Notes under the pieces: model-generated
What the model was told of the DNA's origin: nothing
What the model saw: the letters and a program-made list of their open reading frames with translations, nothing else
The model's database searches: none
Translations under genes and position numbers: made by a program
Assembly (NCBI GenBank): GCA_023512375.1
Contig: JAILZS010000002.1
Coordinates: forward strand, 2,659 to 66,658
Length of the DNA stretch: 64,000 nucleotides
Origin: Bacillota bacterium
GTDB taxonomy: Bacteria; Bacillota; Sulfobacillia; JAJZYS01; JAILZS01
Direction of reading: 5' to 3'
In this document: in pieces, positions 1-64,000 of the stretch
How positions within the stretch are numbered: position 1 is the first letter of the stretch
Layout of the letters: each line of letters begins with the position of its first letter

Positions 1-681
1 CGGCCGGTCGGTGAGCTCCTCCCACGTGTCGCCGCCGTCCACACTGCGGAACACGCCGCTTCCCGGTCCTCCGCTCACCAGCGTCCAAGGGCGGCGGTGG
101 GCGTCCCACAAGGTGGCGTACAGGATGTTCGGGCGCACGGGGTCCATGGCCAGGTCGATGGCGCCGGTGTGGTCGTCGCGGTACAGCACGCGCTCCCACG
201 TGCGGCCGCCGTCGCGGCTGCGGAAGACGCCGCGCTCCTCGCTCGGCCCGTACACATGCCCGAACACCGCCGCGTACACGAGGTCCGGATCGCGCGGGTG
301 GACGCGGACGCGGGCGATGTGCCGGCTGTCCGGTAGGCCGCGGTGCTGCCAGGTGAGGCCGCCGTCGAGCGAGCGCCACACGCCGTTGCCGGCCACGACG
401 TTGCCCCGGATGCAGGACTCCCCGGTGCCGACGTACAGCACCGAGGGATCGGCGGCGGCGACGGCGATGGCGCCCACGGAGGCGGCGGTCATCTGGCCGT
501 CCGTCACGTTGCGCCAGCTGTGGCCGGCGTCGTCGGTGCGCCACACCCCGCCCGCGGCGGCGCCGAAGTAGAAGGTGCGCGGCCGGCTGGGATCGCCCGC
601 CACGGCCACGCTGCGCCCGCCCCGGAAGGGGCCGATGAGGCGCCACGGCGCCCGGGCGAGAAGTTCGCTTGGCATGTCCAT
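1..681 (-). CDS. BNR/Asp-box repeat protein (sortilin/Ycf48-like, glycosyl-hydrolase-like beta-propeller), N-terminal part; the gene runs off the window start
   Basis: The minus-strand reading frame from an ATG at 679-681 is MDMPSELLARAPWRLIGPFRGGRSVAVAGDPSRPRTFYFGAAAGGVWRTDDAGHSWRNVTDGQ...GVFRSRDGGRTWERV...GVFRSVDGGDTWEEL. It has repeated S/T-x-D-G-G-x-T-W Asp-box motifs, is preceded by GGAGGAACGGAGC, and has no stop before the window edge. The ORF track does not list it. Confidence 0.5.
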   Translation of the reverse strand, partial: MDMPSELLARAPWRLIGPFRGGRSVAVAGDPSRPRTFYFGAAAGGVWRTDDAGHSWRNVTDGQMTAASVGAIAVAAADPSVLYVGTGESCIRGNVVAGNGVWRSLDGGLTWQHRGLPDSRHIARVRVHPRDPDLVYAAVFGHVYGPSEERGVFRSRDGGRTWERVLYRDDHTGAIDLAMDPVRPNILYATLWDAHRRPWTLVSGGPGSGVFRSVDGGDTWEELTDRP

Positions 682-720
682 GCTCCGTTCCTCCCCTTGC
701 GGCCGCGCGGCGGCGCCCCC

Positions 721-1597
721 CTACCCCGGCAGGGCGAGGCGCCGAAGCCAGTCGCCGAAGAAGTTGATGGCCAGCGACACGACGAGTAGGCTCACGCCGG
801 GAAAGACCATGAGCCACCAGGCGGTGTAGAAGTAGTTCTCACCCTCGGCCAGCATGTTGCCCCACGCCGGGGTGGGCGGCTGCACACCGAACCCCAGGTA
901 GCTCACCGTGGCCTCGGCGATCATGAACTGCGACACCTGCAGCGTGCCGAGGACCAAGACCGGCGCCAGGACGTTGGGGATCACGTGGCGGACGATGATG
1001 TGTGCGGGTGAGGCGCCGCTGGCAACCGCTGCGGTGACGTAGTCCAGGTGCTTGACGCGCAACACCTCGCCGCGCGTCAGGCGGGCGAACATGGCCCAAC
1101 CCGAGACCACCAGGCTGATGATGATGTTCTTCACCCCGAAGCCGAGGACGGCGTTCACGGTGAGCACGAGCAGGATGAACGGGAAGCTCAGCTGGACGTC
1201 GACGACGCGCATGATCACCGTGTCCAGCCAGCCGCCGAAGTAGCCCGACACGCTGCCGAGCAGAAGCCCGATGCCGACCGCGCTGGCCGCCCCCACCCCG
1301 CCCACGAGCAGGGAGACGCGCGCGCCGTAGATGATGCGCGACAGCTCGTCGCGCCCCAGGTCGTCGGTACCCAGGAGGTGATGGGGGGTGAGCGGCGGCT
1401 TGAGGATGTTGAGGAAGTCGACGGCCGTGGGTCCGTAGGGCGCCACCGCGGGGGCGAAGACGGCGGCGAAGACGGCCGCCAAGAGCACCACCAGGGCGAC
1501 CAGGGCCACGGGCCGGCGCACGAGATGGCGCCAGAGGTGGACGAGGGCGCCCGGCGGCGCCGGCGCCGCCTGCGGCAAGCTGGGCTGTGCGGGGGCG
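721..1597 (-). CDS. Oligopeptide/dipeptide ABC transporter permease (DppC/OppC family)
   Basis: The C-terminal 290 aa of ORF 721..2331 show a TM1 helix followed by LLGTDDLGRDELSRIIYGARVSLLVG...EATVSYLGFGVQPPTPAWGNML, the DppC/OppC signature. The start was reset to a GTG preceded by GAGGGGGG, 19 nt after the upstream permease stop. Confidence 0.8.
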
Positions 1598-1616
1598 AGC
1601 ACGCGGGTACCCCCCT

Positions 1617-2570
1617 CTACGTGTAGTGGATGCGCGGGTCGATGGCGGCGTAGAGGATATCCACCGCCAGGTTGGTGACCGAGTACACGGCGGAGATGAA
1701 GAACACCCCCGCCTGCACGATGGTGAAGTCGCGGTTCAGGAGGGCGTTGAGGAGCAGTCGCCCCAGCCCCGGCCAGCTGAAGATGGTCTCCGTCACCACC
1801 GCGCCGCCGAGCAGGGTGGCGAGGTTGAGGCCGACCACGGTGACGAGGGGGATGAGCGAGTTGCGCAGGGCGTGCACGACCAGCACGCGCGCCGGCGTCG
1901 CCCCCTTGGCGCGCGCCGTGCGGATGTAGTCCTGGCCCAGCGCCTCCGCCATGGAGGCGCGCGTCAGGCGCAGGAAGGCGGCCATGGTGTAGGTGGAGAG
2001 GGTGACCACGGGCAGGATGTAGCTGGAGAAGCCCTCCCGCCCCGAGGGCGGCACGAGGCGCAGGTCGACGGCGAAGACGAGGATGAGGAGCAGGCCGAGC
2101 CAGAAGATCGGCATGGACTGGAGCGCGATCACGAGGAGCGACACCAGGTTGTCGAGCCATCCGTCGGGACGCATGGCCGCCCACACCCCGAGGGGGACGC
2201 TGATCGCCAGGGAGAGGGCGAGGGAGAGCACGGCCAGGGCGGCCGTGGCCGGGAGATGGCCCAGGACCAACCCCATGGCGCTCGCCCGGTAGGCGAGGGA
2301 CTGGCCGAAATTGCCGTGCAGGGCCTGCCACAGGAACGTGAGGTACTGCTGCCAGAGCGGGCGGTCGAAGCCGAACTCGTGCGCGAACTGGCTCAGGCTG
2401 GTCTTGGAGACATTCATGGGCACGAACAGCGCCGCCGGGTTGCCGGTCATGCGCAGGATGAAGAAGACGGCGGTCAGGGAGAGGAAGACGACCACCACCA
2501 CGTGGCCCAAGCGGGTGAGGATGTAGCGCTGCGTAGCCCTTCCCCCCTCGGCGCGGCGCGAATGGGGCAA
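1617..2570 (-). CDS. ABC transporter permease (DppB/OppB family)
   Basis: 317 aa with RYILTRLGHVVVVVFLSLTAVFFILRMTGNPAA... and ...LRNSLIPLVTVVGLNLATLLGGAVVTETIFSWPGLGRLLLNAL, a binding-protein-dependent transport inner-membrane component. Confidence 0.85.
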   Translation of the reverse strand: MPHSRRAEGGRATQRYILTRLGHVVVVVFLSLTAVFFILRMTGNPAALFVPMNVSKTSLSQFAHEFGFDRPLWQQYLTFLWQALHGNFGQSLAYRASAMGLVLGHLPATAALAVLSLALSLAISVPLGVWAAMRPDGWLDNLVSLLVIALQSMPIFWLGLLLILVFAVDLRLVPPSGREGFSSYILPVVTLSTYTMAAFLRLTRASMAEALGQDYIRTARAKGATPARVLVVHALRNSLIPLVTVVGLNLATLLGGAVVTETIFSWPGLGRLLLNALLNRDFTIVQAGVFFISAVYSVTNLAVDILYAAIDPRIHYT

Positions 2571-2625
2571 AGCGACGGCCGCACGCCGCGCGCGCGCGGC
2601 GCCCGGCGTGCGGCGGCGGTGCGGG

Positions 2626-4170
2626 TCAGCCGACGGGGTGGGCGTCGAACAGGTCGATCTCCTCGTCCGGCCGCGGCTGCCAGTGCAGCCACTTCACGAC
2701 GCCGTACACGTCGTCCTGCTGCCACAGGAAGATCCACGGTGCGAGCTGTTGGATCTTCACCTGCACGGCGTTCCAGTCGGCCTTCTGCGCCGCCAGGGTG
2801 GTGGCCGTCTCGGCCTTGGTGATGAGCGCGGTCAGGGCCGGGTCGTTGAAGCCGCTGTAGGTTTGGTTTCCCTCGAACAGGTAGCCGAGGGTGTCCTGCG
2901 GGTAGAGCGAGGGGCCCCAGCCGAGGTAGAACATGTCGCCGGCCGTGCGGTTGATGATCTTCGTCAGGTGGACCGCCCAGGCGTCGGAGATCACGTGCAC
3001 GTGGATGCCGATCTGGCCGAGCTCGGCGGCCACCGCCTGGCAAACCTCGCTGTCCATGGGATAGCGCCCGTTCGAGCAACTGAACGTGAGGTTGAGGTCC
3101 TGCGGCTTGTAGCCGGCCTCCTCGATGAGCTTCTTCGCCAGCGAGGGGTTATAGGTGTAGGGGCGGATGGCCGGGTCGAAGCCCGAGTTCGTGCGCGGCA
3201 GGGCGCCGGGGTCGCGGATGGCGTGCCCGTCCATGACGTCGCGGATGAGGAGCGGCACGTTCACCGCGTAGTTGAGGGCTTGGCGCACCTTCACGTTGTC
3301 GAGCGGTCCCGGCTTGAGGTTGACAAGGGCGATGTAGTCGAAGCGGGCGCTCGGCTCGAGGATGACGCGGGCGCCGTTGGCGCGCTGCACCACGGGGATG
3401 TCCGTGTACGGCAGCTCCTCGATGATGTCGACCTTACCGGCGAGGAAGGCGGACAGGCGGGCGCTGAAGTCCGGGATGACGTCGAACACGACGTTCTGGA
3501 TGGCGGGCTTGCCGCGCCAGTAGTGGGGGTTGGCCTTGAGCACAAGGTTCTGGCCCAAGGTCTGGCTCACGAACTCGTACGGGCCGGTGCCGATCGGGTG
3601 GCTGGCGAAGTACTTCAGCCCATGCTGCTGGATGTACTTGGGGGGCATGACCAGGAACTCCGTGGCCAGGAGGTAGGGGAAGAACGGCACGAACCGGCTC
3701 AGGTGGAAGACGACGGTGTACGGGTTGGGCGCCGTCACAGACTTCACGGCGCTGAAGTAGGCGGCCACCGCCGACTTGTTGGCGGGGTTCTGGATGTAGG
3801 ACATGGTGAACTGGACGGCGGAGGCGTCGAACGGCTCGCCGTCCTGGAAGCGCACGCCATGCCGAAGGGTGAGGGTCCAGGTGGTGGGCGAGGTGGCCTT
3901 CCAGCTCGTGGCCAGCCAGGGGATGACGGCCTCGGTCTTGCCGTCGAGGGCGAGCAGGGGGTCGTAGATCTGCTGCAGCTGCCAGTTCGTGGTGGCGTCC
4001 ACGATCGTGTCGGGGATGAGGCTCAACGCGTCGGAACCGATGGCCACCGACACGGTGTCGTGGCCAGAGGCGGCGCGGTGGACCGCGGCCGACGCCGACG
4101 CGGGCAGGAGCATCGAAACCGCCAGCGCGGCCATGGCGCCGCGTGCCGCAAGGGATCTCCCGGTATGCAT
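2626..4170 (-). CDS. ABC transporter substrate-binding protein, family 5 (peptide/nickel)
   Basis: 514 aa with an N-terminal signal peptide (MHTGRSLAARGAMAALAVSMLLPASASA) and SBP family-5 motifs (TNWQLQQIYDPLLALDG, PYEFVSQTLGQNLVLKANPHYWRGKPA). RBS GGGAGGT lies before the ATG. Confidence 0.85.
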   Translation of the reverse strand: MHTGRSLAARGAMAALAVSMLLPASASAAVHRAASGHDTVSVAIGSDALSLIPDTIVDATTNWQLQQIYDPLLALDGKTEAVIPWLATSWKATSPTTWTLTLRHGVRFQDGEPFDASAVQFTMSYIQNPANKSAVAAYFSAVKSVTAPNPYTVVFHLSRFVPFFPYLLATEFLVMPPKYIQQHGLKYFASHPIGTGPYEFVSQTLGQNLVLKANPHYWRGKPAIQNVVFDVIPDFSARLSAFLAGKVDIIEELPYTDIPVVQRANGARVILEPSARFDYIALVNLKPGPLDNVKVRQALNYAVNVPLLIRDVMDGHAIRDPGALPRTNSGFDPAIRPYTYNPSLAKKLIEEAGYKPQDLNLTFSCSNGRYPMDSEVCQAVAAELGQIGIHVHVISDAWAVHLTKIINRTAGDMFYLGWGPSLYPQDTLGYLFEGNQTYSGFNDPALTALITKAETATTLAAQKADWNAVQVKIQQLAPWIFLWQQDDVYGVVKWLHWQPRPDEEIDLFDAHPVG

Positions 4171-4233
4171 GGCGTACCTCCCATGGGCTCGATGGCGATG
4201 GAACGGCGACTCGCCCCGGCCGACGGCCGGGGG

Positions 4234-5391
4234 CTAGCCCACGATCTGGTCCTCCAGCCGCTTGGACCGGTGGGTGAGCACCTCGGGCACGTCGCCCACG
4301 ACCACCGTGTCGTCGTGCCGGAAGCCCCCGAGGCCGTAGATGTAGATGCCGGGCTCGGCCGAGAACACCTGCCCGGCCCGCAGGGGTTCGTAGTTGAACG
4401 CCATGTCGGCCGGCGCCTCGTGCCCGGAGATGCCCACCCCGTGACCGGTGCGGTGCATGATGTGGTCCCCGAGCCCTGCCGCCTCGATCACCGCCTGCGC
4501 CGCCTCGTCGGGGGCGCAGGTGGGCGCCCCCGTGCGCATGGCGGCGACGGCGGCGGCGTTGGCCTCCACGGCGGTGGCGTAGGCGTGCGCCTGGCGGTCG
4601 TCGGGAGGGCCGACGAACCATGTGCGCTCGTTCTCCACCACGTAGCCGTTGAAGCGGACGATGAGGATGTCGACCAGGACGTCGCCGCGCCGGATGCGCA
4701 TGCCGCACTCCGCCCCCGTACCGTGGGGCGATGCGGCGGCGGGGCCGGCCAGGGTGCTCACCCGCACCTCCACCTTCTCGCCCCCGTGGCGGCGCGCCGC
4801 TTCCGCCAGGACGAGGCGGGTCACCTCCTGGTCGAGGTCGGACACCAGCATGTCGGCGCGCACGCTCTCCGCGTAGCGGTCCTGTCCCCAGTCGGAGAGG
4901 GCTGCGGCGGCCCGCATGAGGTCGAGCTCCCGCGCCGACTTCACCAGCCGCATGTCGCGCAATAGGTGGCCGGCCAGGTGCCAGTCCGCCTCGGCCAACC
5001 CCTCCCGCAGGGGAGAGAGGGTGGGCTCGAGGGCGTCGGCGGCCAGGCGGCGCGGCCGCACCCCGTACCGCGCCAGCCCCAGGCGCACGAGCTTGGTCCA
5101 GTCCAGGACGCTCGCCGTGCGGTGGGAGCTGCGCGGGTGCTCGGTGTAGTGGACCACGTCCGCCACGGCGAGCGAGCCGCGCTCCCGCGCCATGCGGATA
5201 TGGTGGGTGGACAGCTCGTCCAGGACCATGAAGGCGCCGCCGCCGCGCGTCACGACGCAGGCGGCGGGCCGCTCCCAGGGCGCCACGTCGAGGAGGAAGC
5301 CGGACACGTAGTAGATGTTGTCGGCCTGGGTGACCACGAACGCGTCCAGGTCGTGCTCCTCCAGGTAGGCCACGATGCGGCGGTGTCGCAT
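4234..5391 (-). CDS. M24 family metallopeptidase (Xaa-Pro aminopeptidase/creatinase-like)
   Basis: Creatinase N-domain plus M24 pita-bread fold (HRTGHGVGISGHEAP, EPGIYIYGLGGFRHDDTVVV). The start was moved to the internal ATG (MRHRRIVAYLEEH) behind AGGAAG. Confidence 0.8.
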   Translation of the reverse strand: MRHRRIVAYLEEHDLDAFVVTQADNIYYVSGFLLDVAPWERPAACVVTRGGGAFMVLDELSTHHIRMARERGSLAVADVVHYTEHPRSSHRTASVLDWTKLVRLGLARYGVRPRRLAADALEPTLSPLREGLAEADWHLAGHLLRDMRLVKSARELDLMRAAAALSDWGQDRYAESVRADMLVSDLDQEVTRLVLAEAARRHGGEKVEVRVSTLAGPAAASPHGTGAECGMRIRRGDVLVDILIVRFNGYVVENERTWFVGPPDDRQAHAYATAVEANAAAVAAMRTGAPTCAPDEAAQAVIEAAGLGDHIMHRTGHGVGISGHEAPADMAFNYEPLRAGQVFSAEPGIYIYGLGGFRHDDTVVVGDVPEVLTHRSKRLEDQIVG

Positions 5392-5496
5392 GTCGAATTC
5401 TTCCTGTGGCAAAAACGTCCGCGACCACCTCCCCTTCCCTGTTCCGGGTTCGGCGCCGGGGTCGGGCCTTCCTCCCCCAGGCTCTTCTCATCCGTC

Positions 5497-6228
5497 TTAC
5501 CCGTCGCCCTGTCCCACCCGTCGGCCGCCCCTCGCGCCCCGCCCGGAGGGCGCGAGGGCGTCGCGCACGCGCCGGTAGTGGGCGAGGACGGGGGCCGTCG
5601 CCGCCGCCTGCCCGCGCGCTGCCGGCAGAGGGCCCAGGCGCTCGACCGCCAGGGGGAGCGTCTGCCAGGCGGGGACGTCGGGCACAGCGGGCATCTCCCC
5701 GCCCCCCCAGAAGGCCTGGTCGTCGAGGACGGGGGGTGCGACGCCCTCCCCGCCCGCCGCCGCCCCCGCCCTCGGCAGCGCCCTCTCCCACCCGTCGCCG
5801 CCCAGGCCGCGCGCCAGGGCGAGGAGCGACGTCCTACCCGCCGCCAGCGCGTCCGCCACCGCCTCGGCCAGCAGGCGGGCGTGGCCGCACCCCGCCGCCC
5901 CCTCTCCCCGGCCGCAGTCGCAGCGCGGCATGAGGCCGCCCCGCCCCGGCACGGGGTCGGGACCGCCCTCGGCCGCCACCCGGTCCGCCCGCGGGTCGTC
6001 CAGGGCCACCTCCGCCCCCGCCTGCAGGCCCACCACCGCCCGCCGCCACCGCGCTTGCCACTGGGGGCCCACGACGTCCACCAGGAGGGCGGTGCGGTAT
6101 CTCCCGTCCGGCCCTTCCACCCGCCCTTCGATGCGGCCCGGAGAGGCCCACATCTCGGCCACCCGCCACCCTTCGGCGGCCGGCGCGAGGCGGTCGACGG
6201 CCCGTCGCCAGCGCTCCGCCGCCGTCAC
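5497..6228 (-). CDS. SWIM zinc-finger domain protein
   Basis: About 244 aa; the C-terminal part of ORF 5497..7647 carries CDCGRGEGAAGCGH (a CxCxnCxH SWIM finger). A GTG start preceded by GGAGGTGGGAGG overlaps the TGA stop of the upstream SNF2 gene (GTGA). Confidence 0.55.
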   Translation of the reverse strand: MTAAERWRRAVDRLAPAAEGWRVAEMWASPGRIEGRVEGPDGRYRTALLVDVVGPQWQARWRRAVVGLQAGAEVALDDPRADRVAAEGGPDPVPGRGGLMPRCDCGRGEGAAGCGHARLLAEAVADALAAGRTSLLALARGLGGDGWERALPRAGAAAGGEGVAPPVLDDQAFWGGGEMPAVPDVPAWQTLPLAVERLGPLPAARGQAAATAPVLAHYRRVRDALAPSGRGARGGRRVGQGDG

Positions 6229-9200
6229 CCTCCCACCTCCCGCCGCCTCAGGCGCAGAAGCTCCGCCAACGCCTCGTCGTCCAGCTCGGTGAGCCAACCC
6301 TCGCCCCCGCCCACCACCCGCTCGGCCAGGCGGCGCTTCTCCTCCAGCAAGGCGTCGACGCGCTCCTCCACCGTGTCGACGGTCACCATCTTGTGCACGA
6401 TCACCCGTTCCCGCTGGCCGATGCGGTGGGCGCGGTCGGTGGCCTGCTCCTCCACGGCGGGGTTCCACCACCGGTCCAGGTGCACGACCCGGTTGGCGCG
6501 CGCCAGGTTGAGCCCCACGCCGCCGGCCCGAAGCGAGAGCAGCAGGAGGGGCGGGCCGTCCTCGGACTGGAAGGCGGAAAGGGCACGATCGCGCTCGGGA
6601 CGGGTGAGGCCGCCGTGCACGAAAGGCACCGGCCCCCCGGCCATCTCCTCTAGGAGGGGGAGGAGGAGGCGGCCGAAGGCGACGAACTGGGTGAACAGGA
6701 GGAGACGGTCCCCCTCGTCTAGCGCCTCCTGCACGATCTCCCGCACGCGCACCACCTTGCCCGACCGCTCCGGCCGGATGGGGCCCCCTTCGCCCAGGTA
6801 GTGGCTCGGGTGGTTGAGGATCTGCTTGAGGCGCAAGAGGGTCGTGATCACCGCCCCCCGCCGCTCCATGCCCCGTAGACCCGGCAGCGCCGCCATCAGG
6901 CCGTCCACCACCGCCCGGTACAGGCGCGCCTGCTCGTGCGTGAGGGTGCACAGCTCGCGCACCTCCACCTTGTCCGGCAGGCCGGCCAGGACGGCGGGGT
7001 CGTCCTTGCGACGGCGGAGCACGAAGGGGGCCACCAGTCGGCGCAATACGCGCGCCGCCTCGGCATCGCCCTCCTCCACGGGGCGGGCGAAGCGGCGGCG
7101 GAAGGCGGGGGCGGAACCCAGGTAGCCCGGCTGGAGGAAGCGGAACAGGGCCCACAGGTCCATGAGCCGGTTCTCGATCGGCGTCCCGGTGAGGGCGAGG
7201 CGGTAGCGGGCGCCCAGGCGCCGCACACCCCGGCTGGCGCGCGTGAGGGGGTTCTTGATCGCCTGCGCCTCGTCCAGGATGACGCCGTCCCAGGCGATGC
7301 GGGACAGGAGGGAGATGTCCCGCCAGACGAGGGCGTACGAGGTGAGGACCACGTCGTGGCGCGCCAGGCGCACCGCCTCTCCGGCGTCCCGCCCCCGCCC
7401 GCCGCCGTGGCGCACGGCCATGCGCAGGCCGGGGGCGAAGCGGGCGAACTCGCGCTTCCAGTTCGTAAGCACAGAGGTAGGCGCCACCAGGAGCGTGGGC
7501 CGCGGCCCCTCCTCCTCCCCCGGGTGCGTCGCCCCCGCCCGCCCCGCCCGGTGGCGGGCGAGTACGAGGGCGATGGCCTGTACGGTTTTGCCGAGGCCCA
7601 TGTCGTCGGCCAACAGGGCGCCCATCCCGCGCTCGGCCATCGACCACAGCCAGCGCACGCCCGCCTCTTGGTAAGGCCGCAGCTCGCCTGCCAGGCCCTC
7701 CCCCAGGGCCGGCACGGGCGGCAGGGCGGCGAGCGCCGGCGCCCCCGCCGCCATGGCCCGCTCCGCCTCGGCCAGCCAGCCCGCGCCGTCGGCCACGGCC
7801 ACCTCGAGCCCGCCTTCTCCCCCCGCCTCCGCCAGCAGGGGGAGGAGCGCCGCCCCCTCCACTTGACCCTGGCCCTCGGGGGCGGCGGCGAGCAGGCGGG
7901 CCAGGAGGGCCGCGTCGCGTTCCGACACCTCCACCCAGCCGCTGCGCGCCGCCATCAGCCCGCCGCCGCGGCGCACGGCGTGCGCCAGTCGGGCGGGGGC
8001 GATCGCTTCACCCTCGGCCAGGGCGCGCCAGCGCACCGACAGCCGGCCGAGCCCGCCGTCCTCCCCCTCCTCCGCCGCCACCTCCACCCGCAGGCGGCGG
8101 CGCGCCTCGGCCCGCCAGGCGGCAGGCAAGGCGACGTCCACCCCCATCCGGGCCAGGGCGGGGCCGTCGGAACGAAGGAAGTCGAGCGCCTGGGCGGGGG
8201 AGAGCTCCACCCCCTCCCCCCGCCCCGCCGCCTCCAAGGCCCAGGCCAGGGCGGGGGCGCAGGCGCCAGCCCGTTCCACCTGGGCACGTGCCGCCCGGGC
8301 GAGCACAAGGGGGGTGACGCCGGCACGCTCCGCCGCGGTGCGGGCCTCGGGCGCCTGCTCCAGGGCCGCCGCCAGGGGAAGGGGTTGGCCACCGGTCGAC
8401 GGGAGCGCGATCCCCGCCGTCAAGCGCCAGGCGCCCTCCTCCCCCGTCGGGGCGAGGCGCAGGGAGAGGCGTACCGAGGCCCCCTCCCGAGCCGGCGCCG
8501 CCCACGCCGCCAGGCGCTCGCCCACCCGTCGCACGGGCAAGGTGGCCGCCGCCACCTGGGGCGACTCCGCTCCCAGCGCCCTGGCCACCCGCGCCCAGGC
8601 ACTCGTCTGGCGGCGCACCCGCCCTGCCGGCGGACCGCCCGGGGCACGGCGGGGGGTGCCGGCGCGGGTGGGCGTGTGGCGGCCCAGGGCGTCCACCGCC
8701 GCCGACAAGAGGGCACGGGCGGCATGCCAGCGCCAGGCCTCCGGCCGCGCCGCCCCGGCCGGCGGGCGCTGGGCGGCGGCGAGGGCGAGGGGCATGGCCT
8801 GTACGAGGGCGGCCAGCGCCCGGCCGATCTCCGGATCGTCCACCCAGGGGTGCCAGGTGGCCTCGGGCAGGCGGCGGTCGAGCGCCACCCAAGGCACCAC
8901 CGCCCCCGTACGCCACAGGACGGCGGCCAACTCCGCCAGGCGACCCAGCCACCGCAGCGAAGGGGAGGTGTCCGCCCCGAGGGCGGGGGCCCCGAGCCAG
9001 AGCGGCCCGGTCAGGCGGCCGGTCGTCACCCACACGACCGGCACCGCCCAGGGCCGCAGGCGCGCCTCCCCCTCGCCGTCGGCCGCACTCGCCCCCAGGG
9101 CGAGGGCCGCGGGCGACGGGAGAGGGCGGGGGCCGCGCGCCGGCAGGTAGAGCACGGCGGAGGCGGGGCGCGCCGCCGGCCCCCGGCCGCCGGCGGGGGG

Positions 9201-9344
9201 AGGGGCGAGGAAGGCGGGCAGGGCCGGAAGGGCCGCACTGAGCGCCCGCTCCACCGCGGCGGCGCCCGCCGCCGCCGGGTGGGGCGGCGCCCCGAGGCGG
9301 GCGGGCGGGCGCCGCCCCTCCGGGTCGGGGGATAGGCCCTCCAA
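6225..9344 (-). CDS. SNF2-family helicase (DEAD/DEAH plus HelicC) with a long N-terminal SNF2-associated region
   Basis: The C-terminal ~550 aa carry the SNF2 ATPase motifs (LADDMGLGKTVQAIAL, DEAQAIKNPLTRA, LTGTPIENRLMDLWALFRF, and a helicase C domain ...DRWWNPAVEEQATDRAHRIGQ). The track ORF start at 10166 overlaps metX by about 216 codons, so the real start must be at or below 9517. The first in-frame candidate is a TTG near 9344; the start is uncertain. Confidence 0.7.
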   Translation of the reverse strand: MEGLSPDPEGRRPPARLGAPPHPAAAGAAAVERALSAALPALPAFLAPPPAGGRGPAARPASAVLYLPARGPRPLPSPAALALGASAADGEGEARLRPWAVPVVWVTTGRLTGPLWLGAPALGADTSPSLRWLGRLAELAAVLWRTGAVVPWVALDRRLPEATWHPWVDDPEIGRALAALVQAMPLALAAAQRPPAGAARPEAWRWHAARALLSAAVDALGRHTPTRAGTPRRAPGGPPAGRVRRQTSAWARVARALGAESPQVAAATLPVRRVGERLAAWAAPAREGASVRLSLRLAPTGEEGAWRLTAGIALPSTGGQPLPLAAALEQAPEARTAAERAGVTPLVLARAARAQVERAGACAPALAWALEAAGRGEGVELSPAQALDFLRSDGPALARMGVDVALPAAWRAEARRRLRVEVAAEEGEDGGLGRLSVRWRALAEGEAIAPARLAHAVRRGGGLMAARSGWVEVSERDAALLARLLAAAPEGQGQVEGAALLPLLAEAGGEGGLEVAVADGAGWLAEAERAMAAGAPALAALPPVPALGEGLAGELRPYQEAGVRWLWSMAERGMGALLADDMGLGKTVQAIALVLARHRAGRAGATHPGEEEGPRPTLLVAPTSVLTNWKREFARFAPGLRMAVRHGGGRGRDAGEAVRLARHDVVLTSYALVWRDISLLSRIAWDGVILDEAQAIKNPLTRASRGVRRLGARYRLALTGTPIENRLMDLWALFRFLQPGYLGSAPAFRRRFARPVEEGDAEAARVLRRLVAPFVLRRRKDDPAVLAGLPDKVEVRELCTLTHEQARLYRAVVDGLMAALPGLRGMERRGAVITTLLRLKQILNHPSHYLGEGGPIRPERSGKVVRVREIVQEALDEGDRLLLFTQFVAFGRLLLPLLEEMAGGPVPFVHGGLTRPERDRALSAFQSEDGPPLLLLSLRAGGVGLNLARANRVVHLDRWWNPAVEEQATDRAHRIGQRERVIVHKMVTVDTVEERVDALLEEKRRLAERVVGGGEGWLTELDDEALAELLRLRRREVGG

Positions 9345-9517
9345 CCAGAAGCCGATGCGCTCGCCCCCGCCCTCCGGGGCGAGGACGGCATGGAGGACAC
9401 CCTCGCCGTCGCCGTGGCGCCTCGACTGGGACAGCGGCCCGCACCCCTTCGCCTCCGGGCTGTACGGGGACAGATTCCCACCCGGCGCCCGCCTTCCTGC
9501 CCTCGCCCGAGGCTCGG

Positions 9518-10603
9518 CTACGAACCCAGGCCGGCGACCGCGGCGGGCGTCTCGAGCACGTCGAGGAGGGCTGGGGCGAGACAGCGCCCCAGGGCAGCGG
9601 CCTCCACCAGGAAGGCGTCGTGCCCGTACTCGGAGGCGAACGGCAGGTACGTCGCGGCTTGCCCGCGCTGCCGGGCCGCGGTGGCGCTCTCCCGCACCCG
9701 CTCGGCAGGGAAGAGGATGTCGGAGGTGATGCCCACGTACACGATGGGCGCAGGCGGGGCCGAGGGGGCGGGCGAGACGGGGGCGGTCACGTCGTGGCTG
9801 TCCATGGCGCGCAGGAGCACGAGGTAGCTCAGGGCGCAGAACCGGTCCGTCAGGCGCTTTCCCTGGTGGCGCAGGTAGCCCTCGACCGCGAAGGACGGCC
9901 CGTCCAGGTCGAGCGGCTGCGCCCCCGGGATGAGGCGGCGGCCGAACTGCCGCTCCATGGACCGGTCGCCGCGGTAGGTGATCATGGCGATCTCCCGCGC
10001 CCGCGCCAGCCCCGGTGTGGGGCCGGGGCGCCCGGGGTCGAAGGCGGGGTCGGAGACGATGGCGTTGCGCTGCACCGCGTTCCAGGCCAGCGCCTGCGGC
10101 AGCATGCGGTCGGTGGCGCCGATGGCCACCGCCTTCGCCACCCGGTCGCCGTACAGCCGCGCCCACTCCGCCGCCTGCATGCCGCCGAGCGAGCCACCGA
10201 TCACCAATCGCAGGCGGCGCACGCCCAGCCTCTCCAAGGCGAGGGCCTCAAGGCGCACCATGTCGCGCACCGTCACCACGGGGAAGCCGAGGCCGAAGGG
10301 GCGCCCGTCCTCCCCCGCGTCCCCCGGCCCGGTCGTGCCGTAACAGGAACCCAGGACATTCATGCACACGACCGCCAGCCGCGTCGGGTCGAGCAGGCGC
10401 CCGGGGCCCACCAGGGGCTCCCACCAGCCGCGTGCGCCGTCCACGGCGCCCGCCCGGGCGTCGGCGGTGAGGGGGTGGGTGACGAGCACCGCCTCCTCCC
10501 CCAGCTCGCCCCATACTCCGGCCCGCACCCGCACCCGCTCGAGCCGGCCGCCCGCCTCCAGGTCGAAGGGGCCGAGCGCCAGGTCGAGCACGCGCCCGTC
10601 CAT
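9518..10603 (-). CDS. metX: Homoserine O-acetyltransferase
   Basis: About 361 aa alpha/beta hydrolase (MDGRVLDLALGPFDLEAGGRLERVRV..., GGSLGGMQAAEW). It lies immediately downstream of metY. The 811-aa track ORF is an alternate-frame fusion. Confidence 0.85.
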   Translation of the reverse strand: MDGRVLDLALGPFDLEAGGRLERVRVRAGVWGELGEEAVLVTHPLTADARAGAVDGARGWWEPLVGPGRLLDPTRLAVVCMNVLGSCYGTTGPGDAGEDGRPFGLGFPVVTVRDMVRLEALALERLGVRRLRLVIGGSLGGMQAAEWARLYGDRVAKAVAIGATDRMLPQALAWNAVQRNAIVSDPAFDPGRPGPTPGLARAREIAMITYRGDRSMERQFGRRLIPGAQPLDLDGPSFAVEGYLRHQGKRLTDRFCALSYLVLLRAMDSHDVTAPVSPAPSAPPAPIVYVGITSDILFPAERVRESATAARQRGQAATYLPFASEYGHDAFLVEAAALGRCLAPALLDVLETPAAVAGLGS

Positions 10604-10611
10604 GCCCCCGC

Positions 10612-11922
<1,311 letters not shown>

Positions 11923-11950
11923 CGTCGTCCTCCTTCGGGGGCCGCCCGTA

Positions 11951-12112
11951 CAACGAAGGACGCCCGTCGCATGTGGAAGGGCGTCCCGGTACGTCGCACC
12001 CTCCCCTTTATCTCTCAGCGCCCGCGCGCTGCAGGAGTTGGCACCTTCGGCGACGAGTCGCCGGGTTGCCGGGCTTCATCGGGCCAGTCCCTCCGCCTCT
12101 CTCGATAACGGG
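11951..12112 (-). promoter_or_regulatory. SAM-I (S-box) riboswitch with intrinsic terminator, leader of metY-metX
   Basis: The minus-strand sequence CGTTATCGAGAGAGGCGGAGGGACTGGCCCGATGAAGCCCGGCAACC...GGTGCCAACTCCTGCAGCG...CTGAGAGATAAAGG matches the SAM-I consensus (P1 UUAUCgAGAG / GAGAUAAA, GGAGGGAcuGGCCCgaUGAa, GCAACC, GGUGCcAAuUCCuGCAG). A hairpin GGGACGCCC...GGGCGTCC plus TTCGTTGT terminator follows at 11951..11988. Confidence 0.8.
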
Positions 12113-12493
12113 TCGAGGTCCTATTCGGTTGTGTGCCGTACCGTACCAAGGGCCGGGGCCTTCTGTCAATGGGCCCGCCCGGGCATGGGGGCCGCCGGCC
12201 GGGCTGGCGCCGGCCGTACCCCCCCGCCGCTCCCTTGCCTGGGACGCGCCGACCGGGTCCGGGGAGAGCGCCCAGCCGGAGGGAGTCGGATGCTCCGGCA
12301 ACCGTGCCCGGATCGCGCCCCGGGTGCGGGGAGGATGGTCGGCCGGGTAGGCGTGTTGGCCGCGGCGGTCGGGGTGGCGGCGGCGCAGGCGCGCTGCCGG
12401 ACGGGCGCAGGAAGCCACCGGCCCCCTCGCCGCCGTCCGGGCGGGCGCCGTCGGGCGCGGACGGCCGGGCCGCCCTGGCGGCCCCGTCTCCGG

Positions 12494-13135
12494 TCAGCCC
12501 CCTTCCCCGGGGTCGGCCAAGAGGGCCTTAACCTCGGCGTCGTCCACGGGCGGGAAGCTGGCGTAGTAGGGGCTCACCGCCTGAAAGCCGTGCGGCACGG
12601 CCAGGAAGACCAGCTCGTCCGCCTCCGGCGCCAACAGGTTACGTGCCGAGGGCGACGCCACCGGTGCCGCCACGAGCACAGGAGAGGCGCCCAGGGCCCG
12701 CAGCCGGCGCACCGCCGCCAGGGCGGTGAGACCCGTGGCGAGGCCGTCGTCCACGACCACCGCCGTCCGCCCGGCCAGCGCCTCCGCCCAGGCGGCGCCG
12801 TACGCCGCCTGCAGGCGGTCGGCCTCACGCCGCGCAGCCTCGGCCCGGCGCCCGAGGGCGCTCTGGGGCAGCGGCGGAGCGGGCACGGCAGCTTGGTTCC
12901 AGACCACCTCGCCGCCGGCCGCCACCGCCCCCAGCGCGAACTCCGGGTCGAGGGGATCGGACACCTTGCGCACGGCCAAGGCGGCGAACGGACAGGCGAG
13001 GACGCGCGCCGCCGCCCAGGCCACCACCACCCCGCCTCGCGCCAGCCCCACCGCCAGCGCCGCCCCCGCGGCCGGCAAGAGCGGGCGAAGCGCCGCCCCC
13101 AGGCGCTCGCCCGCGTCGGTGCGATCGGCGAACAA
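12494..13135 (-). CDS. Phosphoribosyltransferase-domain protein (COG1926-like)
   Basis: About 213 aa with a PRTase type-I fold (VVVDDGLATGLTALAAVRRLRALGA...LVFLAVPHGFQAVSPYY). TTG start behind GGAAGGAGGGG. Confidence 0.6.
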   Translation of the reverse strand: MFADRTDAGERLGAALRPLLPAAGAALAVGLARGGVVVAWAAARVLACPFAALAVRKVSDPLDPEFALGAVAAGGEVVWNQAAVPAPPLPQSALGRRAEAARREADRLQAAYGAAWAEALAGRTAVVVDDGLATGLTALAAVRRLRALGASPVLVAAPVASPSARNLLAPEADELVFLAVPHGFQAVSPYYASFPPVDDAEVKALLADPGEGG

Positions 13136-13381
13136 CGCCGACCCCTCCTTCCGCCGGCGGCCCGGAGACGATAGGAATCCCGCGCCCCGGCGCGTATAGC
13201 ATGGCACGAACGCGAGGCGTCGGGGCGCGCCGGGCTCCCGCCCGCCGCCGCCCGCGCCGCCGAAGGGACGTGATGCCGTGGCCCGCGCCGTCACCCCCGT
13301 CCCTCCGCCTCCCCTGCCCCCGCCCCCTGCCTGCGAGACGGGGGAGCGGGGGCACGGACGGGCGGGGCCAGGAGCGTGAGC

Positions 13382-14677
13382 ATGGCATCCGACGGGTTTC
13401 GAGGGCCCGAGGTGGCCGGCCGGGCGAGCGTAGACGACCTTGCGCCCGCCGCCCTGTACGCCCCCGCCGACGAAGGCGAGGCGGCCGACCTCCTGCGCAC
13501 GGCCTTTCGCCGGGGATGGGCGGTGGTGGCGCGAGGGAGCGGGAGCCAGATGCCCCTCGGTAACCCCCCCGCCCGGCTGGACGCCGTCCTCTCCCTCGCC
13601 CGCCTTTCGGGCGTGACCGAGTACACGCCCGAAGACCTGGTGGTGGAGGCGTTCGCGGGCACGCCCCTGTCCGACCTCGAGGCGGTGCTCCGGGCGCGCG
13701 GCCAGACCCTGGGGCTGTCGGCCGTTGCGCCTATGGGGACGACCTTGGGCGGCCTGGTGGCCACGGGCGCCGCCTCCCCCCATCGCCTCGGCCACGGCAC
13801 GCCGCGCGACCGCGTCCTGGGCCTGTCCGTCGTCCTGGCCGACGGTACGCGCGTCCGCACCGGGGGCAAGGTGGTGAAGAACGTCGCGGGGTACGACCTC
13901 ACCCGTCTGTTCGTGGGCTCGCTCGGCACGCTCGGCGTGATCGCGCGCGCCGTGGTGCGCGTGCGCCCCCTGCCCCGGCGCACCGCCCTGGCGATCCTCC
14001 GCACCGAGGCGGGTCCACCCCCGTCCGCCCTCCTCGCCCTCGCCCTCGACCGCGCCCTCGACCCGGTCGGCCCCGCCGCAGCCGAGCTCGTCGACCCGGC
14101 CCTGGCCCACCGCCTGGGGGTGGCGGCGGAGGCGTGGGCCCTCCTCCTGGCCCTGGAGGGGGACGAGGCGGAGGTGGCCGAGCGCCTCCGCCGCGCCCGC
14201 GCCCTCGCCGACCGACGCGGCGCCGCCATCGAAGTGCGCGAGGGGGCCGAGGGCGAGGCGGTGTGGGAGGCGCTGTGCCACGCCCTGCCGTCCGAGGCGG
14301 GCGTGCAGGCCCGCCTCTCCGTGCGCCGGCGCGCCCTCGCCCAGCTCACGGAGGTCTTGGCCGACGTGCCCTGGCCCGAGCCCTGGCGGGCCTGGATGAG
14401 CGTCGGGTTGGGCACGGGGGTGGTGCGGCTGTGGCTCGCGGCCGGCGGCCCCGCCGTCGCCGACGACCTGGTGCTGGAGGCGCCCCTCGCCGCCTTGCGC
14501 CGGGCGGCGCAGGCAGGCGAGGGGGCGCTGGTGTTGGAGCGAGCCTCGCCCGCCCTTCGCCGGCGCATGGACGCGTGGGGTCCGGCGCGCGGCGACGTCG
14601 CGCTCATGCGCGCCCTGAAGGATCGCCTGGACCCCCGCGCCGTCCTCGCGCCCGGTCGGTTCGTGGGCGGCATCTGA
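13382..14677 (+). CDS. glcE: FAD-binding oxidoreductase, glycolate oxidase subunit GlcE-like
   Basis: FAD-binding PCMH-type domain (GSGSQMPLGN, KVVKNVAGYDLTRLFVGSLGTLGVI) directly upstream of the glcF-like and glcD-like genes. Confidence 0.7.
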   Translation: MASDGFRGPEVAGRASVDDLAPAALYAPADEGEAADLLRTAFRRGWAVVARGSGSQMPLGNPPARLDAVLSLARLSGVTEYTPEDLVVEAFAGTPLSDLEAVLRARGQTLGLSAVAPMGTTLGGLVATGAASPHRLGHGTPRDRVLGLSVVLADGTRVRTGGKVVKNVAGYDLTRLFVGSLGTLGVIARAVVRVRPLPRRTALAILRTEAGPPPSALLALALDRALDPVGPAAAELVDPALAHRLGVAAEAWALLLALEGDEAEVAERLRRARALADRRGAAIEVREGAEGEAVWEALCHALPSEAGVQARLSVRRRALAQLTEVLADVPWPEPWRAWMSVGLGTGVVRLWLAAGGPAVADDLVLEAPLAALRRAAQAGEGALVLERASPALRRRMDAWGPARGDVALMRALKDRLDPRAVLAPGRFVGGI

Positions 14678-14702
14678 CCAGGAAGCAGGAAGGGGGAAGG
14701 GC

Positions 14703-16031
14703 ATGGAGCGCACCCCGCACACGGCCCCGCCGGCGGCACGGAGGGGAGGCGACCGCGACATCTGGAGCGCCTGCGTCCACTGCGGCCTGTGCCTTCCCTC
14801 CTGCCCGACCTACCGGGTGACGGGGCGGGAGGAGCTGTCGCCCCGCGGGCGCGTCTTCCTCGCCCGCCTGGTGGACGAGGGGCTTCTGCCCGAGGACGAC
14901 GCCGACCGCGTCATGGCCATGGAGAGCTGCCTCGACTGCCGGGCGTGCGAGGTGGTCTGCCCCTCGGGCGTGCGCGTCGGCCACCTGGTGGAGCGCGCGC
15001 GCGAGCGCCTGGCCGGCCGCCTTCCGGGTCCCTGGCGCCGGCGCTGGGCGCACCGCCTGGTGCGCGGCTTCGTCGCCCACCCCGGGCGCTGGCCCCGCCT
15101 CGCGCGCCTGGGGCGCCTGTGGCAGCGCGGGCGCCTGGGGCGCTTGCCCGACCGCCTCCTCCGGCGCCTGCCGGCGCCCTGGCCGGAGCTCGCCGAGGCC
15201 CTCCCCCCGCTGTCGGGCCTCACCGTGCGGGCCTCGGCCCCTGCCGTCACGCCCGCCCGCCCCCCCGTGCGCGCCCGCGTCGCCCTGTTCGCCGGCTGCG
15301 TGCAGGACGTGGCCTTCGGAGCCGTGAACGAGGCAGCGCGCCGGGTACTCGCCTACGTCGGCTGCGAGGTGGTGGTGACGCGCGCCCAGGGGTGTTGCGG
15401 CGCGCTCAGCCGGGACATGGGGGACGGGGAGACCGCCCGGGCGCTGGCCAGGCGCAACCTCGCCGCCTTCGCCGCCGTGCAGGCGGACTACGTGGTCACC
15501 GCCGTGGGCGGCTGCGGCGCCATGTTGCGGGAGTACCCGGTGCTGTTCGCCCACGAGCCCGCCAGGGTCGCCGAGGCGCAGGCCTTTGCCCGCCGGGTGG
15601 TGGACGTAAGCCAGCTCCTGGTGCGCCTAGGGCCTCTTCCCGCCGCGAAACCTCTACCCCTGCGCGTGGCCTACCACGACAGCTGCCACCTCGCCCACGT
15701 GATGGGCGTGCGCGCCGAGCCGCGCGCCCTGCTGGCCGCCATCCCCGGCGTCGAGCTGGTAGAGCTGGGCGAGGGGCCGGCCTGCTGCGGCAGCGCCGGC
15801 ACGTACAACCTCGAGCACCCCGAGATGTCGGCCCGCATCCTGGAGCGGAAGATCGACAGCGTGCCGGAAGGGGTCGACGCCGTCGCCACGGGCAACCCCG
15901 GGTGCGCATTGCAACTGGCGGTGGGCCTAGGGCGGCGCGGGCGGCGGGTGCGGGTCGTGCACCCCATCCGCCTCCTGGCCGCCGCCTACGGTCTGGACGA
16001 GATCCCCGCCGACGAGGGGGGAGGGCCGTGA
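14703..16031 (+). CDS. glcF: Glycolate oxidase iron-sulfur subunit GlcF-like ((Fe-S)-binding protein with CCG domains)
   Basis: Two 4Fe-4S ferredoxin motifs (CVHCGLCLPSCPTY, CLDCRACEVVCPSG) and cysteine-rich CCG domains (HDSCHLAHV, CCGSAGTYN). RBS GGAAGGGGGAAGGGC. Confidence 0.75.
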   Translation: MERTPHTAPPAARRGGDRDIWSACVHCGLCLPSCPTYRVTGREELSPRGRVFLARLVDEGLLPEDDADRVMAMESCLDCRACEVVCPSGVRVGHLVERARERLAGRLPGPWRRRWAHRLVRGFVAHPGRWPRLARLGRLWQRGRLGRLPDRLLRRLPAPWPELAEALPPLSGLTVRASAPAVTPARPPVRARVALFAGCVQDVAFGAVNEAARRVLAYVGCEVVVTRAQGCCGALSRDMGDGETARALARRNLAAFAAVQADYVVTAVGGCGAMLREYPVLFAHEPARVAEAQAFARRVVDVSQLLVRLGPLPAAKPLPLRVAYHDSCHLAHVMGVRAEPRALLAAIPGVELVELGEGPACCGSAGTYNLEHPEMSARILERKIDSVPEGVDAVATGNPGCALQLAVGLGRRGRRVRVVHPIRLLAAAYGLDEIPADEGGGP

Positions 16032-17479
16032 CGGGGGGCGAGCGCGTCGCCCGCGCCCTGGCGGAGGTGGAAACGGCGTTGGGGACGGAGGCGGTGGTGC
16101 GTTCGCCCGGCGCCCTGTGGGCCTACAGCGCCGACGGCAACCCCGACCTGGCGGCGCGTCCCGGCGGGGTGGTGCTGCCGTCCCGGCGCGCCGACGTGGC
16201 CGCGGCGGTGGCCGCCCTCCATCGCCATGGCGTGCCGGTGGTGGCGCGCGGCGCCGGCACCGGCCTGTCCGGGGGGGCGGTGGCGGAGGAAGGCGGGGTC
16301 CTCCTCGACCTCGCCCGTCTCGACCGCATCTTGGCCGTCGACGAAGGCGAAGGCTGGCTCAGGGCGGAGCCGGGCGTCACCAACCTCGCCGTCGGCCGTC
16401 GGGCGGCGGGCATGGGCATGTTCTTCGCCCCCGACCCCTCGAGCCAGGTCGCCTGCACCCTGGGCGGCAACGTGGCCGAGAACTCCGGCGGCGGCCACTG
16501 CCTCAAGTACGGCGTGACGCTCCAGCACGTCTTGGCCCTGGAGGCGGTGACGGCCGGGGGCGGCACGCTCTCCCTGGGGGGGCTGGCGGCCGACCTGCCG
16601 GGCTATGACCTTCTGGGCCTGTTCGTCGGCTCGGAGGGCACGTTGGGCGTGGCGACGGAGGTGACGGTGCGGCTCCTGCCGGCGCCCGAGGCGACGCGCA
16701 CGGTGCTCATGCTCTTCCACCGCGAGGAGGACGCGAGCGAGACCGTGTCCGAGGTGATCGCAGCGGGCATCCTGCCCGCTGCCATGGAGATGATGGACAA
16801 CCTGGCGGTGGCGGGCGTGGAGAGAGGTCCCTACCGGGTAGGCTTCCCCCCCGACGTGGGCGCCGTCCTCCTGGTGGAGGTGGACGGCCTGGAGGCCGGC
16901 CTGGACGAGCAGGCAGAGCGCATCGCCGCCATCGCCCGCCGCCGGGGCGTGCGGGAGGCGCGCCTGGCGCGGGACGAAGGCGAGCGCGCCCTGTGGTGGG
17001 CCAACCGCAAGACCGCCTTCGGCGCCATGGGCAACCTCGCCCCCGCCTACCTGGTGCAAGACGGCGTCATCCCCCGCAGTCGCCTGGTGCGCGTCCTACG
17101 ACGCGTGCGGGAGATCGCCCGGACCGAAGGGGTGCGCGTGGCCAACGTCTTCCACGCCGGCGACGGCAACCTCCACCCTCTCATCCTGTACGACCCCGCC
17201 GAGCCCGGGGCGGCGGCGCGGGCGCGGCGGGCCGGGGCGGCCATGCTGCGGGTGTGCGTGGACGAGGGGGGATCGATCACGGGTGAGCACGGCGTCGGGA
17301 GCGAGAAGCGGGAGGAGATGGCCTACCAGTTCACCCCCGCGGAGCTGGCCCTCATGCGCTCCGTCCGGGACGCCTGGGATCCCGCGGGTCTCTGGAATCC
17401 GGGCAAGGTGCTTCCCCCCGAGCGGCCTGGGCCGACAGGCACGGCGGTCCCGTCCGGCTCGGCCGACGGCGGCGTCTAG
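16028..17479 (+). CDS. glcD: FAD-linked oxidase, glycolate oxidase subunit GlcD-like
   Basis: 483 aa FAD-binding domain plus FAD-oxidase C-terminal domain (ARGAGTGLSGGAV, ITGEHGVGSEKREEM). The GTG start overlaps the glcF TGA (GTGA). Confidence 0.75.
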   Translation: MTGGERVARALAEVETALGTEAVVRSPGALWAYSADGNPDLAARPGGVVLPSRRADVAAAVAALHRHGVPVVARGAGTGLSGGAVAEEGGVLLDLARLDRILAVDEGEGWLRAEPGVTNLAVGRRAAGMGMFFAPDPSSQVACTLGGNVAENSGGGHCLKYGVTLQHVLALEAVTAGGGTLSLGGLAADLPGYDLLGLFVGSEGTLGVATEVTVRLLPAPEATRTVLMLFHREEDASETVSEVIAAGILPAAMEMMDNLAVAGVERGPYRVGFPPDVGAVLLVEVDGLEAGLDEQAERIAAIARRRGVREARLARDEGERALWWANRKTAFGAMGNLAPAYLVQDGVIPRSRLVRVLRRVREIARTEGVRVANVFHAGDGNLHPLILYDPAEPGAAARARRAGAAMLRVCVDEGGSITGEHGVGSEKREEMAYQFTPAELALMRSVRDAWDPAGLWNPGKVLPPERPGPTGTAVPSGSADGGV

Positions 17480-17591
17480 CGGCCGGATGCGGTCACCGGC
17501 GGGCATGCCGGCCGACATGCGGCGCACGCGCTGCGCCCTCCGCGCCTTCGCGGCCCGATCCCCCAGGCCGCCGTCCCGCGCCCGCCGTCGG

Positions 17592-19049
17592 TCAGGCCCG
17601 CCAGGGTGCGTCCGGAGGCACGTGGGGCGGCGGCACGAGCTCCTCCACCACGCGGCGGTAGGGGCTCTGGGCCGTGGCGCGGGCGAACTCGGCCCGGGCC
17701 TCCGCCACCCTCCCCGGCTCGAGGACGAACCCCAATCCCGCCAGGGCCATGGCCTTGGCGGCGTACAGCATGCCCTTCATGCCCACGCCGGAGCCGGCCG
17801 CGGCCACGTTCTGCCAGCTGTGGCCTGGCGTGCCGACGGGGGCCGTGGCCACGCCGAGAAAGCCGGTGGGGACGATCCAGGAGACGTCGCCCGCGTCGGT
17901 GGAGTAGAAGCCGACCTCCCCCCGCCCCACCACCCCCAGGCTCTCGTCCATGAGCAAGGCGGCGTCGGGCTCCTCTCCGGGCGACCAGCCCAGGGCCCGG
18001 TACCGCGCCTCCGCCTCCTCCCGTGCCCCGGGGGGCAGGTGCTCGGCCATGGCGCGCGCCCAGGCGCGGTCGTCCGCGTCGAACCCCACCGGGCCGATGA
18101 GGCGCATGGCCTCCGCCAGGAGGCGGGCCGCCACCTCGTTGGGAAGGATGTTCCACAGCCCGTCCACCAGGCGCACATCCACCTCCGTCCCCGTCATGAG
18201 GGCGGCGCCCCGGGCGCAGTCCACCACCCGGGCGTAGGCGGCGTCCACGTGGGCGCGGTTTTTCGCCCGGACGAAGTACAGGGAGGCGGCGCGCTCCGGC
18301 ACCACGTTGGGTGCCCCGCCCCCGTCGGTGATCGTGTAGTGGATGCGAACGTCCGGGGGGACATGCTCGCGCAGGTAGTTCACGCCCACGTCCATGAGCT
18401 CCACGGCGTCGAGGGCGCTCCTGCCCCGCTCCGGATCGGCGGCGGCGTGGGCGGCGGCACCCCGGAAGGTGAAGGTGGCGGTGGCGGTGGCCAGGCACGA
18501 GGAGAGGCTGGCGGCGGTGGCGTCCCCAGGGTGGAAGTAGAACGCCACGTCCACGTCCTCGAAGGCGCCGTCGGCGGCCATGAACGCCTTGGCGTCCACC
18601 GACTCCTCCGCCGGGCAGCCGAGGTACAGGACCGTGCCGCCGAGGCCCCGCGCCGCCAGCACGTCCTTCAGGGCGAGGGCGGCGCCCAGGGCCGCCGTGC
18701 CCAAGAGGTTGTGCCCGCACCCGTGTCCGCTGCCGCCCGGCTCCAGGGCCTCGCGTCGGGGCGCGTCCGTCTGGGAGAGCCCCGGCAAGGCGTCGAACTC
18801 GCCCAACATGGCGATCACAGGCCTTCCCTCGCCCCAGCCGGCGCGGATCGCAGTGGCCATGCCGCCCACCCCCCGCCGCACCGAGAACCCCTCCGCCTCC
18901 AGGGCACGCGCCTGCCGCTCGCTGGCGCGAAACTCGAGCAGGCCCAGCTCCGGCCGCCGCCAGATCTCCCGCGCCATCTCCGTCAGCATCCCCTGCCTGC
19001 GGGCGACCGCCTCGGCCACCGCGCGCGCATCCTCCGTGCGCATCGCCAT
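17592..19049 (-). CDS. M20 family amidohydrolase (AbgB / aminobenzoyl-glutamate utilization protein B-like)
   Basis: 485 aa peptidase M20 with metal ligands (GHGCGHNLLG, ...AEESV...) and AbgB-like length and architecture. Confidence 0.7.
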   Translation of the reverse strand: MAMRTEDARAVAEAVARRQGMLTEMAREIWRRPELGLLEFRASERQARALEAEGFSVRRGVGGMATAIRAGWGEGRPVIAMLGEFDALPGLSQTDAPRREALEPGGSGHGCGHNLLGTAALGAALALKDVLAARGLGGTVLYLGCPAEESVDAKAFMAADGAFEDVDVAFYFHPGDATAASLSSCLATATATFTFRGAAAHAAADPERGRSALDAVELMDVGVNYLREHVPPDVRIHYTITDGGGAPNVVPERAASLYFVRAKNRAHVDAAYARVVDCARGAALMTGTEVDVRLVDGLWNILPNEVAARLLAEAMRLIGPVGFDADDRAWARAMAEHLPPGAREEAEARYRALGWSPGEEPDAALLMDESLGVVGRGEVGFYSTDAGDVSWIVPTGFLGVATAPVGTPGHSWQNVAAAGSGVGMKGMLYAAKAMALAGLGFVLEPGRVAEARAEFARATAQSPYRRVVEELVPPPHVPPDAPWRA

Positions 19050-19082
19050 CCCTCCTGCCTCGCTGCCTTCGCCGTCCCCCGC

Positions 19083-20159
19083 CTACGCGCGCGCCGGCCG
19101 GGCACGCAGGTACTGCGCCGGCCAGGGGCGCTCCACCCCCAGGCGGTCGGCCCAGTTGCGCCCCAGGTACGGGTCGCGCAGCCAAGCGCGCCCCACCATG
19201 ACCAGGTCGGCGTCGCCCCGGGCGACGATGGCCGATGCCTGCTCCGGATCGGTGATGCGGCCCACGGCCGCGCTCGCCACCCCCGCCCGCCGCCGCATGG
19301 CGCGGGCGAACGGCACGTGGTAGCCGGGCCGCTCGGGCACCTTCGCCGGCACGACGCCCCCGCTCGAGCAGTCGACCAGGTCGACGCCGTGCAGGCGGAG
19401 TTCCCGCGCCAGGACGATGGAGTCCTCCAGGTGCCAGCCGCCGCCCACCCAGTCCGTGCACGACAAGCGGACGAACAGCGGCCGCTCCTCCGGCCAATGT
19501 GCCCGCACCGCCTCCACCGCCTCGAGCAGAAAGCGCATCCGGCCCGGGCGGCCGCCGCCGTAGCGGTCGCGCCGGCGGTTGCTCAGGGGGGAGAGGAACT
19601 GGTGCGGCAGGTAGCCGTGGGCGCCGTGCACCTCGAGGACGTCGAACCCGGCCGCCAGGGCGCGCGCCGCCGCCCGGCCGTACGCCGCCACCAGGTCGGT
19701 GATCTCCGACGGGGTGAGGGCGTGCGGCGCCGGCCAGCCGGGCTGGTAGGGCACGGGCGAGGGGGCAACCGTCGTCCAGCCGCCCTCCGCCGGCGGTAGA
19801 GGCCCCCCTCCCTCCCAAGGGCGGCGGCTGCTCGCCTTGCGCCCGGCGTGCCCCAGCTGCAGGCCGACGGCCGCCCCCTGGGCGTGGCTGAAGGCCACCA
19901 GCTCCGCCAGACCGGGGACGTGCTCGTCCGACCAGATGCCCAGGTCGCCGGGGGTGATGCGGCCGGCCGGGTCGACGGCGGTCATCTCCACCATGACCAG
20001 CCCGGCGCCGCCCACCGCCCGGCTGCCGAGGTGCACCTGGTGCCAGGGCTGGACGAAGCCGTCATGGGATGAGTACATGCACATGGGCGACACCGCCAAG
20101 CGGTTGGGAAGCGTCAGCGAACGCAAGGTGAGGGGGGAGAAGAGCGCATTGTCCGACAC
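19083..20159 (-). CDS. NADH:flavin oxidoreductase / NADPH dehydrogenase (Old Yellow Enzyme, NamA/YqjM-like)
   Basis: OYE TIM-barrel motifs (LTLPNRLAVSPMCMY, HGAHGYLPHQFLSPLSNRRRDRYGG). GTG start behind AAAGGAGGCGA. Confidence 0.8.
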   Translation of the reverse strand: MSDNALFSPLTLRSLTLPNRLAVSPMCMYSSHDGFVQPWHQVHLGSRAVGGAGLVMVEMTAVDPAGRITPGDLGIWSDEHVPGLAELVAFSHAQGAAVGLQLGHAGRKASSRRPWEGGGPLPPAEGGWTTVAPSPVPYQPGWPAPHALTPSEITDLVAAYGRAAARALAAGFDVLEVHGAHGYLPHQFLSPLSNRRRDRYGGGRPGRMRFLLEAVEAVRAHWPEERPLFVRLSCTDWVGGGWHLEDSIVLARELRLHGVDLVDCSSGGVVPAKVPERPGYHVPFARAMRRRAGVASAAVGRITDPEQASAIVARGDADLVMVGRAWLRDPYLGRNWADRLGVERPWPAQYLRARPARA

Positions 20160-20178
20160 GGAAACGCCGTCGCCTCCT

Positions 20179-20904
20179 TTGCGTCCCGGGGGCCCGGGAC
20201 CGGTCCGCTCCCCGGCGTGGGCCGCCGACCCCGCCCTGGCGCCGATCGATGCGGACGCCCTGGCGCGCGACCCGGCCGATGTGGCGCCGGACCTCCTGGG
20301 CCGCTACCTGATCCGCCTCGTGGGGGGGGAGACCATGGCCGTGCGCCTGGTCGAGGTGGAGGCCTACCGCGGCCCCCTCGACCCGGGCTCGCACGCCTAC
20401 CGCGGGCCCACCGCCCGAAACCGGGTCATGTTCGGGCCGGTGGGGCGCGCCTACGTCTACTTTACCTATGGCAACCACCACATGCTCAACGTCGTCTGCC
20501 ACCCGCCGGGCATGCCCGGCGCCGTGCTCCTTCGGGGGGCCGAGCCGGTGTGGGGGGTCGAGGCCATGGCCCGCCTGCGCCGCTCCGGCCGGCGGGTGGC
20601 GGCGGCGCCCGCCGCCGGCCCGGATGCGGTGGCACGGGCGCGGTTCGTGCGCTGGCTGTTGGCCGGCCCGGCGCGGCTCGCCGCGGCGTTGGGGGTGGAC
20701 GGCGCCGACTACGGGCGGGAGATGGTCGCACCCTGGCCCGAAGGGTGCGAGCGCGCCTTCCTCCTCACCCGGGGCGAGCCGCCGGCGCCGTCGCGCATCG
20801 CCACCAGCGGCCGCATCGGCCTGAGCCGGGGGGCGGAGCTCCGGCTGCGCTTCTACCTGCCCGACAGCCCCGGCGTCTCCCCCGCCCGCCCGACCCACCC
20901 CTAG
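20179..20904 (+). CDS. DNA-3-methyladenine glycosylase (Mpg/AAG family)
   Basis: MPG family core (GRYLIRLVGGETMAVRLVEVEAYRGPLDPGSHAYRGPTARNRVMFGPVGRAYVYFTYGNHHMLNVV). The start was placed at the first in-frame TTG after the convergent OYE gene start; exact start uncertain. Confidence 0.65.
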   Translation: MRPGGPGPVRSPAWAADPALAPIDADALARDPADVAPDLLGRYLIRLVGGETMAVRLVEVEAYRGPLDPGSHAYRGPTARNRVMFGPVGRAYVYFTYGNHHMLNVVCHPPGMPGAVLLRGAEPVWGVEAMARLRRSGRRVAAAPAAGPDAVARARFVRWLLAGPARLAAALGVDGADYGREMVAPWPEGCERAFLLTRGEPPAPSRIATSGRIGLSRGAELRLRFYLPDSPGVSPARPTHP

Positions 20905-20995
20905 GGCCCGGCAGGGAACGGATGGTGGGCGCGGCGAACGTCGCCCGCGGGGGGATGGCGATGGGAGCGGCGCCGGGCAAGGGCCGGACAAGGGC

Positions 20996-23794
20996 GTGAG
21001 CGCCCGCCTGACGGCGGGCCCTGCGGGGCGCGTCGCCTCCCGCCTGGCGGAACACCTGGCGGCCGAGGCGCGGCGCTCCCCCTGGCGCCGCCACACGGTG
21101 ATCGTGCCGGGGGCCAGGGCGGCGGAGGTCCTCGCCTTGCGCGTGGCCGAGGCGGGAGGCGCCTTCGGCCTCTCCCTTCTCGCCCTGCCCGCCCTCGCCC
21201 GCCGCCTCCTCATGCCCGAGCCGCCCGAACCCCTGGGGCGGGCCGCCGCGCTCCTCCTCATGCGGCAGGCGGCGCGGGAGGCGGGTCTGGAGGCGGGTCA
21301 GGGCGCCCGCGCCCTCTTGGCCGTGCGTCGGCTCCTGGCCGAGCTGGGGGTGGAACCCGCCCAGCTGGCCGACGCCCTGCCTTCCGCCCAGCAGCGTGCG
21401 CTTGAGCGTTTCGATCTCCTTCGCCGTCCCCGTCCCCTGGAGCCGGAGGTGGTATGGGCCGCCGCCCGCCGCCTGGAGGCAGGGGAAGCATCGCCCCCCG
21501 ACCATCTGGACATGTGGGGGTTCCTGGCCCTTACGCCCGCCGAGGCGGCGCTGGTGGCGGCGCTCGCCGCCCACGCCGACGTCGCCGCCTACCTGTCGGC
21601 GCCGGCCCCGGGCGGCGGAGCGGGGGCGGGCCGCGCCCGCCTTCTGGCGGCGCTGGGCGCGGCGGAGGCGGCGGTGGCCGCGGACGAACTCGCCCCCGTC
21701 CAGCTCCTGCCCGCCGCCAACCCGGCCGCCGAGGCGGACGCGGCCGCCCGCCTCCTGGCCGGGTGGGCGGCCGACGACCTAACGCCCCACCGTCTGGCCG
21801 CCGTGGGTCCCCGCCCCTCGCTCGAGCGGGTGGCGGAGCGCCTCGAGCACCTGGGCCTGGCGGTGCGCCTGGTCCCCGGCCCCCTGCGGGCCCGCCCGCC
21901 GGGCACCCTGCTCACCCGCCTGGTGAAGGTGTGGGCGGAGGACCGCCCCGACGACCTTGCCGCCCTCCTGGCGGGCCCGTGGGCGCCGGCCGAGGCGGCG
22001 GGCGCCGCCGCCCTGGCGCGCCGCGTGGAAGGCATGGGCGGGACGTCGGCGCGCGGCCGCCTGCGCGCGGTGTGGCGGCGGGAGGAGGAAGGCGAGGGCG
22101 AGGGCGACGGCGCGGGCGAGGCGGCGATCCTCCTCCTGCACCACCTCGAGCGTCTGGACGCGGCCCGCACATGGGGCGAGCGCGCCCAGGTCCTGGCCGA
22201 CGCCCTGGACGACCTTGGGGCCGACGCCGGCCCGGATCCGGATGCGCAGGCGGTGCACGCCGCCCTCTTGCGCCTGGCGGCCCTGGACGCCCTCCCCGCG
22301 CGTCTTGCCGAGCCGGCCGACGTCGCGGACGCGTTGGGCGAGGAGCTCTCCCACACCGCCCCCCCACCCCGCCTGGAGGCAGCGCCGGTGGAACTCCTCA
22401 CCTGGGAGGAGGCGGGGGCGCTGGCCGCCGACGGCGTCGTCCTCCTGGGGGTGGCGGCGGAGGACGTGGGGGCGCCGCAGGCGGCGGGCGAGGTCCTGCC
22501 GGAGGAGGCGCGCCGGAAGCTCGCCCACCTGGGACGGGAGGCGGACGGGCCCGACGAGACGCCGCAGCGCCGCCTCGCGGCCGCCGCCGTGGCGCGGGCC
22601 GGCGCCGGGCGCGTGGGCGCCGCCTACGTCGCCCAGGGGCGGACGGGGGAGCGGCCCCCCGCCGCCCTTCTCGCGCCCTACCGGGTCGCCGCCATGCCCG
22701 ACCTCCCCCTGGACGCCCTGGACAGCCGGGCCCGGCTGTTCGCCCGCGCTCGGGCGGGGGAGGAGGCCCTCGTCGCCCTGGCCGCCGGCGCCGCGCCGCC
22801 GGCGGGGGCGGCGCGCTGGCTCATGGCCGCGCGCTTCCCCGGCGCCACCGAGTACGACGGCCAGGTGCCGCCGCCGCGTTGGCGCGAGAGCCCCGGCGGC
22901 TGGTCGCCCACGGTACTCGAGGGCTATGCCACCTGCCCGTATACGGACTTCGCCGGCCGCATCCTCGGTCTGGACGGGGGGCGCCCGCCCGGCGCCCTCG
23001 ACGACGTGGAGGCCGCCCCCGACGTCGCCGGCCGCCTCGCCCACGCCGCCCTGGAGGCGCTGCGGCGGCGGGCGCGCTCCGAGGGGCAGGAGCCCCTCAC
23101 CGCCGCCCACCTGGGCTGGGCGCGGGACGTGCTGGCGGAGGCCTTGGAGCAGGCCTTCGCCCAGGAGGCCCAAGGCCCCCTGGGACCGGTGCAGCGCCAG
23201 GTGCTCCTGGCCGACCTGGCGCACGCCGTGGCCCTCGACGTGCGCCTGGGGGACCTCGAGACGTGGGACACCGAGTGGCGCTTCGGCCCGGACGGTGCGG
23301 CCTCCCTCGTGCTGACGGGGGAGGACGGGGAGCGCTACCCCGTGCGCGGCCGGGTGGACCGACTGGCGGCCGCGCCCGGAGGCGAGCTGTGGGTGATCGA
23401 CTACAAGGCCGGCCGCTCCCTCCCCCGCGCCGCCGTGGCCCCCGACGCCCTGCAGCTGCCGCTGTACATGCTGGCGGTTGCCGAAGCCTTCCACCGCGAT
23501 CTCCGGAGGATGCGGGGGGCGTACGTCTCCGTGAGCGCGGGCGGCGGCTTCGTCCGCCGCGTCCTCGACGGCGCCGAACTGGAGCGCGAGCTTCCCGCCC
23601 TCCGGGCCGCCGTCGCCGCCGCCGTGGCCGGCATGCGCGCGGGCGACTTCCGCCCCCGTCCGGACGGCGGCCGCAACTGTCGCTTCTGCCGCTTTCGGCC
23701 GCTGTGCCCTCCTGACGTGGCCGAGCGAGCCGCCCGCAAGGGATGGGACGAAACGGGGGACGGGACCGCTCCCGGGAAGGAGGAGGAGCCGTGA
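20996..23794 (+). CDS. addB: AddB-like helicase/nuclease subunit (inactive helicase fold plus PD-(D/E)XK nuclease with Fe-S cysteines)
   Basis: 932 aa; the C-terminal RecB-type nuclease has VIDYKAGRS...LQLPLYMLAV followed by CRFCRFRPLC (Fe-S cluster cysteines). It lies immediately upstream of and coupled to an AddA-like gene. Confidence 0.65.
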   Translation: MSARLTAGPAGRVASRLAEHLAAEARRSPWRRHTVIVPGARAAEVLALRVAEAGGAFGLSLLALPALARRLLMPEPPEPLGRAAALLLMRQAAREAGLEAGQGARALLAVRRLLAELGVEPAQLADALPSAQQRALERFDLLRRPRPLEPEVVWAAARRLEAGEASPPDHLDMWGFLALTPAEAALVAALAAHADVAAYLSAPAPGGGAGAGRARLLAALGAAEAAVAADELAPVQLLPAANPAAEADAAARLLAGWAADDLTPHRLAAVGPRPSLERVAERLEHLGLAVRLVPGPLRARPPGTLLTRLVKVWAEDRPDDLAALLAGPWAPAEAAGAAALARRVEGMGGTSARGRLRAVWRREEEGEGEGDGAGEAAILLLHHLERLDAARTWGERAQVLADALDDLGADAGPDPDAQAVHAALLRLAALDALPARLAEPADVADALGEELSHTAPPPRLEAAPVELLTWEEAGALAADGVVLLGVAAEDVGAPQAAGEVLPEEARRKLAHLGREADGPDETPQRRLAAAAVARAGAGRVGAAYVAQGRTGERPPAALLAPYRVAAMPDLPLDALDSRARLFARARAGEEALVALAAGAAPPAGAARWLMAARFPGATEYDGQVPPPRWRESPGGWSPTVLEGYATCPYTDFAGRILGLDGGRPPGALDDVEAAPDVAGRLAHAALEALRRRARSEGQEPLTAAHLGWARDVLAEALEQAFAQEAQGPLGPVQRQVLLADLAHAVALDVRLGDLETWDTEWRFGPDGAASLVLTGEDGERYPVRGRVDRLAAAPGGELWVIDYKAGRSLPRAAVAPDALQLPLYMLAVAEAFHRDLRRMRGAYVSVSAGGGFVRRVLDGAELERELPALRAAVAAAVAGMRAGDFRPRPDGGRNCRFCRFRPLCPPDVAERAARKGWDETGDGTAPGKEEEP

Positions 23795-26700
23795 CGGGGG
23801 AAGGGGGCGAAGGCTTGGACCGGGCGGCGCGGGAGGCGGTGCGCATGCGCATCGCCGACGCCATCTCCCTCGAGGCAGGGGCCGGCACGGGCAAGACCAC
23901 CGCCCTGGTGGAGCGCGTCCTCGCCCTGTTGGCGGCCGGCGTCCCCCTTACGTCGCTGGCCGTGGTCACCTTCCTGCGCGCCGCGGGCGAGGAGCTCAGG
24001 GTGCGCCTGCGCGAGCGCCTGGGGGGCAGGGAGGAGGCCTGGGCCTGGCGCGCCCTCGCCGACCTCGCGGCCGCCCCGGTCGGCACCCTGCACTCGCTCG
24101 CCCAGCGCCTCCTCGCCCAGGAAGGATGGGCGGGGGGATGGGATCCCGCCACCCGCGTCCTCGAGGAGGACGAGGCGGAAGAGCTGAGCCGGACGCACTT
24201 CCGCCGCTGGCTCGAGGAGGCGGCGCGCGACAGCGCGCCCCTGGCGGCCGCCCGCCGCCTGGGCGCCGCCCTCTCCGCCCCCACCCTTTGGCGCCTGGCC
24301 GTATCGTTACCGCCCGACGCCGTCCTGCCGCCGCCCCCGCCCCCCCTCTCCCTGGCCCCCCTCGCCCCCTTCGAAGCCTCGCTGGCGTCGGCGGAGGAGA
24401 CGTTCGCCCGCGTGCGCTCGGCCTGCCGGGACGGGACGGACGCCGCCCTCAAGGCGGGCGAAGAGCTCGGGCACGCGCGGGCGGAGCTCGCCTCCTGGGA
24501 GGGGGAGGAGCGCCTGTTCGCCGCCCTGCGCCTCGCCCTGCCCTCGCCCCGCGCCGGGCGGCGAGACCGCTGGTCCCCCCCCTCCGCCCTGGACGAGCTG
24601 CGGGCGGCCCTGTCGGCGGCGCAGGAGAGCCAGCGCCGCCTCTCCCGCGCCGTGGGGGAACGGGTGGCGTACGACCTCCTCGCTTGGCTTCTCCCCTTCG
24701 CCGCCCACGCCGAGGCGGAGCGGAGGCGGTCGGGGGTGGCCGACTTCGACGACCTCATCCGCCGCGCCGTCTCCCTCCTGGCCGGCGACGGCGCCGTCCG
24801 GGCGCGCGCCCGGGCCCGCATCCGGGCGGTGCTGGTGGACGAGTTCCAGGACACCGACCCCCGCCAGGTGGAACTCCTCACCCTGCTGGCGGGGCGGCCC
24901 GACGACCCGCCCGACCAGGGGGTGGCGCGGCTGTTCGCGGTCGGCGACCCCAAGCAGTCGATCTACCGTTTCCGGGGCGCCGACGTCGCCACCTACCTGC
25001 GGGTGCGCGAGGCCTTCCCGCCCTCGGGGCGCCTCGCCATCACCCGCAACTTCCGCGCCCGGCCCGCCCTCGTGGAGACGGCCAACCGAGTGATGGCGCC
25101 CCTGTTCGCCTCCGGCCCCATCCCCTACCTGGCCCTCGAGGGGGGACGGGAGGGGGAGGGCCCGCCGCCGGTCCAGCTTCTTCTGCCGCCGGACGAGGCG
25201 CCGCCCCCGGCGGGCATGGCCGAGCTGCGCCGGCGGGAGGCGGACCTCGTCGCGTCGCATGTGCGCGCCGCCCTGGACGCCCCCTGGCGGGTGGACGGCC
25301 GGCCCCTCGCCCCGGGAGACATCGCCCTCCTCTTCCCCCGCCGCACCGCCTACGGCACCTACACCGCCGCCCTCGAACGGGCGGGCGTGCCGTACGCGGC
25401 CGGCCGGGACCGCGGCCTGTGGCGGCGGCGCGCCGCCCGCGACGCCGTCCTCCTGCTGAGGGCTTGCGCCCGGCCGCGCGACGCAGACGCCGTGGCCGCC
25501 GCCCTGCACTCCTCCCTGGTGGGCGTGAGCGATGCGGAAATGGCCGCCTTTGTCCGCCTCGGCGGGCGCTTCGACCTCGCCATAGCCCCTCCCCCCGGCT
25601 CGCCCCCGCTGTTGGTCCGGGCCATGGCCGCTCTCGGGGAGGCGGCTTTCGCCCGCCACCTCCCCCCGGCGCGGCGCCTGGCCGCCCTGTTCGACGCCTT
25701 GGACGTGGCCACGGCGGCCGGCCTGGAGGAGGGCGAGGCGGGGGTGCGCGCCGTCATGCGCGTCCTGGAGACGGTCCGCGCCCTTCAGGCGCGGGCGGGC
25801 GACGGGGAGCCGGCGTCCCTGGACCGCGTGGCCGACGCCCTGGCCGCCGTGGGCTGGGAGGGGGAGGAGGGCGACCTGCCCGACCCGGCGGAGGGGGCGG
25901 AGCCGACGCCGCCTGGCGGGCGCGTCCGGCTCATGACCGTCCACGAGGCCAAGGGCAACGAGTTCGCGGTCGTGGTCCTGTGCGACCTGTGGTCGCCGCC
26001 GCCGCCCCCGCGCGGGCCCCGCGTCCTCCTCCGCCCCGAGGACCGCCTGGCCGCCCTCTCCCTGGGCGCGCGCGGCCCGTTCAGCCCGGGGGCGGAGGAA
26101 CTCGCGGCGGTCGACGGGGAGCGGCAGGCGGAGGAGCGCGTACGCCTCCTCTACGTGGCCCTGACCCGCGCCCGCTCCGCCCTCGTCCTGCCCGACGGCC
26201 GCGCTTCGCGCCCGGACGGGCGGGGGAGGGGGAAGGCGGACGAGAGCATGGGCGGCCTCATCCTGCGGGCGGCGGACGGAAAGGGGGACGACCCCGCCCC
26301 CTCCCTGGCCGACGCCCTCGTCCGCCTGGGCGTCCCCGTCGCCCTCTTCCGCCCCCGGCCGGTCGCGCCCGTGGTCCTTCCCCCTCTGCCCGCCGCCGAC
26401 CTCACCGCCCCCCCGCGGGACCTGGCCGCTCTGCGCGCCCGCCTCGCCCGGCGCGCCCTGCCGCTCCTACGCCCGTCGGAGGCCGCACCGGCGGCCGAGG
26501 CCGGGACCGCCGCGGGCGGCGGGCGGGAACGCGAGGCGGCCGCCCGCCTGGGGCGGGCGGTGCATGCGGTGGTAGCCTCCGCCCTGGCCGCCGCGGGCGG
26601 GACGGAGGACCTGTCCGCGCGGGCGGCGCGGGAGGCGGCCCAGGCCGGCCTTGGGGCGGCCGAGGTGGAGGCGCTGGCCCGCGCCGCCCTCTTCCACCCC

Positions 26701-27054
26701 CTGGTGCGGCGCGCCGCCGCCGCCCCCATGCGGGCCGTGGAGGCGGACGCCGTCGCCCGCCTGGCGGACGGGAGCGTGGTGCTGGGGCGCGTGGACCTCG
26801 TGTTCGACGACGGCGAGGGGCCGATCCTCGTCGACCTGAAGACCGACCGCCTCCCCGCCCCGGACGCTGCCTCCGCCGCCCGCCACGGCGAGCGGTACGG
26901 TTACGACGCCCAGCTCAGGCTCTACGCCGCCGCCCTGGCCGAGGCGGGCCTGCCCGCGCCTTACGCCGCCTACGTCCTCTACGTGCGCCACGGCCTGGCC
27001 GTACCCGTGCCGCTCGCGCCTGCGGCGGGCGAGGCCCGCACCCCCTCCGCCTGA
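23791..27054 (+). CDS. addA: AddA-like UvrD-family helicase with C-terminal RecB-type nuclease
   Basis: Walker A ISLEAGAGTGKTTAL, UvrD motifs (TFLRAAGEEL, LVDEFQDTDPRQ, FAVGDPKQSIYRFRGADV, MTVHEAKGNEFAVVVL), and a C-terminal PD-(D/E)XK (VDLVFDDGEGPILVDLKTD...YDAQLRLYAAAL). The GTG start overlaps the addB TGA. Confidence 0.7.
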   Translation: MTGEGGEGLDRAAREAVRMRIADAISLEAGAGTGKTTALVERVLALLAAGVPLTSLAVVTFLRAAGEELRVRLRERLGGREEAWAWRALADLAAAPVGTLHSLAQRLLAQEGWAGGWDPATRVLEEDEAEELSRTHFRRWLEEAARDSAPLAAARRLGAALSAPTLWRLAVSLPPDAVLPPPPPPLSLAPLAPFEASLASAEETFARVRSACRDGTDAALKAGEELGHARAELASWEGEERLFAALRLALPSPRAGRRDRWSPPSALDELRAALSAAQESQRRLSRAVGERVAYDLLAWLLPFAAHAEAERRRSGVADFDDLIRRAVSLLAGDGAVRARARARIRAVLVDEFQDTDPRQVELLTLLAGRPDDPPDQGVARLFAVGDPKQSIYRFRGADVATYLRVREAFPPSGRLAITRNFRARPALVETANRVMAPLFASGPIPYLALEGGREGEGPPPVQLLLPPDEAPPPAGMAELRRREADLVASHVRAALDAPWRVDGRPLAPGDIALLFPRRTAYGTYTAALERAGVPYAAGRDRGLWRRRAARDAVLLLRACARPRDADAVAAALHSSLVGVSDAEMAAFVRLGGRFDLAIAPPPGSPPLLVRAMAALGEAAFARHLPPARRLAALFDALDVATAAGLEEGEAGVRAVMRVLETVRALQARAGDGEPASLDRVADALAAVGWEGEEGDLPDPAEGAEPTPPGGRVRLMTVHEAKGNEFAVVVLCDLWSPPPPPRGPRVLLRPEDRLAALSLGARGPFSPGAEELAAVDGERQAEERVRLLYVALTRARSALVLPDGRASRPDGRGRGKADESMGGLILRAADGKGDDPAPSLADALVRLGVPVALFRPRPVAPVVLPPLPAADLTAPPRDLAALRARLARRALPLLRPSEAAPAAEAGTAAGGGREREAAARLGRAVHAVVASALAAAGGTEDLSARAAREAAQAGLGAAEVEALARAALFHPLVRRAAAAPMRAVEADAVARLADGSVVLGRVDLVFDDGEGPILVDLKTDRLPAPDAASAARHGERYGYDAQLRLYAAALAEAGLPAPYAAYVLYVRHGLAVPVPLAPAAGEARTPSA

Positions 27055-27160
27055 GCGCACCTCTCGCCCTGCCGGGCATAGGCTCTGCCCCGGGGCGGCC
27101 GCCGGTCGGCCGCCCGAACATCCGCGGCCGAGCCGCGATCGGACACGGAGGACGCCGACC

Positions 27161-29008
27161 ATGTGCGGAATCGCCGGCTTCGTCGATCCCAACCGCCGGG
27201 AGGAGGAGATGCACCCCCTGCTCGAGGCCATGTCCCGCACCCTGGCCTGCCGCGGGCCGGACGGCGCCGGGCGGTGGGTGGGCGCGCCCGCAGGCCACGC
27301 CCACCGCCGCCTGGTGGTCGTCGACCCCGAGGGGGGAGCCCAGCCCATGACCCTCACCTGGGGCGGGCGCACGTACGTGATCAACTACAACGGAGAACTG
27401 TACAACACCGAGGAGCTCCGGCGCGAGCTTTTCGCCCGCGGCCACCGTTTCCGCGGCCACAGCGACACGGAGGTGCTCCTGCACGCCTACGCCCAGTGGG
27501 GGGCGGGTTGCCTGGGGCGGGTCAACGGTATCTTCGCCTTCGCCGTCTGGTGCCCGGACGACCAAAGCCTCTTCCTCGCCCGCGACCGCCTGGGCGTCAA
27601 GCCCCTCTTCTACGCCGAGCGCGGCGGGGCGCTCGTCTACGCCTCGGAGATGAAGGCGCTCCTGGCCCATCCGCTCGTGCCGCCGGAGGTGGACGCCGAG
27701 GGCCTGGCGGAGGTGCTCGCCATGGGGCCGGCGCGCACCCCCGGCCACGGGATCTTCCGCGCCGTACGGGAGCTGCGCCCGGGCTGGGCGCTGAGGGCCA
27801 CGCCGGAGGGGGTGCGGCGTTGGCGCTACTGGGCCCTGGAGAGCCGCCCCCACCTCGACGATCTGGCCACCACCGCCGAACGCGTGCGCTGGCTTCTACG
27901 CGACAGCGTGGAGCGCCAGCTCGTGTCCGACGTGCCGGTGTGCACCCTCTTGTCCGGAGGCCTGGACTCCAGCGCCGTCACCGCCTTCGCCGCCGCCCGC
28001 TTCTCCCGCGCCGGGCGGGAGCCCCTGTGCACGTACTCGGTCGACTTCGCGGACATGGACCGCTACTTCCGGCCGGGCGACTTCCAGACCGGCCGGGACG
28101 CCCCGTGGGTGGAGCGCATGTCCCGCCACCTGGGCACCTGCCACCACCGGGTGGAGCTGGACACGCCGGAGCTGGTGGACGCGTTGGAACGGTCGCTCGT
28201 GGCCCGCGACCATCCGGGCATGGCGGACGTGGACACCTCCCTCCTCCTGTTCGCCCGCCGCATCAAGGAGGACGCCACCGTGGCCCTGAGCGGCGAGGCG
28301 GCGGACGAGATCTTCGGCGGCTATCCCTGGTGCCATCGCCCCGACGCCCTCGCCGCCGACACCTTCCCCTGGGCGCTGCGCCTCGCCGACCGGGTGCGTC
28401 TCATCGCCCCGGAGGTGAAGGCCGCCATCCGTCCCGAGGCGTACGTGGCCGACCGCTACCGCGAGGCCCTGGCCGAGGTTCCCCGCCTGCCGGGGGAGGA
28501 ACCGGCGGAGGCGCGCCTGCGCGAGGTCCTCTACCTGAACATCACCCGCTTCCTCCCCACCCTGCTCGACCGCAAGGACCGCATGACCATGGCCGTGGGG
28601 CTGGAGGTGCGGGTCCCCTTCTGCGACCACCGCCTGGTCGAGTACGTGTGGAACATCCCCTGGTGGATGAAGCGGTATGGCGGTGTGGCCAAGGGCATCC
28701 TGCGCCTCGCCCTGACCGACGTCCTTCCGGCCGACGTGGTGGCCCGGCGCAAGAGCCCCTATCCCTCCACGCACAACCCCGCCTACGGGCTCGCCTTGCG
28801 GGAACGTCTGCGCGCCGTCCTCGCCGACCCCCTCTCGCCCCTCGGGCCGCTCCTCGACCGGCAGGCGGTGGAGGACCTTATGGCCGTGGACCTGGACACG
28901 ACGGCGCTGCCGTGGTTCGGTCAGCTCATGGGGGTGGCGCAGATGTACGCCTACCTCCTGCAGACCGACGCCTGGCTGCGCCGCTACCGGGTGCGCATCG
29001 CCGCCTGA
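27161..29008 (+). CDS. asnB: Asparagine synthase (glutamine-hydrolysing)
   Basis: An N-terminal MCGIAGF class-II amidotransferase nucleophile plus the AsnB synthetase domain (LLSGGLDSSAVTAF). RBS GGAGGACGCCGACC ATG. Confidence 0.85.
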   Translation: MCGIAGFVDPNRREEEMHPLLEAMSRTLACRGPDGAGRWVGAPAGHAHRRLVVVDPEGGAQPMTLTWGGRTYVINYNGELYNTEELRRELFARGHRFRGHSDTEVLLHAYAQWGAGCLGRVNGIFAFAVWCPDDQSLFLARDRLGVKPLFYAERGGALVYASEMKALLAHPLVPPEVDAEGLAEVLAMGPARTPGHGIFRAVRELRPGWALRATPEGVRRWRYWALESRPHLDDLATTAERVRWLLRDSVERQLVSDVPVCTLLSGGLDSSAVTAFAAARFSRAGREPLCTYSVDFADMDRYFRPGDFQTGRDAPWVERMSRHLGTCHHRVELDTPELVDALERSLVARDHPGMADVDTSLLLFARRIKEDATVALSGEAADEIFGGYPWCHRPDALAADTFPWALRLADRVRLIAPEVKAAIRPEAYVADRYREALAEVPRLPGEEPAEARLREVLYLNITRFLPTLLDRKDRMTMAVGLEVRVPFCDHRLVEYVWNIPWWMKRYGGVAKGILRLALTDVLPADVVARRKSPYPSTHNPAYGLALRERLRAVLADPLSPLGPLLDRQAVEDLMAVDLDTTALPWFGQLMGVAQMYAYLLQTDAWLRRYRVRIAA

Positions 29009-29132
29009 CGCGGGCGCGCACCCCGCAGGCAAGGGCGTCGTCGCAGCCACGCCCCGTCACGCGCGGTGCAGGGGTTCCTCGCCGCCTGCAGCAAGGGCGC
29101 GGACGATCCCCACCCCTGTCGTTCACCGGCAA

Positions 29133-29154
29133 AGGCGGCGGCCATCGCCGCCGC
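29133..29154. terminator. Perfect GC hairpin (GGCGGCGGC-CATC-GCCGCCGCC) between convergent asnB and hsp20; candidate bidirectional terminator
   Basis: A 9-bp perfect inverted repeat seen directly. There is no U-tract, so function is inferred only. Confidence 0.3.
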
Positions 29155-29229
29155 CGCCCCTGCGCCGCGCGGCGGGCGCCGCGACCGCCGCCCTTCCCGC
29201 CCAGGCACCGCGGGGCGGTGACCTGGCGC

Positions 29230-29676
29230 TCAGGTGACGGCGATGCGACGCGAGCGCTCCGCCCCCACCTTGGGAAGGCGCAGGCGGAGCACGCCGTCCT
29301 CTAGGTTGGCCTGGGCGCGCTCGGCGTCGGCCTCCCCGGGGAGGAGGATCTCGTATTCGAAACGGCCATAGGCGGCGGCGCGGCGGTGCACCACCCCGGT
29401 GCGCTCGCGTTCCTGCCGCTCGGCCCGTACGCGCAGGCGGCGGCCCGTGAGCTCCACCGCCACGTCGCCCTTCTTCACCCCCGGCAGCTCGACCTCCAGG
29501 AGGTAGGCGTCGTCCGTCTCCTCCAGGTCGGCGGCGGACAGGCCGTCGCGCCACACCGTCCCGTCCCACCCCTGCACCAGGGAGGACATCTCGCGCGCCA
29601 GGCGCTGCATCTCCGACCACGGCTCCCACACCGGCGCCGCCACAGCAGGCGTACGGCGCACCGGCACCTCGGCCAT
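29230..29676 (-). CDS. Hsp20/alpha-crystallin family small heat-shock protein
   Basis: Alpha-crystallin domain (DLEETDDAYLLEVELPGVKKGDVAVELTGRRLRVRAE...GRFEYEILLPGEADAERAQANLEDGVLRLRLPK). The start was set to the second ATG behind AGGAGGGG. Confidence 0.8.
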   Translation of the reverse strand: MAEVPVRRTPAVAAPVWEPWSEMQRLAREMSSLVQGWDGTVWRDGLSAADLEETDDAYLLEVELPGVKKGDVAVELTGRRLRVRAERQERERTGVVHRRAAAYGRFEYEILLPGEADAERAQANLEDGVLRLRLPKVGAERSRRIAVT

Positions 29677-29755
29677 CGGGACCCCTCCTGTCACCGTGCG
29701 TTCGGCCACAGGATTCCCGTTTGCGCCCGAGAGCCTACGCCGTCGTCCCGCCCGT

Positions 29756-30703
29756 CTAGGCCGCCCCGAGGGCGCGGGCGAGAAGCGCCATGCGGATGGG
29801 CACGCCGTTGCGCGCCTGTTCGAAATAGACGGCGCGCGGATCGGCGTCCACCGCCTCCGGCAGCTCGCCCAGGCGCGGCAGGGGATGGAGGATCCACGCC
29901 CGCGGCGACAGGCGGGCCAGGGCGTCGGCGTCGAGGGCGAAGCGCCCCTGGGCGCGGGCGTACAGCTCCGGGCTGGGAAAGCGCTCCTTCTGCACCCGCG
30001 TCATGTACAGCACGTCGCAGTCCGCGATGGCCGCACCGAAGTCCTCGCTCTCCACCACGGTGGCGCCGCGCGCGCGCAGCTCGGCCACGAGGGCGGCGGG
30101 GGCGCGAGCTACGTCCGGGGCCACGAAGGTGATGGTCTGTCCCGGGTAGTTGGCGAGCAGGAGACTCAAGGAGTGGGCGGTGCGGCCGTAAGCCATGTCG
30201 CCCACGAGCGCCACCCGCAGGTGGTCGAGGCGCCCGGTGCGGCGCACGATGGTGTAGGCGTCCAAGAGGGCCTGCGTGGGATGCTCGCCCGGGCCGTCAC
30301 CCGCGTTGAGCACCGGCACGTCGGCGGCCGCCGCCGCCAGCCGGGCCGCGCCCGCCTCGTGGTGGCGCAGGACGATGACGTCCGCGTAGCCGCTTACGAT
30401 GCGCACCGTGTCGGCGAGGCTCTCCCCCTTGACCGCGGACGACATGCTGGCGGCGTTCTCCGTCGACACCACCTGGCCGCCCAGGCGCAGCATGGCGGCC
30501 TCGAAGGAGAGGCGGGTGCGGGTGGAGGGCTCGTAGAAGAGCGTGGCCATGATGCGGCCGCGGGCCAGCGCCCCCACCCCCTCCGCCCCCGCCCCCATGC
30601 GGTCGGCGAGGGCGAACAGCTCCGCCACCCGGAGGGGATCGAACTGGCGGATGGAGACCACGGAGGTGCCCTTCCCCCAAGGCGTCACGGGATCGCTCGT
30701 CAA
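29756..30703 (-). CDS. pyrB: Aspartate carbamoyltransferase catalytic subunit
   Basis: LFYEPSTRTRLSFEAAM (carbamoyl-phosphate binding), EHPTQALLD, and HPLPR, at 315 aa. ATCase-type rather than OTCase-type motifs; isolated from other pyr genes. Confidence 0.7.
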   Translation of the reverse strand: MTSDPVTPWGKGTSVVSIRQFDPLRVAELFALADRMGAGAEGVGALARGRIMATLFYEPSTRTRLSFEAAMLRLGGQVVSTENAASMSSAVKGESLADTVRIVSGYADVIVLRHHEAGAARLAAAAADVPVLNAGDGPGEHPTQALLDAYTIVRRTGRLDHLRVALVGDMAYGRTAHSLSLLLANYPGQTITFVAPDVARAPAALVAELRARGATVVESEDFGAAIADCDVLYMTRVQKERFPSPELYARAQGRFALDADALARLSPRAWILHPLPRLGELPEAVDADPRAVYFEQARNGVPIRMALLARALGAA

Positions 30704-30706
30704 CCC

Positions 30707-31312
30707 TCAGATCCCTCCCACGTTGAACCCCAGGAGCACGCTCGTGCCGAGGGCGGCCAGGACCACCGCCGCCACCCTCTGCAGGCGCTGCCCCCCCGCC
30801 CAGGCGCCCAGACGACCGCCCACCACGACGGCCACGAAGGCGGCGGCCACGAGTCCGGCCCAGGCGGCCGCCCCCACCACCAAGGGGTGGTGGAGGCGAG
30901 CGGCCAAGGCGGCGATGGCGAACTGCGTGAGGTCGCCGAACTCGGCCACGAACACCAGCGCCGCGGCCTCCAGGACCACGCGCCCGAAGGCGCGCTCGCC
31001 CCGCACGCGCTCGCCCGCCGCCGCCTCCCCGCGCCCGCCTTCGCCCCGCCACCACATGAGGGCGCCGAAGGCGAGGAAGGCGAGGCCGGAGACCATCCGC
31101 ACGGCGAGCGGCGGCACGAGGGCGAGGGCGGAGCCTGCCGCCACGGCCAGAGCGGTGTGGACCAAGAAGGCGAGGGCGGCGCCCAGCCACACCCAGGCGG
31201 GCGGCTGGCGGGTGGCGAGGGTGAGGGAGGTGAGCGAGGTCTTGTCGGGGAGCTCGGCCACGAAGATCACGGCGAACACCACGCCGGCGACGGAGAGCGC
31301 GCTCATGTGCAT
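30707..31312 (-). CDS. UPF0016/GDT1 (TMEM165) family membrane protein, putative cation/H+ exchanger
   Basis: Two E-x-G-D-(K/L)-T motifs (ELPDKTSL and EFGDLTQ) in a six-helix hydrophobic protein of about 200 aa. Confidence 0.7.
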   Translation of the reverse strand: MHMSALSVAGVVFAVIFVAELPDKTSLTSLTLATRQPPAWVWLGAALAFLVHTALAVAAGSALALVPPLAVRMVSGLAFLAFGALMWWRGEGGRGEAAAGERVRGERAFGRVVLEAAALVFVAEFGDLTQFAIAALAARLHHPLVVGAAAWAGLVAAAFVAVVVGGRLGAWAGGQRLQRVAAVVLAALGTSVLLGFNVGGI

Positions 31313-31357
31313 GTCCCAGGGGGTTCGCCCCCGGGCGAGAAGGTTCCTGGGACCGGC

Positions 31358-32359
31358 CTACGCCTCACGTTCGGGCGAGAACTCCACCCAGGTGCCCGTT
31401 CCGGTCGACACCGCCCGGTCGTACACGTAGCGCGCCGCTGCCAGATCCTCCACCGCCAGGCCCATGGACTTGAACAGGGTGCGCTCCTCGGCCGAACGCC
31501 GACCCTCCACCCGGTCGAGCAGGAGCTCGCCCAGCTCGCCCACCACGTGGTCGGACCCGATCGCGCCCTCCTCCAGGGCGGCTCGCAGCTCGTCCGACTC
31601 GTGGGCCGCCGACTCGCGCGCGTCCACGTACACCCTGCAGGCGGCCACGGCTGCCGCGTCCAGCTCCCGGTAGCCCGGTACCCCCGCCCCCACCGCGTTC
31701 ACGTGGCAGCCCGGGGAAAGGTCGCCGCCGTGCAGGATGGGGTCGGTGGCGGCGGTCGTGGTGCACACGATGTCCGCCCCCGCCACCGCCTCGGCGGCGC
31801 TCGCCGCCGCTCGCACCGCAAGGCCCGTGCGCTCGGCCGTGCGCCGGGCGAAGGCGAGGGCGCGCTCGGGGTTGCGCCCCCACACGCGCACCTCGCGCAC
31901 GGGCCGGACCGCCCGCATCGCCTCCACGTGCAAGGCGGCCTGCACGCCGTTGCCCAGGACGGCGAGGACGCCCGCCTCGGGGCGGGCCAGCGTGCGGGTG
32001 GCGACGCCGCTCACGGCCGCCGTACGCACGGCTGTGATCGTGGACGCGTCCACCACCGCCAGAAGGCGCCCGTGCTCGGGCTCGAACAGGAGCACCGGCC
32101 CCTGGTGGGACTCGTAGGGCGTGGCGGTGTTGGCGTTGAAGGCCGTGATCGCCTTGGCGCCCAGGGCGCCCATACCGGGCAGGAAGGCGGGCATCCAGGC
32201 CAGGGCGCCCGTACGGTCGGGCAGCCACAGGATCTGCCGCAAGGGCATGACCGCCTCCCCGCGGGAACGGGCCGCCAGGGCCTGGGCCATGACGTCGATG
32301 CACTCCGCCATGGGGAGCAGGCGGCGCACCTCGGGGTAGCCGAGCACGAGCACGCGCAT
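31358..32359 (-). CDS. Ornithine cyclodeaminase/mu-crystallin family protein
   Basis: About 333 aa with a Rossmann motif (VLAVLGNGVQA) and OCD/mu-crystallin-like architecture. Start ATG behind GGAGGTGGACCCGACG; the 582-aa track ORF is an alternate-frame extension. Confidence 0.7.
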   Translation of the reverse strand: MRVLVLGYPEVRRLLPMAECIDVMAQALAARSRGEAVMPLRQILWLPDRTGALAWMPAFLPGMGALGAKAITAFNANTATPYESHQGPVLLFEPEHGRLLAVVDASTITAVRTAAVSGVATRTLARPEAGVLAVLGNGVQAALHVEAMRAVRPVREVRVWGRNPERALAFARRTAERTGLAVRAAASAAEAVAGADIVCTTTAATDPILHGGDLSPGCHVNAVGAGVPGYRELDAAAVAACRVYVDARESAAHESDELRAALEEGAIGSDHVVGELGELLLDRVEGRRSAEERTLFKSMGLAVEDLAAARYVYDRAVSTGTGTWVEFSPEREA

Positions 32360-32447
32360 CGTCGGGTCCACCTCCGTCGCCCGGCGCGGTCGCCCGCCGG
32401 GCCCGGGTTGGAGACGGGGACATGGGCGGCCGGGGGGCGGACCGCCC

Positions 32448-33623
32448 TCAGCCGGCCGGCGCGGGCGCGCTGCCGCGCCGAAGGGCGAGGACGCGGCTGA
32501 CGTAGGAACGCGCCGCCGCCGGCACCGGCCCGTTGACGGGCACCGCCGCCGGCCCCAACGTGTAGGCGGCCAGCGCCAGGGCGAGGTCGCCGCGGTAGCG
32601 GCGCACCAGGAAGGCCAGGTAGGCCGTGCCGCCGCGCACGTTGGCGCGGGCGTCGTAAGGGTTGCGCACGCCCAGGGCGGCGGCGGTGGCGGGCTCCAGC
32701 TGCATGAGGCCCTGGGCGCCCGTGGCCGACGTGGCCGTGGGGTCGCCCCCCGACTCCACCATGACCACGGCCCACACGAGCGTGGGGTCGAGGCCGTAGG
32801 CACGGGCGACCGCCGCCACCAGGGCGTACAGGCCCGCCGTCCCTCCGCTCCCCCGCCGGGCGAGCGCCACCAACGCCGCCAACGCCCGACGGAGGCCGCG
32901 CGCCCGCGCCGCCAGGCGCGCCACCGCCGCCTCGGCGCTCTGCCGATCGCGGGCGATGCGCGCCACCCATACCGCCTCGCGCGCCCGCGCCCGGGCCACC
33001 GCCGCCCGTGCCGCAGCCGCCCCCTGGGCCGCCCGTCGGGCGGCGGCCGCTGCCTGCCTGAGGTGCGACGCCGCCCGGCGCGCCGCTTCGGCTGCACGGC
33101 CGGCACGCACGAGCGCCTGCACGGACGCAGCCCCCACCTGCGCCATCTCGGCCTCGAGGGCGGCCTGTCCGCTCACGCCCTCGCCCGCCAGGAGAGGGGC
33201 GAGCCCACCCAAGGGGTCGGCGCTGGCGATCTCCGCCCCCCGTAGGATGGCCCGCACCGCCAGCGCACGCCGCCGCGCCACCGCCTCCAGGCGCAGCGCC
33301 TGCTCGCGCGCCCGGCCCGCAGCGGCGGCCGCAGCCCGCGCCTGGGCCTGGCGGCGAAGGGCGACGGTCACGGCGCGGGCGAGATCGCGGTCGGTGGCCG
33401 CCAGGGCGGACAGGGCGGCGCGGGTGCGCCGGGCGAGGGCGGCGGCGCGTGCGCGCTCGGCGTCCAGGCGGGCCACCGTGCGCGACAGCTCCCCCCGCAA
33501 CCGGCCGGCACCCGTACCCGGGGCCGCCGCCGCCGGCGCCGACGCCATGAGCGCAACCGCCAGTGCCGCCCCCACCCAGGGACGGCCCCGGGGGCCGTGC
33601 CACTCCCCTCGCCCGCCTGCCAT
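32448..33623 (-). CDS. Lytic transglycosylase (SLT domain) with signal peptide and Ala/Arg-rich coiled-coil
   Basis: SLT catalytic motif VVMVESGGDPTATSATGAQGLMQLEPATAA...AYLAFL near the C-terminus, a long predicted coiled-coil upstream, and a signal peptide WVGAALAVALMASAPAAAA. Confidence 0.7.
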   Translation of the reverse strand: MAGGRGEWHGPRGRPWVGAALAVALMASAPAAAAPGTGAGRLRGELSRTVARLDAERARAAALARRTRAALSALAATDRDLARAVTVALRRQAQARAAAAAAGRAREQALRLEAVARRRALAVRAILRGAEIASADPLGGLAPLLAGEGVSGQAALEAEMAQVGAASVQALVRAGRAAEAARRAASHLRQAAAAARRAAQGAAAARAAVARARAREAVWVARIARDRQSAEAAVARLAARARGLRRALAALVALARRGSGGTAGLYALVAAVARAYGLDPTLVWAVVMVESGGDPTATSATGAQGLMQLEPATAAALGVRNPYDARANVRGGTAYLAFLVRRYRGDLALALAAYTLGPAAVPVNGPVPAAARSYVSRVLALRRGSAPAPAG

Positions 33624-33675
33624 CGCCGCCCTGGTTCGGCGCCGGCCATGCCTTCCCTGCCGTCGGGGCGGCCGG

Positions 33676-34662
33676 TCAGGCGGAGGCCTCGCCCGCGCCT
33701 TCGGCCGCCAACAGGCGGGCGAGCACGGCCGGATCGGCGTTGCCACCGCTCACCACCAGGGCCAGGGCGGACGTGGGCGAGAGCTTGCCCTCCAGCACCG
33801 CCGCCGCCGTCACCGCCCCCGAGGGCTCGGCCACCACCTTGGCCTCCAGGGCGAGGGCGCGCACCGCCCGGGCGATGGCCGCCTCGGACACGGTGACGAA
33901 GGCGTCCACCCGCTCCCTCAGGACCTCCCACGGGCGCTCGCCCGGGCCCAGGGTCCTCAGGCCGTCGGCCATCGTCTCCGTGTGTTCGAGCTCCAGCCTG
34001 CGCCCCGCCCGCCATGAGTGGTAGGCGGCGGCGGAGCCCTCGGGCTCCACCCCCACCACCCGCACGTCGGGCCTGAGCCCCTTGACGGCCGTGGCCACCC
34101 CGGCCAGGAGCCCCCCGCCGCCCACCGGCACGGCCACCTCCCGCACCTCCGGCATGTCCGCGAGGATCTCCAAGCCGAGCGTCCCCTGCCCCGCCATCAC
34201 GTCGAGGTCATCGTAGGAGGAGACGTACACCAGACCGCGCTCCCGGGCCAGGGCCTGGGCGCGGGCGATGCGCTCGCCCGAGGTGCGGCCGCAGCGTTCC
34301 ACCCTCGCGCCCCAGGCGAGGGCGCCGCGCACCTTGGCGGGCGTGGCATCCTCGGGCACGACGACCGTGACCTCCACCCCGAGCGAGGCCCCGGCCCACG
34401 CCAGCGCCTGCCCGTGGTTTCCGGAGGAGGCCGTGACCACGCCGGCGGGCGGCACGCCGCCGCCCTCCTCCAGGAGGACGAGCAGGCGGTGCATGGCGCC
34501 CCGGGCCTTGAACGCCCCCGTCACCTGCAGGTTCTCCGCCTTGAGGGCGACGGTGGGCCTGTCCCGGCCCGCCCCCCCCACCGGCCACGCCACGAGCGGG
34601 GTGCGGCGCACCCGGCCCGCGAGGCGGCGGGCGGCGGCCTGAACGTCGGTCAGCTCCAGCAT
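33676..34662 (-). CDS. Threonine ammonia-lyase (threonine dehydratase), PLP-dependent
   Basis: About 328 aa fold-type II PLP enzyme (LKAENLQVTGAFKARGA, ASSGNHGQALAW, GGGGLLAGVA). ATG behind AAGGAG. Confidence 0.75.
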   Translation of the reverse strand: MLELTDVQAAARRLAGRVRRTPLVAWPVGGAGRDRPTVALKAENLQVTGAFKARGAMHRLLVLLEEGGGVPPAGVVTASSGNHGQALAWAGASLGVEVTVVVPEDATPAKVRGALAWGARVERCGRTSGERIARAQALARERGLVYVSSYDDLDVMAGQGTLGLEILADMPEVREVAVPVGGGGLLAGVATAVKGLRPDVRVVGVEPEGSAAAYHSWRAGRRLELEHTETMADGLRTLGPGERPWEVLRERVDAFVTVSEAAIARAVRALALEAKVVAEPSGAVTAAAVLEGKLSPTSALALVVSGGNADPAVLARLLAAEGAGEASA

Positions 34663-34826
34663 GGGCGGCGATCGCTCCTTTGCCGTACGACACGCGCAAA
34701 CGGGTCCACCCCCTCCTTCGCGCCCGCCTGCCCGCCGTCCTCCCCCGCGCCCGTCTTGGGTACGCAGGCGCCGACAGGGATCTCCCCCGTCGGCGCGAAA
34801 CGCCCCTGGGTCGACAGACTCCGGGC

Positions 34827-35030
34827 CTAGCCGAAGTTGCAGGCGTCGGGAGAGGTGCAAGGGAGGGGTGACGCGGGCTGGCTCGTGTCGGCGGCCAGCA
34901 TCGGCGCCGCCCGCTCCGCCGCCGAGGAGGTGCCGGGGCCATGGAAGGCGAGGGCGAGCGACGCGGCCACGGCGACCGCCGCCAGGGCGGCGGCGCCGAC
35001 GCCAGGTCGCCTGCCGCGGGTGTGCCGCAC
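34827..35030 (-). CDS. Hypothetical small secreted peptide precursor (67 aa; signal peptide plus a C-terminal 2-Cys motif CTSPDAC)
   Basis: GTG start 6 nt after a strong RBS GGAAGGAGGGA. N-region RHTRGRRPG, h-region VGAAALAAVAVAASLALA, then FHGPGTSSAAERAAPMLAADTSQPASPLPCTSPDACNFG. This is a prediction only; spurious ORFs are common in this GC background. Confidence 0.3.
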   Translation of the reverse strand: MRHTRGRRPGVGAAALAAVAVAASLALAFHGPGTSSAAERAAPMLAADTSQPASPLPCTSPDACNFG

Positions 35031-35162
35031 GGAGGATCCCTCCTTCCTGGATCGGGGTCGGGAACATTGCCTGCCATTCCCCATCCAGCCCGTTCTTCCT
35101 CCCGCTTCCAGGAAGGATTCGCGCTACGGCGCGAGGCCGCGCGCCGCCGTCTGGGGCAGGCG

Positions 35163-36554
35163 GTGCGGCGGGCGGCCGCGCGCACGTCGGGGTTGGGTGC
35201 AGGCGAACCGGCCGCCCACGCCTTCGGCCGCTTCCGCGACCTGGCAGAGGTGGACGAGAGCGCCCGCCGCCTGGGTGCCGACCTGTGCGCCTGGCACCGC
35301 CTCTATCTGGCGGCCCAGGCGCCCGAGGGCGTCGAACGCGCCCTCCTCCACCTCGTGGCCACGGGAGACCGAGGGTGCGCCCTTCGGGCCGTGCACCTTC
35401 TGGCCCGCGGTCTGCGGGAGTGCGGCGCCCACGCCCCCTTGGCGAGGGCGCGCTACTGGCTGGGCGCCCTGGCGGCGCCCGGCCCGGGGTCGGAGCGCGC
35501 CCTGCGACGGTTGCGCCAGGCTCTGGCGGCGGCCGTGGAGCACGGCGAGGGGGAGAGGGCCGCCCGCGTCCTGGGGCAGATCGGCCGCCACCTCCTGGTT
35601 CTGGGACGGACGGCGGAGGCGTATTCCCGCCTGGAGGCCGCCCTGGCCCTGGCCGGCGCGGAGGAGAGGCAGGACGCCACCGTCCTCCCCCCCGTGGTGC
35701 GAGCCGGCCTGTGGGCGAACCTCGGCCTCTCCCTCGCCCGCCTCGGGCATCTGGAGCGGGCGGGCGCCGCCTACCGGCGCGCCTTCGACCTGGCGCAGGC
35801 GGCGGGGCGGGAGGACGCGGCCATGCACGCCCGCGACGGCCTGCGCTTCGTGGCCGAGCAGCGCGGCCACCTCGAGGAGGCGTTCCTCCACGCCCAGGCC
35901 GTCCTCGCCTGGCGGCGCAGGGTCGGGCCGCCCGCCATGACCCAGCGCGCCCTGGTCACCCTGGCGCGCATCGCCCACGACCTCGACCCGCCGGGCGACG
36001 CCGCCCTCGCCCTCCTCGACGAGGCTGCCGCCCTGCCGGCCGACGCGGGCGACCGCGCCGCACGCCTGATGTGCCAGGCACTGGTCCACGCCGACCGGGA
36101 AGAGGACGCGGCGTCGCGCGCCGCCCTCACCCTGGCCGAGGCGGAACTGGCCCGGATGGCGGAGCCGGAACGGAGCACGGCGGCCTTCCACCTCGCCTAC
36201 CTCCACGCCCACCTCCTGTGGGCCCGGGGCGAGGTGGCGGGGGCGTACGAGTGGTACCGGCAGGCGGCGGCCGTCCTGGCCGCCGAAGGCGTACGGCGGC
36301 TCGACGTCCCGGCCCACCAGCGCGCCGGCCTCATGGCGGACATGGCCGCCGCCGCCCAAGGGGTGGGGAGGACGGAGGAGGCGGCGCGCATGGCGGTGGA
36401 GATGGAGCGGGCCTGGCGGCCGGAGCCCCTGCCCGACGCCTCCCCGGCGGCCGTTGTGCGCGGCGAGCTCGCCGCCCTGCCGGGGCGCGAGGAGGCGAGG
36501 CGGGCGGCGCGCGTGGTCATCCTGCCGACCCCCGGGCGCCGTGCAGGACGTTAG
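35163..36554 (+). CDS. Hypothetical TPR-like repeat protein
   Basis: Repeated A/L-rich helical hairpins (..AEAYSRLEAALALAG.., ..GHLERAGAAYRRAFDLAQAAGRED.., ..ARGEVAGAYEWYRQAA..). The start is uncertain; a GTG at 35163 is the first candidate after the divergent small ORF. Confidence 0.4.
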   Translation: MRRAAARTSGLGAGEPAAHAFGRFRDLAEVDESARRLGADLCAWHRLYLAAQAPEGVERALLHLVATGDRGCALRAVHLLARGLRECGAHAPLARARYWLGALAAPGPGSERALRRLRQALAAAVEHGEGERAARVLGQIGRHLLVLGRTAEAYSRLEAALALAGAEERQDATVLPPVVRAGLWANLGLSLARLGHLERAGAAYRRAFDLAQAAGREDAAMHARDGLRFVAEQRGHLEEAFLHAQAVLAWRRRVGPPAMTQRALVTLARIAHDLDPPGDAALALLDEAAALPADAGDRAARLMCQALVHADREEDAASRAALTLAEAELARMAEPERSTAAFHLAYLHAHLLWARGEVAGAYEWYRQAAAVLAAEGVRRLDVPAHQRAGLMADMAAAAQGVGRTEEAARMAVEMERAWRPEPLPDASPAAVVRGELAALPGREEARRAARVVILPTPGRRAGR

Positions 36555-38008
36555 CGCCAGCGCCGCTCCGCCAAGCGCAGGAGGAGCCGCTCCCGCGTGT
36601 TCTCCTCCGGCCGCTCGAGCACCACCTCGCCCAACGCGCGTAGCACCTCGCCCACGCGCGGCCCCGGTCGGATGCCGAGGACGCGCATGACGTCGCGGCC
36701 GTCCACGGCCAGCCGCCGTCCCCCCGGTGCCGCCGTCTGCGCCACCGCCTCCTCCAGGGCCTTGCGCGCCGCCTCGTACGCCGGCCAGCCCAGGGGGGTG
36801 GAGGCGGCCACGTCCGCCCGGTGCAGGTCGAGAAGGTCGCGCGCCCCCTCCTCCCCCAGCTGGCGCACCAGGCGCCTGAGGCCGGCGGCGGAGGCCTCCT
36901 CCCATGGCCACAGGTGGACCGCCACCAGCGCCGCCACCCGCTCGGTGAGGCGCGTCGGCTGCCTGAGGTCGCGCATCGCCTCGCGCGCCATCTCCGCCCC
37001 CACGGCCTCATGGCCGTGGAAGGCGACGCGCCCGGACGGGGTGCGGGCGAAGGTGCGGGGCTTTCCCAGGTCGTGCAGCAGCGCCGCCCACCGCAAGACG
37101 GGACGGGGGGGACAGAGGGCGGCGGTGAGGACGCTGTGCAGGTCGACCGGCTTGTGGTCGACGCGCAGGCGCCGGTCGACGAGGGCGGCGGCCGTCAGGC
37201 TGCCGCGCCAGCGGCTCTCCTCGAAGGCGGTGAGCTCGCGCCACAAGGGGATGGCGTGGGGGAGGAGGACGCGCGCCACGTCGGCCATCACGTCGGCCAG
37301 GCGGGGGGCGAGGAGGAGGCGGTCGAGCTCGTCGCGCACCCGTTCCCGCGCCACGTACGCGAGGTCGGGCGCCGCGTGGCGGGCGGCGCGGGCCGTGGCT
37401 GCCTCGGGGCGGAACCCCAGCTCCGCCGCCAGACGGAAGAGGCGCGCCACCCGCAGGGGGTCCTCGCGCAGGCGCGCCTCGGGCTCGCCCACCGCCCTAA
37501 GGCGCCTGCGGGCGAGGTCGCGGCGGCCGCCGTAAGGGTCGACGAGGACACCGTCCCCCGGCCCGGGGCCGGCGACGAAGGGGCGCCAGGCGAGGGCGTT
37601 GACGGTGAAGTCCCGCCGCCCCAGGTCCGTGGCCACGTCCGTCGTCCACACCACGCGCTCCGGATGGCGCCGGTCCCGGTAGCCGCCCTCGGCCCGGAGG
37701 GTGGTCACCTCCACCGGCGCGCCGCCCTCCGCCGGCACGGCCGTGAGCGTGCCGAAGCGCACGCCCGTCGGCACCACGTCGAAGCCGTGCCGGCGCAGCA
37801 CCTCGGCCACCCGTTCGGGCACGAGAGGCGTGGCCACGTCGTGGTCGCGCGTCGGCCGTCCGAGGAGGAGGTCGCGCACCGCCCCCCCGACCACGTAGGC
37901 GGCGCCGCCCTCTTCGCCCTCCAGGGCGCGGCACAGGCGCGCCACCGCCGTTGGCAGGTGGGCGGCAGAAAGGGCGCGGGGAGCACCGGTGGGCGCAGGC
38001 GCGGCCAC
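36551..38008 (-). CDS. cca: CCA-adding tRNA nucleotidyltransferase (poly(A) polymerase head plus HD domain)
   Basis: VVGGAVRDLLLGRPTRDHDVAT (GGxVRD...DxD nucleotidyltransferase motif), TLRAEGGYRD, and a C-terminal HD domain (LLHDLGK). GTG start behind GGAGGGGAGGG; an alternative ATG is at 38047. Confidence 0.8.
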   Translation of the reverse strand: MAAPAPTGAPRALSAAHLPTAVARLCRALEGEEGGAAYVVGGAVRDLLLGRPTRDHDVATPLVPERVAEVLRRHGFDVVPTGVRFGTLTAVPAEGGAPVEVTTLRAEGGYRDRRHPERVVWTTDVATDLGRRDFTVNALAWRPFVAGPGPGDGVLVDPYGGRRDLARRRLRAVGEPEARLREDPLRVARLFRLAAELGFRPEAATARAARHAAPDLAYVARERVRDELDRLLLAPRLADVMADVARVLLPHAIPLWRELTAFEESRWRGSLTAAALVDRRLRVDHKPVDLHSVLTAALCPPRPVLRWAALLHDLGKPRTFARTPSGRVAFHGHEAVGAEMAREAMRDLRQPTRLTERVAALVAVHLWPWEEASAAGLRRLVRQLGEEGARDLLDLHRADVAASTPLGWPAYEAARKALEEAVAQTAAPGGRRLAVDGRDVMRVLGIRPGPRVGEVLRALGEVVLERPEENTRERLLLRLAERRWR

Positions 38009-38156
38009 GTCGATCCCTCCCCTCCGTCCGCACCGGTATGGTACCATCGCCGCCGTCCCCCGACCGAATTCGTGTTTTCCGATCGGTGACCGTGTGGTAC
38101 CCTGACCCGAGGAAGATCCGACCAGCGCGCGCCGCGCGCCACGAGGAGGCATCGAG

Positions 38157-38810
38157 ATGGCCGAGGAGGAGATCCGTTCCCTACCCCGCATCGGGGAGCC
38201 CGCGCCGGACTTCGAGGCGCCCACGAGCCGCGGACCGGTGAAGCTGTCCGATTACAACGGCAAGTGGCTCATGCTCTTCTCCCACCCCGCCGACTTCACG
38301 CCCGTGTGCACGACGGAGATCTCGGCCTTCGCCCGCCGCTACGGCGAGTTTCAGGCCCGCGGCGTCGAGCTTCTAGGCCTGTCGGTGGACAGCGTCCACT
38401 CCCACATCGCCTGGACGCGCGACATGGCAGAGATGGGCGCCCCGGTGCCCTTCCCCATCATCGCCGACCTGGACATGTCGGTGGCGCGCCGCTACGGCAT
38501 GATCCACCCCAACGAGTCGGCGACGGCCACGGTGCGGGCGGTGTTCTTCATCGACCCCAAGGGGATCGTGCGCGCCATCCTCTACTACCCCATGAGCCTG
38601 GGCCGAAGCGTGGACGAGCTTCTGCGCGTGATCGACGGCCTGCAGACGGCCGATCGTCTGGGCGTTTCCACCCCGGCCGACTGGCGCCCGGGCAGCGAGG
38701 TGATCGTCCCCGCGCCCAAGAGCGCCGCAGAGGTGGAGACGCCCGAGGAGGCTCGGGCGAAGGGGTACACCTACCACACCTGGTACCTGCGCACCAAGCC
38801 CCAGGGTTAG
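38157..38810 (+). CDS. Peroxiredoxin (1-Cys Prx / Prx6-like, AhpC-TSA family)
   Basis: LFSHPADFTPVCTTE peroxidatic Cys motif; 217 aa; RBS GGAGGCATCGAG ATG. Confidence 0.85.
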   Translation: MAEEEIRSLPRIGEPAPDFEAPTSRGPVKLSDYNGKWLMLFSHPADFTPVCTTEISAFARRYGEFQARGVELLGLSVDSVHSHIAWTRDMAEMGAPVPFPIIADLDMSVARRYGMIHPNESATATVRAVFFIDPKGIVRAILYYPMSLGRSVDELLRVIDGLQTADRLGVSTPADWRPGSEVIVPAPKSAAEVETPEEARAKGYTYHTWYLRTKPQG

Positions 38811-40024
38811 GACCCAAACGCGGCGGGGGGGCGCGGCGGCGGCGGGGTCCGCCGCCGCGCCCGCCTCTGCGTAGGGGACGGGGCGGCCGCCAAGGGCGAA
38901 AGGCGCCCCCCCGGTCCCACCCGGTAGGCGCGGCCGCGCCAGCGCAGGCGCCGGCCGACGAGGGCGGCCGCCCAGGCGGCGCCGGCCGCGATCTCGACGG
39001 CGGCGGCGAGAAGGGGTCCGGGCGGGCGTTCGCCGGCCGGGGTGTGCAGCGCCCCCAGCGCCCACCGTCCGGCCACGGCCAGGACGGCCAGGGCCAGGGC
39101 CGGCCGGGCGCCGCCGACGGCCGCGGCCAGCAGGGAGAGGACGAGGGGATACGTGACGATCGAGCCCGCGTAGCCCCACGGCCGGCTCGTACGGGTGGCG
39201 TGCATCCAGCGCACGAGGTGGTGCCAGAGGGCGGCGGCGTCCGCCTCCGCCACGTGGGTCACGACGGCGGCCGGGGCGAAGGCCACCCGCAGGCCCAGGC
39301 GCTCGACGGCGCGGCCCAGGGCGAAGTCGTCGGCCAGATGGTCGGCCGCCGCCGAAAGCCCGCCCAGGCGTTCAAGGGTGTCGCGCCCCAGGGCGAGCGT
39401 CGCCCCCAGGCCGTAGGCGCTCGCTCGCCCCCACGTGCCCACGCGCACGGACGGGATGAAGAACGCGTTGAGGAACGCGGCCATGGCGCGCGACGCGAGA
39501 GCGGCGTCGGCGGGGGCCGCCCGGTACAGACAGGTGGCCGCCCCCACCCCCGGGCCTGCCAGCGCGGCGACGACGAGCCGAAGGTAGTCGGGTCCCACCG
39601 CCACGTCGGCGTCGCTCAGGACGAGCACGGCATGCTCGGCCAGGGGGAGCATGGCGGCCAGGTTGTTCATCTTCGGGTTTCCGCCCACCGCGGGGGCGCA
39701 GGAGGAGACGGCCACCGGCACCCGGGGGTAGCGCCGGCGCAGGCGCTCCACCGCCGCCAGGGCGCCGTCGTCGGGCGACTCGACCCCGAACACCACCTGC
39801 CAGCGCGGATAGTCCTGGCGGAAGAAGGTCTCCAGGCGGGCGTCGAGCTCGGGCTCGGGGCCGTGCAGGGGCTTGAGGACGGTGACGGGCGGCAACGAGG
39901 CATCCCCCCCACCCATGCCTTTGGCGGAGGGGCGCCGGTCGGCGAGGGAGAGGCCGAGGGCCAAGAGGAGGTACGCGTCGCCCCCCGCCGCCAGGGCGAA
40001 GAGGGCTACCGGTACGGGATCCAT
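38807..40024 (-). CDS. Glycosyltransferase family 2/21 (ceramide glucosyltransferase / HpnI-like)
   Basis: VTVLKPLHGPEPELDARLETFFRQDYPRWQVVFGVESPDD...LSDADVAVGPDYL and a C-terminal TM region, typical of GT21-type membrane glycosyltransferases. Confidence 0.6.
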   Translation of the reverse strand: MDPVPVALFALAAGGDAYLLLALGLSLADRRPSAKGMGGGDASLPPVTVLKPLHGPEPELDARLETFFRQDYPRWQVVFGVESPDDGALAAVERLRRRYPRVPVAVSSCAPAVGGNPKMNNLAAMLPLAEHAVLVLSDADVAVGPDYLRLVVAALAGPGVGAATCLYRAAPADAALASRAMAAFLNAFFIPSVRVGTWGRASAYGLGATLALGRDTLERLGGLSAAADHLADDFALGRAVERLGLRVAFAPAAVVTHVAEADAAALWHHLVRWMHATRTSRPWGYAGSIVTYPLVLSLLAAAVGGARPALALAVLAVAGRWALGALHTPAGERPPGPLLAAAVEIAAGAAWAAALVGRRLRWRGRAYRVGPGGRLSPLAAAPSPTQRRARRRTPPPPRPPAAFGS

Positions 40025-40111
40025 GTCCGCCCACTTCGTCCGGTGCAGGGAAAGTCCTCCGCCGCGCGCCGCCGTGCGCCGCCGGGGACATCGGCAGCCG
40101 CGGTTGGGGCG

Positions 40112-41833
40112 CTAGCGGCGGCGCCCCGGCCCGCCGGCCAGGCTGGCGAGGGCGCCCTCCGCCACCTCCCGCGCCTCCCGCAGGGTGACGGCCACCGCCG
40201 TCACCGCCCGCTCCACCGCCACCATGGCCAGGTCGGCGGGGGCGCTCAGGGGCGGCGCCGCCACGAGGGCCTCGACGGCGCTGAGGGTGGGGAGCGGCGC
40301 CAAGGGTAGGGCGGGGTCGGGTTCGAACCGGCCTCCGGCCGTGTAGCCCAGGCGGACCAGGCGGTGCGCGACGGCCCGTGCCGCTCTGGCCAGCGCAGGC
40401 GCCGGCGCGGCCTGGGCCGCCGCCATGAGCTCCTCGCACGCCGCCGTCAGGTCGGCGGCCCGGCGCCGGCACAGCGCCAGCTCCACCCGTCCCTGGGCGC
40501 GCTCCTCCCACGCCGCCACCGCCGCCTCCATGGCCCGTGCCCCCGCCGCCAGATCCACAGGCTCGACCGCCAGGGCGGCGGCATGGGCGGCCATGTGCCC
40601 GAGGAGGGCGGCGTCGCGCGCCAGCACCTGCCCGTCCAGGGCGTCGACCGTGTCGCCGGGCGTGTGCCGGAGGCCCGGCGAGGTCGCCTCCGTCCCCGGC
40701 GGTTGGCCGAACCGGCCGAGGGCGGAGGGCACGCCCGCCGCCCACAGGGAGCGGGCGGCACCCCCGCCGGGCCGGGACCCGGTCCACGCCTGGCGGGCCA
40801 CCTGTTCCACCGCGGCCCGCGCGAGGAAGCCCGTCTCCGCCATGGCCGGAAGGCGTCCCAGGTCGACGTTGCCCCGCCCTCCGGGTGAGTCCACCTCGAG
40901 GAAGAGGCCGCACCGCCCCTCGAGCTCCTCCCAGTGGGCGTCGGCGTACGCCTGGGCGCCGGCGTGGCCGCCGTCCTCCCCGCCCGACCAGGCCACCAGG
41001 CGCACCGCCCGCCTCAGCCGCGCGGCCTCGGGCTTGAGGGCGGCGGCCACCTCCGCCATGGCCGCAAGACCGGCGGCGTTGTCCATGGCGCCCGCGTACC
41101 AGGCGTCGGTATGCCCGCCCAGGAGCACGAAGCCCGCCTCCTCGGCCGCCGCGGCCGGGAGGTCGGCGGCCAAGACGGGCACGTCGCGCCAGCGCGTGTC
41201 CACGCCGGACGTCACGGACACGGTCGGCCCCCGGCCCTCCTCCGCACCCGCCTCGGCCACGCGAGCGGCGAAGGCCTCCGCCACCTCTCCCGCCAGCACG
41301 ACCACCGGCAGGTCGGTGAGGTTGCCCACCGTCCACGGCGTGGGGCTCCCCTGCACCGGGGATACCGAGAGCATGCGCGGGCCGGCGTCGGCGAGCGCGC
41401 ACACCAGGGCCGCCGCCCCCGCCGCCTGGGCCGAGGCGACCAGGGCGGGGGTGGGGAGGGAGGTGCGCGCCACCACCACCCGCCCCGCCCAGGCGGCGGG
41501 CGGCAGGCGATCGGCCGCCGCCGCCGGCCCCCGCCGATCGCTCGCCGGGCCGGAGAAGGCCGCGGCCACGCCCGGGTAGATGGTGCCGCCCACCCGCACC
41601 AGCGCCCGCCCCGGACGGCTGGTGAGGGCCCGGACCCGCCCCTCCCGCACGCTCCACCCGGCCGCCCGCAGGTCGTCGCCCAGGCGGGAGACCACCGCCG
41701 CCTCCGCGGGCGAGCCCGAGAGGCGACCGGGCTCCGCATACCGACCGGCCCGCCCGGCAAGGTCGGCGCCCGCCGTACGGCGCGCCACCACCTGGGCCAG
41801 GGAGAGGGCCTCCTCCGCCCGCCGCCCGTCCAT
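40112..41833 (-). CDS. M28 family peptidase (PA domain plus M28 aminopeptidase)
   Basis: GGHTDAWYAGAMDNAAGLAAM (M28 zinc-ligand motif H.D...G.DNA.G) and ...AWSGGEDGGHAG. ATG behind GGGAGGCGGGAAGG; the track ORF N-part is an alternate-frame extension. Confidence 0.7.
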   Translation of the reverse strand: MDGRRAEEALSLAQVVARRTAGADLAGRAGRYAEPGRLSGSPAEAAVVSRLGDDLRAAGWSVREGRVRALTSRPGRALVRVGGTIYPGVAAAFSGPASDRRGPAAAADRLPPAAWAGRVVVARTSLPTPALVASAQAAGAAALVCALADAGPRMLSVSPVQGSPTPWTVGNLTDLPVVVLAGEVAEAFAARVAEAGAEEGRGPTVSVTSGVDTRWRDVPVLAADLPAAAAEEAGFVLLGGHTDAWYAGAMDNAAGLAAMAEVAAALKPEAARLRRAVRLVAWSGGEDGGHAGAQAYADAHWEELEGRCGLFLEVDSPGGRGNVDLGRLPAMAETGFLARAAVEQVARQAWTGSRPGGGAARSLWAAGVPSALGRFGQPPGTEATSPGLRHTPGDTVDALDGQVLARDAALLGHMAAHAAALAVEPVDLAAGARAMEAAVAAWEERAQGRVELALCRRRAADLTAACEELMAAAQAAPAPALARAARAVAHRLVRLGYTAGGRFEPDPALPLAPLPTLSAVEALVAAPPLSAPADLAMVAVERAVTAVAVTLREAREVAEGALASLAGGPGRRR

Positions 41834-41856
41834 CCTTCCCGCCTCCCGTCGACGCC

Positions 41857-43299
41857 TCAGGTGGCGGCCGGCTGCGGCCGGCCCCCCTCCCCCTCGTGCC
41901 CGGCCGCGGCCACCAGGGGCGAGCGCACCGGAAGGCGCACCTCGAAGCGCGTCTCGCCCCCGCCCGAGTAGGCGGCCACGCCGCCCCCATGCGCCTCGGC
42001 CAAGGCGCGCACGATGGCCAGCCCCAGGCCGCTGCCGTGCGACCGCGCCCCCGGCACGAAGCGGTAGTAGCGGTCCCACACGCGAGAGAGCTCCTCCGGC
42101 GGGATGCCGGGCCCCGTGTCGGACACCGACAGGGTGGCCGTCCTCCCGTCGCCCGTCACGGCCACGGTGATCGTACCCCCGGGCGGCGTGTGCTGCACGG
42201 CGTTGGCCAAGAGGTTGGAGACGATCTGCACCACGCGGTCGCCGTCCGCCTCCACGTACACCGGGGAGGGGGGCATCTGGGCCCGCATGACGAGCCTCCT
42301 CTGGCGGATGGCGCTCTCCCACAGGAGGATGGCGCGCGACGTCAGCTCGCCCAGGGAGATCGTGCGGATGGCAAGGTCGAGGCGGCCCGCCTCGGACTTC
42401 GCCATGTCGAGCAGGTCCTCCAGGAGCCGGTTGAGGCGCGCCACCTCGTCCAGGCACTTCGTGCGGTACAGCTCGGCCCGGTCCGGGGGGACGGTCCCGT
42501 CCCCCAGCGCCTCGAGGAAGCCGCGCAAGGCGGTGAGGGGGGTACGGAGCTCGTGCGCCACGCTGGCCAGAAACTCGCGCCGCGCCACCTCCGCCGTCTC
42601 CAGGCCGGCCGCCATGGAGGACAGGGCTTGGGCGAGGTCGGCGTACTCGCGCGGCGAACGGACGGTCACCCGCGCCGCCAGGTCGCCCTGGGCGATGCGT
42701 CGGGCCATGTCCGCCAGGCGGGCGAGAGGGCGCGCCAGGCGCTGGGACTCCCAGGCCCATAGAAGCGAGCCCACCGCCAGCGCCGCCAGCCCGGCCGCCG
42801 CCACCCCCAGGAGGAGGGTGCGCGCCAGGTCGCGGCCCGCCACCGGCCGCGCCCACACGAGCACCCCCTGCACCCGCCCGCCCCACACGGCAGGCACCGC
42901 CTGCACGGCCAGCCGGCCCCCGCCCACGACGCCGCTCCACGTCGCGCCCTGCGCCGCCTGCGCCCGCACGCCGGCGGGGAGAAGGGCGGCGGTGGGGCGG
43001 GGGCGCCCGAGGGAGAACGCCCCCTCGCCACCGCGCAGGGGGAGGAAGGCCAGGCCGCCGCCCACCCGCGCCACAAGGGCGGAGAGGGCGCGCACGGCCC
43101 GGCCGCGCGCGCCGGGGTCGAGCGCCGCCTCGCCCGCCAGGGCGTCGGCCCGTACCAAGGCGGCCGACACCTGCCGGTCTGGCTGGCGCACGAAGTAGCC
43201 CCCCACGGCGCGCCAGACCAAGAACATCTCTAGCGCCACGGCCACCAGGAGGACGGCCGCCGCGTCCAGGAAGAGGCGGGCGCGCAGGCCGGTGACCAC
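41857..43299 (-). CDS. Two-component sensor histidine kinase
   Basis: Two TM segments, HAMP, an H-box LASVAHELRTPLTAL, and HATPase motifs (SVSDTGPGIPPEEL, GSGLGLAIV). Confidence 0.85.
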   Translation of the reverse strand: MVTGLRARLFLDAAAVLLVAVALEMFLVWRAVGGYFVRQPDRQVSAALVRADALAGEAALDPGARGRAVRALSALVARVGGGLAFLPLRGGEGAFSLGRPRPTAALLPAGVRAQAAQGATWSGVVGGGRLAVQAVPAVWGGRVQGVLVWARPVAGRDLARTLLLGVAAAGLAALAVGSLLWAWESQRLARPLARLADMARRIAQGDLAARVTVRSPREYADLAQALSSMAAGLETAEVARREFLASVAHELRTPLTALRGFLEALGDGTVPPDRAELYRTKCLDEVARLNRLLEDLLDMAKSEAGRLDLAIRTISLGELTSRAILLWESAIRQRRLVMRAQMPPSPVYVEADGDRVVQIVSNLLANAVQHTPPGGTITVAVTGDGRTATLSVSDTGPGIPPEELSRVWDRYYRFVPGARSHGSGLGLAIVRALAEAHGGGVAAYSGGGETRFEVRLPVRSPLVAAAGHEGEGGRPQPAAT

Positions 43300-43300
43300 G

Positions 43301-44032
43301 CTACGGGTCGGCCCCGCCGCCGGCCAAGGGCGCCGCAGCGGCGACGGCGAAGCGGTAGCCGATGCCCCACACGGCCTCGATCGCCACGTCGGGGCGCAGG
43401 CCCGCCCGCCGGTAGGCGACGAGGATCTTGCGCCTCAGCCGCGTCACGCAGGTGTCCACGGCGCGCTCGTCCACCTCCGCGTCGTAGCCCCACACCGCCT
43501 CGAGGAGCTGCCCGCGCGTGAACGGGTGGCCCACCCGCCCCGCCAGCACGCGCAGGACCTCGAACTCCTTGCGCGTCAAGGCCACCTCCGTTCCCGCCAC
43601 CTCGAGGCGCATCCCCTCGCCGTCGAAACGCAGGGCCCCCACCGCCAGGCGCGGCTGGTGGAGGCGGCCGCTGCGCCGAAGCAGCGCGCGCACCCGCGCC
43701 ACCAGCTCCTCCGGGGCGAAGGGCTTGACCACGTAGTCCTCCGCCCCCGAACGCAGGCCGGCGACGCGGTCCGCCACGTCCCCGCGGGCGCTGACGATGA
43801 GCACCGGCAGGTCGTGGCGGGCGACGATGCGCCGCAACACCTCCATGCCGTCCAGGTCGGGCAGCATGAGGTCGAGCACCACAAGGTCGAGGGGCTGGCG
43901 CTCGACGGCCGCGAGCGCCGCGCCCCCGGAGGCGGCGCGCACCACGGCGTACCCCTCGCGCGCCAGGTACATGCCGATGAGGTCCAGGATCTCCGCGTCG
44001 TCCTCGACCACCAGCACCGCAGGCGCCCGCAT
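43301..44032 (-). CDS. OmpR-family response regulator
   Basis: Receiver domain (VLVVEDD...DLVVLDLMLPDLDG...VKPF) plus a winged-helix domain (LTRKEFEVLRVLA...VWGYD). The start was set to MRAPAVLVVEDD. Confidence 0.85.
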   Translation of the reverse strand: MRAPAVLVVEDDAEILDLIGMYLAREGYAVVRAASGGAALAAVERQPLDLVVLDLMLPDLDGMEVLRRIVARHDLPVLIVSARGDVADRVAGLRSGAEDYVVKPFAPEELVARVRALLRRSGRLHQPRLAVGALRFDGEGMRLEVAGTEVALTRKEFEVLRVLAGRVGHPFTRGQLLEAVWGYDAEVDERAVDTCVTRLRRKILVAYRRAGLRPDVAIEAVWGIGYRFAVAAAAPLAGGGADP

Positions 44033-44188
44033 GGCCGTATCGCCCTCCGGCGCCAGCATACCCCTCCCCGGGCGCGAGGCAAGACGGCCGCCGTCCTTTA
44101 CCTCCCGCGGTCGCTTCTGGTAGCCTGGCTACCGCGCCGCCGCGCCGGATGGCGCGGCCGCCATCACCCGTGCAGGGGAGGAGTTCGC

Positions 44189-44794
44189 TTGGCCGTCACC
44201 GCCCGCGCCGCAGACCGCCCGGGCACGCTGGCCGACGCCCTCGTGGTGCGTTCGCTCGCGCGCGACGCCGCCCTGGTCCTGGGCACCGCCTTGTTCACCG
44301 CCGCCCTCGCCCAGGTGGAGATCCGCCTCGCCTTCACGCCCGTGCCCATCACGGGCCAGACGCTCGCCTTTCTCCTCTCGGGCGCCGCCCTGGGGGGCCG
44401 GCGCGGCGCCCTCTCCCAGATCCTCTACGTCCTCATGGGGACGGTGGGCCTGCCCTTCTTCGCCGGCGGCGCCCACGGCCTGGAGGTCCTCCTGGGGGCG
44501 AGCGGCGGCTACCTCGTCGGGGGCGTGGTGTGCGCCTACGCCGTGGGGCGCCTGGCCGAGCACGGCTTCGACCGCCGCGCCCTCACGGCCCTGGGGGCCA
44601 TGGCCGTGGGCGAGGTGTGCGTGTACGGCCCGGGCCTGGTCAACCTCGCCCGCTTCGTGCCCGCCGGACACCTCCTGGTGGACGGGCTCATCCCGTTCAT
44701 CCCCGGCGACGTCCTGAAGATGCTCATCGCCGCCGGCCTCTTGCCCCTCGCCTGGCGGGTGGTGGGCCGCCGCCCCCGCCCGGGCGCTGCCTGA
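44189..44794 (+). CDS. bioY: Biotin transporter BioY (ECF S-component)
   Basis: PITGQTLAFLLSGAALG...GGYLVGGVVCAYAVG...IPFIPGDVLKMLIAAGL. TTG start behind GGGGAGGAG. Confidence 0.75.
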   Translation: MAVTARAADRPGTLADALVVRSLARDAALVLGTALFTAALAQVEIRLAFTPVPITGQTLAFLLSGAALGGRRGALSQILYVLMGTVGLPFFAGGAHGLEVLLGASGGYLVGGVVCAYAVGRLAEHGFDRRALTALGAMAVGEVCVYGPGLVNLARFVPAGHLLVDGLIPFIPGDVLKMLIAAGLLPLAWRVVGRRPRPGAA

Positions 44795-44890
44795 CCCCTC
44801 GCCCACCTGCGGCCGCCGCCCGTACGGGCGGCGGCCTGTCTTCTACCCGCCCCCGCCCCCCCATACGGATGGAGGGACGGGAGGTGGCTT

Positions 44891-46408
44891 GTGGGCAGCA
44901 AGGTCGTGCGCGGGGCGGCGATCCTCCTGGTCGCCGGCGTGGCGGCGCGGGTGCTCGGCTTCTTCTACCGTGCCTACCTGGCGCGCGCCATCGGGGCCCA
45001 GGGCATGGGCCTCGTCGCCATGGCCTACCCCCTGTGGGGGATGGCCCTCAACCTCGCCTCCATGGGCATCCCGGTGGCCGTGGCCAAGGTGGTGGCGGAG
45101 CGCGCCGCCCTGCCCGAGCGCTCCCTCGAGAACGTCCTGCGCTTCGCCTTCGCCTTCGTCCTCGCCGCCGGGACGCTCCTCGCCGTCGCCCTGGTGTTCT
45201 CCGCCCCCTTCCTCACCCACCGCCTGCTCTCCGACCCGCGCTCCCTCTACCCCCTGCTGGCGGCCGTGCCCCTCGTCCTCGTCATCCCCGCCTCCCTCGT
45301 CCTGCGCGGCTACTTCCAGGGCCTGCAGGAGATGCACCCCCTGGCGGTCGCCACGGTGCTGGAGCAGGTGGTGCGGATCGCCGGCGTCGTCTACCTGGTG
45401 CGCTACTTCCTCCCCTACGGTCTGGCATGGGGGGCGGTGGGGGCGATGGTGGCCGTCGCCCTGGGGGAGGTGTCGGGCCTGGTCGTCCTCCTCGTCTTCT
45501 ACCGTCTCACGCCGCGCCCCCTCCGCCCCCCGCGCGAGCGCCGGGACGCCTTCGGCCCTACGGCGCGGGAGGTCCTCTCCCTCGGCACGCCGGTGACCGG
45601 CACGCGCATCGTCGGCTCGTTCACCGAGATCGCCGACGCCACCATCATCCCCCGCCGCCTGGAGGTCGCGGGCTTCACCCGCGACGCCGCCACCGCCTTC
45701 TACGGCAACCTGTCCGCCATGGCCATGCCCCTCGTCTACTTCCCCACCGTCCTCACCGGCGCCCTCGCCTCTGCCCTCATGCCGGCCATCTCCGAGGCGG
45801 AGGCGGCGCACGGCATGGAGGCGGTGCGCCGGCGCACGCAGCAGGCGCTGCACCTCACGTTCCTGGTCGCCTTCCCCGCCGCCACCCTGTACGTGGCCCT
45901 CGGCCACGAGCTGGGGCAGGTGATCTACGGCCAACGCCAGGTAGGGGCCATGCTCGTCCCCCTCTCCCTGGCCGCCCCCTGCCTGTACCTCGACAACACC
46001 CTCGCCGCCGTCCTGCGCGGCCTGGGTCGCCCCGCCCTGCCCATGCGCAACGGCCTGGTGGGCAGTTTCGTGCGCCTCGCCCTCATCTTCGCCCTCACCG
46101 GAGTGGTGGGGAGCGGCGCCAGCCTGGTGCTCTTCGCCTTCGCCCTCGACATCGCCGTCACGTGCGCCCTCGACACCCTGTCGGTGTGGCGCCTGGTGCG
46201 GCCGCGCCTGGCCTGGGGACCGTCGGTCGGCCTCCCCCTGGCGGCCTCCGCCCTCATGGCCCTCGCCTGCCGCGTGGGACTGGGCGTCCTGGGCTCGGCC
46301 GCGCGCGCCGCCCCACCCGCCGTGGCGACGGCGGTGGCGGCCGGCGTGGCGGTGTACGCCGCCGTCGTCTACCTCGCGGGCGGCCTTCGGGCCGCGGCGG
46401 CGTCGTGA
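44891..46408 (+). CDS. spoVB: Stage V sporulation protein B-like polysaccharide-biosynthesis/MOP-family flippase
   Basis: Closely resembles B. subtilis SpoVB (e.g. VLRGYFQGLQEMHPLAVATVLEQVVRI against SpoVB VLRGYFQGKQNMNPLAISQVLEQVVRI); 505 aa with 14 predicted TMs. Confidence 0.75.
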   Translation: MGSKVVRGAAILLVAGVAARVLGFFYRAYLARAIGAQGMGLVAMAYPLWGMALNLASMGIPVAVAKVVAERAALPERSLENVLRFAFAFVLAAGTLLAVALVFSAPFLTHRLLSDPRSLYPLLAAVPLVLVIPASLVLRGYFQGLQEMHPLAVATVLEQVVRIAGVVYLVRYFLPYGLAWGAVGAMVAVALGEVSGLVVLLVFYRLTPRPLRPPRERRDAFGPTAREVLSLGTPVTGTRIVGSFTEIADATIIPRRLEVAGFTRDAATAFYGNLSAMAMPLVYFPTVLTGALASALMPAISEAEAAHGMEAVRRRTQQALHLTFLVAFPAATLYVALGHELGQVIYGQRQVGAMLVPLSLAAPCLYLDNTLAAVLRGLGRPALPMRNGLVGSFVRLALIFALTGVVGSGASLVLFAFALDIAVTCALDTLSVWRLVRPRLAWGPSVGLPLAASALMALACRVGLGVLGSAARAAPPAVATAVAAGVAVYAAVVYLAGGLRAAAAS

Positions 46409-47382
46409 CGGCCGCGCGCCGCCGCGCCGCCGCCCTGGCCGCTGCGCTGGTCGTAGCGGCGGCGGGGTTCGCCCTTCTGCGCCGGCCCCCGGCGCGGCCG
46501 CCCCTCCCCTGCCCCCACCTGGCGGCCGTCCTCGCCGTACCGTCCCTGGAGGCGGCCCCCGTCCTCCTGGCGCGCCTCTCCCTGCCGGGCGGCGTCTGCC
46601 GCATCGCCGCCGCGGCGGAGGCGGCGGACACCGCCCCTCTCGCCGTGCTGCCGGGAGACGCCTTCCGCCCCGCCTCCGCCGCCCGCACCCGCTGGCTCCC
46701 GTTCCTGCTCGTGGCCCAGCGCGCCGCCTCCCTGCTCGTCGCGCGCGCCCCCGTGGCGCCGCACTTCCTGTGGCACTCCCTGTCGGGGCAGACGGTCGTC
46801 CTCTCGCCCGCGGCGGGCGACTTGGGGGGCGTCGTCGTGACGGCCATGGTGGCCGTGCACGCCGTCGACGGCGTCGCCCTGTTGCGCGGCCTGGGCGAGA
46901 GAGCCTTCGTCGCCGGCACGGGGGCCTACGCCGAGCTGCCCCTGTGGCCGGCCGAGGCCCTCCTCCTGGCCGGGCGCGCCCACCCGGCGGCCGACCTCGC
47001 CATCCAGGGCGGGCCCCTGCCCGCCGCCGTGCTCGCCGCCCGTCCCGCCTTCGCCCGCCGCCACCCGCGCCTTCTGGCCGCCATCGCCGTCGCCGTGTAC
47101 GGGGCCGAGTTGCGCCTGGACCGCCTCGGCGGCCGCCTGGCCGACGCCTGGCCGACGCCCCTTGCGCCCGCCGCCCGCCGCGCCCTGGCCGCCGCCCTGG
47201 CGCGCGCCCGCTACGCCGGCGTCTGGCCCTCGGACCCGCGCCTCGACGCCGCCCTGTTCACGCGCCTGGACGTTCTCCTGCAGGGGGCGGGCCTGGTCCC
47301 CGTCGGCCCGCCCCCCGCCGCCCTCGCCTGGCCGGCGGAGGCGGCCATGCGCCGCCTCGCCCCCGTCCCCCAGGCGGGCTAG
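46405..47382 (+). CDS. Hypothetical protein with N-terminal membrane anchor, translationally coupled to spoVB
   Basis: The GTG start overlaps the spoVB TGA (GTGA). It has an N-terminal TM (AAALAAALVVAAAGFALL), is about 325 aa, and has no motif I recognise. Confidence 0.35.
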   Translation: MTAARRRAAALAAALVVAAAGFALLRRPPARPPLPCPHLAAVLAVPSLEAAPVLLARLSLPGGVCRIAAAAEAADTAPLAVLPGDAFRPASAARTRWLPFLLVAQRAASLLVARAPVAPHFLWHSLSGQTVVLSPAAGDLGGVVVTAMVAVHAVDGVALLRGLGERAFVAGTGAYAELPLWPAEALLLAGRAHPAADLAIQGGPLPAAVLAARPAFARRHPRLLAAIAVAVYGAELRLDRLGGRLADAWPTPLAPAARRALAAALARARYAGVWPSDPRLDAALFTRLDVLLQGAGLVPVGPPPAALAWPAEAAMRRLAPVPQAG

Positions 47383-47383
47383 C

Positions 47384-47875
47384 TCAGCCGGTGCGGTGGG
47401 TCATGAGGAACACCGCCCGCGCCGCCTTCCCGGGCGTCCGCCGCACCATCCTTCCCTCGCGCACAAAGCCGCTGGCGAGATAACAGCGGATGGCGCGCCG
47501 GTTGTCGGCGCGCACGCGCAGGTACACCTCCTGCACCCCGAGGGAGGCGCGGGCGTACGCCACGGCCTGGCGCACGGCCTCGCGCCCGTACCCGCGGCCG
47601 CGGGCGTCGGCCTGCCCGATGGCGATGACGAGCTCGGCCCGCCCGTCCTCCGACACGTCCACCAAGGCGGCGCCACCGATGAGGGCGCCGTCGGAGGCGC
47701 GCTCGATGCCCAGCGTGACGGGCGCGTGCGGCACGCGCCCGCCCATCCATTCGGCCACCTCCGGGTCCCGCAGCCACCGCCGCCAGGCGGCGCGATGCTC
47801 GGCCGCGCTCAAGGGCCTCAGGCGCACCCGCGCCCCGCCCTCCGCCGCCTCGCCCTCCGCGCGCCCCTGTCCCAT
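47384..47875 (-). CDS. GNAT family N-acetyltransferase (RimJ/RimL-like)
   Basis: Acetyl-CoA binding motif (IAIGQADARGRGYGREAVRQAVAYA) and ...NRRAIRCYLASGF. The start was set to an internal ATG. Confidence 0.7.
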   Translation of the reverse strand: MGQGRAEGEAAEGGARVRLRPLSAAEHRAAWRRWLRDPEVAEWMGGRVPHAPVTLGIERASDGALIGGAALVDVSEDGRAELVIAIGQADARGRGYGREAVRQAVAYARASLGVQEVYLRVRADNRRAIRCYLASGFVREGRMVRRTPGKAARAVFLMTHRTG

Positions 47876-48042
47876 GCGCCATCGATTCGCCCGCCCCCGC
47901 CCGCCTACCTTGCGCCCGGGAGCCGGTAGATGTTGGGGGCGCACCGCCCGCCCGCGCTATACTGGGACCGGTCGCGCCGGCCGGGCCGGGCCGGCGCCGC
48001 GTCGAGCGGATCCTTCGCGCCGGGGGGATGGAAGTGGCGGCG

Positions 48043-48303
48043 ATGACCCTGACGGGCGACGCGCGCACGGTGATGGAGAGCATGGGACGGTTCATGAACC
48101 GCGACTACGCGCGCGCCGTGGGAGGGGAGGACCTCTTGCGCTGGACGGGGCTCGAGCCGCGCGCGCTGGCGGAGGCGGTGCGCGCCCTGGCCGAGCGTCC
48201 CCACCCATACGTGCGGGCGGTCTTCCACCCCGACGACCCGGACCGGCTGGTGGAGGTGCGCCTCACGGTCGACGGCGAGATGTACTGCCGCTCGCGCGAC
48301 TGA
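48043..48303 (+). CDS. Small hypothetical protein (~86 aa)
   Basis: MTLTGDARTVMESMGRFMNRDYARAVGGEDLLRWTGLEPRALAEAVRALAERPHPYVRAVFHPDDPDRLVEVRLTVDGEMYCRSRD, preceded by a TTGGGG-N19-TATACT promoter-like motif and convergent with lon. Confidence 0.35.
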   Translation: MTLTGDARTVMESMGRFMNRDYARAVGGEDLLRWTGLEPRALAEAVRALAERPHPYVRAVFHPDDPDRLVEVRLTVDGEMYCRSRD

Positions 48304-48321
48304 CGGGCAACAAGGGCGTCG

Positions 48322-50730
<2,409 letters not shown>

Positions 50731-50758
50731 CGCGTTCACCCCCCGGCGATTGGCGCCG

Positions 50759-50767
50759 ATTATAGCA
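50759..50767 (-). promoter_or_regulatory. Extended -10 element TGcTATAAT upstream of lon
   Basis: The minus strand reads GTGTGCTATAATCGG about 25 nt upstream of the proposed lon TTG start. No good -35 was found. Confidence 0.35.
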
Positions 50768-50842
50768 CACGCCAACGGCCGGCCCGGCGCAAGCACAGGC
50801 GTACCCCGCGCGGCGGGTCGACGCCCGCGGTCCTAGCGGAGG

Positions 50843-52579
50843 CTACGCCCCCGGCGTCACGCCCGTCGGTCCGTCCGCCCTCTCGGCGGCACCCGCCGCC
50901 GCCGCCTCCCCTGCCCGCGCACCGACGCCGCGTGCCGCGGCGGGGCGGCGCGAGGGCCGCGCACCGGCGGGCAACAGCGCCAGGTCCAGCACCTCCTGCA
51001 GCCGCCGCACCGCCACCACGCGGATGGGCAGGGTGCGGAAGCTCTCCTGCCAGTTCTCCTCCGGCACCAGCACCGTCTGCGCCCCGGCGGTGCGGGCCGC
51101 CTCCACCTTGGCCACCACCCCGCCTACGGGGCGGACGAGGCCGCGGATGGACACCTCGCCGGTCATCGCCACCCGGTTGTCCACCGGCCGGCCGGTGAGG
51201 GCGCTGTACACGGCGGTGGCGATGCTCACGCCCGCGCTCGGCCCGTCCACGGGCATGCCGCCCGGGAAGTTGATGTGCAGGTCGTAGCGCCGCGGGTCGA
51301 CACGCAGGTAGCGCCGGAGGACCGTCAGGACGTTGTCCACCGCCCCGAGCGCCATGGAGCGGCGGCGCACCACGTGGCCGGGGCGGCCCAGCTCCTCCTC
51401 CGCCACCAGGCCGGTGACCTCCAGCCGGCCGGGAAGGCGGGCGGCCGGCTGGGCGTACGCCTCCACCTCGAGCAGAAGCCCCATGTTCGGCCCGTACACG
51501 GCCAGGCCGTTGGCGACGCCCACTTGGGGCTCCGAGGCCACGCGGCGTTCGGGGCGGGGGGAGTAGCGGCACCGCTCCACCACCCATTCCACGTCCGCCG
51601 CCGAGGTGGCGTGGCGACCCTCGCTGATGGCCAAGCCCGCGGCGATCTGCACCAAGTTGACGGCCTCGCGCCCGTTGGTGGCAAAGCGGGCCACCACCTC
51701 GAGCGCGGCCTCGTCCAGGGGGACGCCCACCCGCTCCCCTGCCTGGCGGGCGATGCGCCGCACCTCTGCCGCGCTCAGGGGGCGGAAGAAGATCTCCACG
51801 CACCGGCTGCGGATGGCAGGCGGGATCTCCTCCGGCGAACGCGTGGTGGCCCCGATGAGGCGGAAGTCGGCCGGCAGGCCGTGCTCGAACACGTCCTGGA
51901 TGTGGGAGGGGATGTTCGGGTCTTCGGACGAGTAGTAGGCGCTTTCGAGGAAGACCTTGCGGTCCTCCAGCACCTTGAGGAGCTTGTTCATCTGCACGGG
52001 GTGAAGCTCGCCGATCTCGTCGATGAACAGGACGCCGCCGTGGGCCTTCGTCACCGCGCCCGCCTTGGGCTGGGGGATACCGGCCATGCCGAGAGGCCCC
52101 GCGCCCTGGTAGATGGGGTCGTGAACGCTACCGATCAGGGGGTCAGCGATCCCGCGCTCGTCGAAGCGGGCGGTGGTTGCGTCGATCTCCACGAACTTGG
52201 CGTCGGGGCGGAAGGGGGTGTTGGGCCCCCGCTTGGCCTCCTCCAGCACGAGGCGGGCGGCGGCGGTCTTGCCCACCCCCGGCGGCCCGTACACGAGCAC
52301 GTGCTGAGGGTTGGGACCGCACAGGGCGGCCCTCAGGGCCCGGATCCCCTCCTCCTGCCCGACCACCTCGGCGAAGCTTCTCGGGCGCGTGCGCTCCGAC
52401 AGGGGTTCGGTGAGGGAGATCTCGCGCAGGCGGCGCAGCTTCTCAAGCTCCTTGCGCGACTCCCGCTCCACGGCCGCCCGGCTCGCCTGCTGGCCGCGCA
52501 ACAGGTTCCAGAAGTACAGCCCGATCACGACGGCGAAGAAGAACTGGACAAACGTGAGCGCGCCGCCCGCCCAATCCAT
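50843..52579 (-). CDS. lonB: LonB-type ATP-dependent protease (sporulation protease LonB-like)
   Basis: N-terminal TM (ALTFVQFFFAVVIGLYFW), AAA+ (GPPGVGKTAAARL), Lon protease domain (DGPSAGV...K), about 578 aa. It lies between clpX and lon as in Bacillus. Confidence 0.8.
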   Translation of the reverse strand: MDWAGGALTFVQFFFAVVIGLYFWNLLRGQQASRAAVERESRKELEKLRRLREISLTEPLSERTRPRSFAEVVGQEEGIRALRAALCGPNPQHVLVYGPPGVGKTAAARLVLEEAKRGPNTPFRPDAKFVEIDATTARFDERGIADPLIGSVHDPIYQGAGPLGMAGIPQPKAGAVTKAHGGVLFIDEIGELHPVQMNKLLKVLEDRKVFLESAYYSSEDPNIPSHIQDVFEHGLPADFRLIGATTRSPEEIPPAIRSRCVEIFFRPLSAAEVRRIARQAGERVGVPLDEAALEVVARFATNGREAVNLVQIAAGLAISEGRHATSAADVEWVVERCRYSPRPERRVASEPQVGVANGLAVYGPNMGLLLEVEAYAQPAARLPGRLEVTGLVAEEELGRPGHVVRRRSMALGAVDNVLTVLRRYLRVDPRRYDLHINFPGGMPVDGPSAGVSIATAVYSALTGRPVDNRVAMTGEVSIRGLVRPVGGVVAKVEAARTAGAQTVLVPEENWQESFRTLPIRVVAVRRLQEVLDLALLPAGARPSRRPAAARGVGARAGEAAAAGAAERADGPTGVTPGA

Positions 52580-52667
52580 AGGCCGTCGCCTCCCCCGCAT
52601 ATGGCGAGGGTAGCTTCCCCATCGCGGCGTATCCTAATCGCCCCATGCCTTCCATCGGCCGATCCGC

Positions 52668-52955
52668 CTAGGACCCCACGTCCACGCGCCGGAGGCGATC
52701 CTCCCCAGCGGGCGTGAGGCGGTAGTGGCGCTGCGGGAGGCCGTTTCCGCCCCGCACCCACTCGGACTCCACCAGGCCCTCCGCCATGAGGCGCCCGAGG
52801 ACCTCGACGATCGTCACGTCGTACAGGAAGATGCCCCGCGTCTTGGCCGCCGTGGCCAGGTACTCCGTGGGGTGGGGACGGTCCCGCAGGAGGCGGAGGA
52901 GCGCCAGGTCGGCGCTCTGCCCGGTGGTGTGGATGCGGTCGGTCGCGGTCGCCAT
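52668..52955 (-). CDS. PadR-family transcriptional regulator
   Basis: 95 aa winged HTH (DLALLRLL...GYEL...[15 protein letters not shown]...[10 protein letters not shown]). RBS GGGGGAGAGGG. Confidence 0.6.
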
Positions 52956-52986
52956 CGCCCTCTCCCCCTACCGCCCGACTCGGGCC

Positions 52987-54255
<1,269 letters not shown>

Positions 54256-54304
54256 CTCCCCACCCCTCTTTCCGGCTGGCGCCGTGATCGGTCTTGGGGC
54301 GTGG

Positions 54305-54907
54305 TCAACGGCCGCCGGAGAGGGTGCGCGGCGTCAGCACCTCGTCGATGAGGCCATACGTGCGGGCCTCCTCGGGAGCCATCCAGTAGTCGCGCTCCAC
54401 GTCCTGCGCCACCTTTTCGAACGGCTGCCCGCTCGCCTCGGCCAGGATGCGGGTGGTGAGCTCCTTCTCCCGCAAGAGCTCCTTCATGGTGATCTCCACA
54501 TCGGTGAGCTTGCCGCCCAGGTTGCCCACCCACGGCTGGTGGATCATGACGCGGGAGTTCGGCAGGGCCTTGCGCTTACCCTTGGTACCCCCCGCCAGGA
54601 GAATGGCCGCCATGGACGCCGCCATGCCCACGCACACGGTCTCCACCTCGGCCCGGATGAAGCGCATCGTGTCGAAGATGCCCAGGCCGGCGTGCACGCT
54701 CCCCCCGGGGGAGTTGATGTACAGGTGCACGTCCTTCTCCGGATCGTCGCTGTCGAGGAAGAGGAGCTGGGCGATGACGACGTTGGCGACCTGGTCGTCG
54801 ATCTCCGTCCCGAGGAAGATGATGCGGTCCTTGAGCAACCGGCTGTAGATGTCGTACGCGCGCTCGCCGCGGTTGGTCTGCTCGATGACGTACGGGACCA
54901 CCGTCAC
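54305..54907 (-). CDS. clpP: ATP-dependent Clp protease proteolytic subunit ClpP
   Basis: About 200 aa ([23 protein letters not shown]..., [19 protein letters not shown], catalytic Ser/His context). GTG start behind GGAGAGAAGGGAGG; the track ORF is extended upstream. Confidence 0.95.
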
Positions 54908-54935
54908 CGCCTCCCTTCTCTCCGTTCTCCGAAGG

Positions 54936-56282
54936 TTACCCGGCTCCGTGGTCGCCGGACGCCGCCTCGGTCGCCTCCGCCTCGCCCTCGGGCGCCTCGC
55001 CCTCGCCCTCGTCCGCCGGGGCGTAGATGTCCGCCAAGAAGGCGAGGGCTTTCTCCCGCAGGAGCACGTCGCGGATGTAGGCGCGTTGGCCTCGGCTGAG
55101 GGTTCGCTGCCCATCCCTCCGCCCCTTCTCCGGTCGGCCCAGCAGGCGGTCCGCAGCGGCGGCGATCTCTCCCTCCAGGGGCTCGAGACCCTCCCGCTCG
55201 GCCAGCGCCTCCAGCACCATGTTGCGCTTGGCGCGGCGCTCGGCCGCCGGGCGCATCTCCTCCCGCAACGCCGCCTCGTCCTTGTTGGCGGCCGCCAGGT
55301 AGGCCTCCACGGGAACACCCTGCTGCCGCAGGCTGAGCGCGAACTCCTCCCACAGGATATCCGACTGGCGTTCCACCAATGGCTTGGGAACCGCGACCGC
55401 CACGCGGTCCACGAGCGCGTCGACGGCGGCGTCCAGGCGCGCCTCCCGCTCCCGCCGGCGCTCCTGCGCCTCCAGGTAGGCGCGCGCCTTCGTGCGCAGG
55501 TCGGCCACCGACTCCGCCCCCGCGTGCCGGGCCAAGGCGTCGTCGAGGGGCGGGAGTTCGCGCTCCACCACGCCCAGCACGCGGATGCGCGTCAGCGCCT
55601 CCTCGCCCGCGTGCGCGGGGGCGGTGGCGGGCACCGTCCACACCACCTCGCGCGTCTCGCCTACCGGCGATCCGTTCAGGGCGGCCGCCAGGCCGGCGAT
55701 GTCGCCGTCCCCCGCCTGCATGTCCAGGACGGTCCGGCGCGGTCCCTCGACCACCTCGCCCCCGATCTCGGTGGTCACCTCTGCGCGGACGAGCGACTGC
55801 TCCCCCACCCGGTCGGCCTCCCGCTCCCGGGCGTGCTGGCGCCGGTACTCCTCGAGGAAGGCGTCCACCGCCTGCTCGTCCACCTCGCGCCGCTCCACCT
55901 CCACCCGGAGGTCGCGCACGTCGCCCAGTTCGATCGGCGGCCGCACGGCCACCCTGGCCCTATAGGTGAGAGGCTGGCCCTCGACGATGGCCGGATCCCC
56001 CTCCAGGTCGGCGCTTCCCACCGGCCGAAGCCCCTCCTGCTCGACCGCCTCGTCGAACGTCTCCTCCACGAGCCGGCCGAGGGCTTCCTGCAGGATGGCG
56101 TCGCGTCCGAGGAAGGCTTCGACGATCGGGCGCGGCGCCTTGCCGCGGCGGAAGCCGGCGAAGGCATAGCGCTGACCCAGCCGGCGCACGGCCTCCTCGA
56201 CCGCGCGCTGGGCGCGTTCCGCCTCCACCTCCACCGTCACGAGCGCCTCGTCGGGTTGGGTCCGCTCCACCGTCACCTTCAC
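54936..56282 (-). CDS. tig: Trigger factor
   Basis: About 448 aa with a ribosome-binding N-domain ([20 protein letters not shown]...), a PPIase domain, and a C-domain. GTG start behind GGAGGG. Confidence 0.9.
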
Positions 56283-56333
56283 CGTTCGACCCTCCGTTTG
56301 GCCGCAAGCCCTTGCCGTACCGCGTCGTCCATA

Positions 56334-56376
56334 AAAAACGCCCCGGATGTCGGGCGCGCGACCCGCCGGGGGCATG
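56334..56376 (-). terminator. Hairpin plus T6 downstream of tRNA-Leu (putative rho-independent terminator of the tRNA operon)
   Basis: The minus strand reads ...CCCCGGCGGGTCGCGCGCCCGACATCCGGGGCGTTTTTTATGG immediately 3' of tRNA-Leu. Confidence 0.4.
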
Positions 56377-56461
56377 TGGTGCGGGCGGAGAGACTCGAAC
56401 TCTCACGAGCGCTGCTCATGGGATCCTAAGTCCCACGCGTCTGCCGTTCCGCCACGCCCGC
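56377..56461 (-). tRNA. tRNA-Leu (anticodon TAG), type II with long variable arm, CCA encoded
   Basis: Folded by hand: acceptor GCGGGCG/CGCCCGC, anticodon stem TGGGA/TCCCA, loop CTTAGGA, long variable arm, T-arm GAGAG-TTCGAGT-CTCTC, ACCA end. Confidence 0.85.
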
Positions 56462-56470
56462 GCGAACCTC

Positions 56471-56547
56471 TTGGTGGGCCATGATGGATTCGAACCATCG
56501 ACGCCCCGCTTAAAAGGCGGGCGCTCTAACCGCTGAGCTAATGGCCC
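56471..56547 (-). tRNA. tRNA-Lys (anticodon TTT), CCA encoded
   Basis: GGGCCATTAGCTCAGCGGTTAGAGCGCCCGCCTTTTAAGCGGGGCGTCGATGGTTCGAATCCATCATGGCCCACCA; anticodon loop CTTTTAA. Confidence 0.9.
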
Positions 56548-56618
56548 AAGGGGCCCGGACGACCCCCGGCGGAGGCGGTGCGCCGAGGCGCGCCCCAAAG
56601 ATCCGTAGACACAAAAAC

Positions 56619-56696
56619 TGGGGTGAATGAGGGGACTCGAACCCCCGACCCCCAGGGCCACAACCTGGTGCTCTAACCAACTGAGCTACATCCACC
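56619..56696 (-). tRNA. tRNA-His (anticodon GTG) with encoded G-1 and CCA
   Basis: G-1 pairs with discriminator C73; acceptor GTGGATG/CATTCAC; anticodon loop TTGTGGC. Confidence 0.9.
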
Positions 56697-56706
56697 GTGC
56701 ACGGCG

Positions 56707-56736
56707 AGTATAGCCATGCCGGCGCGGGGGTGTCAA
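56707..56736 (-). promoter_or_regulatory. SigA-type promoter TTGACA-N18-TATACT driving the tRNA-His/Lys/Leu cluster
   Basis: The minus strand reads TTCTTGACACCCCCGCGCCGGCATGGCTATACTCGCCGTGCAC, ending at the tRNA-His G-1. Confidence 0.6.
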
Positions 56737-56906
56737 GAAACCCGCACCCGGCCGGGATGAGTGCGAATCGTCGGACGGGAGGGTATCTTCTGCCGATGCG
56801 CGAACTGCGCCATGCCGCCCGGACGCGGCGGCACCCGGCAGCGAGCCCTCGACGCCCCGTCCCTGCCGCGCTCGCGCCCCACGACCACGCAAAGGGGGCG
56901 TTGTCC

Positions 56907-58442
56907 ATGCTGTTCCCCCATCGGCCGCGCGCGCTCCTGGCCGCCGCGGCTCTCTCCGTCGCCGCCCTCGCGGCGCCGACTGTGCCCGTCCAGGCCCACG
57001 CCCGCCTGCGCGCCTCTCCTCAGGGCGTCCTCAACGTCGGCCTCCAGTCGGACATCGTGACCATGGACCCCTCGCAGTCCTCGGCCTATGTGGACCGCCA
57101 AGTGATGATCAACATCTACGACACGTTGCTCCAGTTCAGCCCGCGCATGCAGGTGGAGCCCGACCTGGTCACGCGCTGGACGATCGGCGACGGCGGCCGC
57201 CGGTATACGCTCTACTTGCGCCACGGCGTCACGTTCCAGGACGGGACGCCGTTCGACGCCCAAGCGGTGATCTTCAACCTCGACCGCGACCGTCAGCCCT
57301 CCTCGGCCCGTGCCTCGACCCTCAAGCCCATCGTGTCGCTCCAGGCCGTCGGGCGTTACGAAGTGGTGATCCAGCTCTCGGCCCCGTACGCTCCCCTCCT
57401 GTCCGTGCTGGCTGGGCGCAGCGGCATGATGTGCTCGCCCGCCGCCGTGCAGCGGGAAGGGGCGAGCTACGGCTCCGACCCGGTGGGCACGGGGCCGTTC
57501 GAATTCGTCAAGTGGGTGCGCAACGACTACATCGAACTGCGGGCCAACCCCCACTACTGGCGCCCCGGCGTGCCCAAGGTGGCCGAGGTCGTCTACCATC
57601 CCATCCCGGACCCCACGACCGAGCTCAACGCCCTCAAGACGGGCGAGCTGCAGATCGTGGACACCCTGGCCGCCAAGGACCTGGCGTCGGCCAAGGCGGA
57701 CCCCGGCTTGCGCGTCTATGAGTCCCCCGGCCTCGGCTGGGTCGGCATCTACATCAACACGAAGGCGGCGCCTTTCAACAACCTCGACGTGCGCCGCGCC
57801 CTGCAGTACGCGATCAACCGGGCCGTGATCGACCGTGTCATCTACTACAACACGGCGACGGTGGCCTATACGCAGTTCCCGCCCGCCCAATTCGCCTACG
57901 ACCCCTCCCTCACCATCCCCTACAGCCCAGCCACCGCCCGCCAGCTCCTGGCCCAGGCCGGGTACGCCCACGGTCTCTCGTTCACCATGCAGGGCGACAA
58001 CGACCCGGTCACGCAGCAGGAGCTGCAGCTCATCCAGATCATGCTCAAGCAAGTCGGCATCGACATGAACATCCAGCTCCTCGACTTCGGCACGCTGCTC
58101 GGCAACGAGCTGAAGGAGAACTACCAGGCCATGGCGCTGGGTTGGAGCGGTCGCGTCGACCCAGACGAGAACTCCTACCAGTTCGACGTCACCGGCGGCA
58201 GCCTCAACCAGACCGGGTTCGGCAACGCCACGATCGACGGCTACCTGCTCAAGGCGCGCACGTACACGAGCGAGATCGTGCGCCGTTCGTACTACTGGGC
58301 CGCGGCCCGCCTGCTCGACTACTACTCGCCGTACGTGTTCATCGCCTTCCCGCCGGACTTCAAGGCCACCTCGACCCGGGTGCAAGGGTTCGTCCACTAC
58401 CCGGACGGCCTCATGCGCCTGTGGGACGTGAGCCTCGGCTAG
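56907..58442 (+). CDS. ABC transporter substrate-binding protein, family 5 (peptide/nickel)
   Basis: Signal peptide MLFPHRPRALLAAAALSVAALAAPTVPVQA plus SBP_bac_5 motifs (MDPSQSSAYVDRQVMINIYDTLL, GTGPFEFVKWVRNDYIELRANPHYWRPGVPK). ATG behind AAAGGGGG; the track ORF starts earlier at a GTG inside the tRNA promoter region. Confidence 0.85.
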   Translation: MLFPHRPRALLAAAALSVAALAAPTVPVQAHARLRASPQGVLNVGLQSDIVTMDPSQSSAYVDRQVMINIYDTLLQFSPRMQVEPDLVTRWTIGDGGRRYTLYLRHGVTFQDGTPFDAQAVIFNLDRDRQPSSARASTLKPIVSLQAVGRYEVVIQLSAPYAPLLSVLAGRSGMMCSPAAVQREGASYGSDPVGTGPFEFVKWVRNDYIELRANPHYWRPGVPKVAEVVYHPIPDPTTELNALKTGELQIVDTLAAKDLASAKADPGLRVYESPGLGWVGIYINTKAAPFNNLDVRRALQYAINRAVIDRVIYYNTATVAYTQFPPAQFAYDPSLTIPYSPATARQLLAQAGYAHGLSFTMQGDNDPVTQQELQLIQIMLKQVGIDMNIQLLDFGTLLGNELKENYQAMALGWSGRVDPDENSYQFDVTGGSLNQTGFGNATIDGYLLKARTYTSEIVRRSYYWAAARLLDYYSPYVFIAFPPDFKATSTRVQGFVHYPDGLMRLWDVSLG

Positions 58443-58517
58443 CGGGGCGCGTCCACCCCGGCCGCGCCGGGCGCCCGGCGCGGCCGGCGCGTCGCCCCAC
58501 GCCCCGAACGGGAGGGA

Positions 58518-59468
58518 ATGCCGGTGTTGACCTACGTCGCGCGCCGCCTTCTCCTTTCGGTGCCGGTGGTGCTGTTCGTCCTCGTCGGCGTCTTCCTCCT
58601 CATCCACCTCACGCCCGGCAACCCTGCCGCCATCATGCTGGGTGAGGAGGCGAGCCCCGCGGCCGTGGCCGCGCTGACGCGCAAGCTCGGGCTCGACCTG
58701 CCCTTGCCCGTGCAGTTCGCGCGCTACCTCTGGGCCGTAGTGCACGGCAACCTGGGGAGCTCGCTCCAGTCCGGCCAGCCGGTCACCCTCCTCATCGGCC
58801 AGGCCCTGCCGGTCACCCTGGAGCTGGCGGTCCTCGCCATCGCGGTGGCCGTCGCCGTCTCCATCCCCCTCGCCGCCGTCGCCGTCATCCACCGGGGCGG
58901 CGTCGTCGACTACGTCCTCCAGGTCCTTTCCCTGGTGGGCGTGGCGCTGCCGAATTTCTGGTACGGGCTCATCCTCATCGACCTGTTCGCCCTCACCTGG
59001 CCCATCCTGCCCGTCAACGGCTTTCAGCCCCTCTCGGCCGGCCTGGGCACCAACCTGCGCTACATGGTCCTGCCCACGGTCGTGCTCGCCACATTTCTCG
59101 TGTCGGTGGGCGCCAACGTCCTGCGCGAGGACCTCCTCGAAGCGGCGGCGGAGGACTTCATGCGCACCGCCCGGGCCAAGGGCCTGTCGCGCTCGGCCGC
59201 GGTGTGGCGGCACGCCCTGCGCAACGCCCTCCTCCCCTACCTGACCGTGATGGGTCTTCAGTTCGGCGGCCTCTTGGGCGGGGTGGTCATCACCGAGACG
59301 GTGTTCGGCGTACCGGGCATCGGCCGGCTCATCGTGAACGCCATCTTCAACCGCGACTTCCCACTCCTCCAGGGAGGCGTCCTCTTCTTCGCCGTCGTCG
59401 TGGTGTTGGTCAACCTCGCCACCGACCTCCTCTACGCCGTCATGGATCCGCGCGTCACCTACCGCTGA
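58518..59468 (+). CDS. ABC transporter permease (DppB/OppB family)
   Basis: 316 aa (LTYVARRLLLSVPVVLFVLVGVFLLIHLTPGNPAA..., LPYLTVMGLQFGGLLGGVVITETVFGVPGIGRL). Confidence 0.85.
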   Translation: MPVLTYVARRLLLSVPVVLFVLVGVFLLIHLTPGNPAAIMLGEEASPAAVAALTRKLGLDLPLPVQFARYLWAVVHGNLGSSLQSGQPVTLLIGQALPVTLELAVLAIAVAVAVSIPLAAVAVIHRGGVVDYVLQVLSLVGVALPNFWYGLILIDLFALTWPILPVNGFQPLSAGLGTNLRYMVLPTVVLATFLVSVGANVLREDLLEAAAEDFMRTARAKGLSRSAAVWRHALRNALLPYLTVMGLQFGGLLGGVVITETVFGVPGIGRLIVNAIFNRDFPLLQGGVLFFAVVVVLVNLATDLLYAVMDPRVTYR

Positions 59469-59469
59469 C

Positions 59470-59830
59470 GGGAGGCGATGCCCTTGAACGAGCCCCTCGC
59501 CGCCCCCTCGGGCCCCGCACCGGAGCCCCTCCCGGCGGACCCGTCCCGGCCCCCCCCCGGCGGCCCCCGCGGCGCCCCCCCCCCCCCCCACCAATGGGTA
59601 GGCGGCGCCCAGGGCCGCCGCAACGCCCACCCCCCCCACCCCAGGGGCCGCCTCCCCAAAGCGTAACCCCCCACCAACCGCCACGCCGGCGGCGCCGCCG
59701 CCCGCGCCCCGCGCCGCCCCCGCGGGCCCCGCCCCGGCGCCCCCCCCGGCGCCCCCGCCCCGGCCGCCGGGCGGCGGCCGCCTCGGCTTCGCCCATGCCC
59801 CCCTCCTATGGGTAGGCGGCGCCCTGGTCC
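59470..59830. repeat. C-rich/Pro-codon low-complexity tract with 17-bp direct repeat ATGGGTAGGCGGCGCCC (59597 and 59808) and C10 homopolymer
   Basis: Seen directly: poly-C runs (cccccccccc at about 59581), a duplicated 17-mer, and a 360-bp stretch coding mostly Pro/Ala/Gly in all frames. Confidence 0.6.
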
Positions 59831-59934
59831 TCCTCATCGCCCTCACCGCCCTGGCGGCGCCCCTCCTCGCCCCCGCCGGGCCGACCGCCGCCGACCTGTC
59901 CGCCATCCTTTCGCCCCCCGGGCACGGCCACCTC

Positions 59935-60594
59935 ATGGGCACCGACGACCTGGGGCGGGATGTGTGGGCACGGGTCGTGTGGGGAGCCGGCATCACCCTC
60001 CCCGCCGGCCTCGAAGCCACTCTCCTGGCCCTCCTCCTGGGCGCGCCCCTCGGCCTCGTGGCGGGCTACTTCGGCGGGGTGGCGGGCGAGGTCATCCTGC
60101 GCGCCACCGACGTCCTCCTCGCCTTCCCCAGCCTGGTGCTGGCGCTCGCCATGGCCGCCTTCCTCGGCCCGGGGGAGGGCAACGCCATCCTCGCCATCGG
60201 CATCGTCTCCGCCCCCGCCTTCGTGCGCGTGGCGCGGGCCAGCGTCCTCCCCCTGCGCCAGCGCGAGTTCGTGGAGGCGGCTCGCAGCCTGGGAGCGGGG
60301 GACGGGCGCATCCTCCTCCGGCACGTGCTGCCCAACGCCTGGGGACCGGTGGGCGTCCTCGCCTTCCTCACCGTCGGCAGCGCCATCCTCGCCGAGACCA
60401 GCCTCAGCTTCCTCGGCCTCGGGACCCAGCCGCCCGCCCCCAGCTGGGGAGCCATGGTGCAAGAGGGAGCCGACTACCTCTCGCAGGCGCCGTGGATCTC
60501 CCTCTATCCCGGCCTCGCCATCCTCGTCACGGTGGTCTCCTTCAACCTCCTGGGCAACGGCCTGCGCCAGGCCCTCGCCCCCAGGCGCGGCTGA
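59935..60594 (+). CDS. ABC transporter permease (DppC/OppC family), intact C-terminal 219 aa; N-terminus (TM1) lies in the disrupted C-rich tract upstream (possible pseudogene or assembly error)
   Basis: MGTDDLGRDVWARVVWG...AETSLSFLGLGTQPPAPSWGAMV is the DppC signature. The in-frame upstream sequence ...LLWVGGALVLLIALTALAAPLLAPAGPTAADLS encodes TM1 but has no start codon before a TAG at 59599. An alternative frame from ATG 59478 (MPLNEPLAAP...HQWVGGA) ends at 59666. Confidence 0.6.
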   Translation: MGTDDLGRDVWARVVWGAGITLPAGLEATLLALLLGAPLGLVAGYFGGVAGEVILRATDVLLAFPSLVLALAMAAFLGPGEGNAILAIGIVSAPAFVRVARASVLPLRQREFVEAARSLGAGDGRILLRHVLPNAWGPVGVLAFLTVGSAILAETSLSFLGLGTQPPAPSWGAMVQEGADYLSQAPWISLYPGLAILVTVVSFNLLGNGLRQALAPRRG

Positions 60595-60613
60595 GGCCGC
60601 GGCGGCCCGCCGC

Positions 60614-60955
60614 CTATCGCAAGGCGCGGCGCACGGCACGCGCCCACAGGGCCGCCGCGCCCTCCTGCCCCAGGCTGTGGGCGACGCGCCGCAGCCAGCC
60701 GGGCAGGCGCAGCGTGAGGTAGAGGAGGGCGAGGGAGGAAACGAGGGCGGCCGGGGCGGAGCCGCTGGCCGGCAGGTCGAGCGCCGCCACCTGGAACACG
60801 ATGAGCAGCACCACCTGCACGGGCTGCAGGAGAAGCACGGCGGCGAACTCCGCCGCCCACGCCCTCGCCACCGCCTGGGCGGCGGGATGGACGACGCACA
60901 CGAGGGCGAGCGGCGCCAGGGCGGCCAGCACGAAAGCCTGAGAACAACGTTTCAT
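60614..60955 (-). CDS. Hypothetical small hydrophobic membrane protein (113 aa)
   Basis: MKRCSQAFVLAALAPLALVCVVHP... has three predicted TM segments. The start codon sits about 10 nt after a TGgCATAAT extended -10-like motif (possibly leaderless). Confidence 0.35.
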   Translation of the reverse strand: MKRCSQAFVLAALAPLALVCVVHPAAQAVARAWAAEFAAVLLLQPVQVVLLIVFQVAALDLPASGSAPAALVSSLALLYLTLRLPGWLRRVAHSLGQEGAAALWARAVRRALR

Positions 60956-61102
60956 CGGCCGGTTCCATTATGCCAGATGCGGCAACGCGGTGTCTGGTTG
61001 CAGCCAAGGTCCCGAGCATGGCCCGCCCCAGGGTGGGGTGGGACCGGGCCTGCCGAAGCTTTTCCTCAGGAGGGGATTGTGCTATAACCGTGCGGCTCTG
61101 CG

Positions 61103-61270
61103 ATGGAAGAACGGGAGCAGCACGAGCACACCGCGCCTTCTGAGCTGCAGCGGAACAGGGTCAGCGCAAGCCACTACTGCCCCATTTGTTCACGGCCGCT
61201 CGAGGCGCGCCACTGCAAGCTGGTGTGTTCCATCTGCGGTTACTACATGTCCTGTTCGGATTTTTACTGA
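61103..61270 (+). CDS. Small zinc-ribbon protein (55 aa; CPIC...HC...CSIC), not in ORF track
   Basis: ATG GAA GAA CGG ... TAC TGA translates to MEEREQHEHTAPSELQRNRVSASHYCPICSRPLEARHCKLVCSICGYYMSCSDFY. Two CxxC pairs 15 aa apart; preceded by TGTGCTATAAC (extended -10); 72 nt upstream of the STAS gene. Confidence 0.4.
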   Translation: MEEREQHEHTAPSELQRNRVSASHYCPICSRPLEARHCKLVCSICGYYMSCSDFY

Positions 61271-61342
61271 AACAGAATCGAGGTGCCGCTGGCCCGGGCG
61301 AGCCGGGAGCGCGGCCCGTTGTCCTGTGGAGAAGGAGGAAAC

Positions 61343-61687
61343 GTGGCACTCAGGATCACCAACCGGGAAGTGGATGGCGTCACCGTGGTGGAATTGGATG
61401 GACGGATTGTACTGGGCGAGGAAAGCAACTCGCTGCGCGAGACCGTCAAATCGCTGCTTGCCAACAACAAGCGCAAGATTGTTCTCGATATGCGCAATGT
61501 GACGTACATTGACAGCACAGGCCTAGGCACGTTGGTGGCCAGCTACCAGAGCGCGCGCAATCAGGGCGCTACGTTGAAGCTGGCCAATCTGGGATCGAAA
61601 TTCCAAGAAATCCTGCAGGTGACCAAACTGATCACTGTGTTTGACGTCTACGACAACGAAACTGCGGCCATCAAAAGTTTCCAGTAG
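61343..61687 (+). CDS. STAS-domain anti-sigma-factor antagonist (SpoIIAA/RsbV family)
   Basis: VALRITNREVDGVTVVELDGRIVLGEESNSLRETVKSLL...VTYIDSTGLGTLVASYQSARNQGATLKLANL. GTG start behind GAAGGAGGAAAC; no cognate anti-sigma kinase or sigma factor nearby. Confidence 0.8.
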   Translation: MALRITNREVDGVTVVELDGRIVLGEESNSLRETVKSLLANNKRKIVLDMRNVTYIDSTGLGTLVASYQSARNQGATLKLANLGSKFQEILQVTKLITVFDVYDNETAAIKSFQ

Positions 61688-61797
61688 CCCTCGCCAACCT
61701 CGCTGGCCGGCGCACAGGCTGGACGGGCGCGGCTTGCGTCAGCGGCGGGAACACAGCCGCCGGCATGGCGGGTGCCGTGCCCAGGGGGCGAAGACGC

Positions 61798-63126
61798 TCA
61801 TTCCTCCAGCCGGTACATTGTCAGTCCGCTGAGCAATTTCGGGTAGAAGTCGGTGGATTTCTGCGGCAGGACGTTCCCGCTGAGGGCAATCTCCATCACC
61901 TGTTCCACGCGCACGGGATTCAACAGGCAGGCCAGTTGTGCGCTGCCGTTTTCGACCGCCGCAATGGCCTTGTCCATCTCTCGTTCATAGGTGAGATAGG
62001 ACTCATCCCGGACCGCTGCGGGGGTGATGCCCAGCCCTTTTTCGAGCACCAGGCGATGCAACACCATCACGTCGAGCCGGCGCTGGGCCGGAGTGGCGTC
62101 GGGAATCAGTTCATCCAAGTTCACGTTGGGCCGAAGGACGAAGAGGAACAACCCCGCCCCGGCCGCACAGATGCCGATGGTGGTGCGGGTGGCGCCACGC
62201 TGCATCAGGTCTTTGCGGAACTGCTCCCGTTCCTGCTGCGGGTGGGCGGAGGCGGGATAGGCGTACCAGTCAAAGTACGGCTCCAACTGCTTGCGAAAGC
62301 GAGTGAACTCGAACCCGGGCAGATTGGCAATCACGCGGTGCGTGGGCAGGATGGTGATTCCCTCGCTGTCGGCATTGAAAAACGTCATCATGGCGAACTC
62401 GTAGGGCGCGTGGGGCACGGGCGCCGCAGCGGCCTGGCGACGCTCGTTGCGATAGGCGAGCGCGGTTTCGTAGCGGTGGTGGCCATCGGCGATGACCAGC
62501 TTTTTGTCGGCCATTTCGTTGACGAAGCGCTGGATCGTCTCTTCGTCCACGATGGGCCAAAGGCGATGGACAACGCCATATTCATCGCGCACTTCGACCG
62601 GGGCGGGTACGCGGGAGACGCTTTCGAGCAGTTGATCCACACGGCGGTGCGGATCGGAAAACAACAGGAAAAGCTGCCCGGTCTGGACACGGGTCGTGCG
62701 CAGCAGCTCGAGCCGGTCGGCTTTCGGAGCTGCCAGGGTCTGCTCGTGCCGGTGCACGACGCCGGCTTCGTAGTCTTCCACCCGGCCCAGCGCGATGAAT
62801 CCCCGGCGATGGCGAAGCACATCGGTACCGGGCACGACGTATTCCTGGAAATAGGCATAGAGAGCCGGGGCAGGATCGCGCACCAGGATCCCCTCTGCGA
62901 TCCAGCTTTCGAGCGTCGCCGCGGCGCGTGTATAGACGTTGGTGCGTTCGTTGTCGCCGGGTTCGGGCCGGCCTTTTTCGATGCGCACCAGGTTGTAGGG
63001 ATCGAGTGCGTAGTACCGCGCCTGCATCTCCGGCGTGATTTTGTCGTAGGGCTGCGTCAGCACGCGCTCCAGATTCAGGCGGCTGGCGTTGTAGCGATAG
63101 GCGGCAAATGCGCGGATCTCAGCCAT
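61798..63126 (-). CDS. DUF1015 family protein (uncharacterised conserved protein)
   Basis: 442 aa, MAEIRAFAAYRYNASRLNLERVLTQPYDKITPEMQARYYALDPYNLVRIEKG... with the typical DUF1015 N-terminal pattern (F-x-A-x-R-Y-N, PYD-I). Assigned from memory of the family, not from a search. Confidence 0.5.
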   Translation of the reverse strand: MAEIRAFAAYRYNASRLNLERVLTQPYDKITPEMQARYYALDPYNLVRIEKGRPEPGDNERTNVYTRAAATLESWIAEGILVRDPAPALYAYFQEYVVPGTDVLRHRRGFIALGRVEDYEAGVVHRHEQTLAAPKADRLELLRTTRVQTGQLFLLFSDPHRRVDQLLESVSRVPAPVEVRDEYGVVHRLWPIVDEETIQRFVNEMADKKLVIADGHHRYETALAYRNERRQAAAAPVPHAPYEFAMMTFFNADSEGITILPTHRVIANLPGFEFTRFRKQLEPYFDWYAYPASAHPQQEREQFRKDLMQRGATRTTIGICAAGAGLFLFVLRPNVNLDELIPDATPAQRRLDVMVLHRLVLEKGLGITPAAVRDESYLTYEREMDKAIAAVENGSAQLACLLNPVRVEQVMEIALSGNVLPQKSTDFYPKLLSGLTMYRLEE

Positions 63127-63229
63127 TCCGGCCTCACTGCGTGATCGTGCACCAGCCCGCTATTCTAGCAATTCACCAACAGACGCCCAAGAAGACAACG
63201 CGACTGCGCTAGAATGAGCATCGGGAGCG

Positions 63230-63919
63230 ATGTCGATGCAGGAACCCCACAAGGATTTCCGCGACGTGCGGCTGCTGATTTTTGATCTCGACGGCACGCT
63301 GATCGATTCCAAGCTCGACCTGGCCCTTTCGGTCAATGCGGTGCGCGCCTGGATGGGCCGGCCGCCGCTGGAGCCGGAACGCATCTACAGCTACATCGGC
63401 CAGGGGGCGCCGATGCTGATTCGCCGCGCGCTGGAAGAAGGCGTCAGCGAAGAAGAGATCGAGCGGGGACTGAAATACTTCCTCGAGTACTACCACGCCC
63501 ACATGCTGGACAACACAGTCCCCTACCCGGGTGTTCGCGAAGGGTTGGAACAGTTGGCGCAGCGGCCGAACACCCTGCTGACGGTCTACACGAACAAGCC
63601 GGAACGGTTCAGCCGCCAAATTCTAGAAGGCCTCGACCTGGCCCGATTTTTCCGGCAGGTGTACGGAGGCAATCGCTTCGAACGAAAGAAGCCGGATCCG
63701 ATGGGCGTCGAGGCGCTGCTGCGCGAATTCCAGTGCGCGCCGCACGAGGCCATGATGGTCGGCGACAGCGAAATCGACGTGCTGACCGCACGCAAGGCCG
63801 GCATCTGGTGCGCCGGCGTCACCTACGGACTCGGCGCCGAACGACTGCGCGAGCATCCGCCCGACCTGCTGCTCGATTCGCTGTGCGATCTCCCCGCTCG
63901 ACTTGCTGGCCGCCCCTGA
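63230..63919 (+). CDS. gph: HAD-superfamily hydrolase (phosphoglycolate phosphatase-like)
   Basis: Motif I LLIFDLDGTLIDS, motif II TVYTNKP, motif III/IV ...KKPDP...MVGDSEIDVLTARKAGI. The start is possibly the second ATG at 63236. Confidence 0.75.
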   Translation: MSMQEPHKDFRDVRLLIFDLDGTLIDSKLDLALSVNAVRAWMGRPPLEPERIYSYIGQGAPMLIRRALEEGVSEEEIERGLKYFLEYYHAHMLDNTVPYPGVREGLEQLAQRPNTLLTVYTNKPERFSRQILEGLDLARFFRQVYGGNRFERKKPDPMGVEALLREFQCAPHEAMMVGDSEIDVLTARKAGIWCAGVTYGLGAERLREHPPDLLLDSLCDLPARLAGRP

Positions 63920-64000
63920 CGGGAGGGCGCCGGCAAACCCACGCTAGTCCGCGGAGGAATGCTGCCGGTACCACGCCCAGGTGCGACGGAGTCCTTCCTC

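What the first reader, a model, noticed from the sequence alone, without database searches (positions are those of the whole stretch)
60960..64000. Abrupt compositional break: last ~3 kb has ~60% GC and different codon usage (island or chimeric join)
Up to about 60.95 kb the sequence is about 75% GC with almost exclusively G/C third codon positions. From about 60.96 kb onward GC falls to roughly 58-62%, and A/T-ending codons (AAA, GAA, TAT, GAT, TTT) become frequent. This tail holds the zinc-ribbon ORF, STAS, DUF1015 and HAD genes. The switch happens within a few tens of bp, just after a small membrane-protein gene. That pattern fits either a recent horizontally acquired segment or a mis-join of contigs from two organisms, as can happen in a metagenome assembly. 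No integrase, tRNA or direct repeat flanks the junction.
Basis: seen in the sequence. Interest (0 to 1): 0.65.

Follow-up and report, generated by a model that had tools for sequence, protein, structure and literature searches.

The report
Chimeric MAG contig: Bacillota joined to Terriglobia
The abrupt GC drop is real, but it marks the point where a public metagenome-assembled contig switches from one bacterium's chromosome (Bacillota, 75% GC) to that of an unrelated bacterium (Terriglobia, 62% GC), most likely an assembly or library artefact and not a biological island.

Summary
Body GC is 0.754 with gene GC3 of 0.82-0.96. The tail has GC 0.623 and GC3 0.72-0.80. The tetranucleotide signature of the tail correlates with the body at r = 0.31 (z = -9.3). 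The maximum-likelihood change point is at 60926.

The tail (60921-64000) is colinear at 84-90% nucleotide identity with five independent ~63% GC Terriglobia contigs. The body is 93.5% identical to independent 74% GC JGI contigs of a Bacillota relative.

Both sets of relatives run straight through the breakpoint into their own genes. The window instead fuses the first 7 codons of a Terriglobia secreted-protein gene to the last ~100 codons of a Bacillota TrbL-like gene. The fusion is in frame, across an 18-nt stretch (60917-60934) that encodes F-V-L-A-A-L in both.

The join is present in the deposited 105,127-bp NCBI contig (accessions MCL6594749-764). The foreign part continues at least 4.5 kb past the window in Terriglobia gene order.

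The tail shows no amelioration. There are no mobility genes, repeats or adjacent tRNA, and no independent assembly carries the junction.

Verdict: an inter-genome chimeric contig (confidence about 0.85). A very recent genuine inter-phylum transfer (about 0.1) cannot be excluded without reads.

The parts
1..60916 (.). Bacillota ('Firmicutes bacterium' MAG) chromosomal body, GC 0.754, gene GC3 about 0.9+
   Evidence: Composition. Window 46325-57265 is 93.4-93.6% nt identical to JGI contigs L089/L090 (GC 0.74), and the same-strain Logan contigs L092/L093 are 99.4-99.9% identical. Proteins carry accessions MCL6594749-754 on the 105127-bp contig.
48322..56402 (-). Core block lonA - lonB-like - PadR - clpX - clpP - trigger factor, used as the taxonomic anchor of the body
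   Evidence: Pfam hits. NCBI names LonB, ClpX and trigger factor, labelled [Firmicutes/Bacillota bacterium]. Same gene order in L089/L090/L091.
56377..56695 (-). tRNA-Leu, tRNA-Lys and tRNA-His cluster, 4.2 kb left of the junction and not adjacent to it
   Evidence: ARAGORN.
56907..60594 (+). Peptide-type ABC operon (SBP_bac_5 plus two BPD_transp_1 permeases) with body-like GC3 of 0.91-0.94. It is native to the Bacillota side but absent from relatives L089/L090.
   Evidence: Pfam, GC3, SBP = MCL6594754.1. L089 carries only remnants of both operon ends around an Uma2 gene.
60614..60916 (-). 3' fragment (last ~100 codons) of a Bacillota TrbL_4-like membrane-protein gene, lacking ~160 N-terminal codons
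   Evidence: Pfam TrbL_4 profile positions 167-258 of 276. Full-length homologues are 256-264 aa, and the fragment aligns to their residues ~163-258. L089 has the intact 260-aa gene, and window-L089 homology ends at 60934.
60917..60934 (-). Crossover interval: 18 nt (TTC GTG CTG GCC GCC CTG = F V L A A L) compatible with both parental genes, i.e. imperfect microhomology
   Evidence: Three-way codon and DNA alignments. Terriglobia blastn homology begins at 60921-60926 and Bacillota homology ends at 60934. GC change point at 60926.
60935..60955 (-). First 7 codons (MKRCSQA, A/T-ending codons) of a Terriglobia secreted-protein gene. Its homologues are 243-259 aa in relatives, and the rest of the gene is missing here.
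   Evidence: Alignment A1 and translation of L001:12177-12956.
60614..60955 (-). Hybrid 113-aa ORF created by the join, deposited as 'hypothetical protein K6V73_00925', MCL6594757.1
   Evidence: The sequence is known only from the NCBI record. No gene with this product is on record in the ENA/JGI/Logan index.
60956..61102 (.). Terriglobia intergenic region between divergent genes, conserved with relatives (e.g. TGCCGCATCTGGCATAAT)
   Evidence: Alignment A1.
61103..61270 (+). 55-aa zinc-ribbon-like small ORF (two CxxC pairs), conserved in Terriglobia relatives and apparently unannotated in the deposited record
   Evidence: tblastn 62-69% identity over all 55 residues in L001, L002, L084, L086 and L087. 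No accession number lies between 757 and 758.
61343..61687 (+). STAS-domain protein (anti-sigma-factor-antagonist type), MCL6594758.1
   Evidence: Pfam STAS. Its 90% cluster is shared with Terriglobia MAG protein MCL6566841.1.
61798..63126 (-). DUF1015 protein, MCL6594759.1
   Evidence: Pfam. 100% hit P0001. Relatives at 97%, 94%, 93% and 91% aa identity on Terriglobia/JGI contigs.
63230..63919 (+). HAD-IA hydrolase (phosphoglycolate-phosphatase-like), MCL6594760.1, annotated from the second Met at 63266
   Evidence: Pfam. P0143 is identical from the second Met.
63944..64000 (-). 3' end (last 18 codons plus stop) of an NAD-dependent epimerase gene that runs off the window, the next gene in Terriglobia synteny
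   Evidence: The translation ...EEGLRRTWAWYRQH... matches the C-terminus of the L084 epimerase.

Best explanation
The window is part of a chimeric contig in a public MAG. About 61 kb of a high-GC Bacillota chromosome is joined at 60917-60937 to chromosome of an unrelated Terriglobia (Acidobacteriota) bacterium from the same sample series. The join runs through a short Leu/Ala-rich coding stretch that looks alike in both genomes: a transmembrane helix of a TrbL-like gene and the signal peptide of a secreted protein. It fuses the two gene fragments in frame. Shown: two-organism origin, exact breakpoint, truncation of both genes, presence of the join in the deposited record, continuation of the foreign part beyond the window, and absence of amelioration. 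Inferred: that the join arose in vitro or in silico (a template-switch or ligation chimera in the library, or a mis-join during assembly or merging) and not inside a cell.
For: (1) Two lineages. The tail at 60921-64000 is colinear with Terriglobia contigs: L084 at 89.5%, L085 at 90.4%, and L001-3 and L087 at 83.6-84.2% nt, all at GC 0.62-0.64. The cluster-mates are named Acidobacteriia/Terriglobia. The tail's tetranucleotide signature matches non-homologous parts of those contigs (r = 0.85) but not the body (r = 0.31, z = -9.3). The body is 93.5% identical to L089/L090 (GC 0.74) and carries tig-clpP-clpX-lonB-lonA.
(2) Both native continuations exist elsewhere. Terriglobia relatives go on into a 243/259-aa gene, cation efflux and CMD. 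Bacillota relatives go on through full-length TrbL (260 aa), T4SS_pilin, SDR, DUF3243 and YajQ.
(3) Both genes are cut at the join and form a hybrid ORF.
(4) The join is in the deposited 105127-bp contig, with consecutive accessions 749-764. The foreign part continues at least 4.5 kb past the window in Terriglobia order HAD-[3 genes]-TauE.
(5) No amelioration. Private substitutions number 103 (tail) and 99 (sister L084). AT>GC:GC>AT is 33:53 vs 28:60 (p = 0.43), and GC3 equals that of the orthologues.
(6) There is no integrase, flanking repeat or adjacent tRNA. The foreign genes are housekeeping or EPS genes in donor synteny.
(7) The junction 60-mer is absent from genome contigs and metagenome contigs, and the hybrid protein is known only from the NCBI record.
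(8) Relatives of both parents come from numerically adjacent JGI samples (3300054986, 3300054988, 3300054730), and a Terriglobia MAG has accessions in the same MCL65... series. This suggests co-occurrence.
Against: No reads could be mapped, so coverage and spanning-pair support are unknown. The microhomology visible between the parental proxies is imperfect and only about 10-17 nt. That is shorter than the k-1 overlap a de Bruijn assembler normally needs, and it is equally typical of illegitimate recombination in vivo. The junction lies in a locally variable region of the Bacillota genome: a TrbL/T4SS-pilin module, an ABC-operon/Uma2 indel relative to L089, and a tRNA cluster 4.2 kb away. Misassemblies are described as relatively rare compared with mis-binning (PMC8201837). 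The Bacillota relatives showing the native context are only 93.5% identical, so they are another species-level lineage. The far end of the foreign segment was not seen.
Confidence: 0.85

Rival explanations
1. Genuine, very recent inter-phylum horizontal transfer. At least 7.7 kb of Terriglobia chromosomal DNA integrated into the Bacillota chromosome by microhomology-mediated illegitimate recombination inside the TrbL-like gene.
For: The junction has short microhomology and an in-frame fusion, as illegitimate recombination produces. It lies in a variable region carrying conjugation-type genes (T4SS_pilin plus TrbL in relatives), an ABC-operon/Uma2 indel and a nearby tRNA cluster. The join is present in the deposited contig. 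All tail genes are intact.
Against: There is no amelioration at all on the tail's private branch, even though the host GC3 is about 0.94. There is no integrase, transposase or repeats. The cargo is ordinary housekeeping and EPS genes in unbroken donor synteny and extends beyond the window. A donor gene is also truncated at the junction. The junction is not found in any other assembly. A second junction back into host DNA was not seen.
Confidence: 0.1
2. Native compositional heterogeneity: the tail belongs to the same genome and simply has lower GC, for example weakly expressed or relaxed-selection genes.
For: Per-kb GC of the body itself varies between 0.65 and 0.81.
Against: GC3 is uniformly 0.9 or higher in the low-GC stretches of the body. 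The tail is 84-90% nt identical, including its intergenic DNA, to Terriglobia contigs. The tetranucleotide z-score is -9.3.
Confidence: 0.01
3. Artefact of how the 64-kb window was built, i.e. two separate contigs of the MAG concatenated by the scanning pipeline.
For: The switch occurs within a few bases.
Against: Proteins from both sides are recorded on one contig of 105127 bp with consecutive accession numbers. The hybrid ORF itself is deposited as MCL6594757.1 / K6V73_00925.
Confidence: 0.01

Closest known systems
Inter-genome chimeric contig (misassembly) in metagenome-assembled genomes, as defined in the GUNC paper (PMC8201837)
   Same: Genomic fragments from two sources are joined in one contig. 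Each side has a homogeneous but different lineage assignment (Bacillota vs Terriglobia). The result is mislabelled proteins in a MAG.
   Different: The join is not at a conserved repeat (rRNA, IS element or tRNA), where such chimeras are usually expected. It lies at a short, imperfect, Leu/Ala-coding microhomology inside two unrelated genes. The step that produced it (library, assembler or contig merging) is unknown.
Genomic island acquired by horizontal transfer
   Same: An abrupt compositional and codon-usage break, with a foreign taxonomic affinity for the segment.
   Different: There is no integrase or recombinase, no flanking direct repeats and no tRNA at the boundary. The cargo is donor core-chromosome synteny and not accessory genes. 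A donor gene is truncated at the boundary. There is no amelioration. The second boundary was not observed.
Microhomology-mediated illegitimate recombination / homology-facilitated illegitimate recombination during natural transformation (from general knowledge)
   Same: A junction at a few to about 15 nt of shared sequence that fuses unrelated genes.
   Different: There is no evidence of a homologous anchor segment. It is an inter-phylum event involving at least 7.7 kb, with no population or independent-assembly support.

Membership tests
Inter-genome chimeric contig | The two sides have different, internally consistent taxonomic and compositional identity | tested here: met
   The tail matches Terriglobia contigs at 84-90% nt identity and tetranucleotide r = 0.85. 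The body matches Bacillota contigs at 93.5% nt identity. Tail vs body gives r = 0.31.
Inter-genome chimeric contig | Each parental sequence continues differently across the breakpoint in independent assemblies | tested here: met
   Terriglobia: L001, L002, L003, L084, L086 and L087. Bacillota: L089 and L090. The proxies are 84-93% identical to the window, so they are not the same strains.
Inter-genome chimeric contig | The junction is not reproduced in independent assemblies | tested here: met
   The junction 60-mer is absent from genome contigs and metagenome contigs. The hybrid protein is known only from the NCBI record. The same-strain Logan contigs L092 and L093 do not reach the junction, so this test has limited power.
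Inter-genome chimeric contig | Coverage discontinuity and/or lack of spanning reads at the junction | not testable with these tools
   No read data or mapping tool is available. Runs SRR15214121 and SRR15214123 contain the Bacillota strain.
Horizontally acquired genomic island | Compositional deviation from the host | tested here: met
Horizontally acquired genomic island | Bounded on both sides by host DNA | tested here: inconclusive
   The window ends inside the foreign segment. Accession order shows it continues at least 4.5 kb further, to TauE MCL6594764.1. Attempts to probe further failed or were ambiguous.
Horizontally acquired genomic island | Integration signature: tRNA or target-site direct repeats at the boundary | tested here: not met
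   The nearest tRNAs are 4.2 kb away. No flanking repeats were found.
Horizontally acquired genomic island | Mobility genes (integrase, transposase or recombinase) in or next to the segment | tested here: not met
   The visible genes are a Zn-ribbon ORF, STAS, DUF1015, HAD and epimerase. Downstream genes inferred from synteny are DUF3108, SIS and TauE. Only a truncated host TrbL-like gene abuts the segment.
Horizontally acquired genomic island | Some amelioration towards host composition, if the transfer is not extremely recent | tested here: not met
   The polarised substitution spectrum and GC3 are indistinguishable from the Terriglobia sister lineage.
Pfam TrbL_4 (PF19597), for the left-hand gene fragment | Score above the gathering threshold, and full-length coverage of the profile | tested here: inconclusive
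   The score is 27.5 bits against a cut-off of 27, and only profile positions 167-258 of 276 are covered. Intact homologues in L088 and L089 do hit TrbL_4/TrbL_3. The window therefore holds a C-terminal fragment of a family member.

The most novel reading that the evidence does not exclude
The join is biological. A Bacillota population has very recently integrated at least 7.7 kb of Terriglobia core-chromosome DNA (STAS, DUF1015, HAD, epimerase ... TauE) by microhomology-mediated illegitimate recombination inside a TrbL-like gene, and was caught before any amelioration or gene decay.
Probability: 0.1. Interest if true: 0.6.

Novelty: not a real feature. Interest (0 to 1): 0.12.

Why it matters
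The biological interest is low, but there is practical value. A public NCBI MAG contig (105,127 bp, locus-tag prefix K6V73, 'Firmicutes/Bacillota bacterium') very probably contains Terriglobia DNA from about this window's position 60.93 kb onward. At least the proteins MCL6594758-MCL6594764 are then labelled with the wrong phylum in nr. MCL6594757.1 would be an artefactual hybrid protein. Such entries can create false signals of inter-phylum gene transfer, distort taxonomic profiling and inflate protein-family ranges. The case also shows how a chimeric join can be diagnosed without reads, by recovering both parental contexts from independent assemblies and localising the crossover to a few bases. 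If the join were biological instead, it would be a rare snapshot of very recent inter-phylum chromosomal transfer.

Tried and rejected
(1) Retrieving the source contig itself failed. Exact-protein look-ups for DUF1015, the hybrid ORF and P0001 found nothing on record. The junction 60-mer is absent from genome contigs and metagenome contigs.

(2) I tried to measure how far the foreign segment runs. The relatives' 777-aa glycosyltransferase, which lies about 16-18 kb beyond the window end, gave no hit on the 105127-bp contig. This is ambiguous, because EPS clusters are variable and the contig or the segment may end sooner. A 4.2-kaa concatenated query timed out. A 1.5-kaa concatenation returned nothing, not even self-hits, so that was a method failure and not evidence.

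(4) The genome-contig scan with the junction-adjacent permease found only distant relatives, 55% identity or less, from mixed phyla. It was not useful for synteny.

(5) The metagenome scan with the TrbL-like fragment found no relative.

(6) Same-strain Logan contigs L092 and L093 are 99.4-99.9% identical to the window, but they stop short of the junction or run away from it.

(7) I rejected 'missing ABC ATPase genes' as evidence of truncation, because the other Dpp-type operon at 0.7-4.2 kb also lacks adjacent ATPases.

(8) I rejected the Logan presence/absence contrast as evidence. Exact body proteins were in Logan for 2 of 4 tested, and exact tail or hybrid proteins for 0 of 5. The numbers are too small.

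(9) Literature searches for the sample, run and locus-tag identifiers found nothing.
Full report
OBSERVATION. The compositional break is real. The window averages 74.8% GC. Positions 1-60916 are 75.4% GC and 60938-64000 are 62.3%. Raw GC fluctuates within the body, from 0.647 to 0.813 per kb, so GC alone is not decisive, but third-codon-position GC is. In 300-nt windows the best codon phase stays at 0.92-0.98 up to about 60.9 kb, including the lower-GC stretches at 53-55 and 57-59 kb. After that it never exceeds about 0.85. Well-called body genes have GC3 0.82-0.96, and the tail genes have 0.73-0.79. A/T-ending two-fold codons rise from 6.9% to 37.6% (p = 2e-38). The tetranucleotide-usage signature of the tail correlates with the body at r = 0.31. 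Body 3-kb windows correlate with the rest of the body at 0.81 +/- 0.054 (minimum 0.63), which puts the tail at z = -9.3. A maximum-likelihood single change point falls at 60926.

WHAT THE TWO SIDES ARE. The tail (60921-64000) aligns colinearly, coding and intergenic DNA alike, to several independent contigs. These are L084 (GCA_053485435.1) at 89.5% nt, L085 (JGI 3300054986) at 90.4%, L001 (GCA_037440845.1) and Logan L002/L003 at 83.6%, and L087 (JGI 3300038958) at 84.2%. All have GC 0.62-0.64. Cluster-mates of the tail proteins are named Acidobacteriia/Terriglobia bacterium, and more distant hits are Candidatus Acidoferrales. The tail's tetranucleotide signature matches the non-homologous parts of those contigs (r = 0.85). 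The body carries tRNAs - trigger factor - ClpP - ClpX - PadR - LonB-like - LonA. From general knowledge, this arrangement is typical of Bacillota. The body is 93.4-93.6% nt identical over 46325-57265 to JGI contigs L089/L090 (GC 0.74) and about 80% identical to L091. NCBI labels the proteins Firmicutes/Bacillota bacterium.

ANATOMY OF THE JUNCTION. The 113-aa ORF at 60614-60955 (minus strand) is a hybrid. Its ATG, the upstream intergenic region and its first 7 codons (MKRCSQA, with A/T-ending codons) are homologous to the start of a 243/259-aa secreted hypothetical protein of the Terriglobia relatives, MKRFSPFFLLAAL.... From codon 14 onward (APLALVCVVHPAAQ...) it is nearly identical to the C-terminal 100 residues of the intact 260-aa TrbL-like protein of L089. 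Full-length homologues are 256-264 aa and align to the fragment at their residues ~163-258. Pfam TrbL_4 matches only profile positions 167-258 of 276. Codons 8-13 (TTC GTG CTG GCC GCC CTG, F-V-L-A-A-L, window 60917-60934) fit both parents. The Bacillota proxy reads TTC GTG CTC GCC GCC CTG, and the Terriglobia proxies read TTC CTG CTG GCT GCA TTG or similar. Bacillota homology ends at 60934, and Terriglobia homology begins at 60921-60926. So two unrelated genes are each truncated and fused in frame across a short, imperfect microhomology. That microhomology encodes a hydrophobic Leu/Ala stretch: a TM helix on one side and a signal peptide on the other.

NATIVE CONTEXTS. In all Terriglobia relatives the order is epimerase - HAD - DUF1015 - STAS - (Zn-ribbon ORF) - 243/259-aa gene - cation efflux - .... 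In the Bacillota relatives it is YajQ - DUF3243 - SDR - T4SS_pilin - TrbL - Uma2 - tRNAs - tig - clpP - clpX - PadR - lonB - lonA - GNAT. Each parent therefore continues with its own genes through the point where the window switches.

THE JOIN IS IN THE PUBLIC RECORD AND THE FOREIGN PART GOES ON. Exact look-ups place LonB (MCL6594749), ClpX (751), trigger factor (753), SBP (754), the hybrid ORF (757, K6V73_00925), STAS (758), DUF1015 (759) and HAD (760) on one 105,127-bp contig. The join is therefore not an artefact of window construction. A TauE protein, MCL6594764.1, sits on the same contig and clusters at 90% or more with Terriglobia TauE. The three intervening accession numbers fit the relatives' epimerase - DUF3108 - SIS. 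The foreign DNA therefore extends at least about 4.5 kb past the window, for a total of at least 7.7 kb, in donor gene order.

CHIMERA OR TRANSFER? Six observations favour an artefact. (i) Both junction genes are truncated. (ii) There is no integrase, repeat or adjacent tRNA. (iii) The foreign genes are housekeeping or EPS genes in unbroken donor synteny. (iv) There is no amelioration. With L001/L087 as outgroup, the tail and its sister L084 have 103 and 99 private substitutions. Their AT>GC:GC>AT ratios are 33:53 and 28:60 (p = 0.43), and GC3 equals that of the orthologues, although the putative host has GC3 of about 0.94. (v) No other assembly has the junction. (vi) Relatives of both parents come from neighbouring JGI sample IDs, and a Terriglobia MAG has accessions in the same series, which suggests that both organisms were in the sequenced material. 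Four points count against certainty. No reads could be examined. The visible microhomology (about 10-17 nt, imperfect) is shorter than a typical de Bruijn overlap and is also what illegitimate recombination leaves. The junction lies in a locally variable region, with a TrbL/pilin module, an ABC-operon/Uma2 indel against L089 and tRNAs 4.2 kb away. Misassembly is considered rarer than mis-binning (PMC8201837). I put the chimera at about 0.85 and genuine recent transfer at about 0.10.

MECHANISM (inferred). Two routes are plausible. A chimeric library molecule, formed by template switching at the shared TTC-sTG-CTG-GCC-GCC-like stretch, or a chimeric long read, could have bridged two contig ends. 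Alternatively, an assembler or contig-merging step could have accepted the short shared GC-rich, codon-phased k-mer where both genomes had low coverage. Leu/Ala-rich hydrophobic segments encoded by GC-rich codons are where two unrelated high-GC genomes are most likely to share a k-mer. That would also explain why the fusion is in frame.

COMPARISON WITH KNOWN. The case matches the definition of a chimeric contig in MAGs (PMC8201837). It fails three tested hallmarks of a genomic island: an integration signature, mobility genes and amelioration. A fourth hallmark, a second boundary, remains undetermined.

WHAT FAILED. The source contig could not be fetched. Probing further along the foreign segment was negative or ambiguous or technically failed. 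The permease scan and the TrbL-fragment scan gave no close loci. Same-strain Logan contigs did not reach the junction. Literature searches on the identifiers were empty.

VERDICT. It is not a biological feature of interest, but it is a useful flag for a contaminated public record.

Noticed in passing
window 61103-61270 (+); L084 6061-6225, L001 11868-12032, L087 20302-20466 (minus strand in those loci): A 55-aa zinc-ribbon-like ORF upstream of STAS is conserved in all Terriglobia relatives (62-69% identity, with an almost invariant YCPxCSRxLExRxC[KR]LVCxxCGYYMSCSDFY core). No gene is called there in L001/L084. It has no accession in the source record and no Pfam hit. It is probably a real, unannotated small protein co-located with the STAS anti-sigma-antagonist gene.
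   Followed up: partly
window 57265-60498 vs L089/L090 8048-9077: The SBP-permease-permease operon next to the junction is absent from the 93.5%-identical Bacillota relatives. They carry an Uma2-family gene instead, yet keep remnants homologous to both ends of the operon (window 56.7-57.27 kb and 60.50-60.61 kb). The stretch between the tRNA cluster and the TrbL gene is therefore an indel hot spot in this lineage.
   Followed up: partly
L089/L090 6902-7931; L088 1273-2314; absent in L091: A two-gene T4SS_pilin (80 aa) plus TrbL_3/TrbL_4 (260 aa) module sits in a fixed chromosomal slot between an SDR gene and tig in the Bacillota relatives, with no other conjugation genes nearby. A more distant relative (L091) lacks it. 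Its function as an isolated pair is unclear.
   Followed up: no
window 59469-59935: The spacer or N-terminal extension between the two permease genes is 84% GC, with local 300-nt windows up to 0.887. In the permease frame it encodes a Pro/Ala/Gly-rich low-complexity stretch. It contains an imperfect 164-nt direct repeat (59474-59637 and 59688-59851, 77% identical).
   Followed up: no
P0135 (MCL6594764.1, beyond the window) vs L001 5501-6386, L086 13932-14700, L084 74-466: The TauE/SafE gene is intact (255 aa) on the source contig. In several Terriglobia relatives it is called as two overlapping ORFs (127 aa plus 130/169 aa). This suggests a frameshift or a programmed or erroneous split in those assemblies.
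   Followed up: no
window 60614-64000 and the source contig beyond it: There is a database consequence. NCBI nr proteins MCL6594758.1 (STAS), 759 (DUF1015), 760 (HAD) and 764 (TauE), and probably 761-763, are labelled Firmicutes/Bacillota bacterium although they are of Terriglobia type. MCL6594757.1 is a hybrid of two genes.
   Followed up: yes
window 721-4233 (-): A second Dpp/Opp-type operon (SBP_bac_5 plus permeases) also lacks adjacent ATPase genes. Orphan SBP-permease operons therefore seem normal in this genome.
   Followed up: partly
window 1-720 (-); L091 1-1772: A BNR/Sortilin-Vps10-repeat protein lies at the left edge of the window, and a homologous family hit occurs in relative L091 (1068 aa). 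This is a large secreted beta-propeller protein in a high-GC Bacillota lineage. It was not examined further.
   Followed up: no

What the first reader, a model, noticed from the sequence alone, without database searches (positions are those of the whole stretch)
61103..61687. Unannotated 55-aa zinc-ribbon ORF immediately upstream of an orphan STAS anti-sigma-factor antagonist
A short ORF (MEEREQHEHTAPSELQRNRVSASHYCPICSRPLEARHCKLVCSICGYYMSCSDFY) with two CxxC pairs, a classic zinc-ribbon, falls below the ORF-track length cut-off. It lies 72 nt upstream of a canonical SpoIIAA/RsbV-like STAS protein, and both sit behind a TGTGCTATAAC extended -10. No anti-sigma kinase (RsbW/SpoIIAB), PP2C phosphatase or sigma factor is encoded nearby, so the partner-switching module is incomplete. 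The zinc-ribbon protein may be a novel binding partner or anti-sigma-like element, and the pair lies inside the compositionally atypical tail.
Basis: partly seen in the sequence, partly recalled or inferred. Interest (0 to 1): 0.55.

Follow-up and report, generated by a model that had tools for sequence, protein, structure and literature searches.

The report
Zinc-ribbon microprotein paired with STAS gene
The 55-codon ORF is a real, strongly conserved zinc-ribbon microprotein gene that in soil Acidobacteria almost always sits just upstream of one particular STAS (anti-sigma-antagonist-type) gene, which suggests the two proteins work together, though nothing yet shows how.

Summary
ORF 61103-61270 (+) encodes the quoted 55-aa peptide. 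It lies 72 nt upstream of a 114-aa SpoIIAA/RsbV-type STAS (61343-61687) and behind TGTGCTATAAC (61078-61088).

- **Real gene.** At least 591 matching stretches occur in species-representative genomes and 2754 protein clusters exist. The ribbon core has pN/pS 0.12.
- **Known family.** It is homologous to Haloferax volcanii microprotein HVO_2523: 43% identity over 30 ungapped residues, with the same CX2CX8CX3CX2[C/H]X5C spacing. That family has no known molecular function.
- **Tight pairing.** STAS follows the ORF on the same strand in 157 of 158 loci. The ORF precedes the STAS orthologue in 74 of 74 testable metagenome contigs. The other neighbours (DUF1015, HAD, CDF) are kept in only 47-76% of loci.
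- **No local partners.** No RsbW-type kinase or sigma factor lies within 6-10 kb in seven related contexts; one carries a PP2C phosphatase 6.6-7.5 kb away. STAS keeps the phosphorylatable Ser58.
- **Promoter.** The promoter motif is conserved, and the mRNA is probably leaderless or short-leadered.
- **The atypical tail.** It is Terriglobia DNA joined to unrelated 68-80% GC DNA at about 60921.

Direct binding or an anti-sigma role is untested. My structure and co-evolution tests were uninformative. Verdict: a conserved, apparently undescribed gene pair of moderate interest.

The parts
61058..61065 (+). Conserved -35-region block GCTTTTCC of the small-ORF promoter
   Evidence: The consensus gCTTtccc lies about 17 nt upstream of the -10 hexamer in 83 anchored loci. 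The simple TTGACA scan did not call it.
61064..61073 (+). Short inverted repeat CCTC-AG-GAGG in the promoter spacer
   Evidence: Relatives carry TCCCC-N-GGGGA-type repeats at the same place. The mean best arm length is 3.49 against 3.03 (sd 0.08) in shuffles. Its function is unknown.
61078..61088 (+). Extended -10 promoter element TGTGCTATAAC (hexamer TATAAC at 61083-61088)
   Evidence: Present upstream of the small ORF in nearly every locus. 138 of 148 TGCTATAA occurrences in 1.76 Mb are at this position.
61103..61270 (+). 55-aa zinc-ribbon microprotein gene (ZnR), HVO_2523-type. It has no Shine-Dalgarno sequence. The start codon lies 14 nt after the -10 element, so the leader is very short.
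   Evidence: In most relatives a GTG start lies 9 nt after the -10 element.
61178..61267 (+). Ribbon core, residues 26-55: CPICSRPLEARHCKLVCSICGYYMSCSDFY, with six invariant Cys
   Evidence: Invariant columns in 60 sequences. The AF2 three-stranded ribbon has pLDDT 76-86. It aligns with 13/30 identities, ungapped, to HVO_2523. The best PDB neighbour is the N-terminal ribbon of TFS4, rmsd 0.8 A over 26 residues, E=0.11.
61285..61315 (+). GC-rich hairpin in the ZnR-STAS spacer
   Evidence: Centroid fold (z = 0.26, not better than shuffles). A hairpin at the equivalent place is sequence-conserved in relatives: 79% of cells are paired against 31-61% when slid, but covariation is not significant.
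61331..61339 (+). Shine-Dalgarno sequence GAAGGAGGA of the STAS gene
   Evidence: Read from the sequence. GAGGAGG is conserved at the same distance in relatives.
61343..61687 (+). 114-aa single-domain STAS protein (SpoIIAA/RsbV type), with Ser58 in IDSTGLG at 61514-61516
   Evidence: Pfam and NCBIfam hits. The closest solved structures are TM1442, RsbV and SpoIIAA. The motif ID-S-[AT]-GL was found in all 129 unique orthologue sequences.
61798..63126 (-). DUF1015 protein, convergent with STAS (context gene)
   Evidence: Pfam DUF1015 E=1e-86. It is kept next to the pair in 87/115 loci. The family is proposed to be SbnI-like serine kinases, 'SerBK' (bioRxiv 10.1101/2024.10.14.618325).
63230..63919 (+). 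HAD-family phosphatase, phosphoglycolate-phosphatase-like (context gene)
   Evidence: It is kept in 57/77 loci.
60921..60955 (-). First ~11 codons (MKRCSQAFVLA) of the divergent secreted-protein gene 'up260'. The junction with unrelated high-GC DNA lies at its left edge.
   Evidence: blastn homology to L001, L005, L006 and L085 begins at 60921-60924. ORF 60614..60955 is a hybrid whose remainder matches TrbL_4.

Best explanation
The locus is a conserved two-gene cassette of Terriglobia (Acidobacteriota).

Shown: a promoter with a conserved extended -10 (TGTGCTATAAC) lies upstream of a small ORF whose start codon sits 9-14 nt after the -10 element. The ORF encodes a microprotein with a disordered, mostly acidic N-terminal tail and a C-terminal zinc ribbon with the pattern CX2CX8CX3CX2CX5C-SD-aromatic. 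This protein is homologous to Haloferax volcanii HVO_2523. A single-domain SpoIIAA/RsbV-type STAS protein follows 60-200 nt downstream, with its own strong ribosome-binding site and the phosphorylatable serine (Ser58) intact.

Inferred: the short distance from the -10 element implies a leaderless or very short-leader mRNA. The two products act together as a protein-protein switch in which the microprotein is the STAS protein's cognate partner. It would either be sequestered and released by STAS as an output, or act as a metal- or redox-sensitive input through the two extra cysteines. Phosphorylation of STAS Ser58 would be set by a kinase and a phosphatase encoded elsewhere in the genome.
For: Real gene: at least 591 matching stretches in species-representative genomes; 1217 representative clusters and 2754 clusters at 90% identity; core pN/pS 0.118 with near-saturated synonymous sites; 16 invariant columns in 60 sequences.

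Fold: the AF2 ribbon core has pLDDT 76-86 and residues 1-19 are disordered. The nearest solved neighbours are zinc ribbons of TFS4, RPA12 and L32.

Homology to HVO_2523: NF041914 E=2e-6; BLASTP 43% over 30 residues, E=5e-8; hhalign probability 96%.

Linkage: STAS lies on the same strand within 500 nt downstream in 157/158 loci, against 47-76% for every other neighbour. In the STAS-anchored scan the ORF is upstream in 74/74 contigs with enough DNA. The pair survives when DUF1015 and HAD are replaced (L167).

Expression signals: the promoter is conserved. No intrinsic terminator was called between the genes in the window.

STAS: Ser58 motif found in all 129 unique orthologues; TIGR00377 above its cutoff.

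Missing partners: no HATPase_c (RsbW-type) or sigma-70 gene next to the pair in seven annotated contexts.

Precedent: several STAS-only proteins (SypA, RbaV, HmpV) act on unknown non-kinase targets (review PMC8256260).
Against: There is no direct evidence of interaction. The mirror-tree partial correlation between the microprotein and STAS, given DUF1015, is 0.08. The fused AF2 model left the microprotein part below pLDDT 50 because its alignment rows were misplaced.

All STAS-linked loci come from one phylum-level lineage, so inherited synteny could explain part of the linkage.

Other members of the microprotein family are not STAS-linked: the P0005/P0209 clade lies beside hflX, and HVO_2523 lies between lrp and phytoene synthase.

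Most relatives have an extra extended -10-like motif and a hairpin just upstream of STAS, so STAS may also be transcribed on its own.
Confidence: 0.45

Rival explanations
1. The two genes are neighbours without a shared mechanism. The microprotein has its own cellular role, as its archaeal and hflX-linked relatives must. The adjacency to STAS is synteny inherited within Terriglobia, perhaps kept because the genes share a transcript.
For: Family members outside this clade lack STAS. There is no excess co-evolution. STAS has its own ribosome-binding site and, in most relatives, its own promoter-like motif. All linked loci come from one lineage.
Against: Linkage is 157/158 and 74/74, while flanking genes on both sides are reshuffled: 47-76% are retained, and DUF1015 and HAD are replaced in L167 and displaced in loci such as L018, L036 and L042. 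STAS orthologues diverge to 65% identity with synonymous sites near saturation, which is ample time for unlinked genes to separate.
Confidence: 0.27
2. The small ORF acts mainly in cis, as a cysteine-rich leaderless upstream ORF whose translation tunes expression of the downstream STAS gene. This would resemble the polycysteine leaderless short ORFs reported in mycobacteria (recalled from my own knowledge, not checked here). The conserved spacer hairpin would act as the attenuator.
For: The start is leaderless-type, 9-14 nt after the -10 element. The core has six Cys codons. A hairpin followed by a short T run lies directly before the STAS ribosome-binding site in relatives.
Against: Purifying selection acts on the whole 30-residue core, not only on the Cys codons (pN/pS 0.118, 16 invariant columns). 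The ORF is homologous to a free-standing archaeal protein whose deletion has phenotypes. The cysteines are spaced as metal ligands rather than consecutive. Hairpin covariation is not significant, and RNAalifold found no consensus structure.
Confidence: 0.08
3. The cassette is a non-canonical phospho-switch whose enzymes are the conserved neighbours. The DUF1015 protein (proposed SbnI-like serine kinase) would phosphorylate STAS Ser58 and the HAD phosphatase would remove the phosphate, with the microprotein as the output. On this view the module is not incomplete, only unconventional.
For: DUF1015 and HAD flank the pair in 76% and 74% of loci. The DUF1015 family is proposed to have a kinase fold with conserved ATP-binding residues (bioRxiv 10.1101/2024.10.14.618325). 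No RsbW or RsbU gene is nearby.
Against: DUF1015 is proposed to act on free serine in serine metabolism, not on proteins. It is convergently transcribed. About a quarter of loci have lost or moved it while keeping the pair. The HAD protein scores best as a phosphoglycolate phosphatase.
Confidence: 0.06
4. The ORF is a chance open frame or an annotation artefact.
For: It is short, lacks a Shine-Dalgarno sequence, and gene callers missed it in L168 and L169.
Against: Thousands of homologues, strong purifying selection, a conserved promoter and a confident ribbon model.
Confidence: 0.01

Closest known systems
HVO_2523 of Haloferax volcanii (NCBIfam NF041914 and Pfam PF28087, 'HVO_2523 family zinc finger protein')
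   Same: Both are 50-55-aa one-domain microproteins with a variable acidic N-terminus and a C-terminal motif of identical spacing: CPxC-x8-C-K-x-V-C-x2-[C/H]-G-x4-C-S-D-x-aromatic. They share 13 of 30 residues without gaps. In both cases the molecular function is unknown.
   Different: The fifth ligand is Cys here and His in HVO_2523. The window protein scores 27.5 bits against the NCBIfam cutoff of 60. The archaeal gene lies between lrp and phytoene synthase, with no STAS. Its deletion affects swarming, biofilm formation and growth on glycerol (PMC6562870, PMC12949519); no phenotype is known for the bacterial gene.
SpoIIAA / RsbV / TM1442 anti-sigma-factor antagonists (partner-switching STAS proteins)
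   Same: A single STAS domain of about 115 aa. It scores above the TIGR00377 cutoff, has a conserved D-S-x-G-L-G with Ser58, and its best PDB matches are TM1442 (E=8e-12), RsbV and SpoIIAA.
   Different: No RsbW/SpoIIAB kinase or sigma factor gene in the neighbourhood, and a PP2C in only one of seven contexts, 6.6-7.5 kb away. The invariant neighbour is instead a zinc-ribbon microprotein.
Non-canonical STAS-only proteins with non-kinase or unknown targets (SypA, RbaV, HmpV per PMC8256260; HsbA-FlgM and MlaB-MlaF recalled from my own knowledge)
   Same: These are STAS proteins whose output is not a classical anti-sigma kinase. A small partner protein would fit this pattern.
   Different: Those systems still encode a dedicated kinase and phosphatase next to the STAS gene (SypE, RbaW/RbaY, HmpW/HmpU). 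None is reported with a zinc-ribbon partner. A full-text search for 'STAS domain', 'anti-sigma factor antagonist' and 'zinc ribbon' listed no paper containing 'zinc ribbon' among the 15 shown of 117 matches.
N-terminal zinc ribbons of TFS / Rpb9 / RPA12 and other small zinc ribbons (L32, Trm112-like SCO3027)
   Same: These are the best sequence and structure neighbours: 7oqy_Y (hmmsearch E=5e-4; Foldseek rmsd 0.8 A over 26 residues, 42% identity) and the RPA12 ribbons. All share a two-knuckle, three-stranded ribbon.
   Different: The Foldseek matches are not statistically significant (E >= 0.1). Those ribbons lack the extra C38/C51 pair and the GYYMSCSD-aromatic tail. No RNA polymerase contact has been shown for this protein.

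Membership tests
Zinc ribbon (two-knuckle, three-stranded) | Two CxxC knuckles separated by a beta-hairpin-forming stretch | tested here: met
   C26-x2-C29 and C42-x2-C45 are invariant in 60 sequences.
Zinc ribbon (two-knuckle, three-stranded) | Three-stranded antiparallel sheet | tested here: met
   The AF2 model has strands at 34-36, 39-41 and 48-50 with pLDDT 76-86. Its nearest PDB folds are zinc ribbons.
Zinc ribbon (two-knuckle, three-stranded) | Binds one Zn(II) | not testable with these tools
   This needs ICP-MS or spectroscopy on purified protein. The role of the extra invariant C38 and C51 is unknown.
HVO_2523 family zinc finger (NF041914 / PF28087) | Score above the curated family cutoff | tested here: not met
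   NF041914 gives 27.5 bits against a cutoff of 60, E=2e-6, covering profile positions 3-31 of 33. PF28087 is absent from the local Pfam copy. The precomputed hits on homologues are mostly flagged 'weak'.
HVO_2523 family zinc finger (NF041914 / PF28087) | Homology to HVO_2523 itself, with the same ligand spacing | tested here: met
   BLASTP gives 13/30 identities, ungapped, E=5e-8. hhalign probability is 96%. The spacing is CX2CX8CX3CX2[C/H]X5C followed by SD in both.
SpoIIAA/RsbV anti-sigma-factor antagonist | STAS domain scoring above family cutoffs | tested here: met
   PF01740 gives 67.8 bits (cutoff 22.6). TIGR00377 gives 69.8 bits (cutoff 53.45). The SpoIIAA equivalog TIGR02886 is not met: 46.5 bits against 114.75.
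SpoIIAA/RsbV anti-sigma-factor antagonist | Conserved phosphorylatable serine in D-S-x-G-L-G | tested here: met
   Ser58 lies in IDSTGLG. The motif ID-S-[AT]-GL was found in all 129 unique orthologue sequences. It aligns with the DS(A/T)GLG motif of TM1442 and RsbV.
SpoIIAA/RsbV anti-sigma-factor antagonist | Cognate RsbW/SpoIIAB-type GHKL kinase (anti-sigma factor) encoded with it | tested here: not met
   There is no small HATPase_c gene within +/-6-10 kb in seven annotated relatives or in the window's 3.1 kb. The rest of the genome could not be examined.
SpoIIAA/RsbV anti-sigma-factor antagonist | PP2C (RsbU/SpoIIE-type) phosphatase and target sigma factor in the module | tested here: not met
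   None is adjacent to the pair. Only L168 has a PP2C_2 gene, 6.6-7.5 kb upstream of STAS, with a Hanks-type kinase gene 3.9-6.1 kb upstream and FHA genes beyond the PP2C. No sigma-70 gene was seen.
SpoIIAA/RsbV anti-sigma-factor antagonist | Actually phosphorylated, and actually relieves a sigma factor | not testable with these tools
   Needs biochemistry or genetics.
ZAS (zinc-binding anti-sigma, H-x3-C-x2-C) or Fin-type small zinc anti-sigma factors | Profile match to zf-HC2 or Fin, with a helical anti-sigma domain | tested here: not met
   No such Pfam or NCBIfam hit at E <= 1. The model is a beta ribbon, not helical. C38-x3-C42-x2-C45 only superficially resembles H-x3-C-x2-C.

The most novel reading that the evidence does not exclude
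The microprotein and STAS form a minimal partner-switching unit with no local kinase, specific to Terriglobia. The HVO_2523-type zinc ribbon would be the direct target that STAS sequesters or releases. It might be a Fin-like or TFS-like ribbon that docks on RNA polymerase or a sigma factor, or a zinc- or redox-sensing element using the extra C38/C51 pair. That would give the 'orphan' STAS proteins a new class of partner and give the widespread HVO_2523 microprotein family its first molecular function.
Probability: 0.2. Interest if true: 0.7.

Novelty: new variant of a known kind. Interest (0 to 1): 0.45.

Why it matters
STAS-only proteins with unknown targets are a recognised open problem; SypA, RbaV and HmpV are examples (PMC8256260). 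Zinc-finger microproteins are a large class with almost no assigned molecular functions. In Haloferax, HVO_2523 has clear deletion phenotypes but no known mechanism (PMC6562870, PMC12949519).

A near-obligate gene pair linking the two, in a collection where at least 591 stretches matched, gives a concrete and testable hypothesis for both: express the two small proteins and ask whether they bind, and whether Ser58 phosphorylation or zinc/redox state controls that binding. It also shows that gene callers often miss this microprotein, and that it is probably expressed from a leaderless-type promoter in a phylum whose gene regulation is little studied.

If the genes turn out to be mere neighbours, the result is only a modest annotation improvement.

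Tried and rejected
1. **Exact-sequence look-ups.** I searched for the window's microprotein, its STAS and a left-hand ABC permease. None is on record, so the source contig could not be recovered.
2. **Fused AlphaFold2 model.** I predicted the microprotein, an X at the stop, the translated spacer and STAS as one chain, as a surrogate complex. MAFFT placed the microprotein homologues under the STAS part (5-17% identity). The microprotein half came out below pLDDT 50 and pTM was 0.51. This is uninformative, not negative.
3. **Mirror-tree co-evolution** on 77 loci. The raw r between the microprotein and STAS is 0.76, but the partial r given DUF1015 is 0.08. There is no signal beyond phylogeny, and the test has low power.
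4. **Stop-codon read-through fusion.** In the window the two ORFs share a frame, with a single TGA and no other stop between them. Across loci only 34/138 spacers are in-frame and stop-free, and 60/138 are out of frame, so I rejected this idea.
5. **Structured RNA in the spacer.** Rfam found nothing relevant. The window fold has z = 0.26. RNAalifold gave no consensus. A hand-drawn hairpin is 79% paired but shows no significant covariation.
6. **Other zinc-protein families.** ZAS, Fin, HypA, rubredoxin and DksA-type assignments were rejected. They gave only sub-threshold hits or none. The JGI name 'HypA/HybF' carried by some homologues is not supported.
7. **Horizontally acquired island** as the explanation for the atypical composition. 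I rejected this in favour of a join with unrelated DNA, because homology to relatives stops about 11 codons into the upstream gene.
8. **Sigma-70 consensus scan.** It did not call the + strand promoter because the -35 region is non-canonical. The promoter assignment rests on conservation.
Full report
**1. The observation**

ORF 61103..61270 (+) translates to MEEREQHEHTAPSELQRNRVSASHYCPICSRPLEARHCKLVCSICGYYMSCSDFY, and ATG 61103 is the first possible in-frame start. Seventy-two nucleotides downstream, GTG 61343 follows the ribosome-binding site GAAGGAGGA (61331-61339). It opens a 114-codon gene that ends at 61687. Its product is a STAS domain: Pfam E=8e-19, and NCBIfam TIGR00377 'anti-sigma factor antagonist' at 69.8 bits against a cutoff of 53.45. 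TGTGCTATAAC lies at 61078-61088.

**2. The tail of the window is foreign DNA**

- GC content is 68-80% up to about 60 kb and 60-65% from 61 kb onward.
- The last 3.1 kb is 83-84% identical in nucleotides to Terriglobia/Acidobacteriota contigs (L001, L005, L006, L085).
- That homology starts abruptly at 60921-60924. This is about 11 codons into a divergently transcribed secreted-protein gene that is complete in the relatives.
- To the left lies unrelated high-GC DNA: ABC transporter genes, trigger factor, three tRNAs and a TrbL_4-like fragment.

The 'atypical tail' is therefore a junction with unrelated DNA. It is most simply an assembly, binning or concatenation join rather than an island. It also means the window holds only about 3 kb of the pair's native context.

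**3. The small ORF is a real gene**

- A single-sequence search found only five homologues. All shared the C-terminal motif.
- A profile search found 2754 clusters in the 5.8-billion-protein set and 1217 representative clusters (524 at E <= 1e-10). The domain sits at the extreme C-terminus in nearly all of the best 150.
Most of the best 80 are labelled Acidobacteriota, Terriglobia or Acidoferrales, and a few carry other phylum labels.
- Across 140 unique core sequences, pN/pS is 0.118 at pS 0.65.
- Sixteen columns are invariant in 60 sequences, including six cysteines: C26, C29, C38, C42, C45 and C51.
- Many long 'proteins' in the databases are over-called starts that translate the promoter. 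For example, GLCYNR is the translation of TGCTATAAC.
- In other public records the ORF was not called at all, although it is present (L168 and L169).

**4. What kind of protein it is**

AlphaFold2 with a 60-sequence alignment gives a three-stranded ribbon for residues about 21-50 (pLDDT 76-86) and a disordered N-terminal tail. The nearest solved sequences and folds are small zinc ribbons. The best is the N-terminal ribbon of archaeal TFS4 (7oqy_Y; hmmsearch E=5e-4; rmsd 0.8 A over 26 residues). The RPA12, L32 and Trm112-like ribbons follow. The Foldseek matches do not reach significance (E >= 0.1), as expected for 30 residues.

NCBIfam's 'HVO_2523 family zinc finger protein' matches almost end to end, but below its cutoff: 27.5 against 60 bits, E=2e-6. 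The sequence of HVO_2523 itself is printed in a supplement of PMC6562870. It aligns without gaps at 13/30 identities (E=5e-8; hhalign probability 96%). The ligand spacing is identical, CX2CX8CX3CX2[C/H]X5C-SD-aromatic.

The ORF is thus a bacterial relative of a known archaeal microprotein family. Deleting HVO_2523 in Haloferax causes loss of swarming, poor growth on glycerol and more biofilm. Motility proteins are depleted in the mutant. The family's molecular function is unknown.

**5. Linkage to STAS**

Census of ZnR-carrying loci:

| Neighbour | Criterion | Loci meeting it |
|---|---|---|
| STAS | same strand, within 500 nt downstream | 157 / 158 |
| DUF1015 | convergent, within 1.5 kb downstream | 87 / 115 |
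| HAD | same strand, within 3.5 kb downstream | 57 / 77 |
| up260 (secreted-protein gene) | divergent, within 0.9 kb upstream | 61 / 118 |
| CDF (cation-efflux gene) | same strand, within 2 kb upstream | 35 / 75 |

- The single exception for STAS is a divergent clade (P0005/P0209). There the ORF lies between an 86-codon gene and hflX.
- In the reverse direction, a metagenome scan anchored on the STAS orthologue (65-97% identity) found the ORF upstream in 74 of 74 contigs with enough upstream DNA. The six contigs without it have fewer than 90 nt upstream.
- The pair persists where the downstream genes are replaced (L167).
- The STAS serine corresponding to SpoIIAA Ser58 was found in all 129 unique orthologue sequences.
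- The closest solved structures are TM1442, RsbV and SpoIIAA.
- In seven Pfam-annotated neighbourhoods of +/-6-10 kb there is no RsbW-type kinase or sigma factor. One locus has a PP2C gene 6.6-7.5 kb upstream of STAS and a Hanks-type kinase gene 3.9-6.1 kb upstream.

**6. Expression signals**

The extended -10 is conserved to an unusual degree. Of 148 TGCTATAA 8-mers in 1.76 Mb of related loci, 138 lie upstream of this ORF. A conserved GCTTTCCC block sits at the -35 position. A short inverted repeat in the promoter spacer is more frequent than in shuffles: mean arm length 3.49 against 3.03, sd 0.08.

The start codon is a GTG 9 nt after the motif in most loci. It is an ATG 14 nt after it in the window's clade. 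None has a Shine-Dalgarno sequence. I infer a leaderless or very short-leader mRNA.

No intrinsic terminator was called between the two genes in the window. In most relatives the 60 nt before STAS carry a second extended -10-like motif, TGnTA(T/A)GCT. A GC-rich hairpin and then GAGGAGG follow it. The hairpin is conserved in sequence, but its covariation is not significant. The window keeps a hairpin (61285-61315) and the ribosome-binding site, but not the second motif.

**7. Mechanism**

Shown: a conserved promoter, a selected zinc-ribbon microprotein, an invariably adjacent phospho-competent STAS protein, and no adjacent kinase, phosphatase or sigma factor.

Inferred: the two proteins work together, most simply as binding partners. 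STAS phosphorylation would be controlled from elsewhere in the genome. I put this at about 0.45.

I could not test binding. A fused AF2 run was spoiled by misalignment. A mirror-tree test showed no co-evolution beyond phylogeny (partial r = 0.08).

The rivals are:
- Inherited synteny without a shared mechanism (0.27).
- A cis-acting, cysteine-rich leaderless upstream ORF (0.08). Protein-level selection and homology to a free-standing archaeal protein argue against it.
- An unconventional switch in which the neighbouring DUF1015 protein and the HAD phosphatase act on Ser58 (0.06). The DUF1015 family was recently proposed to be SbnI-like serine kinases.
- A chance ORF, which the conservation data exclude.

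**8. Novelty and score**

Both parts belong to known families, and the microprotein is already modelled in NCBIfam and Pfam. I did not find the near-obligate pairing with a STAS gene described. The full-text search listed no paper containing 'zinc ribbon' together with the STAS terms among the 15 shown of 117 matches. A review of non-canonical STAS-only proteins describes SypA, RbaV and HmpV as acting on unknown targets.

I rate it a new variant of a known kind, with interest 0.45. It offers a clear and cheap experimental hypothesis that bears on two under-explained protein classes, but so far it rests on gene order alone.

Noticed in passing
window 60614-60955 (-) and junction at ~60921: Homology to Terriglobia relatives stops about 11 codons into the upstream divergent gene. 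ORF 60614..60955 is a hybrid: MKRCSQAFVLA is followed by a TrbL_4-like C-terminal sequence from 74% GC DNA. The window appears to join DNA from two unrelated organisms, through a chimeric contig, a mis-binned contig or concatenation.
   Followed up: partly
L009-L164 spacers; window 61271-61342: In most relatives the ~60 nt before STAS carry three elements in order. First a second extended -10-like motif, TGnTA(T/A)GCT, for which the small ORF's TGA stop often supplies the TG. Then a conserved GC-rich hairpin, GCGGnTCCGG...CCGGAnCCGC. Then GAGGAGG. Long-spacer loci add TTGACC-N17-TACGAT. This may be an internal promoter, a 5' stabiliser or an attenuator. Covariation was not significant.
   Followed up: partly
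window 61064-61073 and the equivalent place in 120 unique promoters: An inverted repeat (TCCCC-N-GGGGA type; CCTC-AG-GAGG in the window) sits between the -35 block and the -10 of the small-ORF promoter. It is enriched over shuffles (3.49 against 3.03 mean arm length). It may be an operator.
   Followed up: partly
window 61798-63126 (-) and 63230-63919 (+): A DUF1015 protein and a phosphoglycolate-phosphatase-like HAD hydrolase flank the pair in about 75% of loci. The DUF1015 family was recently proposed to be SbnI-like serine kinases ('SerBK'). A putative kinase fold and a phosphatase next to a phospho-serine switch protein is a notable coincidence.
   Followed up: partly
window 61103-61687: The small ORF and STAS are in the same reading frame, separated by a single TGA and 24 sense codons. 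This is not conserved: only 34/138 loci are in-frame and stop-free.
   Followed up: yes
L165 1003-1179 and the contig carrying P0209: A divergent clade of the same microprotein (CPNCG...CPNRECGYYMSCSDFY) in roughly 70% GC contigs lies directly after an 86-codon ORF and before a convergent hflX gene, with no STAS.
   Followed up: partly
L168 9740-9907 and L169 9708-9875: The microprotein gene is present, but public gene calls missed it and left gaps of 460 nt (L168) and 970 nt (L169) upstream of STAS. In other records it is over-extended upstream to 100-250 aa by translating the promoter region.
   Followed up: yes
L002, L003, L166, L167, L168 (upstream of the pair): A recurring upstream block runs Lactamase_B_2+PilZ gene (-), CDF cation-efflux gene (+), ~250-aa signal-peptide protein (-), then the pair. 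A zinc exporter lies near a zinc-binding microprotein in about half of the loci.
   Followed up: no
window 59500-59999: A stretch of 83.6% GC encodes proline-rich, low-complexity sequence between the two ABC-permease genes of the high-GC part of the window.
   Followed up: no
window 56377-56695 (-): A cluster of tRNA-Leu(TAG), tRNA-Lys(TTT) and tRNA-His(GTG) lies immediately upstream, on the minus strand, of the trigger factor gene (54936-56375).
   Followed up: no
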